64,000 bases of DNA, taken from the NCBI GenBank assembly GCA_963708075.1, contig OY970194.1, positions 5,184,001-5,248,000 on the forward strand. The letters are read 5' to 3'. The position numbers and the translations under genes are program-made. Source of the stretch: Sedimentisphaerales bacterium (GTDB taxonomy: Bacteria; Planctomycetota; Phycisphaerae; Sedimentisphaerales; Anaerobacaceae). Each line of letters opens with the position of its first letter. The stretch's first letter is position 1. Under the pieces are notes generated by a model, which had not been told where the DNA came from, searched no databases, and saw nothing but the letters and a program-made list of their open reading frames with translations. Positions 1 to 64,000 of the stretch are shown here, in pieces.

Positions 1-520
1 ACTCCAGCGCCGGGTAAGACCCGACAGCCACGGAGGCGGAACCTACCACCGTCCCTCCGCTGGCTTGATAGGGAGACCCTTGCCAGCCATCCGGCCACTC
101 CACGAGCGTGGTCTGCGACCAGGTGGGATTGTAGACGACCTGACCCAGCTCGGCGCCCTGCAATTGCACGGCGTACTCCAATCCCGTCACCACCCCATGC
201 ACCGAGATGGTCATATCCTCATTGAGGTCGAGGCCGAGGTCTGCATTGCCAATGGGGTACGACGTGACGACGGCAAAGTAGAAATTCTGCACATCATCAT
301 CGAAGTACATGGCTTCGATGTCATAGCCCTCGTCGTAAGCCGCGGCGCCATAGAAATTTACATTGTCGGTCTCGGTGTAGTTGGCGGGCGGGTTCGGCGC
401 CCAGTCCGAGAACGGAGTCACGCCCCAGTCGGAGAGACTCCCATCGATGGTGTAAGCCGCCCGGCCCGTACCTGTCAGTGCCCACCCCAGGAATGCCAAA
501 ATGACCACTTCTCTCTTCAT
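1..520 (-). CDS. Secreted protein, PEP-CTERM-type N-terminal region (runs off the window start)
   Basis: Manual translation from ATG 520 (RBS GGAG upstream): MKREVVILAFLGWALTGTGRAAYTIDGSLSDWG...YDIEAMYFDDD... The frame is open to base 1 and has a signal peptide. The C-terminus is not visible. Confidence 0.65.
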   Translation of the reverse strand, partial: MKREVVILAFLGWALTGTGRAAYTIDGSLSDWGVTPFSDWAPNPPANYTETDNVNFYGAAAYDEGYDIEAMYFDDDVQNFYFAVVTSYPIGNADLGLDLNEDMTISVHGVVTGLEYAVQLQGAELGQVVYNPTWSQTTLVEWPDGWQGSPYQASGGTVVGSASVAVGSYPALE

Positions 521-738
521 CACTTTCTCCTTCCGGTTCCCGTACAGGAATACTCTCCGCCGTCATCCCTGACTTGTGCCCTTTGGAGAAATGTCAAAAG
601 TGGCCGTGTCGCCCAGCCTGAGGCCTTGTGTCACAGGCGGAGCAGACAACAACGTCCTTGGCCGATATTTCCTATACGTGTCAGGGTACCAGCCGGCCCA
701 TGCTTTTGTCAAGAAAAATACCGTTGTCAAAGGAGACT

Positions 739-1067
739 GGGTGCGGTCGGCGTTCGGTGGCGGATTCGGATTCCAGCCGACACAAGAGCGCAGCCCAGTC
801 TTCTTTCGCCCCTACGGGGCTTCGAGATAGGATTGACTATCGTACCCACCGTTGAAACGGTGGGCTAGTGTCGATCGCCCCCGTGGGGCGGACGGGCCGA
901 CGCAAGAGGACTGGAGCGAAGTCCAAGCCCGGAGGGCGATAGAGAATAGCCCAGCGATTGATCGCTGGGCAACCGGGGCCGAGGACAAAAGCCAGTCCCG
1001 TAAGGGACGAAAGAGGCGCAGTCCGCACACGGCGGCTACACGCCGCCACCGAATTCCGACCACACCC
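739..1067. mobile_element. MITE family A copy 1 (329 bp) with REP-like hairpin cargo
   Basis: TIRs GGGTGCGGTCGGCGTTCGGTGGCGG / CCGCCACCGAATTCCGACCACACCC. Flanks AGGAGACT (731-738) and AGGAAACT (1068-1075). Near-identical to the reverse complement of 31042-31436 and 33563-34030. Confidence 0.85.
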
Positions 1068-1278
1068 AGGAAACTGTGGTGGTCCCGGGGTGATTAATTC
1101 GCGTTTGCGAACAGGGGGCTGGGCGGTCAGAATGACCCTTTCAGGGTGGGGCCGGCCCGGAGCTCTTCGTCGTCTTCGTTGATCATGGGGACGGCCACCA
1201 ATGATAGACGAGAGAAACAGGCGCCTGCCCTGGTACCAGGGACAATAGGCGTTCCGACCGATAGGAATTCAGCCCGCT

Positions 1279-1614
1279 TTACCCGACTAATTGAGGACCC
1301 GCCAGGGCGATGAACCTGTCTTCTGCAAACTCGAACAGATCATCAAGCCGAGCGATTGTAAAGACGCCCCGGGTCGCCGGAGCGACACTGCAGAGAGTCA
1401 GCTTGTGTCCGCATTCATTTACCAGCCTCTGGATCTCCAGGAGTTTGGCAAGGCACACGCCGCCCACCACATCAACGCGGGAGAAATCAATCACGACGTC
1501 ACAGTTGTCCCCATCGCGCAGCATTCCTATGACCCGCTGCAGCTCGTTATGTTTCTCCAACTCCCCAGGCAGATCCACAAGGATCACGTCTTTCGACCAA
1601 CAGTAAACGCTCAT
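1279..1614 (-). CDS. STAS domain anti-sigma factor antagonist
   Basis: 111 aa; VVIDFSRVDVV...LTLCSV...GVFTIARLDDLF STAS pattern; lies downstream of an ECF sigma gene. Confidence 0.85.
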   Translation of the reverse strand: MSVYCWSKDVILVDLPGELEKHNELQRVIGMLRDGDNCDVVIDFSRVDVVGGVCLAKLLEIQRLVNECGHKLTLCSVAPATRGVFTIARLDDLFEFAEDRFIALAGPQLVG

Positions 1615-1893
1615 TCCATGCCTCTCTTTTCGGCACCGCCCGTGGCTTTCCTGCGATTCCGAGGATCGCCCGCCACATGGGCTTCTGTCCTTCGATACAC
1701 CTGTACAGTACTACGGTTTTCCTGTCGAGAAGACCTGCCTGTACCCTTGTGAAAATACTACGTGACGTAAATTCGTCAGTGCGAGAATCGTGGAGAATCT
1801 GTCACCCGAGATGTCATCGGCGATGAGGCCACAGGATGCAAGACAGGCACAAGAAGGCGCAGATACCCTGCGGATGAATTGGGGGCAGTGGTT

Positions 1894-1963
1894 AATCGCA
1901 GATTGCGGATTTCGGCGCCAAACTCCCAGCAACAAATCCAAATCCCATCCGCAATCTGCGATT
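1894..1963. repeat. 17-bp perfect inverted repeat built from heptamer-type units
   Basis: AATCGCAGATTGCGGAT (1894-1910) / ATCCGCAATCTGCGATT (1947-1963). Confidence 0.8.
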
Positions 1964-2066
1964 CCACCACGGGACCCCAAAGGCGATCCTTGCCACTTGG
2001 GGTCCTCCTCAAGCGCCCGCGCGGGCGTCGATTCCGCCACCTGGAGTCCATTCCGGGGGCCGGCCG

Positions 2067-2657
2067 TCAGTTGACGGTCTCGTACATCATGACCGCATTC
2101 CAATCTTCCGCAAATCGGCTTACCGCCGCGTGAAGCCGGCTCTTGACCGTGCCGACCGGAATCCCGAGAATCCCGCCAATCTCCGCATAGGAGAACTTGT
2201 GGAAATAGGCCAGGATCAGGATTTCGCGGAGCTTTGCCGGCATCCGTGCGATGACCCGCTTCACCCCCGCGGCCGTCTCATCCCTGATCAGGTCGTCATA
2301 GGGCATGTGCTCGTCATGATCCAGCGTGTTCAGCACGTCATCGATGGAATTCTCCTCGCTGTCGAACAGGCTCCCCAGGTTGGTGGAGTCCGTTCGCTGG
2401 ATGCGGCGCAGGGCATCCTTCGCCTTGTTGGCCGCGATCGTGAACAGCCAGGGACGCAACGGCTTGGACAGGTCGAATGTGTCGCGGCTGATGTACAGTT
2501 GCATGAAGGTTTCCTGGAACACGTCGTCCACGAGGTCCCGGTCGTGCAGATACCTGCGGAGAAATGCATATAGGCCGTCCTTGTACCGGCTGACCAGCTC
2601 CTGGAACGCTTCTTCTTCACCGGCCGCATAACGCTTTAACAGTTGCACGTCGTTCAT
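2067..2657 (-). CDS. ECF RNA polymerase sigma-70 factor
   Basis: Region 2 DDVFQETF...WLFTIAANKAKD; region 4 FSYAEIGGILGIPVGTVKSRLH; RBS AAGGAG before ATG 2657. Confidence 0.93.
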   Translation of the reverse strand: MNDVQLLKRYAAGEEEAFQELVSRYKDGLYAFLRRYLHDRDLVDDVFQETFMQLYISRDTFDLSKPLRPWLFTIAANKAKDALRRIQRTDSTNLGSLFDSEENSIDDVLNTLDHDEHMPYDDLIRDETAAGVKRVIARMPAKLREILILAYFHKFSYAEIGGILGIPVGTVKSRLHAAVSRFAEDWNAVMMYETVN

Positions 2658-2809
2658 GGCAATCTCCTTTAATCCAACCGTCAACTACTGGGCACAAGGA
2701 TAACCGCGACGCGATTTTCGTAAAGTCGGGCGGTGGCTGGTTCTTCCATCCGGCGGGATGCCCGTTTCCCTATCGGGGAATCCCCGTATGCGTGACTCAA
2801 GACAGGCCC

Positions 2810-3297
2810 CGACACGGATGAGCGCCGACGAACGCAGATAAGGAGCCGGGACACGGCAACGGCGACAGCCGGTAGAGTGTGCTCTGCCCGCCGATTCTCC
2901 TGCTAATCCACCGCAAAGGATGCAAAGGGCCGCAGAGAATCCATGGAGGGTGGGTTTTCAACCCACGCGTTGAAGGGTCCTCTTTTCCAACCGCGAAATC
3001 TCGCCCTCGACCCTCGATCGAGTCGAGGCCAGGCTCTGATCGACAGTCCAGGTCTTGAACCGACAACCGACTACTGGCTACCGACTACCGCTCATCATCC
3101 GCAGATTTCGCAGATGTCCGCAGATTCAATCATCAATCGAAAGGGCTTCCCGCCGGCGACCTTCCCAATCATCAAGCAAACATCATCAATCATCAATCCC
3201 GGCGTCCCGCCGCTGCCCTCTTCCCACTTCATACATCAAACATCAAGAATCAAACCTCACTCCGCTCCCTCCTCTGCGGAAAAGGACCGGACAGATT
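2810..3297. repeat. Mosaic array of short tandem-repeat and REP-like modules
   Basis: Concatenated modules (CCGACAA/CTACCGA, CGCAGAT, TCATCAA, CATCAAA units; hairpin GTGGGTTTTCAACCCAC). The same modules recur at 19274-19374, 26715-26988 and 28003-28086. Confidence 0.8.
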
Positions 3298-3305
3298 CAG
3301 TTCCT

Positions 3306-5909
3306 CTACTCCCTGCTAACCGCATCACGAATCTGCGCCTCGTAGTCGGATTTGCCTACGAGACGAAACAGGCAACGACCTTTACTCCGAGCCTCATATA
3401 TTTGGCCGATGATCGTCTTTTCCTCCGTGTCCGGGGTCTCCAGCCGATCTGCACCTTTGTACTCGACTACCAGAACACGCCCGTCTTTCAGGAGAACAAC
3501 GAAGTCGGGGTAAAATCGGTCTGTGGATGTGGGTAGCCAGAAGGAGTAATCACTACGCACCAGGTTGCGAACCCAGCAATCCACCTCTGGCAGGCCGTCT
3601 ATGAAGGCAGCGCATTTCGCTTCCTCTAAGTCCATATGGGCGGGACGCAGATAATAGTGCTTCCTGAATTCCATCCGACCGTCATAGTAGCGCGTTGCGG
3701 GATAATTTGCCGAATCATACGTGAAGCAGAACGTTGGGTCGGCCTCAAGGGGACTCTCAAAATCGGCTGATAGCATCCGCTGATAAGCCTGCGTCACAAG
3801 ATGCCGACGATGGTGCGAAATCTTAGCCTCGGCGGCATCGCGCAATCGCCACCGCTGGCTGTTTAGTTCACCGAAGGAAAACGCCCGGCGCTCGATCAAA
3901 AAGCGGACCATTTTGCTCAGGAACAGTCCGGTTTCGTACTGCGTTATGTCTGCGTGTGGAATATTCTGGTCTAACCAGTTCCTCAGGTCGCTCTCATTCT
4001 GGGGCCCATGAATCTCAAGCAAGGCAAGTTGCTTCTGAAGGTCCGACATGAACGAGTAACTGATTCTGCCTTCGCTGTCTACGTCGATGTTAGCAACCTT
4101 CTCCGTGTCTTGGGGCAGAGAGAAGTCTTGCTCGGATAGTGAGGCGTCGCACTCGCTCAGCTTCCATGGCACCTCGCGAAACTGATCCTCAAACAATTCG
4201 AGTTGCCCATCGACGCGCATAGCAAGTTGCGGGACACTCAATCGGTCCCCCATGGTCGATGGCGAAGCATCCTGACCCCATGATTTCTTCGACAGTCGCT
4301 CAATCGCCCTTTTGTCCTCCTTGCTCGTGACTGTTGCCTTGAGGGCCTCTGCATCTTCGGGGGCTATTGGTGGCCCCGTGTAGACGATCTCGACGCCACC
4401 CTCCTTTTTATTGAGAGTCAAACGCTCACGAAGGCGACCGGGGACGCTCGATAAGTTCACCGTCGTGGAAATCGTCTCCGAGACTGTCTCATTGAACAGT
4501 GGAAGATATTCATCGCCCTTCCGCTCACCCGCTTGAACCATTGTCTTGGCTTCAAACCGCTCGAACCCGCTCTCAACGAGGGCCTCTGTCAGCGCGTTGG
4601 CCGATTCAACGAAGTCAGAAGAAGTGGCATACGCATAGGCATGATTCAACTCCTCGTGCTGCCGGCGCGTCACATATGGCATTCGCAGGATTCGACCGAG
4701 GATTTGTTCAACGGCGGTGCTGCTGCTGAGATTGGACACTGTGCAGAGGATGTACGCAAACGGACAGTCCCAGCCCTCACGCAGCTTGTCCACAGTGATG
4801 ATATAGCGTATCTTCTGATCCTCCTTGAGCACATCCACGCCCTCAAGATCATTCTCAGTACCGGTTGATACGGCAATTTCCTCCGGGGGGACGTGGAACT
4901 CCTCGATGAGTGCCTTCTTGAGAACATCGTATGTGACGTTATTCGCACCGGCCACATTGCGCTGCGCCTGAAACAACACGATAGGCCGGATATACTGACC
5001 GGAACTCCTCTGTTCCTCGTTGGCAAACTCCTGCAGTTGGCTTTGCTTGTTCAGAGCTTCCTGCACAGCCTCGACCCACTGTGCTTTCGACTTGAGCAGG
5101 ATAGGCAGCTTGATCATGTGCTCCGCCTTCAGCTCGGCGGCTGAAACGTGGGTGAGCACGTTGCTTGGCTCGTTGCCGCTTTCAAGCGTCTGGCTCGGCG
5201 TCGCGGAAAACTCCAAAATACAGGACGGATTGAATCTCGCCAGAGATTCGAAGGACAGCGTTGTGCGTGCGTTATGAGCCTCATCCACGATGACAACCGG
5301 ACGCCGCAGCCTCAACAGGTTCGCCAAGCTGCGCACGATGCTATTGTCCCCATTGCGGATCAACTGCTCCTGCTCTTGCGTCAGCCCTTCAAAGTTGGAC
5401 ATCAACGCGCCATTATCTTCGTATATCTTGCGTCCCTCCGTGTTCTCCACGCGCATTGCAGCCATGGTCGAGATGATCACAACCGTATCTGAGTTGAGGG
5501 TTCCACGTTGGAGACTCAGGGCCGACTTGAGGTCCATGATGCTGACGCAACCGCCGAATGATTCATCTAGTGCCTTGCGGTATGCGTGGGCCTTATCCTG
5601 CAAGGCTTTGAAGGTCTGTTCGACAATTTGCGTGGTTGGCGCGAGCCAAAGCACTAAGGCCCTCTCGACCCGGAGCAAACTCGTTGCAGCGATGCTAATT
5701 GCATGCGCCGCGAGGACGGTCTTACCGCCGCCTGTCGGCACGCGAATGCATACGTAGGGAAGGCCTCTCAACGTCTCTACGTGATGATACGGCCTGCGAG
5801 TCTGCTCATAGAAAGCTGTGTCGCCATCCTGCAATTCCCACGTCCGGCGCAGATACTTCGCCAGTTCATCCAGACACCGCTGCTGATAGGTCTTCAGAAC
5901 GAATGCCAT
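3306..5909 (-). CDS. res: Type III restriction endonuclease Res subunit (DEAH helicase + PD-(D/E)xK nuclease)
   Basis: PTGGGKT, DEAH, SAT, EGWD, QILGRILR and C-terminal YPDF...EYKG; TAATG overlap with mod. Confidence 0.92.
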   Translation of the reverse strand: MAFVLKTYQQRCLDELAKYLRRTWELQDGDTAFYEQTRRPYHHVETLRGLPYVCIRVPTGGGKTVLAAHAISIAATSLLRVERALVLWLAPTTQIVEQTFKALQDKAHAYRKALDESFGGCVSIMDLKSALSLQRGTLNSDTVVIISTMAAMRVENTEGRKIYEDNGALMSNFEGLTQEQEQLIRNGDNSIVRSLANLLRLRRPVVIVDEAHNARTTLSFESLARFNPSCILEFSATPSQTLESGNEPSNVLTHVSAAELKAEHMIKLPILLKSKAQWVEAVQEALNKQSQLQEFANEEQRSSGQYIRPIVLFQAQRNVAGANNVTYDVLKKALIEEFHVPPEEIAVSTGTENDLEGVDVLKEDQKIRYIITVDKLREGWDCPFAYILCTVSNLSSSTAVEQILGRILRMPYVTRRQHEELNHAYAYATSSDFVESANALTEALVESGFERFEAKTMVQAGERKGDEYLPLFNETVSETISTTVNLSSVPGRLRERLTLNKKEGGVEIVYTGPPIAPEDAEALKATVTSKEDKRAIERLSKKSWGQDASPSTMGDRLSVPQLAMRVDGQLELFEDQFREVPWKLSECDASLSEQDFSLPQDTEKVANIDVDSEGRISYSFMSDLQKQLALLEIHGPQNESDLRNWLDQNIPHADITQYETGLFLSKMVRFLIERRAFSFGELNSQRWRLRDAAEAKISHHRRHLVTQAYQRMLSADFESPLEADPTFCFTYDSANYPATRYYDGRMEFRKHYYLRPAHMDLEEAKCAAFIDGLPEVDCWVRNLVRSDYSFWLPTSTDRFYPDFVVLLKDGRVLVVEYKGADRLETPDTEEKTIIGQIYEARSKGRCLFRLVGKSDYEAQIRDAVSRE

Positions 5910-7501
5910 TAGCACACCTTGATCTCATAAGGCAATTGCTTGAAGGTAATCCGCTCACGCTTCAGTCTTGCGTCCGAGAGCCGGCATCCTTCGCCGAAAA
6001 CGACTTTCGGCCCATCGTGTGCGGGCAGACTCCCCAACACCTTACTTGTCAACACATTGCCGCCATCCGGCGTCTTGTCACCGAGCACTCCGTTGAACAG
6101 GAGGTAGTAGGCCGTGCCGTTGGCGACACCCAGGAACGCGCTTCTTACACTCGCCTGCTTGGGAATGGGTGATCCCGTTTCAGTGAAGAAGACATGTGCC
6201 GCCAAATCCGTGAACTTGACCTCCGGACCAATCTGACCATGCTCATCGAAGAGGGGCTTGTCCAGCCTGCAATAGCGAAATCCGCCACCCAAGCCGGACA
6301 CGGATTTTCCCTTGGAGTTAGTGTAACCTTGTGCCACACGCTTGATTCGCTCGGCAGTAATTCCGCGCGCAATCTCCGGCTCCATCTCCACAAGGATGAA
6401 TCGACGGGTGCCGCCATTGGTATTCACCCTCAGAACCGCATGTCCCGTCGTTCCCGAGCCAACAAAGGAATCCAAAACTAAGTCCCCAGGCTTGGTGGCT
6501 TGCTCGATCAGCGTCGCGATTAGCTCAGAAGGTTTCGGAAAGGCAAATGCCTTTGGTCCCATGATCTCGCTAAGCTCCTTGGTTGCCTCAACGTTCCCCG
6601 GTGCATCGAGAACGGTTGACAGTCCGGTTGTGGTGGCTTGCATATCTGAGATGTAACGCTTTAGTCTGGGCCGACCACCTATCTTCTTGGGCCAGAGAAT
6701 CCGATTCTCGGCGATCAATGCTTGCATTCGCTCGCGACCGTAGATCCACCCACGGGAGGCGTGAGGCGGATAATGTTGCCCGGTTTCTGGGTGGATTATA
6801 TCGTAATGGAGATTTGGACGTTCGGCCGCATTTGCCAGACCTGTCAGATTGTCACTCATCCATGGGCCGCGTGGATCATTGTCTGGGTTCGAGTATTTCG
6901 TCAAATCCTTTGCTTGTCCTCTAACACGGAAGCCCGCGCTACGCTGATAGGCGAGTATGTACTCGTGATCCCCAGATACACCATTGAGATTCCGGCTATC
7001 GGGCGTGGTCCGACGTTTCCAGATGAAAGTGGCTATATGATTGGTTTCTCCAAAAATCTCATTCATCAGGAGCTTCAGACGCTCGAATTCGTTGTCATCG
7101 ATGCTCACAAAGATTGCCCCATCTGGTCGGAGGAAATCTCGCAAGAGCGACACTCTCGGATACATCATGCAGAGCCACTTATCGTGGCGTGACAGATCCT
7201 CGGCCTCTCCTCCGACGGTCTTTCCAAGCCACTTTCGTATTTCGGGGCTGTTGACATTGTCATTGTATGCCCATTTCTCGTTCCCGGTGTTGTAGGGCGG
7301 GTCGATGTAGATGCATTTGACCTGTCCAGCGTAGTAAGGGAGGAGGGCTTTCAAGGCCAAGAGGTTATCCCCCTCGACCAGCAGATTTCCGGCGTCGGGG
7401 TCGCCGCACGAAAGATCCTTATCGCAGCGCAACAAGTGGTAAGGCACTTGGCGGTGGTGTCCGACGACCGCTTCCTTCCCAATCCAATTCAGTGAGGGCA
7501 C
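5909..7501 (-). CDS. mod: Type III R-M N6-adenine methyltransferase Mod subunit
   Basis: EGDNL, IDPPYNTG, FPKP, DSFVGSGTTG in beta-class order; directly upstream of res. Confidence 0.93.
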   Translation of the reverse strand: MPSLNWIGKEAVVGHHRQVPYHLLRCDKDLSCGDPDAGNLLVEGDNLLALKALLPYYAGQVKCIYIDPPYNTGNEKWAYNDNVNSPEIRKWLGKTVGGEAEDLSRHDKWLCMMYPRVSLLRDFLRPDGAIFVSIDDNEFERLKLLMNEIFGETNHIATFIWKRRTTPDSRNLNGVSGDHEYILAYQRSAGFRVRGQAKDLTKYSNPDNDPRGPWMSDNLTGLANAAERPNLHYDIIHPETGQHYPPHASRGWIYGRERMQALIAENRILWPKKIGGRPRLKRYISDMQATTTGLSTVLDAPGNVEATKELSEIMGPKAFAFPKPSELIATLIEQATKPGDLVLDSFVGSGTTGHAVLRVNTNGGTRRFILVEMEPEIARGITAERIKRVAQGYTNSKGKSVSGLGGGFRYCRLDKPLFDEHGQIGPEVKFTDLAAHVFFTETGSPIPKQASVRSAFLGVANGTAYYLLFNGVLGDKTPDGGNVLTSKVLGSLPAHDGPKVVFGEGCRLSDARLKRERITFKQLPYEIKVC

Positions 7502-7685
7502 GAAACGCTTCTCCTTCTACTTCCCAACACGTATCCACAAGGCCTTTCCCATGATATCCCGCTGGCCGGCCAGTTCAAGGTATTCTCCGTGGAAGGAAGA
7601 AGGGTCTTCGAGAAAGGGGAAGATGTCGCGTACTTTTTCCAGACGAGTCGGCATAAGTGTCACTCTGGCAAAGGGTTAGGGGAGG

Positions 7686-7886
7686 AGTGTGAAGCATCAA
7701 GTGTGAAGTTTGATGTTTGAAGTTTGAAGTGTGAAGCCGGAGGCTGGGTTTTCTCTGCGGCTTGGCGTCTCTGCGTGAGGTAATGTTGGTTCCGGCTGAC
7801 AGCCGGGCTGGGTTGATCGGCGGTGGCATTTCCTCCGTGGTCTCTGTGGTGAAGAAATCTGGCTTCCCAATCAAGTCGGGAATGAC
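7686..7886. repeat. Mosaic repeat array on the opposite flank of the R-M cassette
   Basis: GTGTGAA/GTTTGAT/GTTTGAA heptamers (inverse of the CATCAAA run at 3230-3260), CTCTGCG/CTCCGTG units, TTCCC...GGGAATGAC hairpin. Confidence 0.75.
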
Positions 7887-7948
7887 AGGCGCGGGCCGTG
7901 GCTCTCAGGTTCTTGCCTTCCGGAGTCGGCGCTGGTATGATTTACGGT

Positions 7949-8125
7949 ATGAAGTCACTGATCCAGAGCAATCGGTACTTAGCCGATCCGGCGAATCGCA
8001 AGGCGATGGTCCGGGACAATGCCCGACAGTCCTCCGTCTTTGAGGGCGCCCACGGCCTCTCCGCTCAGCCCTTGCGCACGCGCCGTTCCAGGGCCTCTAC
8101 AAAGAAAGCCGTCAAGGGCTCGTAG
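7949..8125 (+). CDS. Small basic hypothetical protein (58 aa), probably leaderless
   Basis: TTGCCT-17-TATGAT promoter 7 nt before the ATG; overlaps the 3' end of a Fic-like remnant on the opposite strand. Confidence 0.5.
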   Translation: MKSLIQSNRYLADPANRKAMVRDNARQSSVFEGAHGLSAQPLRTRRSRASTKKAVKGS

Positions 8126-8210
8126 TCCTGGACGTACCCCTTCCTGACAGCTTCCAGATACGCCGCCTGCCTTTTCTTGGCATTTCGCCCGATGAAGCCG
8201 TAATCGGGTG
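8065..8210 (-). pseudogene. C-terminal remnant of a Fic-like protein
   Basis: PDYGFIGRNAKKRQAAYLEAVRKGYVQDYEPLTAFFVEAL resembles a Fic C-terminal helix; the 5' part is replaced by heptamer repeats (8210-8258). Confidence 0.5.
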
Positions 8211-8264
8211 CGGATTGGGGGTGGTTGTCAGTTCTCGGTTGGCGGTTGTCAGTCAGTGGAGGCC

Positions 8265-8618
8265 TCAGGTTCGGACTCGGATCCGATCTCGTTCGACAAT
8301 CCACAACTGGCCGGCACAATCGTTTGTCTTGAGCACTTCCAGCAGCCGTTGCACGAGCCGGGCGACCTCCGGAACACTCTGCCTCGCCAGGCGCAGGACG
8401 AGCAGGCCGGGGTAGTCGGCGGGGCGATAGGTTCGGATGTCTGAGAAGTCAGTGTCGAGCGTGATAAGGGTCCGGCCTTCCTGCTTGCAGACGGATGCGA
8501 TTCGGCGATCCGGCCGCCCACTCAGCGATTGATCGAAAACCGTGAGCGCATCATGGCCGGCGGCACGCAAGAGGTCCACGGCTTCTAAGGGGAAGTTCTC
8601 ATCCGCTTTGAACTTCAT
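8265..8618 (-). CDS. DUF5615 PIN-like toxin (VapC45-like)
   Basis: MKFKADENFP...GHDA...EGRTLITLDTDF. Confidence 0.88.
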   Translation of the reverse strand: MKFKADENFPLEAVDLLRAAGHDALTVFDQSLSGRPDRRIASVCKQEGRTLITLDTDFSDIRTYRPADYPGLLVLRLARQSVPEVARLVQRLLEVLKTNDCAGQLWIVERDRIRVRT

Positions 8619-8628
8619 GGTCGGGTCC

Positions 8629-8967
<339 letters not shown>

Positions 8968-9834
8968 TTAGAAGGACCACTTCAGGGTCAGGCTGGCCCA
9001 GAGCTCTTGGTCGTCCTCGTTGATCGAGTTGTTCAGCGTGAGCTGGTAGAAGACTCCGGGTGTGAAGACGATGCCGGAGCCGAAATCGAAGTCGGTGGCG
9101 AGGCCGAAGACGGCGTGGGACCAGTCGTGGTCGGGATCGCGGTACAGGGCCCGCCAGTCGTTGCCCGGCCGGGTCGGGGTCGGCGAGAACCCGTCGTTGT
9201 AGGTGACCTCGGAGTGCAGCTTGACGAGCTGGTCCTTCGATCGGCCGGGGACCAGGGCGGGGATCGAGAAGCCGTAGTCGAGCATCAGGATGTGCAGCCA
9301 GCCGTTGCCGTCCGCGAGGCGGGAGTTGCTCTCCGCCTGCCACATTTTGACCGAGGCGATCGTGGGGCACAGGCCTTTCACGGGCAGAAGGCTGGGCCAG
9401 GAGAGCATCAGGTGGGCTTCCTGGAGGTCGAGCGATTCGCTCTCATCGAGCTCCGGGTAGGCGTAGTAGACCCAGCCGGCCCGGAATTGGGTGACGTACG
9501 GCTGGTCCTTGAAGAGGCTGTTCTGATAGTACGGGGCGAAGTCCCAGCGTTCCTTGTCCTCGAACCCGCCCGACGCGGCGCGATGGCCGGTGACGGAGAC
9601 GCCGAAGCCTGTATCGAACAGGCTCAGGTCGGTCTGCAGGTGCAGGGCAGCCTTGTCCTCGTAGAAGTCGAAGCCGTACCAGAGGTACTTGCTGTCCCAC
9701 GCCAGGCTGATGGATCCGTGGAGATCGCCCGTGACTGCCGGCCGATCCCCTTTCTGCAGATCCCCTTTCCAGTTCTGCGCCGTGACCGGCGCCGCTACGC
9801 CAAGGATGGCTGCCAGGACCACTACCTGTCTCAT
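8968..9834 (-). CDS. Outer-membrane beta-barrel protein (TorF-like putative porin)
   Basis: Signal peptide [28 protein letters not shown] motif, amphipathic strands, terminal LKWSF. Confidence 0.65.
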
Positions 9835-9915
9835 AACCGACCCCTTCCAGCACACAATCAATGCCGCTGCGAACGGTCTGTGCGCAGCGTCGTGTCCTGG
9901 TGGAATATCGGCAGT

Positions 9916-11311
9916 TTACCAGCGGCCGCTTTTCCTCATTTCGGCCTTGGGCAGTTTTTCCAGGTCCTTGGTGTACTTTTTCAGCTCCTCTTCGGGCAAT
10001 TCGTAGTCGGTGAGCCGGCCGGACATGAAGGCGTCGTAGCCGCTCAGGTCCATCAGGCCGTGCCCGCTGTAGTTGAAGAGAATCACTTTCTCTTTGCCTT
10101 CCTTGCGGGCCTTTTCCGCCTCGTCGATTGCGCAAGCGATGGCGTGGCTGGTCTCCGGGGCACAGATGCTGCCTTCGGTCTTGGCCCAGGTCATCGCCGC
10201 CTCGTAGCAGCGGCTCTGGACATAAGCCCGCGGCTTGAATAGACCTTCGACGATACACTGACAAACCAGCGGAGCCATACCGTGATAGCGTAAGCCCCCT
10301 GCGTGGATTGGCGGCGGGACGAATGCGTGGCCCAGCGTGTGCATCGCCAGCAGCGGGGTCATGCAGGCGGTGTCGCCGTGATCGTAGTGCGAACGGGGCG
10401 CGGGTCATCTTCGGGCAGGCCGCCGGCTCGACGGGAATGATCTCGATGTTGGCGCCGTTGATCTTGTCGGCCGTGAACGGGAAGGCGAGTCCGGCGAAGT
10501 TGCTTCCGCCGCCGGCACAACCGATGACGATGTCCGGCAGTTTCTCCCCGGCCGCCTTCAACTGCTTCTTGGCCTCCAGGCCGATGATCGTCTGATGCAG
10601 CAGCACGTGGTTGAGCACGCTGCCCAGGGAGTAGCGGGTCTTGCCGGACGGGTCGGTGACGGCCGCCTCGATGGCCTCGCTGATCGCGATGCCCAGGCTG
10701 CCCGGCGTATCCGGGCATCTCGGCTCGAGGATCTTGCGGCCCGCGTTGGTCTCCGTGCTCGGACTGGCGACGCAATTGCGCGCCCCAGACCTGCATCATC
10801 AGCTTGCGGAAGGGCTTCTGGTCGAAGCTGATCCGCACCATGAACACCTTGCACTCCAGCCCGAACAGCTTGCAGGCGAACGCCAGGGCGCTGCCCCACT
10901 GGCCGGCCCCGGTCTCCGTGGTCAGCCGCTTGATGCCCGAACTGCTTATTGTAGTACGCCTGGGCCACGGCCGTGTTCGGCTTGTGGCTGCCCGGCGGGC
11001 TGACGCTCTCATCCTTGTAATAGATGCGCGCCGGCGTCTTCAGGTACTTCTCCAGCCGCACGGCCCGCCGCAGCGGCGTCGGACGCCACTGGTACAGGAT
11101 GTCCAGCACCTCCTCCGGGATGTCGAATCCACCGCTGCGTGCTGACCTCCTGCTCGATGATGTTCATCGGGAACACCGGCGCCAGCATGTCCGGCGTGAT
11201 CGGCTTGCCGTCCGGACCCAGCGGCGGCAGCGGCGGCGTCGGCAGATCGGCCGCCATATTGTACCACTCTCTCGGCATGTCCCCCTCACGAAGCAGGATC
11301 TTGTGCTCCAT
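9916..11311 (-). CDS. trpB2: TrpB-like (TrpB2) PLP enzyme, broken by about 5 frameshifts (probably sequencing errors)
   Basis: Pieces in different frames: [61 protein letters not shown]. Confidence 0.9.
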
Positions 11312-11642
11312 TGTCTGTTCTCCAACCAAAGTCTTTCTTCAGCGCGAATTTTGTCCACCAGAGCCACACAGGCGAAAGACAATATGTTACTCCATTCACA
11401 ACCCCCTGTCAAACCAAAATCCCCCAATTCCCCAGGCCAATCCCAAGTCCCCGGCAGGGCCGCCCCGAAAGCCAAAATTGCCCAAGCAGCCCTGCCTTTG
11501 AATTGAAGATCGCCATAGCGCAGGTCAAGTTGGCTTCCCGGGTGGTCGATAGCAGCAGGGGATCGAGCCATAGGAGGGTAACTGATGTAAGGCACGGACT
11601 GCCAGAGCAAGAAAGCGAGCTATTACACAGGGATACGAGACC

Positions 11643-14600
11643 GTGCCGCGCATCTTCGACAACATCAAGAATAGTCTCTTGCCAGCACTCCAAGAGACGC
11701 TGGCCTTATCGGACCGCGCGGACTTCTGCGTGGGCTACTTCAACCTGCGGGGATGGAAGGCATTGGATTCGCATATCGAGCGATGGTCGGGTGCCGAAGG
11801 CCATTGTTGTCGGTTGCTCGTTGGCATGCAGACGACCCCGAATGACGAACTTCGCGAACTGTTTGGTCTCATAAAGGGCGATGACGGCATAGATCAGGCA
11901 ACAGCGTTACGCGAGAAGAAGAACCTTGTCGAGAAGTTCAAAGAACAATTGACAGTCGGGGCACCCACGAACGAGGATGAGGTAGGACTCCGGCGTCTCG
12001 CGAGCCAGATCAGAGCAAAGAAGGTCGTTGTCAAGCTATTCCTGCGTCACCCGCTCCACGCGAAACTCTATCTGCTGTTTCGGCCCGACCCAATCAACCC
12101 CACCATCGGCTACTTGGGAAGCAGTAACCTCACATTGGCCGGGCTCTGCCATCAGGGGGAGTTGAACATCGACGTACTCGATCACGACGCCTGCAACAAG
12201 CTGGCAAGATGGTTCGAGGAACGATGGAACGACCGTTGGTGCATCGACATTTCGACAGACCTTGTAGAGGTCATTGAGCGTAGCTGGGCGAGAGACGAAC
12301 TCATTCCGCCCTATCACATCTACGTGAAGATGGCTTATCACCTGTGCCGTGAAGCGAGGGAGGGCATATCAGATTTCCACCTGCCGCAGGAGTTGAAGAA
12401 CAAACTGTTCGCCTTTCAGGAAGCGGCGGTGAAGATCGCAGCGCATCACATCAATAAGCGAGGCGCGGTATTGATTGGGGATGTCGTTGGCCTTGGCAAG
12501 ACGCTCATGGCTACCGCTTTGGCGCGCATATTCGAGGATGACTACGACCTCGAAACGCTCATCATCTGTCCCAAGAACCTCCTGCCCATGTGGAACGACT
12601 ATCGGGAGCGCTATCATCTGCGGGGGAAGGTAGTCTCCTTGAGCCGTGTCATCCGGGAGTTGCCGGAAATGCGGCGATACCGCCTCTTGATCATCGACGA
12701 GAGTCATAATCTTCGCAACCGGGACGGAAGGCGTTACGGTGCCATCCGTGACTACATCAAGAAGAACGACTGTAAATGCATTCTGCTTTCGGCCACCCCA
12801 TACAACAAGACATATCTCGATTTGGCTAACCAGTTGCGTTTATTCCTGCCAGATGATCACGAGCTATCCATACGCCCGGAACGCCTCCTCAACGACATGG
12901 GTGAGACGGACTTCATTCGATGCCACCAGTGCTCCCCGCGGTCCCTGGGTGCATTTGAGAAGAGCGGATACGCGGATGACTGGCGTGAGCTCATGCGCTT
13001 ATTTCTGGTCCGACGGACGCGGAGTTTCATCATGGAGAACTACGCCAAGACCGATCCGTCCAACGGGCGCAAATATCTACCGCTTGAGGATGGACAGCCC
13101 TACTACTTCCCCGCGCGTGTCCCAAGGACAGCCGCATTCACTATCGATGAAAGGTGCAAGAACGATCAGTATGCAGAGCTTTACTCGCAGGACGTTGTGA
13201 ACAGAATCAACGACCTCTATCTGGCACGCTATGGGTTGGGGAACTACGTCTTGCCCTCCCATGAGATACCACCGACCCAGGATGAGGCCAGGGTTCTACA
13301 GAACCTCTCCCGCGCAGGGAAGCGTCTGATGGGTTTCTGTCGCACAAACCTCTTCAAGCGTTTGGAATCCAGTGGGCAGGCGTTCATCCAGTCGATTGAA
13401 CGCCACATCTTGCGTAACTTTGTCTACCTGCATGCCATACAAGCGCGGAAGCCTTTGCCCATTGGAACACAAGACGCTGACTTGCTCGATGCCCGCCTCT
13501 GGGACGAGGACACCGCCGGTGGGTTGCTTGAAGACGATGAGCAACGTGACCAGGGCACGGAGGATACCTCCGCCTTAAGAACGCAAGATGACTTCAGACG
13601 CCGCGCGGCCGAAATATACGAACAGTATGCGACGCGTGGCAAGAGGCGCTTTGACTGGCTTCGGCCCAACCTCTTTGACAAGGTCCTCGCTGACGATCTC
13701 CGGACTGACGCAGAATCGCTCATGAAGGTGCTTGAGAAGTGCGGCGAATGGGATGCCAGCTTGGACGCCAAACTGAACGCGCTATGCGCCTTGCTGCTTG
13801 AGAACCATCCTACGGACAAGGTCATCGTCTTTTCGCAATTTGCCGACACCGTACGTTGCCTCGAGAAGGAGCTCAGCGCGCGCGGGATAACCAACCTTGG
13901 CACAGCCACAGGCGACTCCACCGATCCGACCGACATCGCCTGGAGGTTCAGTCCGGACAGCAATGAGAAGCGTGACCGAATTGCGCCGGAAGATGAGCTT
14001 CGCGTCCTCATTGCGACTGATGTCCTAAGTGAAGGTCAGAACCTTCAAGACTGCGCTATCGTCGTAAACTACGACCTCCCTTGGGCTATCATCCGCCTGG
14101 TTCAGCGCATCGGGCGGGTTGACCGCATCGGCCAGCGTGCCGAGAAGATACTCTGCTATTCTTTCCTGCCGGCAGATGGTGTCGAACGCATCATTCACCT
14201 TCGTGCTCGCGTGCGCCAGCGGTTGCACGAAAACGCGGAAGTCGTTGGCACAGATGAGGCATTCTTTGAGGACGACCGTAACAACCAGACGTTATTCGAC
14301 CTCTACAACGAGAAATCGTCCGTCTTGGATGGGGACGCAGATAGCGAAGTCGATCTCGCATCATATGCCTACCAGATTTGGAGCAATGCCATCACGGCCG
14401 ATCCTAAGCTGGAGAAGATCATTCTCGAAATCCCGTCAGTCGTCTACTCCACAAAGTCGCACCAGCCTACCGCCACCACGCCGGAAGGTGTGCTTGTCTA
14501 CCTGCGCACGCCAGAGGACAACGACGCTCTGGTCTGGGTGGACAAGAATAGGCACGTGGTCACGGAATCTCAGAAGACCATCCTGGACTCCGCGAAATGC

Positions 14601-15020
14601 TCACCGGCTACGGCCGCTCTCCCACGACTCGAAAATCACCATGACCTTGTGCATCACGCCGTGGAGCAGGTTCTGAAAGAGGAGAAATCCGTCGGTGGTC
14701 AGCTTGGGCGACCTTCGGGTGCGCGCTTCCGTGCCTATGATCGCCTTAAGCAGTTCGCGGACGAAGTCAAGACTACGCTCTTTAACCGACAGGAACTGCA
14801 CCGCGCCATCGAAGAAATCTACCGCTACCCGCTTCAAGAGGCTGCCAAGGACGCCATCAACCGGTTGCTTCGGTCACACGCATCAAGCGAGGACCTAGCC
14901 CAAAAGGTTCTGTCTCTGCGTGACGCCGATGCCCTTTGCATCAAGGACGATGAAGTCCAATCGCACGAGCCGCGCATCATCTGTTCGATGGGATTGTCCA
15001 ACTTGCAGAGGGGGAAATAA
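11643..15020 (+). CDS. PLD (HxK) nuclease fused to SNF2-like helicase
   Basis: LHAKLY...GSSNLT; DVVGLGKT, DESH, SATP, SEGQNLQ, QRIGRVDR. Confidence 0.9.
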   Translation: MPRIFDNIKNSLLPALQETLALSDRADFCVGYFNLRGWKALDSHIERWSGAEGHCCRLLVGMQTTPNDELRELFGLIKGDDGIDQATALREKKNLVEKFKEQLTVGAPTNEDEVGLRRLASQIRAKKVVVKLFLRHPLHAKLYLLFRPDPINPTIGYLGSSNLTLAGLCHQGELNIDVLDHDACNKLARWFEERWNDRWCIDISTDLVEVIERSWARDELIPPYHIYVKMAYHLCREAREGISDFHLPQELKNKLFAFQEAAVKIAAHHINKRGAVLIGDVVGLGKTLMATALARIFEDDYDLETLIICPKNLLPMWNDYRERYHLRGKVVSLSRVIRELPEMRRYRLLIIDESHNLRNRDGRRYGAIRDYIKKNDCKCILLSATPYNKTYLDLANQLRLFLPDDHELSIRPERLLNDMGETDFIRCHQCSPRSLGAFEKSGYADDWRELMRLFLVRRTRSFIMENYAKTDPSNGRKYLPLEDGQPYYFPARVPRTAAFTIDERCKNDQYAELYSQDVVNRINDLYLARYGLGNYVLPSHEIPPTQDEARVLQNLSRAGKRLMGFCRTNLFKRLESSGQAFIQSIERHILRNFVYLHAIQARKPLPIGTQDADLLDARLWDEDTAGGLLEDDEQRDQGTEDTSALRTQDDFRRRAAEIYEQYATRGKRRFDWLRPNLFDKVLADDLRTDAESLMKVLEKCGEWDASLDAKLNALCALLLENHPTDKVIVFSQFADTVRCLEKELSARGITNLGTATGDSTDPTDIAWRFSPDSNEKRDRIAPEDELRVLIATDVLSEGQNLQDCAIVVNYDLPWAIIRLVQRIGRVDRIGQRAEKILCYSFLPADGVERIIHLRARVRQRLHENAEVVGTDEAFFEDDRNNQTLFDLYNEKSSVLDGDADSEVDLASYAYQIWSNAITADPKLEKIILEIPSVVYSTKSHQPTATTPEGVLVYLRTPEDNDALVWVDKNRHVVTESQKTILDSAKCSPATAALPRLENHHDLVHHAVEQVLKEEKSVGGQLGRPSGARFRAYDRLKQFADEVKTTLFNRQELHRAIEEIYRYPLQEAAKDAINRLLRSHASSEDLAQKVLSLRDADALCIKDDEVQSHEPRIICSMGLSNLQRGK

Positions 15021-15023
15021 CCG

Positions 15024-18000
15024 ATGCTACTCGATGTCGCAAAGATCAGAAAACGCCTTTCTGCCTTTGAATTTAAGCAACTCTTTGTCGAAGAGCTTGG
15101 CTGGGACCGGTACACAACTGATCTCACAGTGCCAGTCGACGGCCACACCCTCACACTCTCATCAGTCGCCGAGAAACGAGGGATGCCTGTCTTCGTCTGT
15201 GAGCCGGATAGCAACGGCGGGATTCCAGACGGGTCTACCCGTCGGAAGATCGAACGCCGGGTCACCAAGAGTGTCCACGAGCACCTAATCGTGTTCGTCG
15301 ACGGCAGGCACACCACACAGATTTGGCATTGGGTCCGTCGCGAGCGTGGCAAGCGCCTGGCGGCTCGTGAACATTGTTACCATACCGGGCAGTCAGGTGA
15401 GTCGCTCATCCAAAAGCTGGGAAACCTGGCCGTCAGTCTCAAAGAGGAAGAGCACGTCACATTGCCTGACGTGATGATCAAAGCAAAGGTGTTCGATGTC
15501 GAGCGTGCCACCAAGGCATTCTACGATCGATTCAAGGAGGAGCGTAAGAGATTCCTTGGATTCCTCACCGGTATCCCCGATAAAGAGATGCAGGCATGGT
15601 ACGTATGCATCATGCTCAACCGCCTTATGTTCATCTACTTTCTGCAGAAGAAGAGATTCCTTGATGACGACCCGCACTATCTCAGGAACAAGTTCGCCAA
15701 GTTTAGGGAGGGCCATCAGCGGGATCGCTTTTATCGGGATTTTCTCTGCCCCCTTTTCTTCGAGGGTTTTGCCAGATGGGAGGACGAACGATCACCGAGA
15801 GCACGCGACGTTCTTGGCAGAGTACCCTATCTGAACGGCGGCATCTTCCAGAAGCATCGAATAGAAAGGCTCCACGGACACACCATCAACATCCCAGACA
15901 AGCCATTCGAGAGCCTCTTTGAATTCTTTGATGCATTCCACTGGCATCTGGATGACCGTCATACAGCCAACGATAACGAGATCTGTCCTGATATCCTCGG
16001 GTACGTATTCGAGAAGTACATCAACCAAAAGGAGATGGGCGCCTATTATACGAAAGAGGATATCACAGAGTACATTTGCAGGAACACGATAATTCCATTT
16101 CTTCTTGGCGCTACTGAAAGAAATGCGGGAGGACGCATTTGAAGGTGAAATGTCTGTTTGTGCACTCCTTCAGGATGCCCCCGACCGATATATCGACAGC
16201 TCGATCAAGCATGGAACTAGCAACACATTGCCGCCAGTTATTGCGAATGGGCTTGATCCAGATAAGCCGAATGTCATTGAGCGGCGTAGGAACTGGAACG
16301 AGCGAGCGCCTAGTGAATACGCATTGGACGGCGAAACCTGGCGAGATGTTGTCGCGCGCCGACATCGCTACGCAGAAATGCGAGACAGACTCATTGCAGG
16401 CGAAATCCAATCAATTGATGACCTTGTCGCCTGCAATCTTGATATCTATCGATTTGCGATTGATGTCATTAAGACCTGCAAGAGCCCAGATCTCCTCTCG
16501 GCGCTCTGGGAGGCAATCGAGCAGATTTCCGTATTAGACCCGACATGTGGATCAGGTGCCTTCTTGTTCGCTGCACTCAAGGTCCTCGCGGGTTTGCAGG
16601 AAGCATCCCTCGATCGGATGGCTCGCTATCTTGATGAATGGCGTTTGGGTCGAAAGAAGAACTCGAGCGACTACTCCGATGTGTTTAGCCAGATACTGAA
16701 TCGAATGGGTGACCCGTCTAAACGAGACTTATCGATAGTTAAGTCAATCCTGACCCGTAACCTCTATGGCGTGGACATCTTGGATGAAGGCGTGGAGATC
16801 TGCCGGTTGAGACTATTCCTTGCGCTTGCCTCGCTATTGGAATTAGATCAGTCCAAACCAAATCTGGGCATAAAGCCATTGCCGGACTTGGACTTCAACA
16901 TCCGCACAGGGAACACGCTTGTTGGTTTCGCATCTCTCGATCAAGTAAGGAACAGCTTTGCGGGAAAGCTCCCCTTTCCAGAGGTGAGAAAGCATGTCGC
17001 ATTGATCGAGAAGCAAGCGGATGCCGCCGACCATACGCTCTCCAAGTTTCAGAAAATGCAGATGGACCAGCAAGTATCCAATCACGAAGCAATCATTGAG
17101 GCCAAAGACAGCTTGAAAACCTGTCTCAACGACCTCAGCAACGAATTGGACGAGTTCCTGGCTGGTGACTACGGCGTCAATATTGCCGACAGAAGCTGCT
17201 TTGAGAAGTGGCGAGGCTCCCACAAGCCCTTCCACTGGTTAAGTGAGTTCCACGGCATTATGAGGAAGGGCGGGTTTGATGTCGTCATAGGGAACCCCCC
17301 GTTTGTTGGGTACAGCGACGCGTCGAGCAGCTACAGAGTCCAAGGGTATAGCACACTTGATAGCCGTAATCTCTACGCCTATGTTGTGGAGCGAAGCATG
17401 GCTTTGCTCCAGCGAAACGGTGGAATCGGCATGACGGTGCCGGTTTCCCTCACGTTCAGCCGAGATTTCCCATCCCTTCGAAGACTCCTCCTTGAGCGTA
17501 AGGGTCTGCTCATGCTCTCCTCATATGACAACATCCCTGACCGCCTGTTTACCGGTGCAAAGGAGAGCGAGAACACCAGCAAGGCAAATCAGCAGCGAAT
17601 AACAATCTTCCTATCGATCCCGGCGCAGAGGGCGCACTTACGATGACCACACCGCTCCTGCGCTGGCGTTCAAGTGAGCGAGAGAGGCTCTTTGCAAAGC
17701 TGCCATATGTGGATGCAACTGCACTCTGTGGCACCGAATCGTTCCCCAAGCTCGGCTCGCGCAAATTGCGTGACTTCCTAATATTGTGGAAGGCTCTCCC
17801 CAAGAGACTTGTCCAGTACATGGACAAGCACGGCAAGCACCACTTGGTTGTGCCGCGAACAGCAGGTTATTACATCGCAGCGTACCCCGATGAAATGGCG
17901 CGAACGAAGCAGATGGTACTGCGATTCCCGTGTAGAGAGCATCGTGATCTGGCGTTTGTCTTGCTCAACAGTAACGTCTTCTTCTGGCTCTGGCGTGTCA

Positions 18001-18344
18001 TAGGTGACGGTTTTGACGTGACAACCAACCAGATTGAGCAGTGCCCGACCTTCGGGGCCCTGGATGAGGAATGTACTAAGATTGCGGCTGACTTGGAGGC
18101 TGCGCTTCCGGAATGCACAGTGTACAAAGGCTATCGCGGTGTCCAGGTTCCGAACGTCAATTTCAACAAACGCATGGACCTCCTGTGGCGCGCTGACGAG
18201 TGGATTATCAAGCACGTCGCGCCAAGTCTAAGCGTCACCCCGGAGGATTTCTTGTGGGCAAAGTCGAGTTCATTCCTGAAGCTATCTGTAGCTAAATCTG
18301 CTAATCTCCCACCTGGCTTTGACTTTGTGGCGGGGGAGAATTGA
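15024..18344 (+). CDS. Eco57I/type IIG-like N6-adenine DNA methyltransferase; probably one gene, frameshifted near 16120 and 17625
   Basis: YLNGGIF, LGYVFE, GAYYT in 15024-16142; LDPTCGSGAFL and GNPPF in 16105-17646; TRD-like tail in 17643-18344. Confidence 0.85.
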
Positions 18345-18360
18345 ACGAGGGAACTGCCAG

Positions 18361-18694
18361 TATCCGGTCCTCTTTCGGGGTGGATGGCCGGAAATGGGAG
18401 GGGGACGGAAGATCTGATTGCGGATTTGGGAGTGCGGAATGCCGAGGACGGAAGGGAGACGCGATAGGTGATCTGTGATAAGAAAGAGGGCGGCGGGACA
18501 ATGAGAATGCGGAATTGGGAATGCGGAGTGCGGAATGCCGGCCTTTGGCCGGTTGTCAGTTGAGAATCTTCGGCTGTATTTCTCTGTGTCCTCGGTGGCC
18601 TCTGTGGCCCAGTGAATTTACGATTTACGAATTACGATTTGCGATTGGGAAAGGAAGTTTGAAGTGTGAAGTAAGCGAGCGGCAGGGCCGGGTC
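18361..18694. repeat. Mosaic repeat array (GCGGAAT, TACGATT, GTTTGAA heptamers) with inverted junction motif
   Basis: Visible heptamer runs; TGAAGTAAGCGAGCGGCAGGGCCGGGTC is identical to 24678-24705. Confidence 0.75.
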
Positions 18695-18696
18695 GC

Positions 18697-18851
18697 TCCA
18701 ACTTCTCCGCGCACTGCTGACAGTGGAACGCCACGATATCGGTCAATCCCTCCTCGGCCAACTCCATGGCGTGCTCGGCCGCCCTGAAGTCGTGTTCCGC
18801 TTTCTCCGTCCAGCGGGCGACCTGCTGCATCAATTCAGGCGGCTCGCTCAT
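18697..18851 (-). pseudogene. HEPN toxin, 3'-truncated
   Basis: WTEKAEHDFRAA...AFHCQQCAEK, then runs into a repeat module; ATGA overlap region with the MNT gene. Confidence 0.8.
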
Positions 18852-19170
18852 ACAACACCTTTCCCTCCCTCACTGCCTCGCGGATGATTGTGCCTATGGT
18901 GTCGCGATACTTCTCCACCTCCTCCGGCGTGACTACGATAAGATCAATCGGAATCGGAATGCCTTCCAAGGCCAAGTCGATCTCCACGGCCTGTTGCCGT
19001 TTGGACCCGTCCACCGGCATAACGACCAGCAAATCGGCGTCGCTATCCGGCCCGCCCCGGCCCCGTGCCAGCGAGCCGAACAGGATGATCCGGTCCGGGT
19101 GAAACCGCGACACAATGCGGTCCACCGCCTCTTGAAGAGCCGACTCACTTGTCTCCGGTCGAATGGCCAT
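18835..19170 (-). CDS. Minimal nucleotidyltransferase (MNT) antitoxin
   Basis: IILFGSLARG...DSDADLLV...IDLIV...EGKVLYE. Confidence 0.9.
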   Translation of the reverse strand: MAIRPETSESALQEAVDRIVSRFHPDRIILFGSLARGRGGPDSDADLLVVMPVDGSKRQQAVEIDLALEGIPIPIDLIVVTPEEVEKYRDTIGTIIREAVREGKVLYERAA

Positions 19171-19273
19171 AGTACGCTCCTGACTGCAACAGACGATCCG
19201 ATGCTATTCTACGCCCTCCGCCCCTCCCAGGCAAGCGCCTCCGCGCCTCTCATTCCGCAATCCGCATTCGAAA

Positions 19274-19374
19274 CGTCCCGCCGCCCCCCCTTTTTCAAAT
19301 CAAACATCAAAAATCAAACATCAAACTTCACACTCCCTCCGCTCCCTCCTCTCCGAAAAACGACCGGACAGATT
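19274..19374. repeat. Junction module shared with 3203-3297
   Basis: CGTCCCGCCGC, CATCAAA heptamers, then CTCCGCTCCCTCCTCT.CG.AAA..GACCGGACAGATT. Confidence 0.85.
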
Positions 19375-19641
19375 AAGTTGCGCCGGGCCACCGTTCTCCT
19401 GGTGACCTCGGAACTGACTGGCCAATAACGCTGACCCTCAAGCAACGGCAGACGGCGGCTGTTCGAGATCGCCGAGTCCCTTCCGTCGTGAGATTGCGCG
19501 CTGTGTTGCAGACCGCCATGTATTATTTTGAAGATGGCGATGGGTCAAGTGTATAATCACACGCCGAAGACGTCACGAGAGCAGGCTTGTCACTAGCCGT
19601 TAGAAGGCGTAAATCGTTACTCCCAGAGGCGAGGTTACAGA

Positions 19642-21213
19642 ATGGCTACCATGAAGTGTGATCTGCAAGCGATGAATTGGCTGGCTCGCGTATTGGACCC
19701 AACGGCTTCATTTGCAAGGCTGGGAGACCCCAATCAGGAGGTTGACATTTTGCGAGGACTTGTAGAAAGATCCAGCGAGATGTCTCGACTGCGGCCTCTT
19801 GCCACAATCGCAGGAATTGGCGGAACGTCTGAATACATGGCCGGGCCCAAACCCACAGCTTCTACTGCAAACAAGATATCGTCTGCATCGGATTTCATGA
19901 CAGCGGTGCGAGATCGCTTGGCACAAAGATCATGGACTGCCCTCATAGTCCCTTCATACGATGAAGAGGCACTTGACTCCTTTCTCTGTTCGGAGGGTTT
20001 CAAAGCATCGCTTGTACGCCAGAGTGGGAACAAAAACGGGCTCATTCTCCAACCGCACTGTAAATCGGAAAGAGCTTTCGATCTGACTGACGTGTTCCCT
20101 AGTTTTCTAGCGGCACTTGGTGAAGCCACTAAGTGGCCTGGCTTGCTGGTGTGGACTCAGAGCAGTGAATCGGTCTTTCTGGCGCTACCTCAGGCAGGCG
20201 AAGAGATGATTCAAGCTTGCGCAACGTGGATAATAGCGCGGCTTGTGGCCATGTCTCCCGTCAACTTGAAGTCCCTCAAGGAGGATTATCTGAAGCAGTT
20301 TCCGGCGATTAAAAGACGCTACTCGCGCGTGTTACACCTGTTACAGATAAGCGATGTCCATCTTGGCTCAAGGATAGCTCGCCAACGACTACCGCGAGTA
20401 CAAGCTCTGATCGAAAAAGAAGTCGAACAGTTGAGACAGTCGGGTAGCGTGCGACCTATCATCACAGGTGATCTTCTAAACAGCCCAAACGATAGTAATG
20501 TGGATGATGCGGAGAGCTTTCTGTATTTCCTCCATAGTCTGAAACTAGACGACCCTGCGATCGTTCTGGGTAACCATGATGTTAGGAAAAGCGGTATCAT
20601 AGGTGAGGACTTCAAAGCAGCATTGAATCTACCCACCAGTCCAGTCGTCTGGATACCGGATTACATGGTAGGGCTGGTGTGTTTCAATTCAGTCATAAGG
20701 GGTAGGTTGGCTCGTGGATTCATAGGCGAAAAGCAGTTCATGAGACTGGGTACCTGCATTGAGAACCAGAAGGACTCAAGCGAGTATGCTCTCATAGGTC
20801 TTCTTCATCATCATCCAATGCCCGTGCGCAACCCTGGTTGGTTGAAGATCCCCTTTTATGCAAGATGGCTTGGGCGTTTCTTCGAGCGCACCGTCGAATT
20901 GAAGGATGCACGTCAGTTTCGCCAATTTGTGACAGAAAGATCGATGAGAGCTGTCTTGCACGGACACAAGCATGTTCCACGTGAGGGGTTGCTGTCAAAG
21001 GAGAGCGCTATCCCTGTGTTTGGTTGTGGGAGCTCCGTCGGAAAAATCAAGACCAGGGATGGTGGCCCGTACATCTCGATTAATGTGGTCACCATCGATC
21101 CCGCAGCCAACAAGCTGGTCGGTAGGCTTCTAATCGAGAAGTTCGCTGGTGCCGGGTTTGAAGAAGAACGCCACGAACGCATACTGCGCATGGATTTGGT
21201 CCGCCACAATTAA
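19642..21213 (+). CDS. Calcineurin-like metallophosphoesterase with unknown N-terminal domain
   Basis: SDVH, TGDL, GNHD, LHHHP and HGHKH motifs in the C-terminal half; lower GC than the flanking core genes. Confidence 0.85.
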   Translation: MATMKCDLQAMNWLARVLDPTASFARLGDPNQEVDILRGLVERSSEMSRLRPLATIAGIGGTSEYMAGPKPTASTANKISSASDFMTAVRDRLAQRSWTALIVPSYDEEALDSFLCSEGFKASLVRQSGNKNGLILQPHCKSERAFDLTDVFPSFLAALGEATKWPGLLVWTQSSESVFLALPQAGEEMIQACATWIIARLVAMSPVNLKSLKEDYLKQFPAIKRRYSRVLHLLQISDVHLGSRIARQRLPRVQALIEKEVEQLRQSGSVRPIITGDLLNSPNDSNVDDAESFLYFLHSLKLDDPAIVLGNHDVRKSGIIGEDFKAALNLPTSPVVWIPDYMVGLVCFNSVIRGRLARGFIGEKQFMRLGTCIENQKDSSEYALIGLLHHHPMPVRNPGWLKIPFYARWLGRFFERTVELKDARQFRQFVTERSMRAVLHGHKHVPREGLLSKESAIPVFGCGSSVGKIKTRDGGPYISINVVTIDPAANKLVGRLLIEKFAGAGFEEERHERILRMDLVRHN

Positions 21214-21301
21214 TTTCAACCATTCTCATGCCTCGCCAGAGAAGCCCCCTATTCTGTAACCGATTCGCACAGAAGTCATGGTCAAGAAGGTTTGGACTGG
21301 C

Positions 21302-22999
21302 TCACCACTCTGGACCAAAGGACACGGCATGGGGGGTTCTCTGGATAGAAATGTAACTAGTCAATGGCCAAGAATGAGGGGTCTGCCGCCGTCCCCAAAT
21401 GGCGACCCCAGGCAACCAGAGAAACTTGACGGCTTTGAAGTCTTTTCGTGAGCCCTCGTACTCAAAATCCACAGAGGTGACGACATCGCCGAGCTTTGCG
21501 CGGTTGCCACATACAAGGTCGGGTAGGCTTATCTCAGTGTTCCACACCAAGTGGGGTAAGGATCGCCTTATTCTCTGCAGCGTTTGGTCGTCAACGGTGT
21601 TTTCGTCCCTATCGTGGTGCGAACCCAAGTGAGCCATCAAGTCATTCGCACTTACCAAGAATGTGCGGCAGGCCAGTGTCTTTCGACCTTCGATCAACGC
21701 TCTCATCCACTTGTGTCGAGCAAGAGACGGCACGAAATTGTCGATAAGATCAAGGATGCCCTTGAGGACAGCAAAAGACACGTGTTCCGCATCCATGCCC
21801 CTAGTCCTGACTCCCTTGGGGACAAACGTAATCGCCATGCTTGGGTGAATGTTCGCGTTGACGGCGGGCAAAATAACATGATGAAGATCATCTGTGTTCA
21901 GGGTGCGGTACATCCCAAAGTTATCATCGTTGATCAGGAAGTGACATACCCATGCGGAGGTTGGAATATACTCTTTCGATGCAAGTTCCCGGTAGCTGAT
22001 TCCGGCTTCAGGTCCCCACCTATCAGTGTTGCGAGTATGGCCTAACACCGTCACAACGTGAAGCAACTGCTCGAGTTCTCCAAGTTGTGGACGTTGTATG
22101 CCTAGTATTGTCGGGCAGCAGGATTCAACATATGGATAGATCGATGCCGCAGCATCAACGTCAGGCTGCTTGACGAAATCCTCCTGCAAGACGCGCAGCC
22201 CCAATCGCTTTGCTACCGTGACAATCTGTTCCACCGTCAGACCTCGGGGTCGCTGGCCAGGCGGATCGACCGGAGAGCGACCAAGCCGTCGGGCTTGGGT
22301 CCGATGGTCGATGCCAAGAATCTCGTTAATTCGTTCGCTCGTTAGTTTCTTCCTCTGTCGCCCTGCTTTCCGTTTAGACAAATTGTTGACGGCCATTTGG
22401 GCGGCGGCGTGGGCGCATACACTGGTTAACGAATTCTGCTGTGCGAAATAGCATCCGGCGATGCGGAACTCTTCGTGACGATTCGGAGTGCCTATGATTG
22501 TGACAAACTCATTCCAGCAGTGGTAGTAGTAGTTCATCACCTTGTTTTCGCACAGGCTGCCGTTATCTGCGCATTTGTACTCTCCCGGGAACGTCACGAC
22601 AGCCTCGTAAATATAGGTCATGGGCGCGACGGCCGGGGAATGATGTCGAAGGAATGAGATGGTTATGAGAACAACATAGCCAAGTATACCCTTCTGAGCC
22701 TCTGGCGTATGCCAATCTCCCCTGGGTATATTTGCGAAGAAAGTAAGGCGTTTCGCCTTGCATGATGTGATTCCCCCAGAACGTCGTCCAATAGCGGAAA
22801 ACTCCGTGAGAAGCTCGTCGTTTGGGGCGAGTTCCTCCTCAACGAGCCATTTAGCTTTCATCTTTCGCATGAGCGTACATACTCTATGGAGGGGCATCCG
22901 GTTAGGCCCCTCGCACATGTTTCGGATGTACTCATAGAAAGATATTTGCGTGACATCGGTTGGGGGTGCTGGCAGGCGTACAGCGTAGACGTCGTTCAT
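21302..22999 (-). CDS. Hypothetical protein with papain/C39-like peptidase motifs
   Basis: QQNSLTSVCAHAA (Q...C), HVVTVLGH, NDDNFG. Confidence 0.65.
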   Translation of the reverse strand: MNDVYAVRLPAPPTDVTQISFYEYIRNMCEGPNRMPLHRVCTLMRKMKAKWLVEEELAPNDELLTEFSAIGRRSGGITSCKAKRLTFFANIPRGDWHTPEAQKGILGYVVLITISFLRHHSPAVAPMTYIYEAVVTFPGEYKCADNGSLCENKVMNYYYHCWNEFVTIIGTPNRHEEFRIAGCYFAQQNSLTSVCAHAAAQMAVNNLSKRKAGRQRKKLTSERINEILGIDHRTQARRLGRSPVDPPGQRPRGLTVEQIVTVAKRLGLRVLQEDFVKQPDVDAAASIYPYVESCCPTILGIQRPQLGELEQLLHVVTVLGHTRNTDRWGPEAGISYRELASKEYIPTSAWVCHFLINDDNFGMYRTLNTDDLHHVILPAVNANIHPSMAITFVPKGVRTRGMDAEHVSFAVLKGILDLIDNFVPSLARHKWMRALIEGRKTLACRTFLVSANDLMAHLGSHHDRDENTVDDQTLQRIRRSLPHLVWNTEISLPDLVCGNRAKLGDVVTSVDFEYEGSRKDFKAVKFLWLPGVAIWGRRQTPHSWPLTSYISIQRTPHAVSFGPEW

Positions 23000-23068
23000 G
23001 ATTCCTCTCCCCCCCCGGCCAATCTGAAGGTATTTTTTTCAGGATACAGGAAGCCGGTTCGCCGGTGG

Positions 23069-23254
23069 TCACCCCTTTAGGTACTCACCGATAACCCATT
23101 TAGTCCTATCCGACCTTCGGTGCCAATCGACGAGCTTGGAGAGGATCTGAAGCTGGGAAGCTGCGGCGTCGGTCGCTGCAATCTTCGACATTTTCAGATG
23201 AGCACGCGCCGCCTGACTAAGGCGGCTGACAGTTTTTCTCTGCTTCTTAGCCAT
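23069..23254 (-). CDS. Small basic hypothetical protein (61 aa)
   Basis: RBS GGAGAG before the ATG; co-oriented with and upstream of the peptidase-like gene. Confidence 0.5.
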   Translation of the reverse strand: MAKKQRKTVSRLSQAARAHLKMSKIAATDAAASQLQILSKLVDWHRRSDRTKWVIGEYLKG

Positions 23255-24072
23255 CTCTCCACCCTTCGAGCAAAATGGACATTCCCCTACCTTAATTTCT
23301 GTTCAAACTACGACGACCGGACCGCGCTGTTCATAGCGGTTTCTCCGGCTATACCTAGCGTAAAACGCGGGCGTCCCGCAGCCAAAACCTATATGGTAGG
23401 AGCTTTGCACGCCCGTGAACAGAAAAAAATCCTCCTCTGTGCCGGATGCACGCCAGCCAAAGCGATCCGTCAACCAAGGTTGCAGATATCCTCATTCAGC
23501 ACACACCCGCTACATATAGGTGGTCAACCTAGTCGCACTTCTATAACCTGTATGTCGGCCTTCTGCAATAGGTCAAGCAGTTTTTTCCCATTTTTTTGAA
23601 AAGTTTTTTTGTGTCTAAAGGAAACCTCCTCCGACCACCATGGATCTAAGCGGGTCAACATGACAAAGAAAGGCGACTCCCGAGCCAGTTTCTATCCGTC
23701 TCTACCTAAATGATACGCGGACACGGACGCAAAGTCAAGAGCATACCACCAGCATACATCTGGTTCGCGCCAAGCCCTCCCGATGCACACTCGGAGGGCT
23801 CGTCGAGTCCATCCCCAATCTCCAGGGGAGCAGCGTCCAAGTGTAAGTTATCGGTTAACAATTGTGAGTAGGCGCCTACGGGCCGACGAAGGTGTTGTTG
23901 TCGAAGGCGGGGCGTTCGATGCCGCGGACTCTTTGGCCGGTGGACATGGCCGGTTGGAGTGCGGAGTGCGGAATGAAGAGGCAGGGGGTCAGGGCTCGGG
24001 GATCAGGGGGCAGGTTGGCAGATTCCTTCTCCGTGGCGAGAGAATCAGTTGTCGGTTCCCGGCTGCTAGTTG

Positions 24073-24420
24073 TCAGTCGGTGGTCGCTTCGGCGGGCTCT
24101 TGTTTGCGGATGTCGTCAAACTGGTTGATCTCGACGTCGCCCTGTGGAAAGTGCGCGATGATGCGCAGTTCCCCGCCCATGGCGGCGATGAATCGTCGAA
24201 GCGTGCTGACGTACATGTCGGACTGATGCTCCAGCTTGGAGATGGCGGCCTGGTTCATCTTCAGCACTTCAGCCAGCTCCTGTTGCGTCAGGTGCATCGC
24301 CTGGCGCAACTCCTGGAGGGCCATTTCCGAGTACATCTCGGCGGTGCGTTTGCGAATTCGCTCCCGGCTCTGGGGCGACATCTTATCAACAAGATTCTTA
24401 AACGGCTTTGCCATCAGCAT
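24073..24420 (-). CDS. XRE-family HTH protein (HigA-like antitoxin), no adjacent toxin
   Basis: LQELRQAMHLTQQELA...QAAISKLEHQSDMYVSTLRRFIAAMGGEL. Confidence 0.9.
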   Translation of the reverse strand: MLMAKPFKNLVDKMSPQSRERIRKRTAEMYSEMALQELRQAMHLTQQELAEVLKMNQAAISKLEHQSDMYVSTLRRFIAAMGGELRIIAHFPQGDVEINQFDDIRKQEPAEATTD

Positions 24421-24460
24421 AACCTATCAGTTATATAACTTATGAGTTATGTCTTGTCAA
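24419..24460 (-). promoter_or_regulatory. Promoter with tandem palindromic operators
   Basis: -35 TTGACA (24455-24460); two ATAAC-N6-GTTAT boxes at 24419-24434 and 24435-24450. Confidence 0.65.
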
Positions 24461-24771
24461 GTGGTTTTTTGCTCATTTTGTCTACAGCCGTTGCTCCAGG
24501 ATCTTGGTAAACACGCCGCACGCACGAATACCCGGTATTATGAGCAGCCCGTGGGGCGGCGACAAGGGCAAAGGGCCAGGATTTCGCGGGCACTATGCGG
24601 CAGAGTGTCTGCCGGTGGACATGGCCGGTTGGAGTGCGGAGTGAGAAAGGCGAGTGTGAAGTTTGATGTTTGAAGTTTGAAGTAAGCGAGCGGCAGGGCC
24701 GGGTCTTCTCTGCGGCCTTCTGAATCTCTGACTTACGAATTACGATCTATGATTCGTTCTGGAAATCTGCG

Positions 24772-26712
24772 TTGCTAACTCGCAACAACTGAAAAAGATT
24801 TCCAGATCTTCATGCGGCGGCTTTGTTAAGTTGTTCTGTGGTGGCCTTTTGCGTTAGCGAGATGGTAGCGATGATTTTGGCTCCGTTCGCGGTCAGGCGA
24901 TACTTGCGAGTCTTGGGCAGACGGCGGATGATCTTGTGCTCTCGCAATAGCCGCAGCAGATACGTCACCTTCGCCGAGACCTCCTTGGCAGGACGGTTTG
25001 GATAGAGACGGCCGGCAATATCCCGATTGCGGAAATCCCCGACCAGTCCACAGGTCGCCACCGCCGCCAGCAGTTGCTGGTCCGCCTCGGACCAGGGTCG
25101 CAGCGCCCGGATCGATTTGCCCCTGCGGATGTGACGCCGGCAGATGGGCGAGAACCACTTCTTCCACTCGCTCACTGGTGTCGAGCTTGGCCAGGGCTTC
25201 GAGGTAGCGGTCATTGACTTGTTGCGAGACTTGACTGCGGGCGTATAAGTCCACGATGCCCTTGCTCATGGGCAGCATCCTCTTGGAACCCTGGGGATCG
25301 CGTTCGGACCGGCGGTAGACACGAAAGGCCCGAGCGTTGTTGATCGTGCACTCCGTACGCAGGATCGAGCCGGCCTTGTCATAGACCTTGACGGAGTTGG
25401 CGTGTGCCTGGTGCTTGACCCGAATTCCTTCGGGACGATCCCGGTAACTGCTGATCACCTCCTCCTGGCAGTTGGGATACAGACGCTTGCCGAGGAACCG
25501 CAGCACATCCTTGCTGCCAAAGGCGATCATGGAGCCACGCACCAGTTGGGGATAGATACGGCCCAACGCCTTGGGATCATCAAAGGCGATATCCGTCGCC
25601 CATTCGGTTCTCATGACTGGTCCAGTAGTAGTGCAAAGGAAAACCGGCAAACATCGTCTCGTGGGCCGGATTGAGGAATCGTGCGATGCGGCCGAACTGC
25701 CGGCACCAATCGGTGCGGTGCAGTTGGTCCATCAATGCCTGAGCCCGTGGAAAATCAGCCATCCAGGGAAAGCAGTTGTCACACCGCCGGTACGCCAGAT
25801 GCTCTTGATCCATCCTCTTGGCCAGCCATTCGCGGCCGTTCATCCACATCTGAATGGCAAAGGGAAACCACGTTTGGATGCGGGCGCCCATGAACCCGAA
25901 GTAGGCATCGTACCAGTAATGGTACAGGTGCATGCACTTGCCTTGAAACAGCTCCAAATCCAGCGTCTTGGCCTGGCGATTCTTATGAAGCTTGTAGGTC
26001 ATGCATGGCTCAATCGTACGCAGAATGCAAATCAGTCCCTCCCGGATGCCATCGCGGGCAGCGATGTCCAAAGCGACTTGTTCCTTATTGGTTCGGCTGG
26101 AGTGCAGGTACACATTGGGTCGGCCGGCCTGTTCGGCCTTGGCCACAGAGGCCTGGATCAGTTGCGCCGTCTTGTCCAGGGCGTACTGCTTGAAGTCCTT
26201 CATGAGAATGCTGCGATACGCCAGGTAGGAACACATCCCCGCCAGGTTGGCCACCAGGCGAAGGGTCCCACGAAAAACGATGCGGTCCCAGCCGCTCAAA
26301 ACCCCTATAATGTGCTTCTTGTGCTTCTCCATGAACGATTGCATGGCATCCTCCTTGAAAAAACAGGTTGTCAGGTACAGCAACCAGCATAGCAGGGATG
26401 GATGCCTTTTTCATTCCAGAGGCTTGTGATCATCCTTTTCCTTTTTGCCCTCGATAGGCTTGGGGCAAAAAGGAAAAGGGTGACCATCGTGGACAACAAG
26501 CGGGGCCAGCAGCGTCCACGGAGTGTGAGCAAGAAAAATGACAGGCGAGTCACGAGGGCGGATTCAACATCGCCGAGGATCGCGACTCTCGCTGGCGGCC
26601 CAGACTCGTGACCGAGACCACGCCTGGCATGTTCTTGCCACACGCAGTAGCTGCGGTCGAACGAGAACGCACATGCGATACGCCTTTGGTTGCGGCCGAA
26701 GGCCGCGCCAAG
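24772..26712 (-). mobile_element. Insertion element with terminal hairpins, no TIR and no TSD
   Basis: Removing it restores ATCTGCGTCC-ATCTGCGTTC-ATCTGCGG; hairpins GTTGC-TAACTC-GCAAC and GCGGCC-GAA-GGCCGC at the ends. Confidence 0.75.
24810..26344 (-). CDS. Putative transposase/replication-initiator-like protein (~510 aa) with C-terminal wHTH; two +1 frameshifts (~25610, ~25155)
   Basis: RBS AAGGAGG; GVLSGWDRIVFRGTL, HLYHYWYD, TEWATD, SVKVYDKAGSILRTECTIN, FRNRD...LRLLREHKII...YRLT across three ORFs. Confidence 0.75.
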
Positions 26713-26979
26713 TCCATCTGCGTTCATCTGCGGATGATGATCGGTAGTCGGTAGCCGGTTGGCGGTTGTCGGTTGAAACCCCTTGGTGTTTTTCTCCGTG
26801 GTCTCGGTGTCCTCCGTGGTTAAGAAAGCCTGGATTCCCGCGTTCGCGGGAATGACATTGTTGAAATCCGTGGTCATCCGCGTCAATCCGTGTCCAGGAA
26901 CAAGCGGTGTGCGAAGCACACCCTACCGGCTGTCGCCATTGCCGTGTCCTGACCCCTTATCGGCGTTCATCAGCGTTTA

Positions 26980-27873
26980 TCAGCGGTTCCGTTTTCTCGG
27001 TGTCCTCTGTGGCAATTTATTCGTCTTGCGTCTTGTCTTTGCCTTCTTACCTTTGGCCTTTTGCAGGGCGGCCGGTGTGCGGGCGAATGATGATTCGCCC
27101 CTACGCGGGTGTTGGACTCTTTTCCTGCCGGTGGATGTGCCTTTCTTATCTTCTTTCCTTCCTGCCTTCTTCCGTTCTTCCTCGCCGCCGGCGTAGACCT
27201 CCTTGCGGCGGTCGGGGGGCCATTCTTCGGGGAAGTTGAGATTGGCGAACTCGCCGAATAATTCCACCGCTTTGCGGTCGTAGGCGCGGGCGGCCTCGAT
27301 CTCATCCTTGTAATAGCCGAGCCAGATGTCCTTGCCCATGATCTTGATCTGGGCGTACCACTTGTGGCGGTCCTTCGAGTAGCCGACGCCTTTGTATTTG
27401 GATAGCGAGCCGCGCTTTTTGCGCTGGTTGCGCTGGTTCTCGTGGCGCAAACAGAGGCGCAGGTTCGGGCGGGTGTCGTCGAGCTTGTTGTGGTTGAAGT
27501 GGTCGACGATCTTGCCGGGCGGGGCCTGCAGGATCTGGCGATGCATGTAGACGATCTTTCCCTTCTCATTGCGTGCGGCGTATCCGTTCACCGAGGACCA
27601 GGTCCACCGGCTGAGCCAGTCGTAGTCGGCGGCGTCCACGTAGGCGTACAGGCCGTCGCCCAGCGGGATTCGCCGGGCGTCGCCTTCGGGCTCGGGCGGC
27701 CTGGGGCGATAGTTGCGGCAGGGGCCGCCGGAGGGTACGGGCCTCATCCGGCCGAGCGACTCCGGGTGGTTCGCACACGCCGGACGGCTCGCAAAACCCG
27801 TGACAAAGCCCTGCATCGTCTGGCATCGGTCCCAATACGCGTACACGCAATTGTGACAGTTCTCAGTCGCCAT
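26980..27873 (-). CDS. HNH endonuclease-AP2 domain protein with N-terminal Cys cluster
   Basis: CHNC...C...C; VDAADY, YMHRQI, VDHFNHNKLDDTRPNLR, SKYKGV, LGYY...EAARAYD. Confidence 0.88.
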   Translation of the reverse strand: MATENCHNCVYAYWDRCQTMQGFVTGFASRPACANHPESLGRMRPVPSGGPCRNYRPRPPEPEGDARRIPLGDGLYAYVDAADYDWLSRWTWSSVNGYAARNEKGKIVYMHRQILQAPPGKIVDHFNHNKLDDTRPNLRLCLRHENQRNQRKKRGSLSKYKGVGYSKDRHKWYAQIKIMGKDIWLGYYKDEIEAARAYDRKAVELFGEFANLNFPEEWPPDRRKEVYAGGEEERKKAGRKEDKKGTSTGRKRVQHPRRGESSFARTPAALQKAKGKKAKTRRKTNKLPQRTPRKRNR

Positions 27874-27934
27874 GATCTCTCCCTTTCCATTGGTCCGCAA
27901 CGTCACTCGTCGGGCGCCCTTCGGCCCAACGTGA

Positions 27935-27965
27935 CTATGGTATAATCACCATAGGCGGTTGTCAA
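27935..27965 (-). promoter_or_regulatory. Sigma70 promoter of the HNH-AP2 gene with an overlapping palindrome
   Basis: TTGACA-17-TACCAT; CTATGGT-N6-ACCATAG (27935-27954). Confidence 0.55.
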
Positions 27966-28194
27966 CCCAAAATCCGGCAGAAAATACTGTCACCGGAAGA
28001 ATCGGTGGGCAGAGCCCACCCTACCGGCTCCCGCCGCTGCCATGTCCCGGCTCCTTATCGGCGTTGATCGGCGTTCATCTGCGGTTTCATTGTTCTCGTG
28101 GTGAAGAGGTCCGCATGGGCTGAAGCCCATCCTACGCGCTCTATGCAGGAATGACATGTACAGGGGAGTTTTCGCGTGGTTCGCGGTTGCCCGG

Positions 28195-29067
28195 TCAGAA
28201 TACGATGGCGGCGTAGCCCACGGCGTCGCGACTTGTGGTGCCCATCCTGCTTTGCATGACTTCGTTGCTGGTCGTGTAGGCCAGAAGCCGGCCCTTGGCG
28301 GCGCCGAGCTTTCGGGCGGCGGCAATCGCGGCGGCGGCGGCGCCGGGCCCGCAGGCGTTGGCCTTCTCGATGGCCTCGGACAGCAGCCGCTCGGCGTCCA
28401 GGGATAGCGCCAGGTCGATGAACTGGCGGTCGTTGACGTTCGCCGCCCATTGCAGGCCGTCCGGGCCCCGGCCCATCGGGGTGAAGCCGTAGCGGGGGCC
28501 GTAATGGGTCAAATCCGTGGAGCCGATGCAGACCGCCATGCGGCCCTGGGCGGCGATCACTTCGGCGACGGCTTCGCCCAGCGCGATCGCCGTATCCACC
28601 GGAGGCGTGACAATCGGCACGAGCTTCGCCCCGGGGAACAGGTGCTGCACGAACGGGACCTGCACCTCCAGGCTGTGCTCATAGGTGTGGGCGTCGGCGT
28701 CTTTGACCACCACGTTTTTAGCGAGCAAGGCGTCGCGAAATTCGCGGTCGATGCCGATCTCGCCAAGCGGCGTGCGCCAGGAGTCGCTGTCATCGACGGC
28801 GGGCAGCGAGCCGAAGTAGCTGTGCGCGGTGCCGAAGATGATGAAGGTATCGACTGTCTCTCGCTGCTTTTTGACGGCCGCGAAGACCATGGCGGCCAGG
28901 TCCCCGCTGAAGGTCCAGCCGGCGTGCGGCACGATCCCGCCGACGATTCGCTCCGGCAGCGGCTCGACCACGGGACGCGACGCCAGGGCTTCCCGGATCT
29001 CCTCCAGGCAGCCTTCGCGACTGCCGGGGTAAAACTGCCCCGCAACCACCGGGTTTCGTGTCCGCAT
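28195..29067 (-). CDS. amrB: AmmeMemoRadiSam system protein B (MEMO1 family)
   Basis: RNPVVAGQFYP, IVPHAGWTFSG, EHSLEVQVPF, STDLTHYG, CG, VGYAAIVF; true start at 29067. Confidence 0.93.
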   Translation of the reverse strand: MRTRNPVVAGQFYPGSREGCLEEIREALASRPVVEPLPERIVGGIVPHAGWTFSGDLAAMVFAAVKKQRETVDTFIIFGTAHSYFGSLPAVDDSDSWRTPLGEIGIDREFRDALLAKNVVVKDADAHTYEHSLEVQVPFVQHLFPGAKLVPIVTPPVDTAIALGEAVAEVIAAQGRMAVCIGSTDLTHYGPRYGFTPMGRGPDGLQWAANVNDRQFIDLALSLDAERLLSEAIEKANACGPGAAAAAIAAARKLGAAKGRLLAYTTSNEVMQSRMGTTSRDAVGYAAIVF

Positions 29068-29298
29068 ATCGTCACCTGTTCCCTTGCATCCGCGGCCCCG
29101 TGCCGCTATCATCCTGAAAGCCTCTGACGGAATGAGAGCGGCAGCCGCCCGCTGATATGTCGGTCCCGCAAGGGCGGGAATCCAGCACGTGCCGGATTCT
29201 CCCGGCCCCCGGCCGGCGCGGCGCGACATGGTGAAGCTCATTCGGTCGGAGCCGGTCAGCACCCGCATATATTGTACTTCACAGGGCAGGAAAGACAA

Positions 29299-29802
29299 AT
29301 GGCAAGTGAGAAAACGCCGCAAGTGGCCGTCGTGATGGGCTCCGACAGCGACCTGAAAGTGATGGAAAGCTGCATCGAGCAGTTGCGCGAGTTCGGCCTG
29401 ACGCCGGAGGTGCGGATCCTCTCGGCCCATCGCACGCCGCGAATCGCCGCCGAGTTTGCCGAGACCGCCGAGGGCCGCGGCATCCAGGTCATCATCGCCG
29501 CCGCCGGCATGGCCGCCCATCTTGCCGGCGCGATGGCCGCCTGGAGCATCCTGCCCATCATCGGCGTCCCCCTGGCCGCCGAGCCCGGCATAGGCGGACT
29601 CGACGCCCTGCTGAGCACGGTCCAAATGCCCCCCGGCGTCCCCGTCGCCACCGTCGCCATCGGCAAGCCCGGCGCCAAAAACGCCGCGATCTTAGCCGTC
29701 CAGATCCTGGCCCGCCGAGACCCCGCCCTCCGCGAAAAGCTCGTCGAATTCAAAGCCAACCAGGCCAAAGCCGTCCAACAAAAGGACGCCGCCCTGGGCT
29801 GA
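29299..29802 (+). CDS. purE: N5-CAIR mutase
   Basis: VMGSDSD, SAHRTP, AGMAAHLAG, LLSTVQMPPGVPVATV. Confidence 0.97.
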   Translation: MASEKTPQVAVVMGSDSDLKVMESCIEQLREFGLTPEVRILSAHRTPRIAAEFAETAEGRGIQVIIAAAGMAAHLAGAMAAWSILPIIGVPLAAEPGIGGLDALLSTVQMPPGVPVATVAIGKPGAKNAAILAVQILARRDPALREKLVEFKANQAKAVQQKDAALG

Positions 29803-30057
29803 GGACTCCTATCGACCCGGATTTCGCGGATTCACACAGATTTCAACTGACAACTGTCAACCAGGAACCGACAACTGGCGTCATCAAACCACGAAGGACG
29901 CGAGGAGCATGAGGTCACGGCACAGGCGACAGCCGGTCGGCTGGGCGCTGCCCACTGTTTTCTCGCACCGCCCAGAATGTGAAATGTGCAGGTCTGGTCC
30001 CCTCATCCGCTCCGGCTCATTCCGATCGCGGTCGTCACGCTCCTCACTGCCTCGCGG

Positions 30058-30705
30058 CTATCGAGTCGCTCTGCCCCTGGGTCCCTCATTCGGATACCTG
30101 TACCCATAAGCCGGGCGGTCATAGTTATAGTTGTAGTAGGGATAGGTGTAGCTCGGGTTGTAGTCCTGGGCGTAATAACCGTCGCGGGTGTCCGGGTTGT
30201 AGTGGTAACCCGTGTTGGGGTTGAAGTAGTATCCGGTCCTTGGATTGTACTGGCCGTAGCCGGGATTGTAGTACGGACGGCCCTCGTAATCGTTGTATCT
30301 ATTGTACGGATAGCCAAACGGCCACTTGGGCGAATAGTATTCGCCCCACCGGGATCCTTGATCCGGATAGGAGTATCCATACTCTACACCTACAAGGGAT
30401 AAGGGAAAGTATTCCTGCTCGCCGGATTCCTCGATCCACGATTCCTCCGCCTCATCGCTGCCTCTGTCTCCCTTGGCGATCAACGCGGCACCGAGGGTAC
30501 CCGTGGCGGACGGCTGTGCCTCTTTGAGCACCTGCCGGCACATCGGGCACTGTGCCGGCCACGTCGCCTGGATCTGCGGATGGCTCGGGCAGGCGTAGGA
30601 ACCGATCTTTCCCACCTCTGTCGGTGAATCCCACTGGCCCTGTGCATAGACCAGACATGCTCCTGAAACAAGTGCGAAGCTGGTGATTGTGATCAACATT
30701 CTCAT
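30058..30705 (-). CDS. Secreted protein with heavy-metal-binding-like motif and Tyr-rich tail
   Basis: Signal peptide; YACPSHP...AQCPMC; C-terminal YNP repeats. Confidence 0.7.
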   Translation of the reverse strand: MRMLITITSFALVSGACLVYAQGQWDSPTEVGKIGSYACPSHPQIQATWPAQCPMCRQVLKEAQPSATGTLGAALIAKGDRGSDEAEESWIEESGEQEYFPLSLVGVEYGYSYPDQGSRWGEYYSPKWPFGYPYNRYNDYEGRPYYNPGYGQYNPRTGYYFNPNTGYHYNPDTRDGYYAQDYNPSYTYPYYNYNYDRPAYGYRYPNEGPRGRATR

Positions 30706-31041
30706 ATTGCTGCCCCTTGCCTGGCGTTACGGCGACTCTGTCTCGCCGAAATCCTGCTGTGTCGGCAAAGACTATTCGTCTAAGTACCCTACGATGCGGA
30801 CTATTATCTTCACCGGTAGGTAAAATGCGTGCTCGCCGACGGCAGATTGCCTACCGGCCCGGGCCGCGAGCGTCGAGTGCGGCAGATCGCGTAGATCAAA
30901 ATGGGGGGGTCAAAGGCGCCGAGTACTTTCCTGGTTGAATCGTCCATCCTATGGGAACTGTGGGCCTCTTACCGTCTTTCGTTCTTCCGTCGCATCTTTG
31001 CCCTCTGTATCCTCCGCCTTCGCGGAGGCAGGCACTCCGGG

Positions 31042-31436
31042 GGGTGTGGTCGGAATTCGGTGGCGGCGTGTAGCCACCGTGTGCGGACTGCGCCTCTTTC
31101 GTCCCTTACGGGACTGGCTTTTGTCCTCGGCCCCGGTTCCCCAGCGATCAATCGCTGGGCTATTCTCTGTCGCCCTGCGGGCTTGGACTGCGTCATGGCT
31201 GAGCTTCGTGATACTGCCAAATTGAAGGCTATCCTCTATTGCCCTTCGGGCTTGGACTTCGCTTCAGTCCTCTTGCGTCGGCCCGTCCGCCCCACGGGGG
31301 CGATCGACACTAGCCCACCGTTTCAACGGTGGGTACGATAGTCAATCCTATCTCAAAGCCCCGTAGGGGCGAAAGAAGACTGGGCTGCGCTCTTGTGTCG
31401 GCTGGAATCCGAATCCGCCACCGAATGCCGACCGCA
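31042..31436. mobile_element. MITE family A copy 2 (2 internal repeats, 1 spacer)
   Basis: Same TIRs; flanked by duplicated GGCACTCCGGG (31031-31041 / 31437-31447). Confidence 0.85.
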
Positions 31437-31544
31437 GGCACTCCGGGGGTATTCATTTTCGTCTATTGGCTCTCGTTGTCGGCCGATAGTATATGTAGTT
31501 GGCGTGCACAGAGATACGAAGACGTAGGAAGTTTGAGGGCCGGT

Positions 31545-32833
31545 ATGAACGTAGACCTTCATTATGGAACGGGGGTTGTCTCGCTGCGGGTGCCGGATCG
31601 GAATGTTCAGGAGATCATCCGGCCTTGGCAGGGGGAACAGACCCAGGATGCGGCGGCGGGGCTGCGGGAAACCGTGGGCGGGCAGGCCGGAGCGTTTCGG
31701 GAAGCAGTCGCGGGCAAGCGCGTGTGCGTCCTTGTCGATGATGGGACGCGCGACGAGCCGCTGGCGGATGTGCTGCCGCACCTGTGCGGCGTGCTGCGCG
31801 GGAGCGCCTCGGTGCAATTCCTGATCTGCACGGGGACACACACGGCCGATACGTCGAAGAATCGTCAGATCCGCGGCGAGATCGAGAAGACTAGCCGGGA
31901 CGCGGGTCTGACCCTCACGCGAATCCACGCTCATGACTGCAAGGCCGACAAAGTCATCGACGTCGGGCGCACGTCGCGGGGGACGCAAGTGCTCGTGAAT
32001 ACATTCGCCGAGGAGGCAGATGTTTTTCTCGCGGTGTCGGATGTGAAGGTCCATTACTTCGCGGGGTACTCGAATCCCGTGAAGAACTTTGTGCCGGGCA
32101 TCAGTGCCTTTCGCACGGTCGAGCAGAACCACAGCCTGGCCCTGCTCGAGGAATCCACGCACGGGCGCACCCGTGGCATCCCGATCCCGCTCGAAGAGAC
32201 AATCCTCTGGCCGCGGATCAGGTGGAGGGCATGGAGTTGATCGCCAGGGGTCGGCCGATCTGGGCGCTGGTGATGCTCAGCGCCGGCACACGGCTGATCT
32301 GGGCGCGGTTCGGGCCGGTCCGCGACGTGAGTGCCGAATCCTTCGCCGTGACCGACGAGCGGAATATCCGGGCGGTCACTCCGGCGTCGCGGCTGATCGT
32401 GTCGCCCGGCGGGCTTTCCAACGACGAAGATCTGTACATCGCCCAACGGGCCCTGGAATTGACCCGGGCCGCGGTGACGGATGGCGGAGAGGTCCTGTTC
32501 CTGGCCGCGTGTCCCAACGGCATCGGCGAGCCGCAGACTCTGGCGAACTTCTACAACCGTCTGACGGCCCCCCTCGATGAGGTTATTCAGTCGATCCGGC
32601 AGGACTACGTCCTGTACAGTCACAAACCCTACAAATTCGCCGTGATGATCCGGCGGCTGCGGCGGATCTGGATGCACACGCAGATTCCCGATCCCCTCGT
32701 CGAGGCGGCCCATCTTCATCCCGCGCATGATCCCCAGGCGGTGGTGGACGGTTGGCTCGCCGAGCAGCCCGAGGCCGGAATCATCTTCGTCGACGGCGCC
32801 AACAAGGTGGCCCTATGGGCCGTTCCAGGGTAA
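31545..32833 (+). CDS. LarA-family (lactate racemase domain) protein, frameshift near 32169
   Basis: VDDGTR, CTGTH, HYFAGYS..VKNFVPG, NHS, SPGG...DLYIAQRA, CPNGIG. Confidence 0.85.
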
Positions 32834-32980
32834 GGGTGTGCGACTGCGTTTCGTGGGGAGGGAACAGCCCGTATCTGTCACCCTGAGCGGGGTGACGCAT
32901 CTGGGTCACGAACGTAGCCAGCGCTCGTTCGCATGCCTGGCCTGGATTCTTTGGCGCTCTGAAAAGAGCGGCGTTGACGT

Positions 32981-33055
32981 GCAGGGTGGGTTCTCAACCC
33001 ATGCGTTAAGGAACGCTTCGCTCGAAAAACCGCGTGGGTCAAGGACCCACCCTAC
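32981..33055. repeat. GTAG-type REP doublet (also 60075-60148; single arm 2948-2969)
   Basis: GGGTGGGTTCTCAACCCA...TGGGTCAAGGACCCACCCTAC. Confidence 0.75.
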
Positions 33056-33088
33056 AAACTCAATCCACTCTCGCACGACTTCGTTCAT
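33056..33088 (-). pseudogene. N-terminal stub of a HEPN gene
   Basis: MNEVVREWIE overlaps the end of the MNT gene and is cut by the REP doublet. Confidence 0.55.
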
Positions 33089-33389
33089 AGAGTACCCGTC
33101 CCTGGTCCAGTGCCTCTCGAATCAGCGGGTCGCCCTGGGCGTACCGCCGTTGCGTGTCGTCCGGGCGCCGAGCCAGCACATCCACGGCAAAGGGGGGATT
33201 CACGCGATTGGTAATCTCAAGCGATTTCCAGAATGACTTACCCTCAAACGGCAGGATCACCAGCAGATCGACATCCGAGTCACTCGTGGCCGTACCCCGG
33301 GCATACGATCCAAAGAGCACCACGCACTCCGGGTCGTACGCCTCGGCGATGCGGTCCACCACGGCCTGAATGTCGGTCATCGCTACCAT
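33060..33389 (-). CDS. Minimal nucleotidyltransferase (MNT) antitoxin
   Basis: VVLFGSYARG...SDVDLLV...VDVL...GRVLYE. Confidence 0.9.
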   Translation of the reverse strand: MVAMTDIQAVVDRIAEAYDPECVVLFGSYARGTATSDSDVDLLVILPFEGKSFWKSLEITNRVNPPFAVDVLARRPDDTQRRYAQGDPLIREALDQGRVLYERSRARVD

Positions 33390-33562
33390 AAAACGTCCTT
33401 CAGCATTCCGATGCCTCTCTCATACACTATCGGATTTCCTGACGTATGGCAAGCAAAGAGCGGTGGCGAGAGGAACTTGGATTCCCACCGTTGCGGGAAT
33501 GACATTCTCGGAATCCGTGTTCATCCGTGTGAATCCGCGTCGGACGAACGGGCGGGTCTGCG

Positions 33563-34030
33563 GGGTGTGGTCGGAATTCGGTGGCGGCGTGTAGCCACCG
33601 TGTGCGGACTGCGCCTCTTTCGTCCCTTACGGGACTGGCTTTTGTCCTCGGCCCCGGTTCCCCAGCGATCAATCGCTGGGCTATTCTCTATCGCCCTGCG
33701 GGCTTGGACTGCACCCGGACCGATCGATCACTATCCCGCAGGTGTTGCAGCTATTCTCTGTCGCCCTGCGGGCTTGGACTGCGTCATGGCTGAGCTTCGT
33801 GATACTGCCAAATTGAAGGCTATCCTCTATTGCCCTTCGGGCTTGGACTTCGCTTCAGTCCTCTTGCGTCGGCCCGTCCGCCCCACGGGGGCGATCGACA
33901 CTAGCCCACCGTTTCAACGGTGGGTACGATAGCCAATCCTATCTCAAAGCCCCGTAGGGGCGAAAGAAGACTGGGCTGCGCTCTTGTGTCGGGTGCAAAC
34001 CGAATCCGCCACCGAATGCCGACCGCATCC
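33563..34030. mobile_element. MITE family A copy 3 (3 internal repeats, 2 spacers)
   Basis: Same TIRs and hairpins; no TSD visible. Confidence 0.85.
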
Positions 34031-34233
34031 GCTTCCGCCGCGGGCGTTGGAAATGGGGGTGACAGGGTGGGGGGGAGTTGGTATAATGGTCCGGCGCCGG
34101 CTGGGGTCACGGACGGGCCCGGCCGGCCGTGAATCGGGGATTGTCAGGGACCGGGCTGGATTCGTGACATATCCAAGGTATTCCGCTGTCAAGAGTTGCT
34201 CCCATCGCAAGGATCGTAAGGAAAGGACAGGCT

Positions 34234-37200
34234 ATGAGTGCCCAGTGCGCAAATATGAAGGCCGGGCGACGATGGTCGGGTCTGGTGCCCGGGATCGCGT
34301 TGGTTGTCACGGTGTTTCTGGCCGGCGCCGGCCGGGCGCAGACACCGCCGGCGGAGAGCAAGGCCGTCAAGCTCGTCTCCATCAAGCCGACGGTCCTGTT
34401 CACCGCGAGCGGGCAGGAGCTCCGGCAGCTCATGGACGTGGTCATTGAGAATCCGGGAGCGGCGGTGCAGGCGAATCTGGATGTGCGGATCGGATCGTTC
34501 AGTCAGTCCGTATCGATAGAAACGCTTGGGCCGGGCAAATCGACGTTCCACGTGTCCGTGCCGGACATCCGCCAGCCGATGCCGGCGCAGTTCGTGCTCA
34601 AGGTGGACAGCAAGCCCGTGGACACGCGGGAGATGGAATGGCAGCCGCGGAAGCACTGGACGATTTACCTCGTGCCGATCACGCATCACGATCTGGGGTA
34701 CACGGACACGATCGAGAACGTGATGAATCGCTACGCTGGCTTCTATGACGACGTGCTTCGCTTCTGCGACCAGACGAGCGACTTTCCCGAGGAGGCGAAG
34801 TATCGATATACAATCGAAGGGGCCTGGTCGCTGCAGCACTTCATCGCGACCCGGCCAAAGGAGGCTGTGGATAAGCTGGGCGGGTATGTCAAGCAAGGCA
34901 GGATCGAGGTCGGGGCGCTGTTCGGCAACGAGATCGACAGCCTCTGCGGACACGAGGAGCTGATCCGCCTGATGTACCCGTCGTTTCGCTTCAAGCGTCA
35001 GTACGGCGGCGAGATCGACGTCGGCTCGATCACGGATGTGCCGGGCCTGAGCTGGGGCCTGCCGACGGTGCTGGCGGGGGCGGGGGTGAGGTACTTCTTC
35101 GCCGGGCTGCCGACGTACTTCGAGTGGGGCCGCAACGATATTCACACGTTCTGGGACGAGGCGGCGGTCCTGCGTCACGGCCGGCCCGACGCGTTCAAGT
35201 GGCAGGGGCCCGACGGGCAGACCGTGCTCGTTTACTACCAGAGCAGCTACGGGTTCTTCAAGCGAGTCATCGGCCCGGACACGTATGAGGAGGTCATGGA
35301 GGCGCTGCCGGGCATGCTCGACGAAATGGATGCACAGGGCTCGCCCTTCGACGTGATGCGCTACATCCACAACGGCGTCGATAATTACCCGCCGGAGATA
35401 AGGATCAGCACCGTGGTCCGGCAGTGGAACGAGAAATGGGCGTATCCGAAGCTCGTCGTCGCCACCAATTCGATGTTCTTCAGCGCCCTGGAGAAGCAGT
35501 GCGGGGACGTGCGGACGTTCCGGGGCGATCTGCCGCATACGGATTATGTCGTCGGAGCCATCTCGACGGCCAAGGAGACCACCGTCAATCGGTTGACGCA
35601 TGACAAACTGCTCTCGGCGGAGAAGGCCGCGACCATCGCATCGCTGACCAGCGACTACGCCTATCCGGCCGACAAGATCGCCCAGGCCTACGACAATATG
35701 CTCCTCTATGACGAGCACACGTGGGGCAAGGACTACCCGGCGGGCGAGATTCAGGACTGGGGCTGGAACGAGAAAAGCCACTTCGCGTACAAGGCCGCAG
35801 GATTGACCCAGGGCGTGCTGGCCGAGAGCATCGAAAAGATCGCCGGCAAGGTCCGGCTCGAACAGCCGCAACGACACGTCATCGTTTTCAACCCGCTCGC
35901 CTTCGACCGGACAGACGTCGTCCGCGTGACACGCTTCCCGCAGGACAAGCCCTTTGATCTCATCGATAACGAGACCGGCGCGAAAGTCGCGTACCAGATT
36001 GTCGAGATAGACAGCCCGCTGGCCGCCTTGCCGTATGCCCCGCAGCGATGGGCGCGCGGGCAATTCGAAAAGCATGAGCTGTACGATCTCGTCTTCGTCG
36101 CCGCGAACGTGCCGTCGATGGGGTACAAGACGTATCGGCTCGTGCCGCGCGAGGATAAGCCGGCCGGCGAGAGCGGGACAAAGGCGGCGCAGAACACTCT
36201 GGAGAACCGCTTCTTCAAAGTCACGCTCGACGCGAAGACCGGCGCGATCGCCAGCCTCTATGACAAGGACCTGTCGGCCGAGCTGGTCGATGCACAGGCC
36301 CCGGACAAGCTGAACCAGTTCGTGGCCAAGTGGGTCCAGACAGGAAAGCAGGAGGGCCCGTCGGCAGCGACGATTCGCGTTGGGCAGAACGGCCCCGTAT
36401 GCGCCAGCCTGATCTCGCAGAGTTTCGGCGCCGGGTGCCCGCAGATCGTCCAGGAGGTCGTGCTCTATGAGGGCATCAAGCGGATCGATCTGTTCAACCG
36501 GGTCCTGAAGGATTCGACGCCGCAGTTGGAGGTCTATTTCGCGTTCCCGTTCAAGGTGGACGAGCCGAAGTTCCGCTTCGAGGGCACCAACTCGGTGATT
36601 GAGCCATTCAAGGACCAGTTCCCCGGCTCCAATACGAACTACTACACCGTGCAACATTGGGCGAGCGTGTCGAACCCGAGCGTCGGGATCACGCTGTCGC
36701 CCGTGGAGTCACACCTGCTGGAGTTCGGCGGCCTGTGGCCCTGCTATGTCTCGCAGGCCCATCACGGGGCGACGCCCGCGGGCTTCGGCCAGCCGTTCGT
36801 CAAGCCGGAGCAAATGACGAAGGGCCACATATACGCCTTCGTCCTCGACAGCAACTTCCGCACGAATTTCCAGCCCGTCCAGCAGGCGGACATCTTGTTC
36901 CGCTACTCGCTGACGAGCAACAAGGGGCCGCAGGCAAACAGCGACAACCGCAATTTCGGCTGGTCCGTTCACAACCCGCTCATGGGCGTGGTCGCCAACG
37001 GCGGCAGGACCGGGCCATTCGAGGACCGGATGAGCTTCTGCCGGCTGGATCAGGCCAATGTGTTGCTCGTGACGATGAAACGGGCGGAAGATGGGCAGGG
37101 CGTCATCGTCCGCCTGATCGAGACCGACGGCAAGCAGGGGACTGTAACGCTGACGCTGCCGGTGCTGGCCGTCGGCAAGGCCTGGCAGACCAACGTTGTG

Positions 37201-37296
37201 GAAGAGAACCAGGCGGAGTTGCAATCCACGGATCACAGCGTCACCGTGCCCGTCCGGCCCTTCGGCATCAGCACGGTCCGCGTGCAGTTGCGTTGA
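34234..37296 (+). CDS. Secreted GH38-family glycoside hydrolase (alpha-mannosidase-like)
   Basis: Signal peptide; THHDLGY, ITDVPG, DNYPP, YDEHTWG, C-terminal KRAEDG..VIVRL. Confidence 0.88.
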   Translation: MSAQCANMKAGRRWSGLVPGIALVVTVFLAGAGRAQTPPAESKAVKLVSIKPTVLFTASGQELRQLMDVVIENPGAAVQANLDVRIGSFSQSVSIETLGPGKSTFHVSVPDIRQPMPAQFVLKVDSKPVDTREMEWQPRKHWTIYLVPITHHDLGYTDTIENVMNRYAGFYDDVLRFCDQTSDFPEEAKYRYTIEGAWSLQHFIATRPKEAVDKLGGYVKQGRIEVGALFGNEIDSLCGHEELIRLMYPSFRFKRQYGGEIDVGSITDVPGLSWGLPTVLAGAGVRYFFAGLPTYFEWGRNDIHTFWDEAAVLRHGRPDAFKWQGPDGQTVLVYYQSSYGFFKRVIGPDTYEEVMEALPGMLDEMDAQGSPFDVMRYIHNGVDNYPPEIRISTVVRQWNEKWAYPKLVVATNSMFFSALEKQCGDVRTFRGDLPHTDYVVGAISTAKETTVNRLTHDKLLSAEKAATIASLTSDYAYPADKIAQAYDNMLLYDEHTWGKDYPAGEIQDWGWNEKSHFAYKAAGLTQGVLAESIEKIAGKVRLEQPQRHVIVFNPLAFDRTDVVRVTRFPQDKPFDLIDNETGAKVAYQIVEIDSPLAALPYAPQRWARGQFEKHELYDLVFVAANVPSMGYKTYRLVPREDKPAGESGTKAAQNTLENRFFKVTLDAKTGAIASLYDKDLSAELVDAQAPDKLNQFVAKWVQTGKQEGPSAATIRVGQNGPVCASLISQSFGAGCPQIVQEVVLYEGIKRIDLFNRVLKDSTPQLEVYFAFPFKVDEPKFRFEGTNSVIEPFKDQFPGSNTNYYTVQHWASVSNPSVGITLSPVESHLLEFGGLWPCYVSQAHHGATPAGFGQPFVKPEQMTKGHIYAFVLDSNFRTNFQPVQQADILFRYSLTSNKGPQANSDNRNFGWSVHNPLMGVVANGGRTGPFEDRMSFCRLDQANVLLVTMKRAEDGQGVIVRLIETDGKQGTVTLTLPVLAVGKAWQTNVVEENQAELQSTDHSVTVPVRPFGISTVRVQLR

Positions 37297-37516
37297 TGTG
37301 ACGTCTATGAGGGTGTTGCTGACAACCAGTGAAGCCATCGGCAAGCTGCCGCTTGCCGCTGCCACCCGGCACGGGAATGACAAAAAGGGTACCCGGGCCG
37401 GAACAAGGGCCCAGCCCGGACTCTGTCCCCCTGCGCAAGCAGGGGTCCACGAAGCTTCGGTACTCAGGTGGATTCCTGCTTTCGCAGGAATGACAAAGAT
37501 CGACGTTATGTGTGCG

Positions 37517-37599
37517 CCGGGTGCCATGTCCACGCTAGCGTGGACATGCCTCATGTGTACAGGGACACATGCTTACGCACGCGTAAGCATGGCACCCGG
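37517..37599. repeat. REP-like double hairpin family B (also 52862-52942, 58541-58627)
   Basis: GGGTGCCATG-hairpin...hairpin-CATGGCACCC, three copies. Confidence 0.85.
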
Positions 37600-37764
37600 G
37601 GTTTCTACAACCCATCGCAGAAAGGTGCAACAATCACCTTTGAGAAGTTGGTGTTTTGCGGTTGACCGCCGTGACTTGGGTTTTTAGAATCTCGTTCGCC
37701 TCGCCGGGCGAGGACCTGGGCCGGCCGGCATCCGTGGAAATGGTAAGTACAGGAAGGGGAATGC

Positions 37765-39057
37765 ATGCGATTGATCATCGTCGATAGAGCAACCGAGGAG
37801 AGACGTCATTTCTGGCCGCTGGTGCTGAGCCGGCCTATCTGGGACCTGCGCTGCGGGTTCACTTCGCTCGGCGACAAGCTTCAAAAGAAGATTGGCACGA
37901 ACGATCTGGCCTATTTCCTGCCCGCCTACCTGGCAGACGTATATCGGGATAGAACCGGCCACCGGGTCAACGACAATACCGCCCTCAAGGGCGAGGACCT
38001 CCTGATCGTCGATGCCCGCGTGAAAGCGGACAGCCTGGATATTTCGACCGGCGGCCGCAGCCAGGTCGAGCTTGACGCCAATGGCGAAGTCCTGTACGCG
38101 CGCATCACCAGGGCCGATGGGGAGAAACTGCAGGGCGGCGACATCGAGAGCTTCCTGGCGTCGGCCAAAGCGAGTTTGCCCGCCGTGCCGAGCCATCTGG
38201 CCGTCTGGGAGTACACCTGGGACCTGGTCCTGGCAAACCCGGACCAGATCAAGGCCGATTTCGCCGCGGCGGGAAAGCACGGAATCGAGGGGACCATCGA
38301 GCAGCCCAACGCTATCCGCGGCAGTGCGAAGGATGTCTATATCGCCCCCGGCGTCAAGATTCACCCCATGGTGGTCATCGACGCCGAGCACGGGCCGATC
38401 TATATCGACGAAGGCGCCGAGATCCATCCGTTCACGCGGATCGAGGGGCCGTGCTATATCGGAAGGAAATCGATCCTGCTGGGCGCCAAATGCCGCGAGG
38501 GCAACTCCATCGGGCCCTTGTGCCGCGTGGGCGGTGAGGTCGAGGAGTCCATCATTCACGGCTTCTCCAACAAGTACCACGACGGCTTTCTCGGCCACAG
38601 CTACGTCGGCGAGTGGGTCAACCTCGGGGCCTTGACGACCAACAGCGATCTCAAGAACGACTACTCGAACGTTTCCGTCATGCTCGACGGCAAGCGCTCC
38701 ACCGACACGGGTTCGACGAAGGTCGGGTCGCTCATCGGCGACCACACGAAGACGTCCATCGGCACGCTGTTGAACACCGGCTCCTACGTCGGGGCGATGG
38801 CGATCATCATGGCCACCGGCAAGCCGCTGCCGAAGTTCATTCCGTCCTTCGCCTGGTTTATCGAGGGCGTCGTGACGAAAGGTTTCGGCCGGCGCAGCCT
38901 GTACGAGACGGCCGGAATCGCGATGGGCCGCCGCGGCTGCCGCTGGAATCAAGCCCAGGAGGCCATGTGGGAGGCGATCTTCGAGCTGACCGCCCGGACC
39001 CGCGACGAAGCCGTCAAGAAGGGCCGAAAGGCCATGATGAGGTCACAAGGTGCTTGA
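37765..39057 (+). CDS. GlmU-like putative sugar nucleotidyltransferase/acyltransferase
   Basis: PLVLSRPIWDLRCG; hexapeptide repeats; NKYHDGFLGHSYVGEWVNLGA. Confidence 0.88.
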   Translation: MRLIIVDRATEERRHFWPLVLSRPIWDLRCGFTSLGDKLQKKIGTNDLAYFLPAYLADVYRDRTGHRVNDNTALKGEDLLIVDARVKADSLDISTGGRSQVELDANGEVLYARITRADGEKLQGGDIESFLASAKASLPAVPSHLAVWEYTWDLVLANPDQIKADFAAAGKHGIEGTIEQPNAIRGSAKDVYIAPGVKIHPMVVIDAEHGPIYIDEGAEIHPFTRIEGPCYIGRKSILLGAKCREGNSIGPLCRVGGEVEESIIHGFSNKYHDGFLGHSYVGEWVNLGALTTNSDLKNDYSNVSVMLDGKRSTDTGSTKVGSLIGDHTKTSIGTLLNTGSYVGAMAIIMATGKPLPKFIPSFAWFIEGVVTKGFGRRSLYETAGIAMGRRGCRWNQAQEAMWEAIFELTARTRDEAVKKGRKAMMRSQGA

Positions 39058-39086
39058 GTGAACAGTGCACGTGTGCGGCCCGATCC

Positions 39087-39175
39087 GGGTGGCAGCGTCA
39101 AGCGCAGCTTGGCGATGGCCTTCCCGGGACGCGGTGGAGCCATCGCCAAGGCCTGCGGCCTTGACGCTGCCACCC
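39087..39175. repeat. REP-like family C (also near 37340, 52708, 60277, 63251)
   Basis: GGGTGGCAGCGTCAAG...CTTGACGCTGCCACCC. Confidence 0.75.
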
Positions 39176-39241
39176 ATCACATGCGTCAGCAGTCGAGGCG
39201 AAACACGTACCGGAGAACAAGTTAGTAACGGGAGGTAACAA

Positions 39242-39502
39242 ATGGCAACAGTGGAAGAACGTGTCAAGGCGGTGACGGCCAGAGTGCTGGGGCTCGACCC
39301 CAAGAAGATCCGCCCGGAGGACAACTTCACGGAGGACTTCGGCGCCGAGAGCGTCCAGTCGATCGAGCTGGTGGCGATGTTCGAAGAGGAGTTCGGCATC
39401 GAGATGGACGAGGACGCGGCCCTGTCGGTAACGACGGTCGGCAGCGCGGTGGACTTCATCGCCAACGTATGCAAAGAACAGGGCGTGGACGTGGAGCAGT
39501 AG
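39242..39502 (+). CDS. Acyl carrier protein with non-canonical motif
   Basis: 86 aa, acidic; DFGAESVQSIELVAMFEEEFGIEM. Confidence 0.88.
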   Translation: MATVEERVKAVTARVLGLDPKKIRPEDNFTEDFGAESVQSIELVAMFEEEFGIEMDEDAALSVTTVGSAVDFIANVCKEQGVDVEQ

Positions 39503-39526
39503 CGTCCCGCATCGAAAGGGTCACAC

Positions 39527-40924
39527 ATGAGCACGAGCAAGAAGCGTCACGCGCTGGTGGATGCGGTCCGGCCGAACTTTCTGGAAGACGTCTTTCCGTA
39601 TGATTTGCCTCCGCTGATCCGGCTGAAAGGGCCGGTTGTGGAGCACATCGACGGCCAGCCCGTCCAGTTCGATTTCGCCACGGTCCGCAATCGACCGATC
39701 GTCATCACCGACACGACATTCCGCGACGGCCAGCAGTCCCGGCCGCCCTACACCATCGACCAGATGGTCCACATCTACGACCTGCTCAGCCGCCTCGGCG
39801 GGCCCAACGGCGTCATCCGACAGACGGAGTTCTTCCTCTATACGAAGAACGACCGCGAGACGCTCGACCGCTGCCGGGCCCTGGGCCACAAGTACCCCGA
39901 GTGCACCGGCTGGATTCGGGCGGTCAAAGGGGACTTCCGCCTGGTGAAAGAGGCGGGCCTCAAAGAGTCGGGCCTGCTGACGAGCTGCTCCGACTACCAC
40001 ATTTTCCAGAAGCTCAAGTTCCGCAGCCGCCAGGAGTGCATGGATTCCTATTGCGAGGTGGTGCAGGCGGCGTTCGATGCGGGCGTGCGGCCGCGATGCC
40101 ACCTGGAGGACGTGACACGGTCGGACATCGAAGGCTTCGTCCTGCCCTTCGTGGATCGGCTCATGGAGATGAGCGCGAAGATGCCGGAGGAGCTGAGCGT
40201 TAAGATTCGCCTGTGCGACACGATGGGCTTCGGCATCAGCTACCCCGGGGCCGAGCTGCCCAGGAGCATCCCCAAGCTGATCTACAAGATCAATCATGAG
40301 TGCGGCGTGCCGAGCAGCCGAATCGAGTGGCACGGCCACAACGATTTCCACAAGGTCCACGTCAACGGCGCCACCGCCTGGCTCTACGGCTGCGACGCTC
40401 TCAATAGCACGCTATTTGGCTTCGGAGAGCGCACGGGCAACCCGCCGCTGGAAGGCGCGATCATGGAGTACATCGCCCTCAAGGGCGGCCTGTGCGGCAT
40501 CGACACGCTGGTCATCACCGAGCTGGCCAACTACATGCGATCCATCGGCCTGCCGATCCCGGACAACTATCCGTTCGCCGGCCGCGCGTTCAACGTCACC
40601 AGCGCCGGCATCCACGCGGGCGGGCTGCGCTCGGACGAGCGCATCTACAACATGTTCGACACCGGCAAGCTCCTCGGCAAACCTCCGCGGGTGGCCATCA
40701 CCGACAAGAGCGGCGCCGACGGTGTCGTCCACTGGATCAACGAGTTCTTCGGCCTCAAGGAAGACGACCGCATCAACAAGATCAAGGTGCACAAGCTGGC
40801 CCGTTGGGTGATCGACCAGTACGAGCAGCACGGGCGACTGACCGCCATCAGCGACCAGGAGCTCGAGACCAAGGCCAGGGAGTTCTACCCCGATTACTGG
40901 GCCAAGTATAAAGCAGGCAAATGA
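39527..40924 (+). CDS. Re-citrate synthase-like DRE-TIM metallolyase
   Basis: ITDTTFRDGQQSRPPY, IRQTEFFLY, HLEDVTR, HGHNDF, GERTGN. Confidence 0.8.
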   Translation: MSTSKKRHALVDAVRPNFLEDVFPYDLPPLIRLKGPVVEHIDGQPVQFDFATVRNRPIVITDTTFRDGQQSRPPYTIDQMVHIYDLLSRLGGPNGVIRQTEFFLYTKNDRETLDRCRALGHKYPECTGWIRAVKGDFRLVKEAGLKESGLLTSCSDYHIFQKLKFRSRQECMDSYCEVVQAAFDAGVRPRCHLEDVTRSDIEGFVLPFVDRLMEMSAKMPEELSVKIRLCDTMGFGISYPGAELPRSIPKLIYKINHECGVPSSRIEWHGHNDFHKVHVNGATAWLYGCDALNSTLFGFGERTGNPPLEGAIMEYIALKGGLCGIDTLVITELANYMRSIGLPIPDNYPFAGRAFNVTSAGIHAGGLRSDERIYNMFDTGKLLGKPPRVAITDKSGADGVVHWINEFFGLKEDDRINKIKVHKLARWVIDQYEQHGRLTAISDQELETKAREFYPDYWAKYKAGK

Positions 40925-41018
40925 TAGTAGTTGTAGTAGGGGTCGGTCGATGGTCGTTTCGGACGGGAGCGCGTCGCCAAAAGGCTAACGACTGTCGACC
41001 GACCCGAGAGGTTGTGCC

Positions 41019-42173
41019 ATGGATGTCAAATCTCGCCTCACGTGTTCCGCCGTTATCGCATCGATCCTAATGCTGAGCGCGCCGCTGTTTGCTTCCGACG
41101 CCCCGCAGGCCCGCAAGGAACCTGGCGTCACGGCGTCGGTGTTCGGCAAGATGCCGGACGGCCGGGATGTGACGATCTTCGAGCTGACCAACGCCAACGG
41201 GCTTCGGGCGAGGGTGATGGAATACGGGGCGATCCTGGTCTCGCTGGAGGTGCCGGACCGCGAGGGCAAGCTGGGCGACATCGCGCTGGGTTTCGATGAC
41301 CTCGAATCCTATCTGAAGCGCAATCCCATGTTTGGCTCGACCGTCGGCCGCTACGCCAACCGCATTGCCAACGCCAGTTTCAGGCTTGACGGGGTCGAGT
41401 ATCAGATCACCAGGAACTCCGGCAAGAACCACATCCACGGCGGCAACGAGAAACGATTCGACCGCGTCCTCTGGACGGGCTATCCGTACAAGACCGACGC
41501 GGAGGCGGGCGTGCGATTCACGCACCTGAGCCTCGACGGCGAGGAGGGCTTCCCGGGCAATCTCGATTGCGTCGTGACGTACGCCCTGACGAACAGGAAC
41601 GAGCTGCGGATCACGTACTCGGCCACGACGGATAAACCCACCATTGTCAATCTCACGAATCACAGCTACTTCAATCTCGCCGGCGCGGGCAACGGCGACG
41701 TGCTCAATCACGAGATCACGATGACCGCCCCGTGGTACACGCCTGCCGGTGAGGGCCTGATTCCGACGGGCGAGATCCGGGTCGTAGCGGGCACGCCGCT
41801 CGATTTCACCACCCCGCACACGATCGGCGAGCGCATCGCCGAGCTGACCGACACCCGCGGGTACGACCACAACTATGTGCTCAAGGCTTTCTACGGCGAG
41901 CCCGCCCTGGCCGCCCGCGTGTATGAGCCGACGAGCGGCCGGGTCATGGAGGTCACCACCACCGAGCCCGGCGTCCAGCTCTACACCGCCAACGGCATGA
42001 AAAACGTCAAAGGGAAAGCCGGCAAGACCTACGACAACCACGCCGGCTTCTGCCTTGAAACGCAGCATTTCCCCGACTCGCCCAACAAGCCGCACTTCCC
42101 CTCCACAGTCCTGCGTCCCGGCCAGACCTATCTCACCACGACTGCATTCGCATTCACGACGAAAGCGCCGTGA
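41019..42173 (+). CDS. galM: Aldose 1-epimerase with signal peptide
   Basis: GRYANRI, HGG, NLTNHSYFNL, YDHNY, CLETQHFPDSPN. Confidence 0.95.
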   Translation: MDVKSRLTCSAVIASILMLSAPLFASDAPQARKEPGVTASVFGKMPDGRDVTIFELTNANGLRARVMEYGAILVSLEVPDREGKLGDIALGFDDLESYLKRNPMFGSTVGRYANRIANASFRLDGVEYQITRNSGKNHIHGGNEKRFDRVLWTGYPYKTDAEAGVRFTHLSLDGEEGFPGNLDCVVTYALTNRNELRITYSATTDKPTIVNLTNHSYFNLAGAGNGDVLNHEITMTAPWYTPAGEGLIPTGEIRVVAGTPLDFTTPHTIGERIAELTDTRGYDHNYVLKAFYGEPALAARVYEPTSGRVMEVTTTEPGVQLYTANGMKNVKGKAGKTYDNHAGFCLETQHFPDSPNKPHFPSTVLRPGQTYLTTTAFAFTTKAP

Positions 42174-42608
42174 AGACGGGACGATAAGGAAGTGGGAAGA
42201 TAGATAGCCCGCCGCTGTGCCTCACATGTGATTGCAGGTCACTCACCGAAAATGCGCTTCGCGGAAAGAAAGAGGCAACTTCCCTTTTTGTCTTGCGTAC
42301 TTCTCGCAGGGCCGACAGAATGGCCCTCGTACCAGCGCCGTGATGGAGTTGCGGCGAACAGGTCCAGGCCCCGTGTGGGCCGGACGCATGCGGCGAACTC
42401 GTGGTGTGGTGGAAGGCTCGCCGCGTTGCGGGAGATAAAAGGGGGACTCCCGCAGGCAAGGAGGAAACTATGGTTGTCCTCAGTATGCGGGAATCCCTGA
42501 GAATCCGACTGTCTTCATGGTAGGGGACAGAGTCTGCGCTTGAGGCACGTCTCTTGAACGCAGACAGAAGCTTCAAGGAAGAACCAATTTCTCGGAAAGG
42601 GTAGAACG

Positions 42609-44726
42609 ATGATGGGGAGAATAACAACTGCTGTCGTAGTAACCGCGTTTCTCTGTGGGCCTGTATGCGCTGCGAGCGTGACCTGGATCGATGGTATGGG
42701 CGTCGCGGCTCCGTCCGGATGGTCGATCAGTCCATCAAACCCATCCACGACGAATGCCATTACCTTCAAGGGGCCTACCGACAGATCGTATGGAAATAGC
42801 TGCAATGCCGAACAAACCTTCGGTGGCACGCCCTATCTGTCGATCAACAATTCCACGAAAACGATCGAGCTGAAGTTTCAAGGCCCGGCGCCCGCCATGT
42901 GCGTTTTGATTCTCAAGCCCGCCGTGGGTCTTCAAGGCGATTTCGGCCCCCTTACTGCCGGCGCCTGGACGTTCAAATGCACGCATACCCGCATTCCATT
43001 CCAGCTCAACTTCACAGTCGGCGGGGCAGGTGGCGGACATATCCTTCGTGTGGACAGGAATGCCCCGTTGACGATCTGGACGCCGGACGGCACTAGCTGG
43101 ACAAGGGCTTTTCCGAACCTGCACGACGGACTGGCAGCGGCGCAACCCGGGGACACGATCCGTGTGGCGGATGGCATCTACGTGCCGGACGACGGATCGG
43201 GTGTCACCGCCGGCGATCGCGCGGCTTCCTTTGCAGTTCCCGACAATGTGACGGTCTTGTGCGGCTATGCCGGTTATGGCGCCTCCAATCCGGATGCACG
43301 GGATGTCGATACATATCCCACGATCTTGAGCGGTGATTTGAAGAGCGACGATCTCTGGGGAATCCTGAACACCTCGGAAAACAGTTACCACGTGGTTTCC
43401 TCCTCCGGCGCAGGCACGCTCGATGGTGCGATCGTTACCGCCGGCAACGCCGACGGCTCGGGAGACGACGGTTGCGGCGGCGGTGTCTTCCTGAAGGCCT
43501 CGAGTCTCAGGATCAATGCCTGCAAGATTCGGGGCAACAAAGCGGATTTCGGCGCTGGCGTGGCATGCCTGGAAGGCATCGCGCCCGTCCTGATCAATAC
43601 GGAAATCACAGGCAACTGGGCGTGGATCTTCGGCGGCTGCCTGTACAACGATGACGCCAACATCGAATTGACCAACTGCCTGATCACCGGCAACACCGCC
43701 GGCAGCGCAGACATCCTCGGCGGCGATGCCATTCTCAACGCCATGGGCAGTCTCGACATCACCAACTGCACCATCACGGACAATCGGCCCGGTCACGGCG
43801 CTCCTGCCAATGGGAGAGCCATCGTCAGTCTTGTCTGGGGTCCGGGTTTTGTGGACACGATTTCCATCAAAAACAGCATCGTCAGAAACGGCGGCAGTGA
43901 GGTATGGTGCACCGAGCCGGGCATCGTCACTCTCTACTACAACAACCTCGAAGGGGGCAAGGGCAGCTTCAGCGGTGTCGGAAATATAGATAAGGATCCC
44001 CTCTTCAAGAATCCCGGAACCTTCGGCATAGAAGGTGGGTGGTTCTTTGACGATGACGGATACACCTTGCTGGCAGGCTCGCCCAGCATCAATGCCGGGA
44101 ATCAAGCCTACTTGCCCGCGGGCCTTTCGGTGGACCTCAACGGGAATGCCCGCGTTCAGGGCGGCCAGGTCGATCAAGGCGCTTACGAGGGGGTCGGACT
44201 GCCCCCGGCCGTGGTCCTGGTTCCCAATGTGTACAACCAAACACAGAGCACGGCACAATCCATGATCACGAGTGCCGGACTGGTGGTAGGGACGATCACC
44301 CAGGCATATAGCGACACCGTTGCTGCCGGACGAGTCATCAGCCAGAACCCCGCCGGCGGCTCAACCGCCAACGTCGGCTCCGCTGTGAATCTGACGATCT
44401 CGAAGGGACCGGCCCCCGGAGGGTCATGGGTGCTGGAGGAGACCTCGACTATCACGGCGACAATACCGAACCCACCTCCCAGTCACCCGATCAGCGTCGC
44501 CGGTGAAGGCTCATGGACGTTCTACGCCAGCGGGACCAAGGACTGGAAGATCGAGATTACCAGCGTCGCCGGCGTAGGCGGCACCTGGACCGTGAACCCG
44601 TCCACCGGCACAGTTCCTTCCGGCTCGCATACCATCAACTTCACGATGGACGGTACGAACCTCGACATCAGTTGGATGTCCCCGGGAGACCGGAAGATCG
44701 CGGACATCAAGTTCTATACCCGGTGA
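42609..44726 (+). CDS. Secreted beta-helix / choice-of-anchor Q / PASTA domain protein
   Basis: Signal peptide; DGTSWTRAF, GGGV repeats, SPSINAG...VDQGAYE, VPNV...GRVISQNP. Confidence 0.8.
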   Translation: MMGRITTAVVVTAFLCGPVCAASVTWIDGMGVAAPSGWSISPSNPSTTNAITFKGPTDRSYGNSCNAEQTFGGTPYLSINNSTKTIELKFQGPAPAMCVLILKPAVGLQGDFGPLTAGAWTFKCTHTRIPFQLNFTVGGAGGGHILRVDRNAPLTIWTPDGTSWTRAFPNLHDGLAAAQPGDTIRVADGIYVPDDGSGVTAGDRAASFAVPDNVTVLCGYAGYGASNPDARDVDTYPTILSGDLKSDDLWGILNTSENSYHVVSSSGAGTLDGAIVTAGNADGSGDDGCGGGVFLKASSLRINACKIRGNKADFGAGVACLEGIAPVLINTEITGNWAWIFGGCLYNDDANIELTNCLITGNTAGSADILGGDAILNAMGSLDITNCTITDNRPGHGAPANGRAIVSLVWGPGFVDTISIKNSIVRNGGSEVWCTEPGIVTLYYNNLEGGKGSFSGVGNIDKDPLFKNPGTFGIEGGWFFDDDGYTLLAGSPSINAGNQAYLPAGLSVDLNGNARVQGGQVDQGAYEGVGLPPAVVLVPNVYNQTQSTAQSMITSAGLVVGTITQAYSDTVAAGRVISQNPAGGSTANVGSAVNLTISKGPAPGGSWVLEETSTITATIPNPPPSHPISVAGEGSWTFYASGTKDWKIEITSVAGVGGTWTVNPSTGTVPSGSHTINFTMDGTNLDISWMSPGDRKIADIKFYTR

Positions 44727-44764
44727 GAGGGTAAGTCGAGTTCTGCAAAATGCAAGTCGGGCTC

Positions 44765-44811
44765 ACTTCAGGAAGGAAGAATCGTCCCTTTCGATGCTTC
44801 CTTCCTGAAGT
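44765..44811 (+). terminator. Strong hairpin after the secreted-protein gene
   Basis: ACTTCAGGAAGGAAG / CTTCCTTCCTGAAGT; no clear U-tract. Confidence 0.45.
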
Positions 44812-45065
44812 CCATTGAGAACCTGCCGCCTGCCAAGCCGGAAAAAGTGAGAAAAAGTCACTTTTTTATGGAACACTTGGGCCGCAAAGTAGACCTATTA
44901 TCGTACACGCAGGGTACATCGTGTGCGCACGGCCTGCTTTGGCTCGATAGTCGCCGGCGAAAGGAGGTGATCGGACGACAGGTGGCGGAGGCGATTCGAA
45001 GCGGGCCGGGTGCGGTGCGTGAGTGTCTGGAATGAGCGAGAAATTGGGAAAAATGGAGGTGAAAA

Positions 45066-45635
45066 ATGACACGCAAGTATTCCTGGTCCATCATTCTATC
45101 GTGCGGCATCGTTCTCATGGCATTCCTATTGATGGGGCAAGCCCGGCTCCTGGGCCAGAAAGCGGCTGCCGGGGTGGTTTCCTTCGCCGCTTCCGATTCC
45201 TACGTCTATCGGCTGGAGATCGACGGCCTGCCGCCGGAAGTGTACGGCGAGTGCTCGGGCCTGGGCTCCAGCAGCGACGTCGAGGAGCAGAAGACCCTCA
45301 ACGGTCAGAGCGGCGTCGTCTGGCGCACGACTCCCGGGGCCCTGCGATGGGATCACATCACGCTCAAGCGCGATTCTGTCATCAGCATGCAGATCTGGGA
45401 TTGGCGCAGGAGCATCGAGCAGGGTCAGTTTCCCATGGCCTTCCGGAGCGGCTCGATCGTCATGATCGGGTCGAATTCGTCGCAGGAGTACGCCCGATGG
45501 ACCTTCCACAACGGCTGGCCCGCCCGGCTGAACTTCAATGAGGGCGTGGAAGAGCTGGTCATCGTCCACGACGGCCTGACGCTCGTCACTGCTCCCAGCA
45601 CCAGCGGCGGCACGATCGGGACCAAGAAACGCTAG
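45066..45635 (+). CDS. T4 gp19-like / eCIS tail-tube homologue with N-terminal signal peptide
   Basis: RLEIDG...ECSGL...PG...ITLKR...WDWR...RSGSI...RWTFHNGWP...EELVIVHDG; hydrophobic leader. Confidence 0.85.
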   Translation: MTRKYSWSIILSCGIVLMAFLLMGQARLLGQKAAAGVVSFAASDSYVYRLEIDGLPPEVYGECSGLGSSSDVEEQKTLNGQSGVVWRTTPGALRWDHITLKRDSVISMQIWDWRRSIEQGQFPMAFRSGSIVMIGSNSSQEYARWTFHNGWPARLNFNEGVEELVIVHDGLTLVTAPSTSGGTIGTKKR

Positions 45636-48287
45636 CTATCGGCTCCGGGCCCAGGCGTCGAGACTGAAGACGAAGAAATCGGCACTGCCGACGGGCGGGA
45701 ACGTCTGGCCGACCATGTGGACGAGATTGCCCACGAAGGTGAGCGTCAGCTCGACATCGCTGCCGTCGGCCATCTTGCCGGTGAACTCGATGGATTGATC
45801 TTCGCCGACGGTCCCGGCCAGAGCGGTCATGTTGAACACCTCGTTCGGATCCAGCGTCCGCGGGGACAGACCATCATCCGCGGCCACGGCGTCCACGTGC
45901 GAGAGCAAGGCCGCGCCGCCATTGAAGTCGATGGTCAGTTGGAATTGTCCCTCGATGCGATAGGGCCAGTGGACGCCCGCGAAGCCGCCGGTCTGAAGGA
46001 TCGTGCTCTGCTCGGGCAGGAACGTGTATTGGCCCGTGCCGGAGGCGGGGCCGGACTCCGACTTGCCGGCCTCCGGTGTGTTGCCGAAGGCGCCCATATT
46101 GACCCGCCCGCCATTGGGGAATGGCTCGAAGAACACGGGGCTGTTCGGATCGCCCGCGTCGATGCACGGACTGGTCGTGCTGTCGTTCATCCATTTGCCG
46201 GCTGTCGGGTTCCAGCGGCCGAATTGCGACTTGAGGTGGAAGTCGAATTTCTTCGCATCGGCGAAGAGTGGGTCGGCGACGAGATTGCCTTGGCCCCAGG
46301 TGACGGTGGAGTACTTGCCGGAGACGGAAATACCAGTCTGGCCGCCCTGGATGTCGCAGTAGTTGATCGTCACGTGGGAGCCGCGGTCCTTGACCGTCGT
46401 GTTCGAGGTGTCGGCCAGCGTGATGGACTGCGTGCAGCCCCAGATGATGCAGTTGGTGATCGTGGCGGTGCCTCCGCCCGGATTGAGGCGGTAGGGGGCG
46501 TCCCAGCGTCCCAAGTCAAACAGCCGGATGCCCCGGCCGCAATTGACGATCGTGTTATTGATCAGCGTCGCGCTGCATGAGTTTTCCACGGCGATGCCGC
46601 CGGCGGAGCAGCCGATGATCAGGTTGTTCATCACCACCGGCGAGCCCTTGTCCCGCAGGACCATGCCGTGGTCGTTGCTGCCCATGATCACGTTGTCCGT
46701 GATGATCGCCGAGCAGCGGGTGGGATTGATCCGGTCGTCGTATTCGGGCAGATCGAACAGGTTGCGGCGGATGACGCAGGGCGGCGTGCTCTCGCCCCAC
46801 AGGTCGATGTCGTCATTGTCGCCCCGCTTATCCTGAAAGTAGCAGTCCTCGACGAGCATGTAGGCGAAACGCGCGTGAATGCTCTGGCCGACGCCGAGGA
46901 AACGGCAGCCGGCGATGTAAGCGCTGGCCTCACCCGGATGGTCCTGATCGTCGGAGAAGATCGCGATGGCGTCGCCCTCGGCGTGCGCATCGTCACTCGG
47001 CATTTTCTGGAAGGTGCAGTTCTTGAAGTCAAGGTGACAGGCCAAGGCGACGATGGCCTCATGGTAGTTCCGGGGCCCGGGCTCGTAGTAGTCCTGGTGG
47101 TCGCCCTCGCTATCGGCGTACTCGAAGGTGCACCAGACGAAATTGCTGTCGGCGGCCTCGACGAACTTGATCTGCTTCCAGGTGTTCCCGGCGGCGAACC
47201 GGGTGAAGCGGATCGGCAGCTCTTCGGTCCCCTCGGCCAGGAGCTGTCCGGCGACGATGATGGAGACGCCTTTGTTCATCTGCAGGGTCGCCCCCGGCAG
47301 GATCTTCAAGACGCGGCCGGCCGGCACGGTGACGGTGCTCTCGACGATATAACGACCCGCGAGGGTCACATCCTTCTTCAGCTCGCCCCCGATGCGGTTC
47401 TCCTCCGGCTCGGCAGGAGGAGGATTCTGAATGGTGCCGATATAGACGATCTTGATCGAGCCGTAATCGACTTCCGTTCCGCCGACATTGAAGGCGTGCG
47501 CGGCGATGCTGTTCTCGCCGGGCATCAATGCGACGGTTTTCGACCAGGAACCGGTAACGGGGTCGAAGTCCGCGGGTTCGCCATCGACCATTACCGTCGC
47601 GGCCCCGGACCCGGAGGTGCGGCCGGTGATCGTGACCATCATCGTGGTCACGTAGTACGTCTGGCCCGAGTAGCCGGCGGCCGGCATCATGCGGAGAGCC
47701 GGGATCAGCGTGAAGTCGCTGCTGCCAGGATCGACGTTATGCCCCTCGATGGCGAGGACATTCCTACCCTCGATGAGCAGATCGCTGGCGGCGCCCAGGG
47801 CAAAGGTCTCCGGCAGGGCGGCCTCGTGGGAGGGAGACGCCGAGGTCTCATAGGTGACAGCGCCCGAGGGCATGGCGGCCCGCGCCACCTCCTTGCCGTT
47901 CAGGTACGCGATGAAGCCATCATCGTACTCCACGATCAGTTCCACGTTCCTGTCGTCCGGTGCCGAGTCTACGTTAAACGCCTTGCGGATGTACACGGTC
48001 TTGTAGCTGCCCTTCATGTCCGACAGGATCGTGGCATCATCGTTGTCGTCATAGCCGAAGCCGCTGGGCCCGCTCTCCCATTTGGAATCGTCAAAGTCCA
48101 TCGCCTTCCAGGCGTCGGCCGGGGTGCTCGGCGCGGTCTTGCCCCGGAAGAAGGCCCAGGAATCGCCGGGAGCGATAAACTCCGTGGTCTCGTCGCCCAA
48201 TTGGATCGTCATCGACCAGGCGGAGCCGCAAAGGATCGCCGACAGAATGGAACAGACGAGTACGAGCCTCGTGCAGGAACGTGCCAT
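45636..48287 (-). CDS. Secreted right-handed beta-helix protein
   Basis: Signal peptide; YDDGFIAYLNG domain; PbH repeats; DFHLKSQFGRW...SPCIDAGDP. Confidence 0.8.
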   Translation of the reverse strand: MARSCTRLVLVCSILSAILCGSAWSMTIQLGDETTEFIAPGDSWAFFRGKTAPSTPADAWKAMDFDDSKWESGPSGFGYDDNDDATILSDMKGSYKTVYIRKAFNVDSAPDDRNVELIVEYDDGFIAYLNGKEVARAAMPSGAVTYETSASPSHEAALPETFALGAASDLLIEGRNVLAIEGHNVDPGSSDFTLIPALRMMPAAGYSGQTYYVTTMMVTITGRTSGSGAATVMVDGEPADFDPVTGSWSKTVALMPGENSIAAHAFNVGGTEVDYGSIKIVYIGTIQNPPPAEPEENRIGGELKKDVTLAGRYIVESTVTVPAGRVLKILPGATLQMNKGVSIIVAGQLLAEGTEELPIRFTRFAAGNTWKQIKFVEAADSNFVWCTFEYADSEGDHQDYYEPGPRNYHEAIVALACHLDFKNCTFQKMPSDDAHAEGDAIAIFSDDQDHPGEASAYIAGCRFLGVGQSIHARFAYMLVEDCYFQDKRGDNDDIDLWGESTPPCVIRRNLFDLPEYDDRINPTRCSAIITDNVIMGSNDHGMVLRDKGSPVVMNNLIIGCSAGGIAVENSCSATLINNTIVNCGRGIRLFDLGRWDAPYRLNPGGGTATITNCIIWGCTQSITLADTSNTTVKDRGSHVTINYCDIQGGQTGISVSGKYSTVTWGQGNLVADPLFADAKKFDFHLKSQFGRWNPTAGKWMNDSTTSPCIDAGDPNSPVFFEPFPNGGRVNMGAFGNTPEAGKSESGPASGTGQYTFLPEQSTILQTGGFAGVHWPYRIEGQFQLTIDFNGGAALLSHVDAVAADDGLSPRTLDPNEVFNMTALAGTVGEDQSIEFTGKMADGSDVELTLTFVGNLVHMVGQTFPPVGSADFFVFSLDAWARSR

Positions 48288-48393
48288 AGGAGTGTCCTCC
48301 GATAATCCAGTTCACCCGAAAAACGGCAACAATCCGTATTATACCACAAATGACGGCCCCCGCGATGACAAAAATGCCTCTGGCTGCCGGTGG

Positions 48394-48574
48394 GGGTGCG
48401 GTCGGCATTCGGTGGCGGATTCGGGGCTCCGCGTAGGACGAGCGTCCTCGCTCGTCCTCTTTCGGCTGTGGCCTTGTACAGTATCCAGTCCGTTGCAAGG
48501 GCCCAGACTGGTCGTGCGGGGACGCACGACCTACGAAGAGGCTCGCCGACTGCCACCGTATTCCGACCACACCC
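48394..48574. mobile_element. MITE family A copy 4 (181 bp) with different REP cargo
   Basis: Same TIRs; perfect 9-bp TSD TGCCGGTGG (48385-48393 / 48575-48583); internal GTAGG...CCTAC hairpin pair. Confidence 0.88.
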
Positions 48575-48657
48575 TGCCGGTGGGAGGCAAAGGAAAGGCC
48601 CCGGACGGGGCTGCTTTACCCGGTCCGGGGCCTTCTGTATCTCGATCGATGGTTGGA

Positions 48658-50622
48658 TCACTGACCCTGGTTTCTCGCTCGTCGCAGGAGGGCCCTGGCC
48701 CGGTTGCTGAGTTCATCGTTTCCTGCCATCTGGGTCACTTTCTCCAGCGGCTCGATGAGGGCAGTGGTGTCCTTCTGGCCGCGTCCCCGGAGAAACTTCT
48801 CGGCGATGCCGACAATGGCCAGGGCCGCTTCCTGCCGCACGGCGACGTCATCGAGGTAAGGAGTGATCAGTGGCACCGCCTGGGGCGAGCCGGTGCCGCT
48901 CAGCGTGCTGAGCAGCAGCCGCTTTTCACCCTCATTCTGGACGATGCCGGCGGCCTGACGGGCCATGTCCAGCCGCTGCTCGATAGGGACATCGCCGCGG
49001 GCGGCCAGACCCAGGTAGCCGCGAAGGAACAGCGTTCGGTCGCTCGGACTCTTCGCCTCCCTGGCCAGGGCCAGCAGGTGCGGGGCAGCATCAACGCTCT
49101 TCCACGTGCTCAGCGCGCGGATGGCGGCGGCACGAACGTCGGCGTCGCTGCTGTCGACTGACGCGTGTACAGCCTTCAGCGCCTCCGGCCCTCCGACGAC
49201 AGCGAGCACACGAAGCAGGATCGCCTTCTGAGGCGGCCTGGCCTTATCCAGACTGGCGATGAGCTTGCCGGCCACGGCCTGCGAGTCCGCGGCCTTCGTG
49301 CACGCGGTCATCAGGGCCTGTTCGACGGCGGCCAAGTCCTCCTGTTTCTCAGACTGTGCCAGCAGCTCAAGCAGGGCGGGTACTTGCTCAGCGCCGGCCA
49401 TCTCGCCGGCCATTCGCGTGGCGGCCTGCCGGACCTTCGGATCGTTATCGCGAGTCGCTTTGAGCAGTGCAGGCACGCTCGACACCATGCGCCGTCGCCC
49501 GATCATGTCGAGAGCCGTGAGCCGCTTCTCCGTATTGTCGCTGTTGAACATCGCCATAATGGCGGCGTCGGCCTCTTTACCGGGCAGGGCGGCGAGACTC
49601 TCCTGCGCGATCGCGGCCATCTCCTTGTCCGGATCGTCGAGCAACTGGACCAGCACGGGCACGGCGGAGGCATCGCCGATCTCGGTCGCTGCACGTACCG
49701 CCGCCACGCGAACGGGCATCAGTCCGCTCCGGGCTGCCGCCAACAGTGGGGGCATCGCCCCTTTGTCGCCGCGCAGTCCCAGGGCCTGGATCACGAGGAT
49801 CTGATTGTCCGCGGGCAGACCCTTCATTGCATCGAGCAGCGCCTTCGTGGCTTCGGCGCCAGGGATCGCCTGCGAGGTCTGCACAGCGGTGGAGAACAGG
49901 ATGTAGTCGTTGTTGCGCAGGTGCTCCTCCAGCAGCGCCAGACCCTCATTGTCGCGGGCGAGGATCGCGCCTCGCAAAGCGCCGGCGCGGACCTGGTGGG
50001 GACCGTCGAGCTTACGCAACTCGTCGTAGATGGTGACGGCCTGTCCCTTCTGCCCGTCGGCGGCGAGTCTTTCGGCGCAGCGGAGCAGTCCTTCGCAGAC
50101 ATCGAGCCGTCTGTCAGCGGCGGCACTGGGCAGCACCTGCTGCAGGGCCTTGGCGGCCTCAGCGTTTCCGATGCTGCCTGTGGCTCTTGCCGCGGCTCGG
50201 GCGACCACGGCGTCGGAGTCGCTCAGCAACTTGGCCAGAGCGGGAACGGCTTTCGCGTCACGGCGGACGCCGACGCTGGTGATGACGCCGACGAGCGGCC
50301 GGCCCTTGAGCTTGCCCAGCGCGTCGCGCAGGGCCTCATCGACCGCCGGGTCCGGGTTGCGCTCCAGGGCGTAGCGGGCGTTGTGGGAGAGTCTCTCATC
50401 GCCGAGCAGGGCGGCCAGCGGCGCGATCGAATCCTTGCCGCCGATGATGGCCAGTTGCCGACAAGCGTCGACCTTATCTTTCAGAGGCGCATCCTGCGCC
50501 TTCAACACGGCGATCAGCTTCGGCTCATCCTGCTTCGGCGCGACGGTTTGTGCGAATGTCTGCACCGCGCAGGCGAGCAGCAATACGACAATCGGGATCG
50601 TGTATAATCTTGACTTCAACAT
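48658..50622 (-). CDS. Secreted HEAT-repeat protein
   Basis: Start MLKSRLYTIP with signal peptide; many VRxAAxRAL repeats. Confidence 0.85.
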   Translation of the reverse strand: MLKSRLYTIPIVVLLLACAVQTFAQTVAPKQDEPKLIAVLKAQDAPLKDKVDACRQLAIIGGKDSIAPLAALLGDERLSHNARYALERNPDPAVDEALRDALGKLKGRPLVGVITSVGVRRDAKAVPALAKLLSDSDAVVARAAARATGSIGNAEAAKALQQVLPSAAADRRLDVCEGLLRCAERLAADGQKGQAVTIYDELRKLDGPHQVRAGALRGAILARDNEGLALLEEHLRNNDYILFSTAVQTSQAIPGAEATKALLDAMKGLPADNQILVIQALGLRGDKGAMPPLLAAARSGLMPVRVAAVRAATEIGDASAVPVLVQLLDDPDKEMAAIAQESLAALPGKEADAAIMAMFNSDNTEKRLTALDMIGRRRMVSSVPALLKATRDNDPKVRQAATRMAGEMAGAEQVPALLELLAQSEKQEDLAAVEQALMTACTKAADSQAVAGKLIASLDKARPPQKAILLRVLAVVGGPEALKAVHASVDSSDADVRAAAIRALSTWKSVDAAPHLLALAREAKSPSDRTLFLRGYLGLAARGDVPIEQRLDMARQAAGIVQNEGEKRLLLSTLSGTGSPQAVPLITPYLDDVAVRQEAALAIVGIAEKFLRGRGQKDTTALIEPLEKVTQMAGNDELSNRARALLRRARNQGQ

Positions 50623-50723
50623 GGCAAACTCCTCAAACGAGTTCGCAGTCCCCAGTGGTCGGTTCCCGGTGGGCCATTTCTCCCACAAGCTCCGACAACT
50701 GACAACCGCCAACTGACAACTGG

Positions 50724-52036
50724 TTAGATGGTCCACGGCTCGCGCATGGCGCGGGCACGGAATCGGTTGGCCTGCTCGTCGTTGACGAACTCCTCCTTGA
50801 CCGGGTCGAACTTCATGTCCCGCTTGAGCCACATGCAGACGTTGGCCGCGTGCACGGTGGACATGGAGCGGTGCATCATGACGGGGTTGGCCACGGTCTC
50901 CCGCCGCGACTTGACACAGTCGAGGAAGTTGCGGACGTGGCTCATCGGCCGCTGCGTGCGGGCCATGTAGTCGTCGACCAGCTTCTTGAAGTCGGCCATC
51001 CATGCGGGGTTGGACACTTCGCATTTCGAGTAGCCGTCGGCGATGGCGACCCAGCCCTCGGGACCCTCGTAGCGGACGCCGCACGAGCCGTGCCAGATCT
51101 TGGCGTCCATGTCCCGCTCAAGGACCATCTTCACGCCGTTGGCGAAGGTCGTCACCATGCCGTCGCCGCTGTCATTGTTGACGTACCTGTACTCCACGGG
51201 CGACGTTCTCCACAGGTCGAGCGCGACCTGGCATTGAGCGAACGTGTGCGCACCCACTCGCCGATGCAGCTCGTGTGGAAGTCGTAGTGGTTTCGCCACT
51301 GGCCCTGGGTATAAGCGACATTGTAGGGCCGCCAGGGACATGGGCCGAGCCAGGCGTCCCAGTCGGTCTCTTCTTTCGGCGGCAGCGGCTGCTCCGGCAG
51401 CCAGTCGTGGCGCATCTCGGCGGCGTCCCACGGGGCGATGTGCGCCCGGACGGTGTGGACCTTGCCGAGATAGCCGAGCCGCAGCAGTTCGTTGGCGAAC
51501 GTGAAGTTGCCTTCACTGAGCCGCTGGATGCCGGACTGGTAGATCCGCCGGTAGCGCCGGGCGGTTTCCACGACGCCCTGACCCTCCGCGATCGTCATGG
51601 CCGAGGGCTTCTCCGAGTACACGTCTTTGCCCGCCCGCATGGCCATGATGGCCGCCAGCGCATGCCAGCGATCGCCCGTAGTGCTCAGGACCGCGTCGAT
51701 ATCCGTGCGGGCCGCCAGGAACTCGCGGATGTCGGCGTACACGGCGCAGTCCTTGTTGCCGTAGCGAGTGTCCACGAGCCTCTTGACGGCCTCGCGTCTG
51801 GCCTTCTGCGGGTCGCAGGTGGCCACGAACTGGACATCCTTTTCCGGCAGCATCCAGTTCAGATCGTGCGTGCCGCGGTTGCCGATCCCGATGCCCCCGA
51901 GCACGATGCGCTCGCTGGGCGGGACGGCGCCGTTGCGGGCGAACACGGAGGCCGGCACGATGCAGGGTATCGCCGCCAGCGCCGCCGTGCGTCCCAGGAA
52001 TGCCCGCCGCGAAAGATTCGTCTTCTTGTCTGACAT
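50724..52036 (-). CDS. Tat-exported Gfo/Idh/MocA oxidoreductase, frameshift near 51255
   Basis: SRRAFLG, GIGNRG, DVYSEKP, WLGPCP, GEW(G)AH, REPW. Confidence 0.9.
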
Positions 52037-53241
52037 GGCAGTCTCCTCATTACGATTGATTAAGGATTATTGATGAAGGATGATTGTCACCCAGTCACAC
52101 CTTCGGTTGCCGTCGTCGCCACAGTAGCTCGCGACATCCTCGCGGGTCGCCGCGCGTGACTCACGCACAAGGTTGGAAGTCCAATTCGTCACGGCCAAGA
52201 TTCTACCGCCGGGTCCCCGCCGCGCCCACCACAAAGGAATCGCCAGGCCGGCATAAACCTGTCACCCGGAGTCAGGTAGGAGATCAGCAGCACCGGGTGG
52301 CACCGCCAAACTCGTTGAGAACGTCCCATGTTCTTGAGATTGCTCCGTTGGAGCCTGGGGATGCCCGCTCAGCGACGGATCCATTCCGCCGCTGAGCGGC
52401 GGGAGTTTGCCGCTTTTTGGCCTCCAGCATGATTCCGGCTACTGCCCCATTCAGGCGATTGCTCACAGATAGTGCGTACGACCAACCATGCCGGCGGCTC
52501 TAAAGCGATAAACTCCCTGCCGGCGGCCGCCGGCAGGTTCCCACAGGTCCCCAAGCAGATCCTGTGACTGGGGGCGAACAGGCTTGGCGCAGAGACTCAA
52601 GGATTTGGGACGATGCCAACTCGTTTGACGGTGCTCGTTCGACTGAGCCTGACCATTCGAAGCCCCACGGGCAAACGAGTTGGGTTCGTCCCAAGTTGTT
52701 GAGTTTTGGGTGGCAGCGTCAAGCGCAGCTTGCACAGGCTCGATCTCAAGGATTTGGGACGAACCCAACGAGTTTACCCGTGCTACCCAAGCCTGTGCCT
52801 TTGCAAGCCAATCGCGCTCGGCTATTGGAACTCCATGTCTGTGGACTCCGGGTGGCGGCGGCCGGGTGCCATGTCTACGCTTGCGTAGACATGGTCCATT
52901 CGATGGGCAAGACATGCTTACGCAAGCGTAAGCATGGCACCCAAGAATATCTGGAGAGAGCGGCATGGGCTGAAGCCCATCCTGCATGATTCGGGCCGGG
53001 GCACAGGTGAGGAACTCCTCTGTGGCAAGTCCGGTAAGAATCGTTGCTGTGAATCTGGGCAGGGGTGAATTAGCTGCGGTGAACAGGAGTTTTGCGTTGA
53101 CAGTAATAGGAGAAGAGAAGAGGATACTGTAGGCAGGCAGACACACGGGGATCATCAATTTCAATGATTGCAGAGGTGTCCGTCGCTCAATTAGGATGGA
53201 GGCCGGCGGGCATAGTGTTGGAAGCGGTGGTAAGGAGAGAA

Positions 53242-53919
53242 ATGGCTAAGCAGGGATCGAAAACACATCGCCCTCCCAGTGAACCGCCGAGTCTGACGAA
53301 GGTTGCCACCGGCATAGCCGGACTGGATGATATCTTGGAGGGCGGCTTTCCGGCCGGTCGAACCACGCTCATCAGCGCCGGTCCCGGCACGGGCAAGACC
53401 ATGCTGGGCCTGGAGTTTCTGTACAAGTCGGCGCTGGCCGGCAAGGCGGGAATTCTCTTGCTGTTCGAGGAGCGAGCCGATGCCACCCGGCGCAACGTCC
53501 GCTCGCTCGGGTGGGATCTGGCTGCGATGGAGAAGGCCGGCAAGCTGTTCATCCTCGAAGCCCGCCTGCCGCGCGACGCGGTCCTGTCCGGCGATTTCAA
53601 CATCACGACCCTGATGACCAACCAGCTCGCCGGCAACTTCGAGCGGATCGATTTCAGCGGCATCGGGTTCTCCTCGCTCATCGACACGATCATCCTGCTG
53701 CGCTTCGTCGAGATCTATAATAAGATCACGCGGAGTCTGCTGGTTCTCAAGAGCCGCGGCACCAAACACTCGAACAGCTATCACCGGTTCGTGATTACGG
53801 ATCATGGCATCGAAATGACCACGATCCCCAGCGGAGCGAGATTGAGCGAAACGTACGGTCAGCCCTTGACGGAGCGATCCCACGCGGAGGCGGGAACGCG
53901 GAAGGGAGGCGAGCGATAA
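53242..53919 (+). CDS. kaiC: KaiC-family ATPase with a large internal in-frame deletion
   Basis: TGIAGLDDILEGG, GPGTGKT, FEE, SGDF joined directly to ITTLMT...SSLIDT...LKSRG..HSN. Confidence 0.75.
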   Translation: MAKQGSKTHRPPSEPPSLTKVATGIAGLDDILEGGFPAGRTTLISAGPGTGKTMLGLEFLYKSALAGKAGILLLFEERADATRRNVRSLGWDLAAMEKAGKLFILEARLPRDAVLSGDFNITTLMTNQLAGNFERIDFSGIGFSSLIDTIILLRFVEIYNKITRSLLVLKSRGTKHSNSYHRFVITDHGIEMTTIPSGARLSETYGQPLTERSHAEAGTRKGGER

Positions 53920-54236
53920 TGACAATAGCCAAGAAGAGACGGGCCAGGGCCGGGCCGCCGAATGTGATGAAGTATTGCATGCGATTGTTCGTGGCCGGCG
54001 GCGAGCCGAATTCGGCCATCGCCAGGGAGTCGCTGGACAAAATCTGCTCGACCTATCTGAACGGCAATTGCCAGGTCGAGACGATCGACGTGTTGAAGGA
54101 CTTCCGGCCGGCGCTGGAAGAGCGGGTGCTGGTGACGCCGGCCCTGGTGATCCTTGAGCCCGGGCCGCGGACCGTCATCTTTGGAAACCTCACCGACACG
54201 GGGAAGGTGTTGACGGCACTGAAAGTGGTGGTGTAA
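53919..54236 (+). CDS. kaiB: KaiB-family protein
   Basis: RLFVAGGEPNS...IC...IDV...VTPALV...GNLTD; TAATG overlap. Confidence 0.9.
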   Translation: MTIAKKRRARAGPPNVMKYCMRLFVAGGEPNSAIARESLDKICSTYLNGNCQVETIDVLKDFRPALEERVLVTPALVILEPGPRTVIFGNLTDTGKVLTALKVVV

Positions 54237-54238
54237 TC

Positions 54239-56368
54239 ATGGCAGCCGCAGGAAAAATGACCTATGAGGAGCTGGAGGCCAGGCTTCACGAAACCCAGGA
54301 CATTCTGACGGCCCTGCGCAGCCATGAGGTGGACGCCGGCGCCGGCGACACCGACGCGGCGATGGTTCGCCTCAAGGAGGTCGAAGAGGCCCTGCAGGCG
54401 GCCAAGGAGGAGCTGGGGCTGCGCGTGGGCGAGCGCACCGCCGAGCTGGACAGGGTCAACCAGGAGCTGCACGATACGATCGAGGAGCAGGAGCGGATTC
54501 GCCGGCGGCTCGAAGACAGCGAGCGCAAGTATCGTGAGCTGGTGGAGAACCTGAGAGGGAGCGAGAAACGCCTGCTCAAGGCGCAGCAGATCGCACATAT
54601 CGGCACCTGGGAGGTGGACCTGGAAAATCACACCGCCTGGTGGTCCGACGAGACGTACCGCGTGCTGGGCCTTCAGCCCGGGCAGATCGAGCCCGGTTGG
54701 GAGGCGATGATGTCCTCCACGCATCCGGAGGACCGCGATGCAGCCGCCCAACTGCTGAACGACGCCCTGGAGAACAAGCGTCCGTTCAACGTGGATCATC
54801 GCATCGTCCATCCGAGCGGCGAAGTGCGATTCGTGCACAACGAGGCGGAGATCGAGGTCGGCCCCGAGGGCAAGCCCGTCCGGATCATGGGAATCCTCGA
54901 GTGCATCACCGATCGCAAGAGAGCGCAGTTGAAGCTGGAGGAGTACACGTCGCAATTGGAGGATCAGGCGGAGTTGCTGGACCTGGCGTACGACATGATC
55001 TTCGTGCATGATATGCAGGGCAAGATCGTGTTCTGGAACCGCGGCGCCGAGCAGGCCTATGGCTGGACGAGGGAGGAGGCGCACGGGCAACTGAGCCACC
55101 GGCTGCTCCAGACGGAGTACTCCGAGCCGCTGATCCGCATCACCGCGAGGATCATCCGGGAGGGTCGCTGGGAGGGCGAACTGATGCACACGACTCGCGA
55201 CGGGCGCCAGATCACCGTCGCCAGCCGCTGGGCCCTTCGCCGTGGGCCGGACGGGCGGCCCATCGCCATCCTCGAGATCGATAACGATATTACGGACCGT
55301 AAATGCGCCGAGCAGGAGACGACCGACGCAAAGCGGTTCGCCGAGAGTATCATCCACACGATCGACGAATGCCTGGTGGTGCTCGATGCACAGCTCCGGG
55401 TCGTCTCGGCGAACCGCTCGTTCTACGAGACCTTCAAGACAACGGCCGAGCAAGTGGAAGGCCAACCGTTCCATATGTTCAACAAGGGCCGCTGGGACAT
55501 TCCGGAGCTGCGGGACAAGCTCAGGCGGGTCCTGTCCGACAACGCCGGCTTCAAAGGCCATGAGCTGGAGTGTGAAGCCCCCGATGCAGAACACAAGACG
55601 CTGATGCTCAGCGCCCAGCCGATCAGCGGGCCGGCCGACCAGCCCCGCATGGTCCTGGTAGTGCTCCAGGATATCAGCCTGCAGAAGCAGCATGAGAAGG
55701 AGACCCAGGCCGACAAGGAGCAATTGTCGGCCCTGACCGAGGAATTGCTGCTGACCGAGGAGCGTCAGCGCCAGCGCATCGCGGCGGCCCTGCACGATTC
55801 TATCAGCCAGTCGCTGGCCTTCGCCAAGCGCGAGCTCGGCGTCCTGGAGCGGCAGACCCAAGGCGACATGCACAAATCGCTCGAGGAGGTCTGCGAGCAG
55901 ATCAGTCAGGCCATCGACCAGGTGCGCGACCTGACGCTGGAGCTGGCGCCTTCGGCGCTGTATACGCTGGGGCTGGAGGCGGCCATCGAGGACTTGGCCG
56001 ACCAGTTCAGCGACGGCGATGGTTTCCTCTGCGAGGTGCATGGCAGCGAGGAGCCCAAGCCGCTCACCGATGAGGTGAAATCGCTCTTGTATCGATCCGT
56101 TCGCGAGCTGCTGGTCAACGTGAGCAAGCACGCCCGGGCGAAGAACGTCGTCATCGACGTCCAACGAGAGGAATCCACCATTCGGATCACCGTGGATGAC
56201 GACGGCAGAGGGTTCAGCCCGGCGCAGGTCAAAGGCGTTGCGGGCGGGGGATTTGGACTGTTCAGTATTCAGCAAAGACTGACATACGTGGGGGGAAAAC
56301 TCGTGATTGAGTCAGGAGAAGGTAAAGGAACAAGAGTCACGCTGATCGCCCCACTGGATTTAGGGTAG
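54239..56368 (+). CDS. PAS-domain sensor histidine kinase (HisKA_3)
   Basis: Three PAS domains; ERQRIAAALHDSISQ; ELLVNVSKHA, DDGRGF, GFGL. Confidence 0.93.
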   Translation: MAAAGKMTYEELEARLHETQDILTALRSHEVDAGAGDTDAAMVRLKEVEEALQAAKEELGLRVGERTAELDRVNQELHDTIEEQERIRRRLEDSERKYRELVENLRGSEKRLLKAQQIAHIGTWEVDLENHTAWWSDETYRVLGLQPGQIEPGWEAMMSSTHPEDRDAAAQLLNDALENKRPFNVDHRIVHPSGEVRFVHNEAEIEVGPEGKPVRIMGILECITDRKRAQLKLEEYTSQLEDQAELLDLAYDMIFVHDMQGKIVFWNRGAEQAYGWTREEAHGQLSHRLLQTEYSEPLIRITARIIREGRWEGELMHTTRDGRQITVASRWALRRGPDGRPIAILEIDNDITDRKCAEQETTDAKRFAESIIHTIDECLVVLDAQLRVVSANRSFYETFKTTAEQVEGQPFHMFNKGRWDIPELRDKLRRVLSDNAGFKGHELECEAPDAEHKTLMLSAQPISGPADQPRMVLVVLQDISLQKQHEKETQADKEQLSALTEELLLTEERQRQRIAAALHDSISQSLAFAKRELGVLERQTQGDMHKSLEEVCEQISQAIDQVRDLTLELAPSALYTLGLEAAIEDLADQFSDGDGFLCEVHGSEEPKPLTDEVKSLLYRSVRELLVNVSKHARAKNVVIDVQREESTIRITVDDDGRGFSPAQVKGVAGGGFGLFSIQQRLTYVGGKLVIESGEGKGTRVTLIAPLDLG

Positions 56369-56404
56369 GGGCGGGCAAACGCGATGTAGGGAGTTTTCAA
56401 CACC

Positions 56405-56809
56405 ATGAGTATTCGCATCCTATTGGCGGACGACCACACGATTGTTCTTCAGGGGTTGAGCCGATTTCTCCAGACGCAGGAAGGTCTGGAGGTCGTGGGC
56501 CAGGCAAAGGACGGGCAAACGACAGTAGAGCTGGCGCGCGATCTGACTCCTGACGTGGTCGTTATGGATATCAGTATGCCGGGCCTTAACGGCATCGAGG
56601 CCACGCGGCTGATCCATCAGGAGGACCCTAATGTGAAGATCATCGGGCTGTCGATGCATTCTTCGAAGCGATTTGTCAAGGAAATGCGCGAGGTGGGCGC
56701 CAGCGGCTATCTGCTCAAGGACTGCGACTTCGACGAGCTGATCGAAGCCATCCAGACCGTCGCCGGCGGGGGGATGTACTTCGACTCACGCATCGCCGAC
56801 GTCGCCTGA
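56405..56809 (+). CDS. NarL-type receiver-only response regulator
   Basis: LADDH, MDISMP, LSMH, GYLLK; ends without the LuxR HTH. Confidence 0.9.
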   Translation: MSIRILLADDHTIVLQGLSRFLQTQEGLEVVGQAKDGQTTVELARDLTPDVVVMDISMPGLNGIEATRLIHQEDPNVKIIGLSMHSSKRFVKEMREVGASGYLLKDCDFDELIEAIQTVAGGGMYFDSRIADVA

Positions 56810-56882
56810 AACAGCCGGTCGCATATATCGCGATTGACGGTTCCAGCCAGTCCCGCGCATTCTCCGCCCCTTCTCGGTCGTG

Positions 56883-57396
56883 CTACGGCCATTGGCGCAG
56901 GATCGCCTGCTTGGCCTTCCAGTATCGGCCCATGTGACCGCGATTCTCAAAGGAGTCTTTCAGACATTCCGTCCGGTACAGCAGAGGGTCCTGTCCGCTG
57001 ATGCGCTTGAGATCGTCCAAACCCTCGAAGCAATCGAGATAGAGAGGTTCCACCAGATGGTAATAGGGCAGCATCCAGCGCAGCTCCGCATCCAGCCCGT
57101 TCGTTCCGGCCAACTCGTCGGCCACTGCGAGGACCTGGCGAATCGCCTCCTCGTCGAGGTCCTTGACGCCGCTGAGCCGCGAGTCCTGCGAGCGTTGCGT
57201 CCAGCACAGGTAGATCGCGCGCTTGAGAGCCTCCAGATCGTGCTCGGCAAGCCGGACGTACTGTAGGAAGATATCGCGCCAGGCGGCATAGACGCCGGTT
57301 CTCTTCGTACACAACGGCTCTGTCCTTCTTGATACGGTGCTGCTTCCGGAGCCACTGCTGTTCCAGAGCGGTGAGTTGTTCGATACTGCTTGCCAC
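56883..57396 (-). CDS. Hypothetical protein, frameshift near 57320
   Basis: GTG start with RBS; two overlapping ORFs join into a ~170 aa helical protein. Confidence 0.55.
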
Positions 57397-57500
57397 CCTC
57401 AGTCCTCCCAGTTATCTCACCATAGCGAACGTAGGAAATATAGCATCTTTGGGAAAGCCTGGACAATGGGCAAAACCCTTAGGAGGTATAAGGAAGCTGC

Positions 57501-58361
57501 TTAGGGCCGTCCGGCAGGGATTTGGCCTGCGTGTGATGAGCTCTGTGCTGTACGTTTAAGATACTTCTTTTTGTGATAGCGACCTATGCGTTCCAGGAGT
57601 GGCTTGGACAAGCGCTTGGCCCAGGGGAACAGATAGCCCGCGTTGGCCGCCCAGCCGGCATACCAGGGGATCACCCGCTCCCGCTTGCCATCGTGTGCAC
57701 AGGCCAGGATCAGCCCGGCGATCTGGTCGGCGGAGCGCATGGGCGGCAGGAGCATCATGTCGGGAATACCATCAAAGCCACCTGAGAAGAAGTCGGTATC
57801 CACCGGGCCGGGCGAGACTGCCGAAACGGTGATGCCGCTGCCCCCCAGCTCCTCGGCCAGCGAGAAGCTGAACGCTCGCAGGCCGAATTTCGTGGCGGAA
57901 TAAGCCGCGGCGCCGGCCAGGGGAATCCGGCCGGCCAGCGACGACACGTTGATGATTGCCCCGCCACCCGCTTGGCGCAAGTACGGCAGGACCAGCCGGC
58001 ATAGCGCCATCGCAGATCGCAGGTTGATGTCCACCGTCCTGAGCAGATCGTCCATGTCGTTCTCCTCGACCCGCCCCCGTCCATAGTAGCCTGCGTTGTT
58101 CACGAGGATGTCGATCCTGCCGAAGTGCTGCTGCGTCCGTTCCAGCAGAGCCGCCAGCGCGTCGAGGTCCGTAACATCGGTGGGCACGGCCAGCGCTTGG
58201 TCGGAGCCGATAGAATCGGCGATCGCCTCCAATGCGTCAGCGTTGCGTGCCGCGAGCACGACGCGGGCCCCCTCCGCCGCAAAACGCCGTGCCGTCGCTT
58301 CCCCGATACCCGCCGAGGCGCCCGTGATGATCGCCGTTCGATTGACAAATCGTCTTTCCAT
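57501..58361 (-). CDS. SDR family oxidoreductase
   Basis: TGASAGIG, NNAG, YSATK, PG. Confidence 0.95.
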   Translation of the reverse strand: MERRFVNRTAIITGASAGIGEATARRFAAEGARVVLAARNADALEAIADSIGSDQALAVPTDVTDLDALAALLERTQQHFGRIDILVNNAGYYGRGRVEENDMDDLLRTVDINLRSAMALCRLVLPYLRQAGGGAIINVSSLAGRIPLAGAAAYSATKFGLRAFSFSLAEELGGSGITVSAVSPGPVDTDFFSGGFDGIPDMMLLPPMRSADQIAGLILACAHDGKRERVIPWYAGWAANAGYLFPWAKRLSKPLLERIGRYHKKKYLKRTAQSSSHAGQIPAGRP

Positions 58362-58795
58362 GCGAATTCCCCAACTAATAGCACCATCCGTAAGAATCTA
58401 CGTGTGCTCTGCTCCCGGGATGGCGAGGAAAAGGATTCATTTGCCCTACGCCCGCACCGCCTGCACGAACAGGCCGATGCCAACAGCAGATCGTAGAGAC
58501 GCAACATCTTGCGTCTCTACAGGGTCCGGGTCTGATGACTGGCCGGGTGGCATGTCTACGCTTGCGTAGACATGGTTGACTCGATGGACAAGACATGCTT
58601 ACGCGAGCGTAAGCATGGCACCCGGCCGATCGTGAAGGGGCGATTCTCTCAGCGGAGGCATAGGCAAAATGATGATATCTCAACTCCGATTCCTGCTTGC
58701 CCAGACAGGGACCCAGGCTTATGCTGCGGATGATGCGGCCGGATCGGCAGGTGGCTTCCGCCGGGACGGAGCGTTCGACTGGCAAATGGACGATC

Positions 58796-59959
58796 ATGGT
58801 GCGAGCGACAGCAGCGATGCCCGATGGTGAAACGGTGACGGCCGAGAGGACCCGTGGCGAGGCAAAGCAGTACTCCAGGAGAAAGCTGGGTGTCGGGCTC
58901 TTGAAGCTGTTTGTGTCACTGGTGTTTCTCCTGGTCTTTCTGCTGTCGGGGGCGTCCTCACGGCTGCACGGCCTCGTCAGCACTTTAACCGACAACTATT
59001 ATCTGCAATTGAGCGGCTACCTGCTGGCGTTCATGGCAATGTACTGGGCGGTCCTGCTGGGGCTCGATTTCTATTCCGGCGTGGTGCTCGAACACCGCTA
59101 CGGGCTGTCCAACCAGACGACGGTGCGCTGGTTCCTGCGAGACGCGCTGCAGTGGCTGCTTTCGACGCTGATGGCGATCGGGGCCTTCAGCCTTTTGTAT
59201 CGCGCGATGGAGGGGCTGCCGGACCGGTGGTGGCTCGCCGCCGCGGTCGGCTGGTTCATCATGCTCGTCCTCATCGGCAAAATCACGCCGGCGATTGTGG
59301 TCCCGCTCTTCTATAGGCTGGGTCCGCTGACCGACCGCGATCTGTCGGACCGGCTGTTCGCTCTGGCGGCGCGGTGCGGCGTCCCCATCAAACGCGTGCT
59401 CGAAATCCGCCTGAGCAAAGAGACGAAGAAGGCCAACGCCGCCGTCGTCGGCCTCGGCCGTGACCGCAGAATCCTCATCGGCGACACGCTGCTCGACCTG
59501 TGCTCGCACGACGAGATCGAGGCTGTCTTCGCGCACGAGCTGGGCCACGTGGCGCTGCATCACAGTTGGAAGCTGCTCGGAGCGGCCGCGGTTCTCTCCA
59601 CGGCCGGCTTCTACCTTCTCCACCTCGTCCTCGGGCCCAGCGCAACGCACCTGGGCTTTGCCGGCCAGGATGACATCGCCGCCTTTCCGCTGCTGCTGCT
59701 ATGGCTGACGCTCTTCGCCCTGGCCGTCCGCCCGTTGCAGGCCGCTGGCTCGCGAGCCTTCGAAAGACAGGCCGACCTGTTCATCGTCGGCCGCGTCCGC
59801 AACCCCGAGGCCCTGATCTCCGCGCTGGACAAGCTCACCGAGCGCAACCTCGCCGACCCCCAGCCCAGCCGCCTCGTCGAAGTCCTCTTCTACGATCATC
59901 CCCCCATCGCAAAACGGATCGCCTACCTCCGCAAAGCCGCACCCGCGGCACCGCCGTGA
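58796..59959 (+). CDS. M48 (Ste24-like) membrane zinc metallopeptidase
   Basis: TM helices, ANAA, HELGH, ERQAD, HPP; start uncertain. Confidence 0.92.
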   Translation: MVRATAAMPDGETVTAERTRGEAKQYSRRKLGVGLLKLFVSLVFLLVFLLSGASSRLHGLVSTLTDNYYLQLSGYLLAFMAMYWAVLLGLDFYSGVVLEHRYGLSNQTTVRWFLRDALQWLLSTLMAIGAFSLLYRAMEGLPDRWWLAAAVGWFIMLVLIGKITPAIVVPLFYRLGPLTDRDLSDRLFALAARCGVPIKRVLEIRLSKETKKANAAVVGLGRDRRILIGDTLLDLCSHDEIEAVFAHELGHVALHHSWKLLGAAAVLSTAGFYLLHLVLGPSATHLGFAGQDDIAAFPLLLLWLTLFALAVRPLQAAGSRAFERQADLFIVGRVRNPEALISALDKLTERNLADPQPSRLVEVLFYDHPPIAKRIAYLRKAAPAAPP

Positions 59960-60321
59960 TGAACCCCCTGAACGCATGCGTATTCCCCACGGCTGCCCGC
60001 ATGTCATTCCGGCGAAGCCGTTCATGGCCCTTCGGCCCGCTCCGAGAGAATGAGAAATGGCTCAGGGGCCGCTCGTACGGTGGGTCCTTGACCCACGCGG
60101 TTACCCAAGCGAAACGTTCTTGACGCGTGGGTTGAGAACCCACCCTACAGGTTGATACCACGCTTTTCTCTGAGGAAGCGGGAATCCAGCCACGTATTGA
60201 ACGATCCCCCGCCTGCGCGGGGGTGACATGACAAGGGTCAGTCCGATAGAGCTTCCGAGAAGCAAAGGGCATGTCTGGGTGGCAGCGGCAAGCGCAGCTT
60301 GCCAATGGGAATCAGCGGAGG

Positions 60322-61050
60322 CTACACCGGGACACCTGCGACGGACATGTAGACGACGCTTTCGTCCGTGCCGTCCACCTCGAGCAGCTTGTTGACCTCG
60401 TCGTCGAACAGGGCGCCGATCGGGCAGGCGCCCAGGCCCAGGCTCACCGCCGCCAGCGCCAGGTTCTCGGCGATATGGCCCGCGTCGAGGTAGATGTAGC
60501 GGTATGCCCGCTGGGCGTATTTCCACTTGGCGCGCGCGAAGATGGCCGTCCAGACGAACACGGCGGCGGCCTCCGCGCACATCTCCTGACCCAGCGCCGC
60601 CGCCACGATCGGGCGGCGCATGTCCCCGGAGCGGACCCGTTCGAGTTCATGGTTGCGAATCCCGTAGTGGTACGCGCCGGGCTCCAGGTCGCGCACGTGG
60701 TGAGCGATGATGTAGGTCTCGATGGGGTATAATGCCCCCGCGGAGGGTGCGGTGCGGAACTCATAGCCCTGCTCCGTGCGCTGGATGCCCGTGGAGGCCC
60801 AGATCAGGTGGCTCAGTTGCCCCAGGCTGATCAGCTCCGGGCGGAACCGGCGGACGCTCTTTCGCTGGTTGAGCGCCTCATCGAGCGTCATGGAGTTGTC
60901 CGCCTCCAGCGACGGCAGCACCACCTTGGCGCTATCCGGATACGTCTTATACGGCTCCGGCCGGGCCGTCCAGCGTGCCCCGCCGCGTTCCATCTTGTCC
61001 GGCCGGTATTTGGTCTCCTGCTGAAACCGGTCTCCTATCCCTGTCATCAT
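60322..61050 (-). CDS. SagB/ThcOx family dehydrogenase (nitroreductase fold)
   Basis: RKSVR, RTAPSAGALYP, KYAQRAYRY, DAGHIAEN. Confidence 0.92.
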   Translation of the reverse strand: MMTGIGDRFQQETKYRPDKMERGGARWTARPEPYKTYPDSAKVVLPSLEADNSMTLDEALNQRKSVRRFRPELISLGQLSHLIWASTGIQRTEQGYEFRTAPSAGALYPIETYIIAHHVRDLEPGAYHYGIRNHELERVRSGDMRRPIVAAALGQEMCAEAAAVFVWTAIFARAKWKYAQRAYRYIYLDAGHIAENLALAAVSLGLGACPIGALFDDEVNKLLEVDGTDESVVYMSVAGVPV

Positions 61051-61211
61051 ATCCGCCTTTATGAAAAAACCGTCGGCTCAGCATGTCCGACGGTAATGGT
61101 CGTTCATCGTCTACAGTGCTCCACAGGCGTCCATCATCCCACAGATTCGCCCTCGTGCAAGCCCAAACCGGGTAAACGGCGTGCGCTTGCGATTGCCACG
61201 CGGCTCTGCTA

Positions 61212-62357
61212 AGTAGGTAGCCAAAAGTCTTCACACAAAAGCCTTGAGCCAGAAATCCGCCGACAAGACACCGGCTTTGCGGAGGCCCTGGGTCGCAGTT
61301 AGTCCCAAGAGCCACTGTTCCGCGTAGGCCGCCTCATCATCAATCGTTTGGAACTGGCGATTGGCCGCAATCAACCGTTTCAACTCCTTCCAGAGATGAT
61401 CCTGAGAGTTCAGTTCCGGGCACTGCTTCGGCAACCACAAGAGGGTCACCTCCAAGTGGGTGGCCAGTCGTTGGCTTTTGATCGCCTGATGAAAAGAGGC
61501 CTTGTCCAGCAACAGCCAAATCGGGCGTCCGGGATACCGTCGCCGCAACTCCCGCAGGAAGGCTTGAAAGTCCTCTTGCCGCTGGCGGGGCCGACGCAGG
61601 ACCACCCGGTGTCCGGTTCGTGGATTGATCGTGCCGAACAGAACCCGTTTGTCGTTTTGACCCGTGATCTTGACCTGCGCCTGTTCGCCGCGAAACGCCC
61701 ACACATAGCGCAAGGGCGGAAACCAGCGGAGGATGGTCGCATCCGAAAACAACAGCACCGCCAGCGCCGGCATCCGTTTCAGGCGGCGAACCAGGCCCCC
61801 TTTTTCTGGGCTCGGTTCGGGTCCTTGGTCGCATAGACATACCGGGGACGTTTCCACCGCAGATCCAAGTCCCGCATCCGCCGCCGCAGGGTACGAGGCG
61901 AGATTGCACACCCGTACCTTTGCTGGAGGTGATCTGCCAGCAAGGACACCGTCCAACCCGTGGCGCGATAGCCCAAACGCATCGGGTCCCGGCGGAACTC
62001 GCGTACCAGACGGGCGTCCGTGATCGGCGTGGCGACCGGAGGCCGTCCGGAACGCGGTGCGTCCTGCAGGCGGTCTGGACAATGGGTGTGCAGATAGGCC
62101 CGCACCCAGCGATAGACGCTCCACGGCCGGGTCCCGGTGATCTGCGCTGCTTCCGGAACCGTCCGACCCTGGGCCACCAACAGGATCGCTCCGATACGCC
62201 GGTAGGTGCGAATGTCAGCGACCCCCTGTAAGGCCCGCGTAAGACGATGTTTATCATATCGATCGAAACCACGTTCTGAGGCGCTCTTCGTTCTTCGCAT
62301 GTACCCCATCATACACGCGAAGAGAATCGTTCCTGTGAAAACTTTTGGCTACCTACT
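61212..62357 (-). mobile_element. IS630-family insertion sequence
   Basis: TIRs AGTAGGTAGCCAAAAGTCTTCAC / GTGAAAACTTTTGGCTACCTACT; TA duplication in CTAG context. Confidence 0.93.
61231..62312 (-). CDS. IS630 transposase (HTH OrfA + catalytic OrfB, -1 frameshift at A5G5, 61796-61805)
   Basis: DAPRSGRP, WT, LRWKRPR; FSD, LLDKASFH, PELNSQDHLW. Confidence 0.9.
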
Positions 62358-62462
62358 TAGACCAGCGACTTCATGTCATCGGGCAGAGCGTCGCGGATTC
62401 GTTCCACCGATTCCTCGGGCATGACCTGCTTAGTCATTTCATCGTATTGCATAACGTGCCTC

Positions 62463-62915
62463 TCACAATTCCTGGCGCAGGACGGCCTTCTGCTCGGCCC
62501 GCACGCGTTCGCCAAGGTCAGCCGCCTCCTCGTCTGCGGTGAATTCCCGAAGCACCGGCATGATCTCGTGTCGCTCCCAGCTCGTCATCGAATCGATATC
62601 GTCGTACAGGATCTCCGCGGAGTTGTGGAACTCCTCCTTTGCGTCCTTGGGAAGATCCTGAAGCTCCTGGAGCCGGCTGCGCACGGTCTCGACCCTCGCA
62701 TGGTACTGGCCCACGATCTCCTCCCGGTCGGCACTGATGCGGAGAATAGGGAATATGTGGCTTTCCCTGACGGCCTCCTGGGCATCGAGATGGGCGGCGA
62801 TCTCATGGAGCAGGTTCTCGCGGACGTGGGGCTGAGCCGAGATCGAATCGACCAGCTTCCGGGCCGCCCTTTGCAGGCTCTTGTTTTCTGCGGTCATCGC
62901 TTCATAGAGATCCAT
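62463..62915 (-). CDS. Hemerythrin/HHE-like helical protein
   Basis: HLDAQE...IFP, H..VE, E.HEIMP. Confidence 0.6.
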   Translation of the reverse strand: MDLYEAMTAENKSLQRAARKLVDSISAQPHVRENLLHEIAAHLDAQEAVRESHIFPILRISADREEIVGQYHARVETVRSRLQELQDLPKDAKEEFHNSAEILYDDIDSMTSWERHEIMPVLREFTADEEAADLGERVRAEQKAVLRQEL

Positions 62916-63085
62916 AGTACGCGTCCCTGGCCGCTCCTCATTGCCCCGACTGCCGATTCATTGCGTGCAGCCGGTCGCAATCGCTCTGCATATGGTTCAC
63001 CCTGCTCGAATTGCCGCGAGCCGCCAATAGGCTTTTCCCTCTTTGCACCTGAGAGAATCGCACATGCGTCGCAAGAGACGGCTAC

Positions 63086-63249
63086 CTCGAAGTCTGGGCC
63101 AAGAGAATGGAGGACGGCTCGACCGCCCGGGGCTGTTCAACTGCGACGAAGTCGAGAAGACCATCACGGCGAAGTAGTCCGACCTGAACCTCAAGGGCAA
63201 GGTCCGCATCCGCGACCTCTGGCGGCAGAAGGACCTGGGTGCATTCGAG
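63086..63249 (+). pseudogene. Fragment of GH27 alpha-galactosidase C-terminal domain
   Basis: LEVWAKRMEDGSTA/GLFN...TAK*SDLNLKGKVRIRDLWRQKDLG with a frameshift and an in-frame TAG; ends at a REP hairpin. Confidence 0.7.
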
Positions 63250-63311
63250 ACCCCACGGGCAAACGAGTCTGCCCGTGCCACCCGGCGATACGCAGCATAG
63301 AAAGGGAATCC

Positions 63312-64000
63312 TCAGCGGACCATGGGTAGTCGCTGAGTGGTGATTCGATTCCACTGGTCACCCAGGATCGCGAGGTCTTTGACGTCCACGATGGAGTCGT
63401 GATTGAGATCAGCATCCGGGCTGTTTGGATCGGCGCGCGTCAGCCAATTCTCGCACAGGGCGAACAGGTCGCCCGCGTCCACGTCGCCATCGCTGTCTAT
63501 GTCCCCTTCGATGGCGTCGCTGTGCAGGAGGATCATCTCGATGCCCTCGCCGGTCTTCAGGTTCCTGGAGTACTGTCTGTCCACAGAGTTGTTCCAGTGC
63601 TCGTGGACACCCAGGCTCTCGAGGCGGCGCACTTGGCCGGCGTGGTCGGGATCGTAGAACGTGCCGGAGCACGGGTCGTTCGCCAGGGCCGCCTCGTGAA
63701 GGTAGTCTTCCGCCCCACCCTGCAGGTCGTATTTCGGGCTCGGCGCGTGGCCATAGCGGACTACGTCGGGCCACTCGGCATTCACGAGATCGTAGCCCAC
63801 GGAATCGATGGCCACCGGGTCCTGGGAGGCGAGGACACTCGAAGGCCAGTCGCCATTGAACGGCGGCGAATTCCACTTGTACGGATGCGAGTCGGCGTAG
63901 TAGCCGCCGAAGAGTCCGTCGATCAGGTACAGCAGCGTCTTGCCGCCAAGCTCGTGGTGACCCATCAGGTCCACGAGGGCACGGTACTGGGCCGTGCCGG
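63312..64000 (-). CDS. DUF362-like protein with C-terminal dockerin-like repeats (5' end outside the window)
   Basis: SQDPVAIDSV, YLHEAALA, GVHEHWNN; GDIDSDGDVDAGDL, ADLNHDSIVDVKDL. Confidence 0.75.
   Translation of the reverse strand, partial: GTAQYRALVDLMGHHELGGKTLLYLIDGLFGGYYADSHPYKWNSPPFNGDWPSSVLASQDPVAIDSVGYDLVNAEWPDVVRYGHAPSPKYDLQGGAEDYLHEAALANDPCSGTFYDPDHAGQVRRLESLGVHEHWNNSVDRQYSRNLKTGEGIEMILLHSDAIEGDIDSDGDVDAGDLFALCENWLTRADPNSPDADLNHDSIVDVKDLAILGDQWNRITTQRLPMVR

Follow-up and report, generated by a model that had tools for sequence, protein, structure and literature searches.

Integrons and CALIN arrays place short sites near the stop codons of variable, often defensive, genes, and ISCR gene capture can be set beside IS91 one-ended transposition as another near system. 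In the excerpts of the cited papers drawn on here, the IS91 family combines one-ended transposition, an HUH enzyme and single-strand intermediates with two unlike ends (oriIS and terIS), lacks inverted repeats and mobilises the DNA that lies past terIS (PMC13181058). RAYT/REP-REPIN systems comprise a single-copy Y1 transposase that spreads short ends in trans, with unknown host benefit (Bertels et al. 2017, PMC5581495), and RAYT-like transposases are kept like housekeeping genes with a function that is still unknown (Quentin et al. 2018, PMC6006769). In TIRtrons (TIRYTs), a Y1 HUH transposase gene is framed by GGGGWSAS-type TIRs in most, not all, cases (Di Nocera, De Gregorio, Rocco 2013, PMC3733652), the transposases belonging mostly to TnpA-Y1 subclass 2.1 (PMC6006769). 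Our literature search found only these last two papers on TIRtrons, no report tying RAYT/Y1 or other HUH enzymes to integron-like defence capture, cassettes, islands or RM, and nothing on a heptamer, four-helix and GxxExxY link or on Sedimentisphaerales repeats with transposase and defence.

Within the window, a stretch of 64,000 nucleotides from a Sedimentisphaerales bacterium, four sites (A to D) are probably worn, transposase-less copies of the TIR of a Y1/HUH tyrosine transposase element, a TIRtron, and their tips would be likely transposase-made joints between host and foreign DNA. The 17-bp core of these sites forms part of a TIR of ~27 bp flanking a Y1/HUH transposase gene in nine related genomes (one gene frameshifted), a layout seen in relatives only and not in the window itself. 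At locus L062, a gene matching Pfam Y1_Tnp (PF01797) lies between two inverted motif copies, the left one an exact GGGGWSAS. A 15-bp core occurred in 73 of 276 family genomes and gave about 180 matches, where its reversed control gave 11. A matrix built from 51 relatives' sites ranked A, D, B and C at 9, 10, 12 and 19 genome-wide, with no matches in the reversed-genome control at the scores of A and B and three at that of C, and the 14 TIR columns that were never part of any search pattern still fitted (combined p = 1e-4 for A, B and C). A remnant of the cognate element, 140 bp long after internal deletion and at 60% identity, is present in the same genome.

As in TIRtrons (PMC3733652, in part), a Y1 gene is framed by TIRs and dispersed repeat copies occur away from it; unlike TIRtrons, the window has worn lone ends only. 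The subfamily mostly reads GGTGTCMG, unlike the TIRtrons described in the available text: GGGGWSAS was exact in 1 of 18 intact ends, GGTGTCAG or GGTGTCCG was present in 14, three were unmatched by pattern, and A to D are further off. This TIR may nevertheless already be listed in a part of the 2013 TIRtron paper outside the excerpt (PMC3733652). The L062-family transposases carry HWH in 9/9 and YIE[AT]NP in 8/9, corresponding to the HuH and Y---NP motifs that define TnpA-Y1 class 2 in the excerpted account (PMC6006769). W is absent from the residues listed for u in that account. Unlike subclass 2.1 as excerpted there, which has a C-terminal HTH-like extension, the 225-aa protein appears to lack the extension, with no Pfam HTH match at E<=1e-9, and it has HWH. 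The pairing of a Y1 transposase with short end sequences probably spread in trans resembles RAYT/REP-REPIN (PMC5581495, in part), from which it differs in having no GTAG-tagged hairpin and tens of copies rather than hundreds; scores against the RAYT profile NCBIfam NF047646 were 63 and 58 bits, under the 80-bit cut-off. An intact cognate transposase between paired ends was not found in this genome (assembly 93% complete), where the best full-length Y1 matches are 31-42% identical and have other ends. With this assembly yielding no intact cognate gene, A to D are probably old or dormant.

Site A (3278..3304, plus strand) is a worn TIR end reading from inside to outside, with 21 of 27 bases agreeing with the family TIR (columns outside the seed, p = 0.002) and its tip 1 bp from the res stop codon. 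Its inner flank (3203..3277, plus strand), composed of the CGTCCCGCCGC linker, a heptamer run and a C/T-rich stretch, is common to A and B. Site B (19355..19381, plus strand; 20/27 bases, p = 0.012) is a sister copy of A and faces the lowest-GC block. Site C (18350..18376, minus strand; 19/27 bases, p = 0.05) has its tip 5 bp from the IIG stop codon and is the weakest of the four, its score being equalled by three control matches. Site D (7613..7639, minus strand; 18/27 bases, p = 0.003) is aimed at the mod start 111 bp away and has a heptamer run on its inner side, at about 7686-7744; absent from the first-pass annotation, it was detected with the matrix trained on relatives.

The first-pass annotation had described a junction shared by A (3203-3297) and B (19274-19374), which we recovered as a 78% alignment over 106 bp (E about 1e-18), together with a reversed variant at C, present on the minus strand with GTCCCGCCGC at 18490-18499 and the core at 18361-18377; its stop-codon distances were also right (8 bp to res, stop 3306-3308, and 16 bp to the ORF at 17643-18344). 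It had placed an abrupt end of similarity at GATT, which did not hold: the A/B alignment reaches 3302/19379, and A, B and C all keep matching the family TIR for ~11 bp beyond GACA. Counting copies with 0 or 1 mismatch, the gapless 17-mer CGRAARASGACCGGAYA occurs three times in the 7.5-Mb genome, each time inside this 16-kb region. By itself GACCGGAYA is at chance level in the genome (110 observed, about 121 expected), GTCCCGCCGC is barely enriched (97 against 84 expected) and the heptamer part of the junction is a genome-wide repeat with 601 arrays. Exact A/B-type patterns gave 0 and 0 matches across all GTDB genomes, and the exact 17-mer gave two matches in 275 family genomes, both in coding-looking DNA, against three control matches; the GATT variant is therefore private to this lineage among the genomes searched. 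Allowing one mismatch in the 17-mer overturned the apparent refutation from the exact-match search of family genomes. A single metagenome match to the exact patterns, without heptamers and between two ordinary-looking genes, was taken as chance. The reading of GACCGGACA as a -35 box was rejected, visual inspection showing no suitably spaced -10 box.

Between A and D lies a type III RM operon (3306..7501, minus strand; mod 5909-7501, res 3306-5915; GC 0.546), with DNA homologues in 3 of 275 family genomes and a promoter-like -35/-10 pair (7551..7578, minus strand) between D and mod that is kept in two homologues (G011 and G013) and may function as a promoter. A PLD-SNF2 helicase and a type IIG RM in three ORFs (11643..18344, plus strand; GC 0.541) come first in the 16.7 kb of DNA inserted between trpB2 and memo, two genes that directly adjoin each other in 13 of 20 relatives. 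What had been called a methyltransferase beside C is the last piece of the split IIG gene, and the breaks are likely assembly errors (frameshifts), since one contig from read run X1 carries indels at two of them (16116-16164 and 17629). The DNA inside C and B (18377..19354) consists of heptamer mosaics and two small ORFs, a minimal nucleotidyltransferase (18835-19170, minus strand) and a short ORF labelled HEPN-like by eye (18618-18851, no family match). Beyond B, a block at 19642..22999 contains a metallophosphoesterase (19642-21213, plus strand) and a 565-aa protein of no assigned family (21302-22999, minus strand). Its GC is 0.518. In the earlier description of a lower-GC phosphoesterase/peptidase island, "peptidase" has a weak Atlas lead for 21302-22999 as its sole basis; the block had no DNA homologue in 275 family genomes. 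Two element models were rejected, DDE transposon ends for C..B (no target duplication by eye) and A with C as ends of one 15-kb element, a span that would take in core trpB2. The ECF sigma gene was uninformative as an anchor for an empty site at A, belonging to a paralogue family whose upstream DNA differs at all 13 loci.

Across this bacterial genus, the outer tip of the TIR faces foreign, often anti-phage DNA. Outer GC was below inner GC at 34 of 40 lone sites in 13 relatives (the majority in 12 of the 13 genomes) and, with the window excluded, at 17 of 20 sites in this genome; here 13 of the 20 had outer GC <=0.56, against 9% of the sides of TIR-free heptamer mosaics, which have a weak GC polarity of their own (128/200, mean difference 0.01). 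Coverage in this genome was <20% for outer DNA at 33 of 40 sites and for inner DNA at 21 of 40. PADLOC matches at E<=1e-25 were found for 17 of 105 outer proteins, 5 of 107 inner and 2 of 67 control (Fisher p about 0.007 each, values that overstate the polarity and defence signals because related genomes and genes sharing an operon do not count as independent observations), and at 1e-50 for 13, 2 and 0, respectively. The outer matches include Gabija twice, Hachiman, DRT8, type II and IIG RM and DarG. The remaining 88 of the 105 had no PADLOC match at E<=1e-25, some being ordinary enzymes; contrary to the earlier description of outer DNA as defence cargo, most outer genes are not recognisable defence genes. 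A Pfam scan of 75 outer proteins left 58 without a match at E<=1e-9. The first outer gene is of mixed orientation (38 and 37), and 17 of 38 convergent first genes stop <=30 bp from the matrix window. The proposal that GACCGGAYA is a recurrent defence capture site is borne out in that the motif is recurrent and oriented and marks where host or repeat DNA meets foreign, defence-enriched DNA, here and in relatives. As a crossover point the 9-mer is neither a unit nor a fixed site; it is the central part of a transposase end repeat of a known kind. TIRtrons are a known kind of element, and the polarity towards cargo is the new-looking part, apparently unpublished: inward-facing pairs around cargo and polarity to foreign or defence DNA are not described in the available portions of the two TIRtron papers (PMC3733652, PMC6006769).

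Two inward-facing TIRs, A and D, bracket the type III RM operon, and a type II RM 55 kb away in the same genome likewise lies between inward-facing TIRs; no partner end was found for B or C. In six genome pairs, inner DNA and a same-facing TIR are common and outer DNA is not, two of these pairs having merely 111 bp of outer DNA. A relative, G018, has a TIR-cargo-TIR unit as a 2-kb insertion whose corresponding site is empty in this genome, and one end of the unit retains the promoter and the first codons of the transposase. In G013, the type III RM homologue lies at a different locus with a TIR core 7 bp from its res stop, and G011 has two TIRs ahead of the homologous mod start; two of four type III homologues had no convincing TIR. 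For the helicase-IIG homologues, a TIR core was at the head in 0 of 4 and none was found at the poorly defined tails. Locus L192, considered as an analogue of C/B, is a perfectly palindromic contig and likely an artefact.

We regard four parts of this explanation as established by the analysis: what the repeat is, which way it faces, that the DNA beyond its tip is foreign and enriched for defence genes, and that two RM operons are bracketed in this genome. The sequence patterns further suggest that a transposase likely joins incoming genes to the chromosome at the TIR tip, capture of cargo by the TIRtron transposase being unproven. The enzyme would nick single-stranded DNA at the tip and then join the tip to another strand, perhaps acting on lone ends in trans, in the way that RAYTs act on REPs. 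Joining would involve a single end at a time: its partner would be incoming DNA in the case of capture, or a more distant position within a resident island in the case of adjacent deletion. Selection would retain joints that spare the operon, which would account for stop codons lying 1-5 bp from the tip. Two such joints would yield TIR-cargo-TIR with repeats facing inwards, the reverse of a TIRtron, and A and B may both stem from the recent copying of one end together with about 75 bp of its inner flank. In the excerpted account of IS91 (PMC13181058), the joining of adjacent DNA to new partners by one end offers a model for how this might work; unlike in IS91/ISCR, the two ends here are copies of one inverted repeat, and the gene is missing. 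More tentatively, and as a possibility we would not favour, TIRYT transposases could be host-kept gene-capture enzymes for which lone chromosomal TIRs are attachment points and the chromosome is the "element", single-stranded foreign DNA being joined at the tip so that defence operons end between two inward-facing ends. If true, host-kept capture would parallel integrons without an integrase and would explain the host role of RAYT-like transposases. If lone ends are joints where defence genes arrive, RAYT-like function becomes testable (the L062-family enzyme, a 27-bp site, a predicted polarity and alleles filled in G018 and empty in this genome), with a route to island borders and candidate new defence genes; if the ends are passengers only, the repeat is ordinary and still a useful marker.

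That the ends are passive passengers, selfish miniature repeats hopping into A+T-rich, weakly selected DNA by stop codons and merely marking island joints made otherwise (e.g. by heptamer/REP mosaic recombination), we consider unlikely. TIR presence is indeed sporadic (2 of 21 homologous positions in this genome, both the same place), homologous cargo is also found without TIRs, and dispersed TIR families are described in the 2013 paper as excerpted (PMC3733652). The ends travel with small common inner flanks, heptamer arrays on the inner side (9 of 24 sites, <=300 bp) may be the sequence that recombination actually uses, and the upstream DNA of the ECF sigma paralogues varies at all 13 loci without any TIR. 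However, an end simply inserted into foreign DNA would be surrounded by such DNA, whereas it is the outer DNA that is low in GC and non-conserved; heptamer-only sites lack the defence enrichment (2/67), and this genome has two cases of a complete RM operon enclosed by an inward-facing pair. A more improbable origin is a composite transposon, in which two full TIRtrons flanked and moved the cargo before their genes and far ends were deleted, leaving the two cargo-proximal ends. The deleted remnant in this genome and the G018 unit, absent from the empty site and retaining transposase sequence at one end, fit such a history, but a true TIRtron interior occurred within the inner 120 bp at 1 of 75 lone ends and at none of A to D, three more matches being tandem TIR copies.

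The integron-like reading of the first-pass annotation, with GACCGGAYA as a fixed crossover at which an unseen recombinase inserts and excises cassettes reversibly, is by our assessment very improbable, even though stops lie near the site as with attC cassettes, same-site pairs with different cargo exist and relatives have tandem same-facing copies. The 9-mer is at chance level and the site is a transposase TIR; unlike integrons/CALIN, no attC-like palindrome was noted, orientation is mixed, cargo has its own promoter and the breakpoint is not fixed, the joint position beyond the repeat varying and, at L189, cutting a gene in mid-frame. Sites are sporadic, and no intact cognate transposase was found in this genome. 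The reported absence of attC or a nearby integrase was correct, all four tyrosine recombinases of the genome being >470 kb away. Reads of X1, the sole run holding the stretch (depth about 1-6) and possibly its source sample, gave no joints, excised circles or skip joints at A to D in this one low-depth run; the joints listed in X1 fall in repeats with sides of about 30 bases, and one X1 contig spans A unchanged (2712-3393).

The repeated junction reported in the first-pass annotation is real: its long copy A (3203-3297) aligns with the other long copy, B (19274-19374), at 78% over 106 bp, and its reversed variant, site C, is present where that annotation placed it. All three share the gapless 17-mer CGRAARASGACCGGAYA, of which the 7.5-Mb genome holds three copies at zero or one mismatch, all inside the same 16 kb, whilst the heptamer runs at the motif are members of a genome-wide family of 601 arrays. 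GACCGGAYA by itself, which had been proposed as the recurrent unit, occurs at chance level in this genome (110 observed versus ~121 expected). The window also carries a near-identical dispersed repeat of 150-280 bp (735-1074, 31036-31443 and 33556-34030), with at least 11 further genome copies.

Exact searches for the window motif in GTDB genomes, metagenomes and 275 family genomes failed. With one mismatch allowed, the core was located in intergenic or heptamer-rich DNA at 7 of the 27 genus loci shown (read by eye). Relaxing the pattern further turned up a locus (L062) where two inverted motif copies flank a 225-aa Pfam Y1_Tnp gene, the left copy fitting the GGGGWSAS consensus of TIRtrons, Y1/HUH transposase elements on record since 2013 (PMC3733652). 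Across 276 family genomes the 15-bp core was found in 73 (~180 matches versus 11 with a reversed control), and in nine genomes it framed transposase genes, with HWH in 9/9 and in-frame YIE[AT]NP in 8/9. As conservation extends ~12 bases beyond the core, the terminal inverted repeat (TIR) is ~27 bp long. Another TIRtron has two copies in this genome (G000:C1:478768 and 6909572) that encode the same protein but differ in their flanks, one of which resembles, by eye, an RHS-toxin core end.

A weight matrix trained on 51 sites in relatives, with this genome left out, gave A, B and C ranks of 9, 12 and 19 over all genome positions and uncovered a further site, D (7613-7639), ranked 10th; the reversed genome gave 0, 0 and 3 matches at the scores of A, B and C. 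Because the seed pattern derives from the window motif, the 14 columns beyond it were scored separately, placing A in the top 0.2%, B in the top 1.2% and C in the top 5% (combined p=1e-4). Matches to the 27-bp family TIR were 21/27 (A), 20/27 (B), 19/27 (C) and 18/27 (D). No intact transposase of this subfamily was detected in this genome (assembly 93% complete), where the cognate element survives as no more than a 140-bp remnant (60% identity) and the other Y1 genes have different ends. A fifth TIR-like match, at 30902-30934 (minus), is weak (score 12.8) and inside the control range.

Within a TIRtron the tip, or outer end of the TIR, points away from the gene, while at the window sites tips point toward cargo and inner sides toward heptamer mosaics. 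The three motif-neighbouring blocks have GC contents of 0.546, 0.541 and 0.518, compared to 0.604 for the genome. Just 1 bp separates the tip of A from the res stop, and D precedes the mod start by 111 bp, with a promoter-like pair between, so A and D enclose the type III RM operon (3306-7501, GC 0.546). The tip of C lies 5 bp from the IIG stop of the PLD-SNF2 helicase and type IIG RM block (11643-18344, GC 0.541), and B faces the lowest-GC block (19642-22999, GC 0.518); no partner end was found for B or C. Both sites fall in a 16.7-kb insertion (11400-28190) between trpB2 and memo, genes that adjoin in 13 of 20 relatives. The block facing B pairs a metallophosphoesterase, which matches the anti-phage DS-9 phosphoesterase model weakly (46 bits, cut-off 420), with a convergent protein of 565 aa that belongs to an unnamed Atlas cluster; this pair, without a DNA homologue in 275 family genomes, is a candidate defence module. 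Frameshifts split trpB2 (9916-11329), the type IIG RM gene (15024-18344), a block at 24810-26383 and memo (28195-29625); most are likely long-read assembly errors, as one-base indels appear in contigs of the read run holding the window (X1), at 16116-16164, 17629, 25153, 25608 and 29219.

A type II RM system 55 kb away (L195:4542-6900, G000:C1:5129541-5131900) is similarly placed between two inward-facing near-canonical TIRs; a third end there is directly followed by the end of a different TIRtron subfamily. Elsewhere (L189:5854-6486), an inward-facing TIR pair, one end from an intact TIRtron, surrounds a promoter and a gene start cut mid-frame. Three loci of genome G012 (L156, L157 and L160) show the same TIR variant, the same 111 bp and then the contig end, and represent a repeated element joined at the TIR tip.

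From 60 loci fetched around listed sites, 49 genus loci entered a census of 65 sites, of which 12 had a transposase inside and 18 had <800 bp on one side, 5 of them falling under both headings; the other 40 were lone sites, spread over 13 genomes. GC was lower outside than inside at 34 of the 40, and cover in this genome was <20% for outer DNA at 33/40 sites versus inner DNA at 21/40. In this genome, window excluded, outer GC was the lower at 17/20 sites and was <=0.56 at 13/20, versus 9% of TIR-free heptamer-mosaic sides; such mosaics have a weak GC polarity themselves (128/200). A PADLOC scan took the two nearest ORFs per side at the 49 genus loci plus 16 from this genome, using a crude purpose-made caller that missed some window genes. 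At E<=1e-25, matches numbered 17/105 outer, 5/107 inner and 2/67 beside 19 TIR-free mosaics, with three proteins that qualified for either side assigned to outer, a set that includes sites beside intact transposases; at 1e-50 they numbered 13, 2 and 0. Among the matches were Gabija, Hachiman, DRT8 and RM genes, along with partial matches. Most outer proteins are unrecognised (no Pfam match for 58 of the 75 scanned) and some are ordinary enzymes. In all these counts, related genomes and genes of the same operon are not independent data points.

In six genome pairs, both members have matching inner DNA and a TIR facing the same way but no outer DNA in common, the outer DNA being only 111 bp in two. 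In G018, two TIRs facing each other across 1.5 kb of cargo lie within a 2-kb insertion where this genome has a 200-bp gap; one end of that unit retains the transposase promoter and first codons, the only true element interior among 75 lone ends. Among four type III RM homologues, that of G013 carries the core at a distance of 7 bp from its res stop and that of G011 has two TIRs before mod, with no convincing TIR in G182 or G197. The core heads 0/4 helicase-IIG homologues, and in 2/4 the operon continues into further genes. As TIRs occur at only 2/21 homologous positions in this genome and homologous cargo exists without them, the ends are sporadic and cargo can do without them. In an open-access library, no paper was found that connects TIR ends with cargo or with defence genes; the window adds a cognate enzyme, a polarity measured against controls, a genome in which two RM operons are bracketed, and a filled/empty pair.

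Y1 enzymes of the HUH class cut single-stranded DNA and reseal it via a tyrosine link (PMC6006769), and IS91-family HUH elements mobilize adjacent DNA by one-ended events (PMC13181058). By analogy, we infer that the TIRtron transposase (TIRYT), acting in trans on lone ends, may join a TIR tip to a different strand, which would be incoming DNA or an island point further out, with joints that spare an operon being retained; 17 of 38 convergent first genes have their stop within 30 bp. A fixed crossover fits less well than tip joining, given the variable join, the tip stutters and a gene cut in mid-frame. Of 82 sites, 18 have partial TIR copies on the outside and 8 on the inside. Joints at A-D were not seen in run X1, where coverage is thin. 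Stuttering is common at the tips, in the form of partial copies in short tandem runs (L074, L065, L079, L097, L102 and G000:C1:5283300-5285000); one stutter gives TGACCCC units resembling a heptamer family of this genome, and TIR tips may therefore be where some of the heptamer arrays originate.

Follow-up and report, generated by a model that had tools for sequence, protein, structure and literature searches.

Frozen CRISPR-sized DNA captures in a REP-like unit that a MITE has multiplied in a Sedimentisphaerales bacterium

The repeat-spacer series analyzed here, in a window of 64,000 nucleotides (the whole stretch of DNA considered) from a Sedimentisphaerales bacterium, is a real and rare arrangement: it consists of frozen captures of DNA that lie within a REP-like unit and were multiplied by a MITE. 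We directly observed the anatomy of the element, the fixed geometry of the inserts, the host origin of one spacer, the restriction to three spacer kinds and their mixed orders. As to how these captures arose, we give about an even chance to fossil off-target full-site Cas1-Cas2 integrations into the MITE-borne REP-like unit, which would then have spread by transposition and cassette recombination. The product resembles CRISPR acquisition but does not belong among CRISPR arrays.

The array-bearing element has the hallmarks of a MITE, namely terminal inverted repeats (TIRs), target duplication, no coding capacity and many copies. It measures 329, 398-399 or 468 bp, has TIRs of ~25 bp and occupies ~55 places in the chromosome (7.5 Mb in one contig, 92.8% complete); exact target duplications of 7-9 bp accompanied 36 of the 69 TIR pairs, a set that includes 181-bp sister elements. 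Three copies lie in the window. Copy 1 (739..1067, minus strand, 329 bp) has one repeat at 915-950 and no spacer. Copy 2 (31042..31439, plus strand, 398 bp) has the array B, with repeats at 31159-31194 and 31228-31263 around spacer B at 31195-31227. Copy 3 (33563..34030, plus strand, 468 bp), delimited by a TIR pair at genome 5217563-5218030 and by its BLAST family, has the array A-B between a left TIR at 33563..33587 (plus) and a right TIR at 34006..34030 (minus). It is located between a minimal nucleotidyltransferase gene (33060-33389, minus) and a GH38 glycosidase gene (34234-37296, plus), and a strong sigma-70-like site (11/12) at 34059-34087 (plus), past the right TIR, points away from the array. 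The window also contains other dispersed palindromic repeat families, at 37515-37597, 52860-52942 and 58541-58623, at 26831-26894 and 33478-33541, and at 26897-26993 and 27995-28091.

No autonomous partner with the ends of the MITE was found in the genome, where the long TIR-bounded elements were only MITEs interrupted by nested IS elements. We rejected as parent the 1.7-kb TIR-bounded element at genome 46637-48344, an element nested in a 181-bp sister MITE that we take from its protein to be IS4-like, as well as the 1.5-kb copies, which are MITEs interrupted by an IS630-like element. IS630-like elements (genome 5257234-5258381 and 6574466-6575613) have inserted next to the second hairpin at an identical position in at least two MITE copies, and a further one interrupts a third copy there, near genome 3501610. 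A 183-bp sister MITE is inserted in the 3' end of the repeat in two copies (genome 7512161-7512343 and 6804351-6804533), a junction also present in one sequencing run (X1). The same TIRs enclose other palindromic interiors, in the 181-183-bp sister MITEs of this genome (window 48394-48574) and, around another palindrome family, in two other genomes (G074/G188; L036, L040, L041 and L044). Judging from these sequences, one TIR shell may carry several REP-like cargos.

The original prediction had placed a 31-nt repeat at 920-950 (minus), 31159-31189, 31228-31258, 33680-33710, 33750-33780 and 33819-33849, and we recovered it at all six; the 31-nt pattern matched the window six times, with 0-3 mismatches, and 100 shuffles gave no match. 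The 38-nt spacer common to copies 2 and 3, the extra 39-nt spacer and the hairpin at 33661-33680 were likewise as described. The lengths, however, had to be corrected. Since the five bases past the 31-mer recur in single-repeat copies, they are part of the duplication, and the repeat is thus 36 nt long (37 with a shared G) and not 31; spacers A, B and a third one, C, then measure 34, 33 and 34 nt. A de novo array finder called 37-nt repeats with 32-33-nt spacers, and at the junctions seen in sequencing reads the joint steps back by 36, both within one base of this definition. Copy 3 therefore reads, on the plus strand, repeat 1 (33680..33715), spacer A (33716..33749, 34 nt, a fragment of the serS 3' end with 29/34 identities in this copy), repeat 2 (33750..33785), spacer B (33786..33818, 33 nt, no source found) and a distal repeat 3 made of recombinant alleles (33819..33854). 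Five nucleotides of spacer C are shared with the hairpin arm, which makes its boundary ambiguous.

Two Acido-Lenti-1 units (RF01687, gathering score 37) in inverted orientation make up the interior of the MITE. The first (33661..33704, plus), formed by the hairpin at 33661-33680 and the small palindrome of repeat 1, scored 41.3 bits and passes the covariance model, whereas the second, inverted and without spacers (33879..33924, minus), fell just below the threshold with 36.4 bits. What we call the "repeat" corresponds to the 3' half of that first unit, extended by 11 nt. Genome-wide, 150 candidates were scored against RF01687 and 113 of them matched at E<=0.001. Such inverted palindromic pairs in many intergenic copies are what is expected of REPtron or REP-BIME systems, and the earlier proposal of a REP link proved right, in that half of an Acido-Lenti-1 unit serves as repeat and such units flank a Y1 transposase elsewhere. 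In another genome (locus L064, 3001-3823), three Acido-Lenti-1 units surround a gene for a 147-aa Y1_Tnp with the motif Y---Q--HH. According to excerpts of PMC6006769, this is the motif of Y1 subclass 1.2, members of which are generally without typical end structures. An ORF similar to this Y1_Tnp was found at a second locus, with no Rfam match at gathering level. The cognate Y1 gene flanked by REP units that defines a REPtron is thus present at L064 and missing in our genome. These data suggest that the Acido-Lenti-1 "sRNA" is the REP-like end of a subclass-1.2 Y1 transposase, a link that is firm in one locus only, and in our genome the unit acts as a REP-like DNA repeat and is not evidently an sRNA.

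Compared to REP/BIME sequences mobilized by TnpA-REP, as described in portions of PMC3333891, PMC8266576 and PMC6006769, the element shares the inverted palindromic pair, the Y1 partner in other genomes, tandem amplification and variable intervening DNA. It differs in that it is not of the GTAG type and its partner has the subclass-1.2 motif, in that the intervening DNA replaces the hairpin, has a fixed length and is once a host gene fragment, and in that the unit is enclosed in TIRs with target duplications. The GTAG at the hairpin foot and the C|T cleavage junctions, REP features in the same parts of PMC3333891, were not seen by sequence inspection. With the Acido-Lenti-1 RNA family the hairpin and repeat 1 agree above the gathering cut-off, whereas here the sequence acts as a DNA repeat in a mobile element whose downstream repeats have no hairpin.

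A scan with the 31-mer (up to 6 mismatches) detected 95 repeat copies in the genome which, when copies at most 80 nt apart were grouped, formed 60 sites: 31 single repeats (including about six diverged units, mostly outside MITEs), 11 A, 11 B, 4 AB, 1 BA, 1 AA' and 1 C. The 35 spacers correspond to 22 distinct sequences of just three kinds, A (18), B (16) and C (1), and they measure either 34 nt (17 A and 1 C) or 33 nt (16 B and 1 A). Direct repeats of 23-50 nt separated by unrelated spacers of regular length, as in CRISPR arrays, are indeed present (36-nt repeats, 18 spacers of 34 nt and 17 of 33 nt). By contrast, the many unique spacers with strain diversity expected of such arrays are replaced by three kinds among 35, and the polarized addition at a leader end is contradicted by the coexistence of AB (4), BA (1) and AA' (1) and by spacer states scattered on trees. 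In trees of the left and right arms of the element, limited to 46 of 60 sites because the arms of the other 14 were incomplete, the states 0, A, B and AB were intermixed, with weak support. A growing array with polarized acquisition is thus not supported, and other samples showed the same A and B; the set of three CRISPR-sized captures is frozen.

Spacer subtypes were linked to the 3' half of the preceding repeat and to the 5' half of the following one (for example 9/12 and 4/6), as expected if cassettes are exchanged by crossing-over inside the repeat. Such exchange also accounts for the "degenerate" distal repeat, which had been compared to that of CRISPR arrays but reflects allele linkage rather than trailer decay: in copy 3, its 5' half is the allele tied to one spacer-B subtype (4/6 such cassettes), and at its 3' end it has the allele most frequent among single copies (12/28 singles and 17/28 distal repeats). 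Recombination between repeats, the alternative that had been put forward to spacer acquisition, accounts for how long the arrays are and in which order their spacers stand, but not for where the spacers came from. The copies hold more than the two spacers seen in the window, the third, C, being unrelated to them, and the spacers are not pieces of other repeat families, A being a serS fragment; they are real captures of non-repeat DNA of near-fixed length.

Comparison of the spacers with genome, phage and plasmid sets gave a match for A, in the host serS, and no significant match for B and C. Spacer A derives from the 3' end of this gene (ORF at genome 964513-965790, TIGR00414; BLAST E about 1e-7), its end lying 43 nt from the end of the stop codon. 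The 17 full-length A copies differ from serS at 1-6 of 34 positions (1 in the nearest copy, 5 in that of the window), whereas the serS genes of 22 congeners show 5-10 mismatches to the nearest A copy and one A variant, allowing up to 3 mismatches, matched none of 23 congeners. This closer match to the host gene indicates that the capture happened in this lineage. For B and C, the best ungapped matches in their own genome (25-26 of 38-39) equalled those of shuffles, exact patterns found nothing in IMG/VR, searches of C against phages and of B against plasmids returned chance matches only, and neither occurred in 23 congeners at up to 3 mismatches.

Elsewhere, the repeat gave one single-repeat match and no further array in 60 relatives, weak partial matches in 3 of 150 family genomes, two chance matches in metagenome contigs and none in viral contigs. 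Inserts were present at the repeat junction in 5 of 8 sequencing runs (8 studies) and were only A or B variants among the inserts listed, from run contigs that drop rare variants. A GTDB-wide pattern for double units retrieved 15 loci, mostly with the unit duplicated together with its own flank or hairpin, and two looser patterns matched 2/401 and 3/401 genomes without any new insert. Non-native inserts were nevertheless found in REP copies of one Solibacter genome (G196; 30 loci examined, for 56 REP matches), three in number and of 34, 27 and 35-36 nt (L123, L141 and L145). All three join the unit at a single point in the hairpin loop and come with duplications of 36 nt or more; no source was found for them outside the arrays in this fragmented genome, which has two Cas1 genes and tandems of other periods (36, 78-79, 107 and 216). 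Relative to the REP, the Solibacter duplication is shifted by 10 nt from the register observed here and by eye does not resemble a repeat end. In four other genomes with tandem units, one of them (G198) with Cas1, only plain tandems occurred in the loci seen.

That the window has no cas genes, as first stated, holds, and the absence extends further: a Cas1 profile search of the genome (one contig, 92.8% complete) gave no match, tblastn with the cas ORFs of congeners left no trace at E<=1e-6, relics of 11 congener CRISPR repeats were not detected at up to 6 mismatches, and the de novo finder reported no canonical CRISPR array. The acquisition had also been called cas-independent. This agrees with the present lack of Cas1 but is unproven, a cognate Y1 transposase being equally absent and Cas1 being present in 17/23 congeners. 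In two congener arrays with 33-nt repeats, 44/46 and 37/40 spacers measure 33-35 nt, with a mode of 34; arrays with 35- and 37-nt repeats also occur, and those with 36-nt repeats have spacers of 29-32 nt, so that none of the congener systems seen pairs a 36-nt repeat with 33-34-nt spacers. We presume the CRISPR subtype names of these arrays from repeat shape. In one congener (G006, L181:8411-13058), a 918-aa Cas6-RT-Cas1 fusion is encoded beside an array with 35-nt repeats.

The CRISPR repeats of congeners are partly like our repeat at the 3' end. In a comparison designed post hoc, after the likeness was seen, the last 16 nt of one allele agreed with the 3' end of congener 33/35-nt repeats at 11/16 positions (shuffle p about 0.008) and those of the majority allele at 10/16 (p about 0.05), and the likeness stops exactly at the repeat-spacer junction. 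One 10-nt end motif retrieved no closer CRISPR repeat family in 201 genomes. Canonical arrays of congeners (33-37-nt repeats) resemble our series in the 36-nt repeat, the 33-34-nt spacers, the internal palindrome and this partial 3' likeness; unlike them, it has at most two spacers per array, three kinds genome-wide and no polarity, lacks a leader and cas genes, and is dispersed on a MITE.

Lengths of 34, 33 and 34 nt in three independent inserts, all sharing their left junction, imply a ruler; the chance of three lengths within 1 nt was 0.001-0.015 under three chosen uniform ranges. In the Cas1-Cas2 reading, an ancestral Cas1-Cas2 would have attacked the unit just 3' of the hairpin at two sites 36 bp apart, and this paired attack would have produced both the duplication and the protein-measured insert in one step. 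About three such integrations may have occurred. Crossing-over within the repeat would then have moved cassettes (half-repeat, spacer and half-repeat) between copies, generating the states 0, A, B, AB, BA and AA', and the cas locus would have been lost later, the self-matching serS spacer being harmless without it. Full-site integration at repeat-like non-CRISPR sites one repeat length apart has been obtained in vitro, according to portions of PMC6698737, and neo-CRISPR arrays in E. coli are reported second-hand in parts of 10.1101/148544 and PMC7054753. As far as such accounts of Nivala et al. (2018) go, neo-CRISPR arrays share with our case a repeat-length duplication and a spacer-length insert at a repeat-like non-CRISPR site, with a host-derived spacer possible. 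In contrast, our case is natural and old instead of induced, no cas genes remain, so that the enzyme must be deduced, and the target is a REP-like unit in a MITE, multiplied to 29 sites.

Other observations bear on Cas1-Cas2 integration in both directions. The insert length fits the congener mode of 34, and the 36-nt duplication falls between their 35 and 37; no cognate Y1 was found here, and Solibacter G196, with Cas1, has inserts where three Cas1-less genomes have plain tandems. Conversely, our genome has no Cas1, cas trace, relic or array, no congener system has exactly the 36/33-34 geometry, and no TTC stands 5' of the serS protospacer in either orientation (n=1), TTC being the type I-C PAM. 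The 10-nt shift and the 27-nt insert of Solibacter, the plain tandem of G198 despite its Cas1, the ambiguous boundary of spacer C and the nature of the target, a REP, which is the natural substrate of another recombinase, also count against it.

That other recombinase provides the main alternative, which we consider possible though unlikely: the REP's own Y1 (HUH) transposase would have captured the fragments without Cas, its single-strand cleavage and transfer reinserting the unit together with a fragment by the hairpin. The identity of the repeat with half an Acido-Lenti-1 unit and the three units flanking Y1_Tnp at L064 point in this direction, as do the position of the inserts, which in both phyla lie on one and the same side of the unit, the one precise hairpin-loop junction in 3/3 Solibacter cases, and the 69-70-nt period, which equals the distance at which palindromes natively follow each other in the element (about 71 nt). 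Recombination of BIME linkers by E. coli TnpA-REP in vitro (excerpts of PMC3333891) agrees with it. The same excerpts, however, describe cleavage at C|T at a variable distance, whereas inspection of the four junctions that spacer A defines revealed no C|T common to them. The partner is moreover missing, since a cognate subclass-1.2 query found no match in the genome, whose 13 Y1 loci have no Acido-Lenti-1 unit within 2.5 kb, and the genus offers no close one: matches of only 25-33% identity occurred in 8/23 congeners, and none of 13 loci scanned had a gathering-level unit. Between the two organisms the register is offset by 10 nt, and most tandem units elsewhere are plain duplications. To our knowledge, Y1 insertion produces no target duplication, which also argues against it. 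Still less probable in our view is the stronger claim that Acido-Lenti-1 REP and a short subclass-1.2 Y1 form a Cas1-independent acquisition machine duplicating 36 bp and inserting host or foreign pieces of ~34 nt; if true, repeat-spacer arrays could arise by a second route unrelated to the first, taken independently here and in Solibacter. The Solibacter case fits Cas1, with different systems giving different registers, but also keeps a Y1 origin alive.

A generic repair accident, by template switching or microhomology repair at a hairpin-rich fragile site, with similar lengths arising by chance or from the unit period, seems improbable. The REP family does readily duplicate in tandem, with periods from 36 to 107 nt, the 5 nt of spacer C in common with the hairpin arm would suit it, and only three events are involved. 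However, the three inserts agree within 1 nt with the same left junction in all, and at the right junction of spacer A microhomology amounts to at most 1 nt. We regard as very improbable a functional or decayed guide array, that is, a real mini-CRISPR taken up by the MITE. The place of spacer A near the serS stop recalls the homing guides of RNA-guided transposons, and this essential gene with its 3'-end target, the CRISPR-like geometry and the persistence of A and B in 29 sites and in other samples could be read in that sense. Against it, no effector or cas genes were found, the copies drift, the repeat is single in 31/60 sites, no sigma-70-like promoter lies directly upstream on the array strand, and by eye the DNA following serS, in the host and 22 congeners, showed no inserted end in common over its first ~110 nt. 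The least probable explanation is a pure deletion series from one ancestral multi-spacer array, which would suit AB as the commonest two-spacer order (4/6) and the few spacer kinds but is contradicted as sole explanation by BA and AA', impossible by deletion alone, and leaves unexplained both the origin of the spacers and the occurrence of C only by itself.

The arrays are probably inert today: no effector was found, the mean pairwise difference reaches 11.6% among A copies and 8.5% among B copies, as expected for drift, and nothing stands out in the fold of the repeat (z -1.1 and -0.3). In the literature searched, with most subscription papers outside it, we found no description of fixed-length captures in REP or Acido-Lenti-1 units. 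If the Cas1-Cas2 reading is true, the arrays would preserve, as a natural fossil, the de novo birth of a CRISPR array at a REP-like repeat, which a MITE then multiplied. Orphan arrays and new repeat families would thereby have a concrete route of origin, one documented so far mainly in vitro and in induced E. coli. If Y1 was responsible, they would reveal a new spacer-capture chemistry. In either case, the data tie the Rfam family Acido-Lenti-1, described as of unknown function, to REP-like DNA flanking a subclass-1.2 Y1 transposase.
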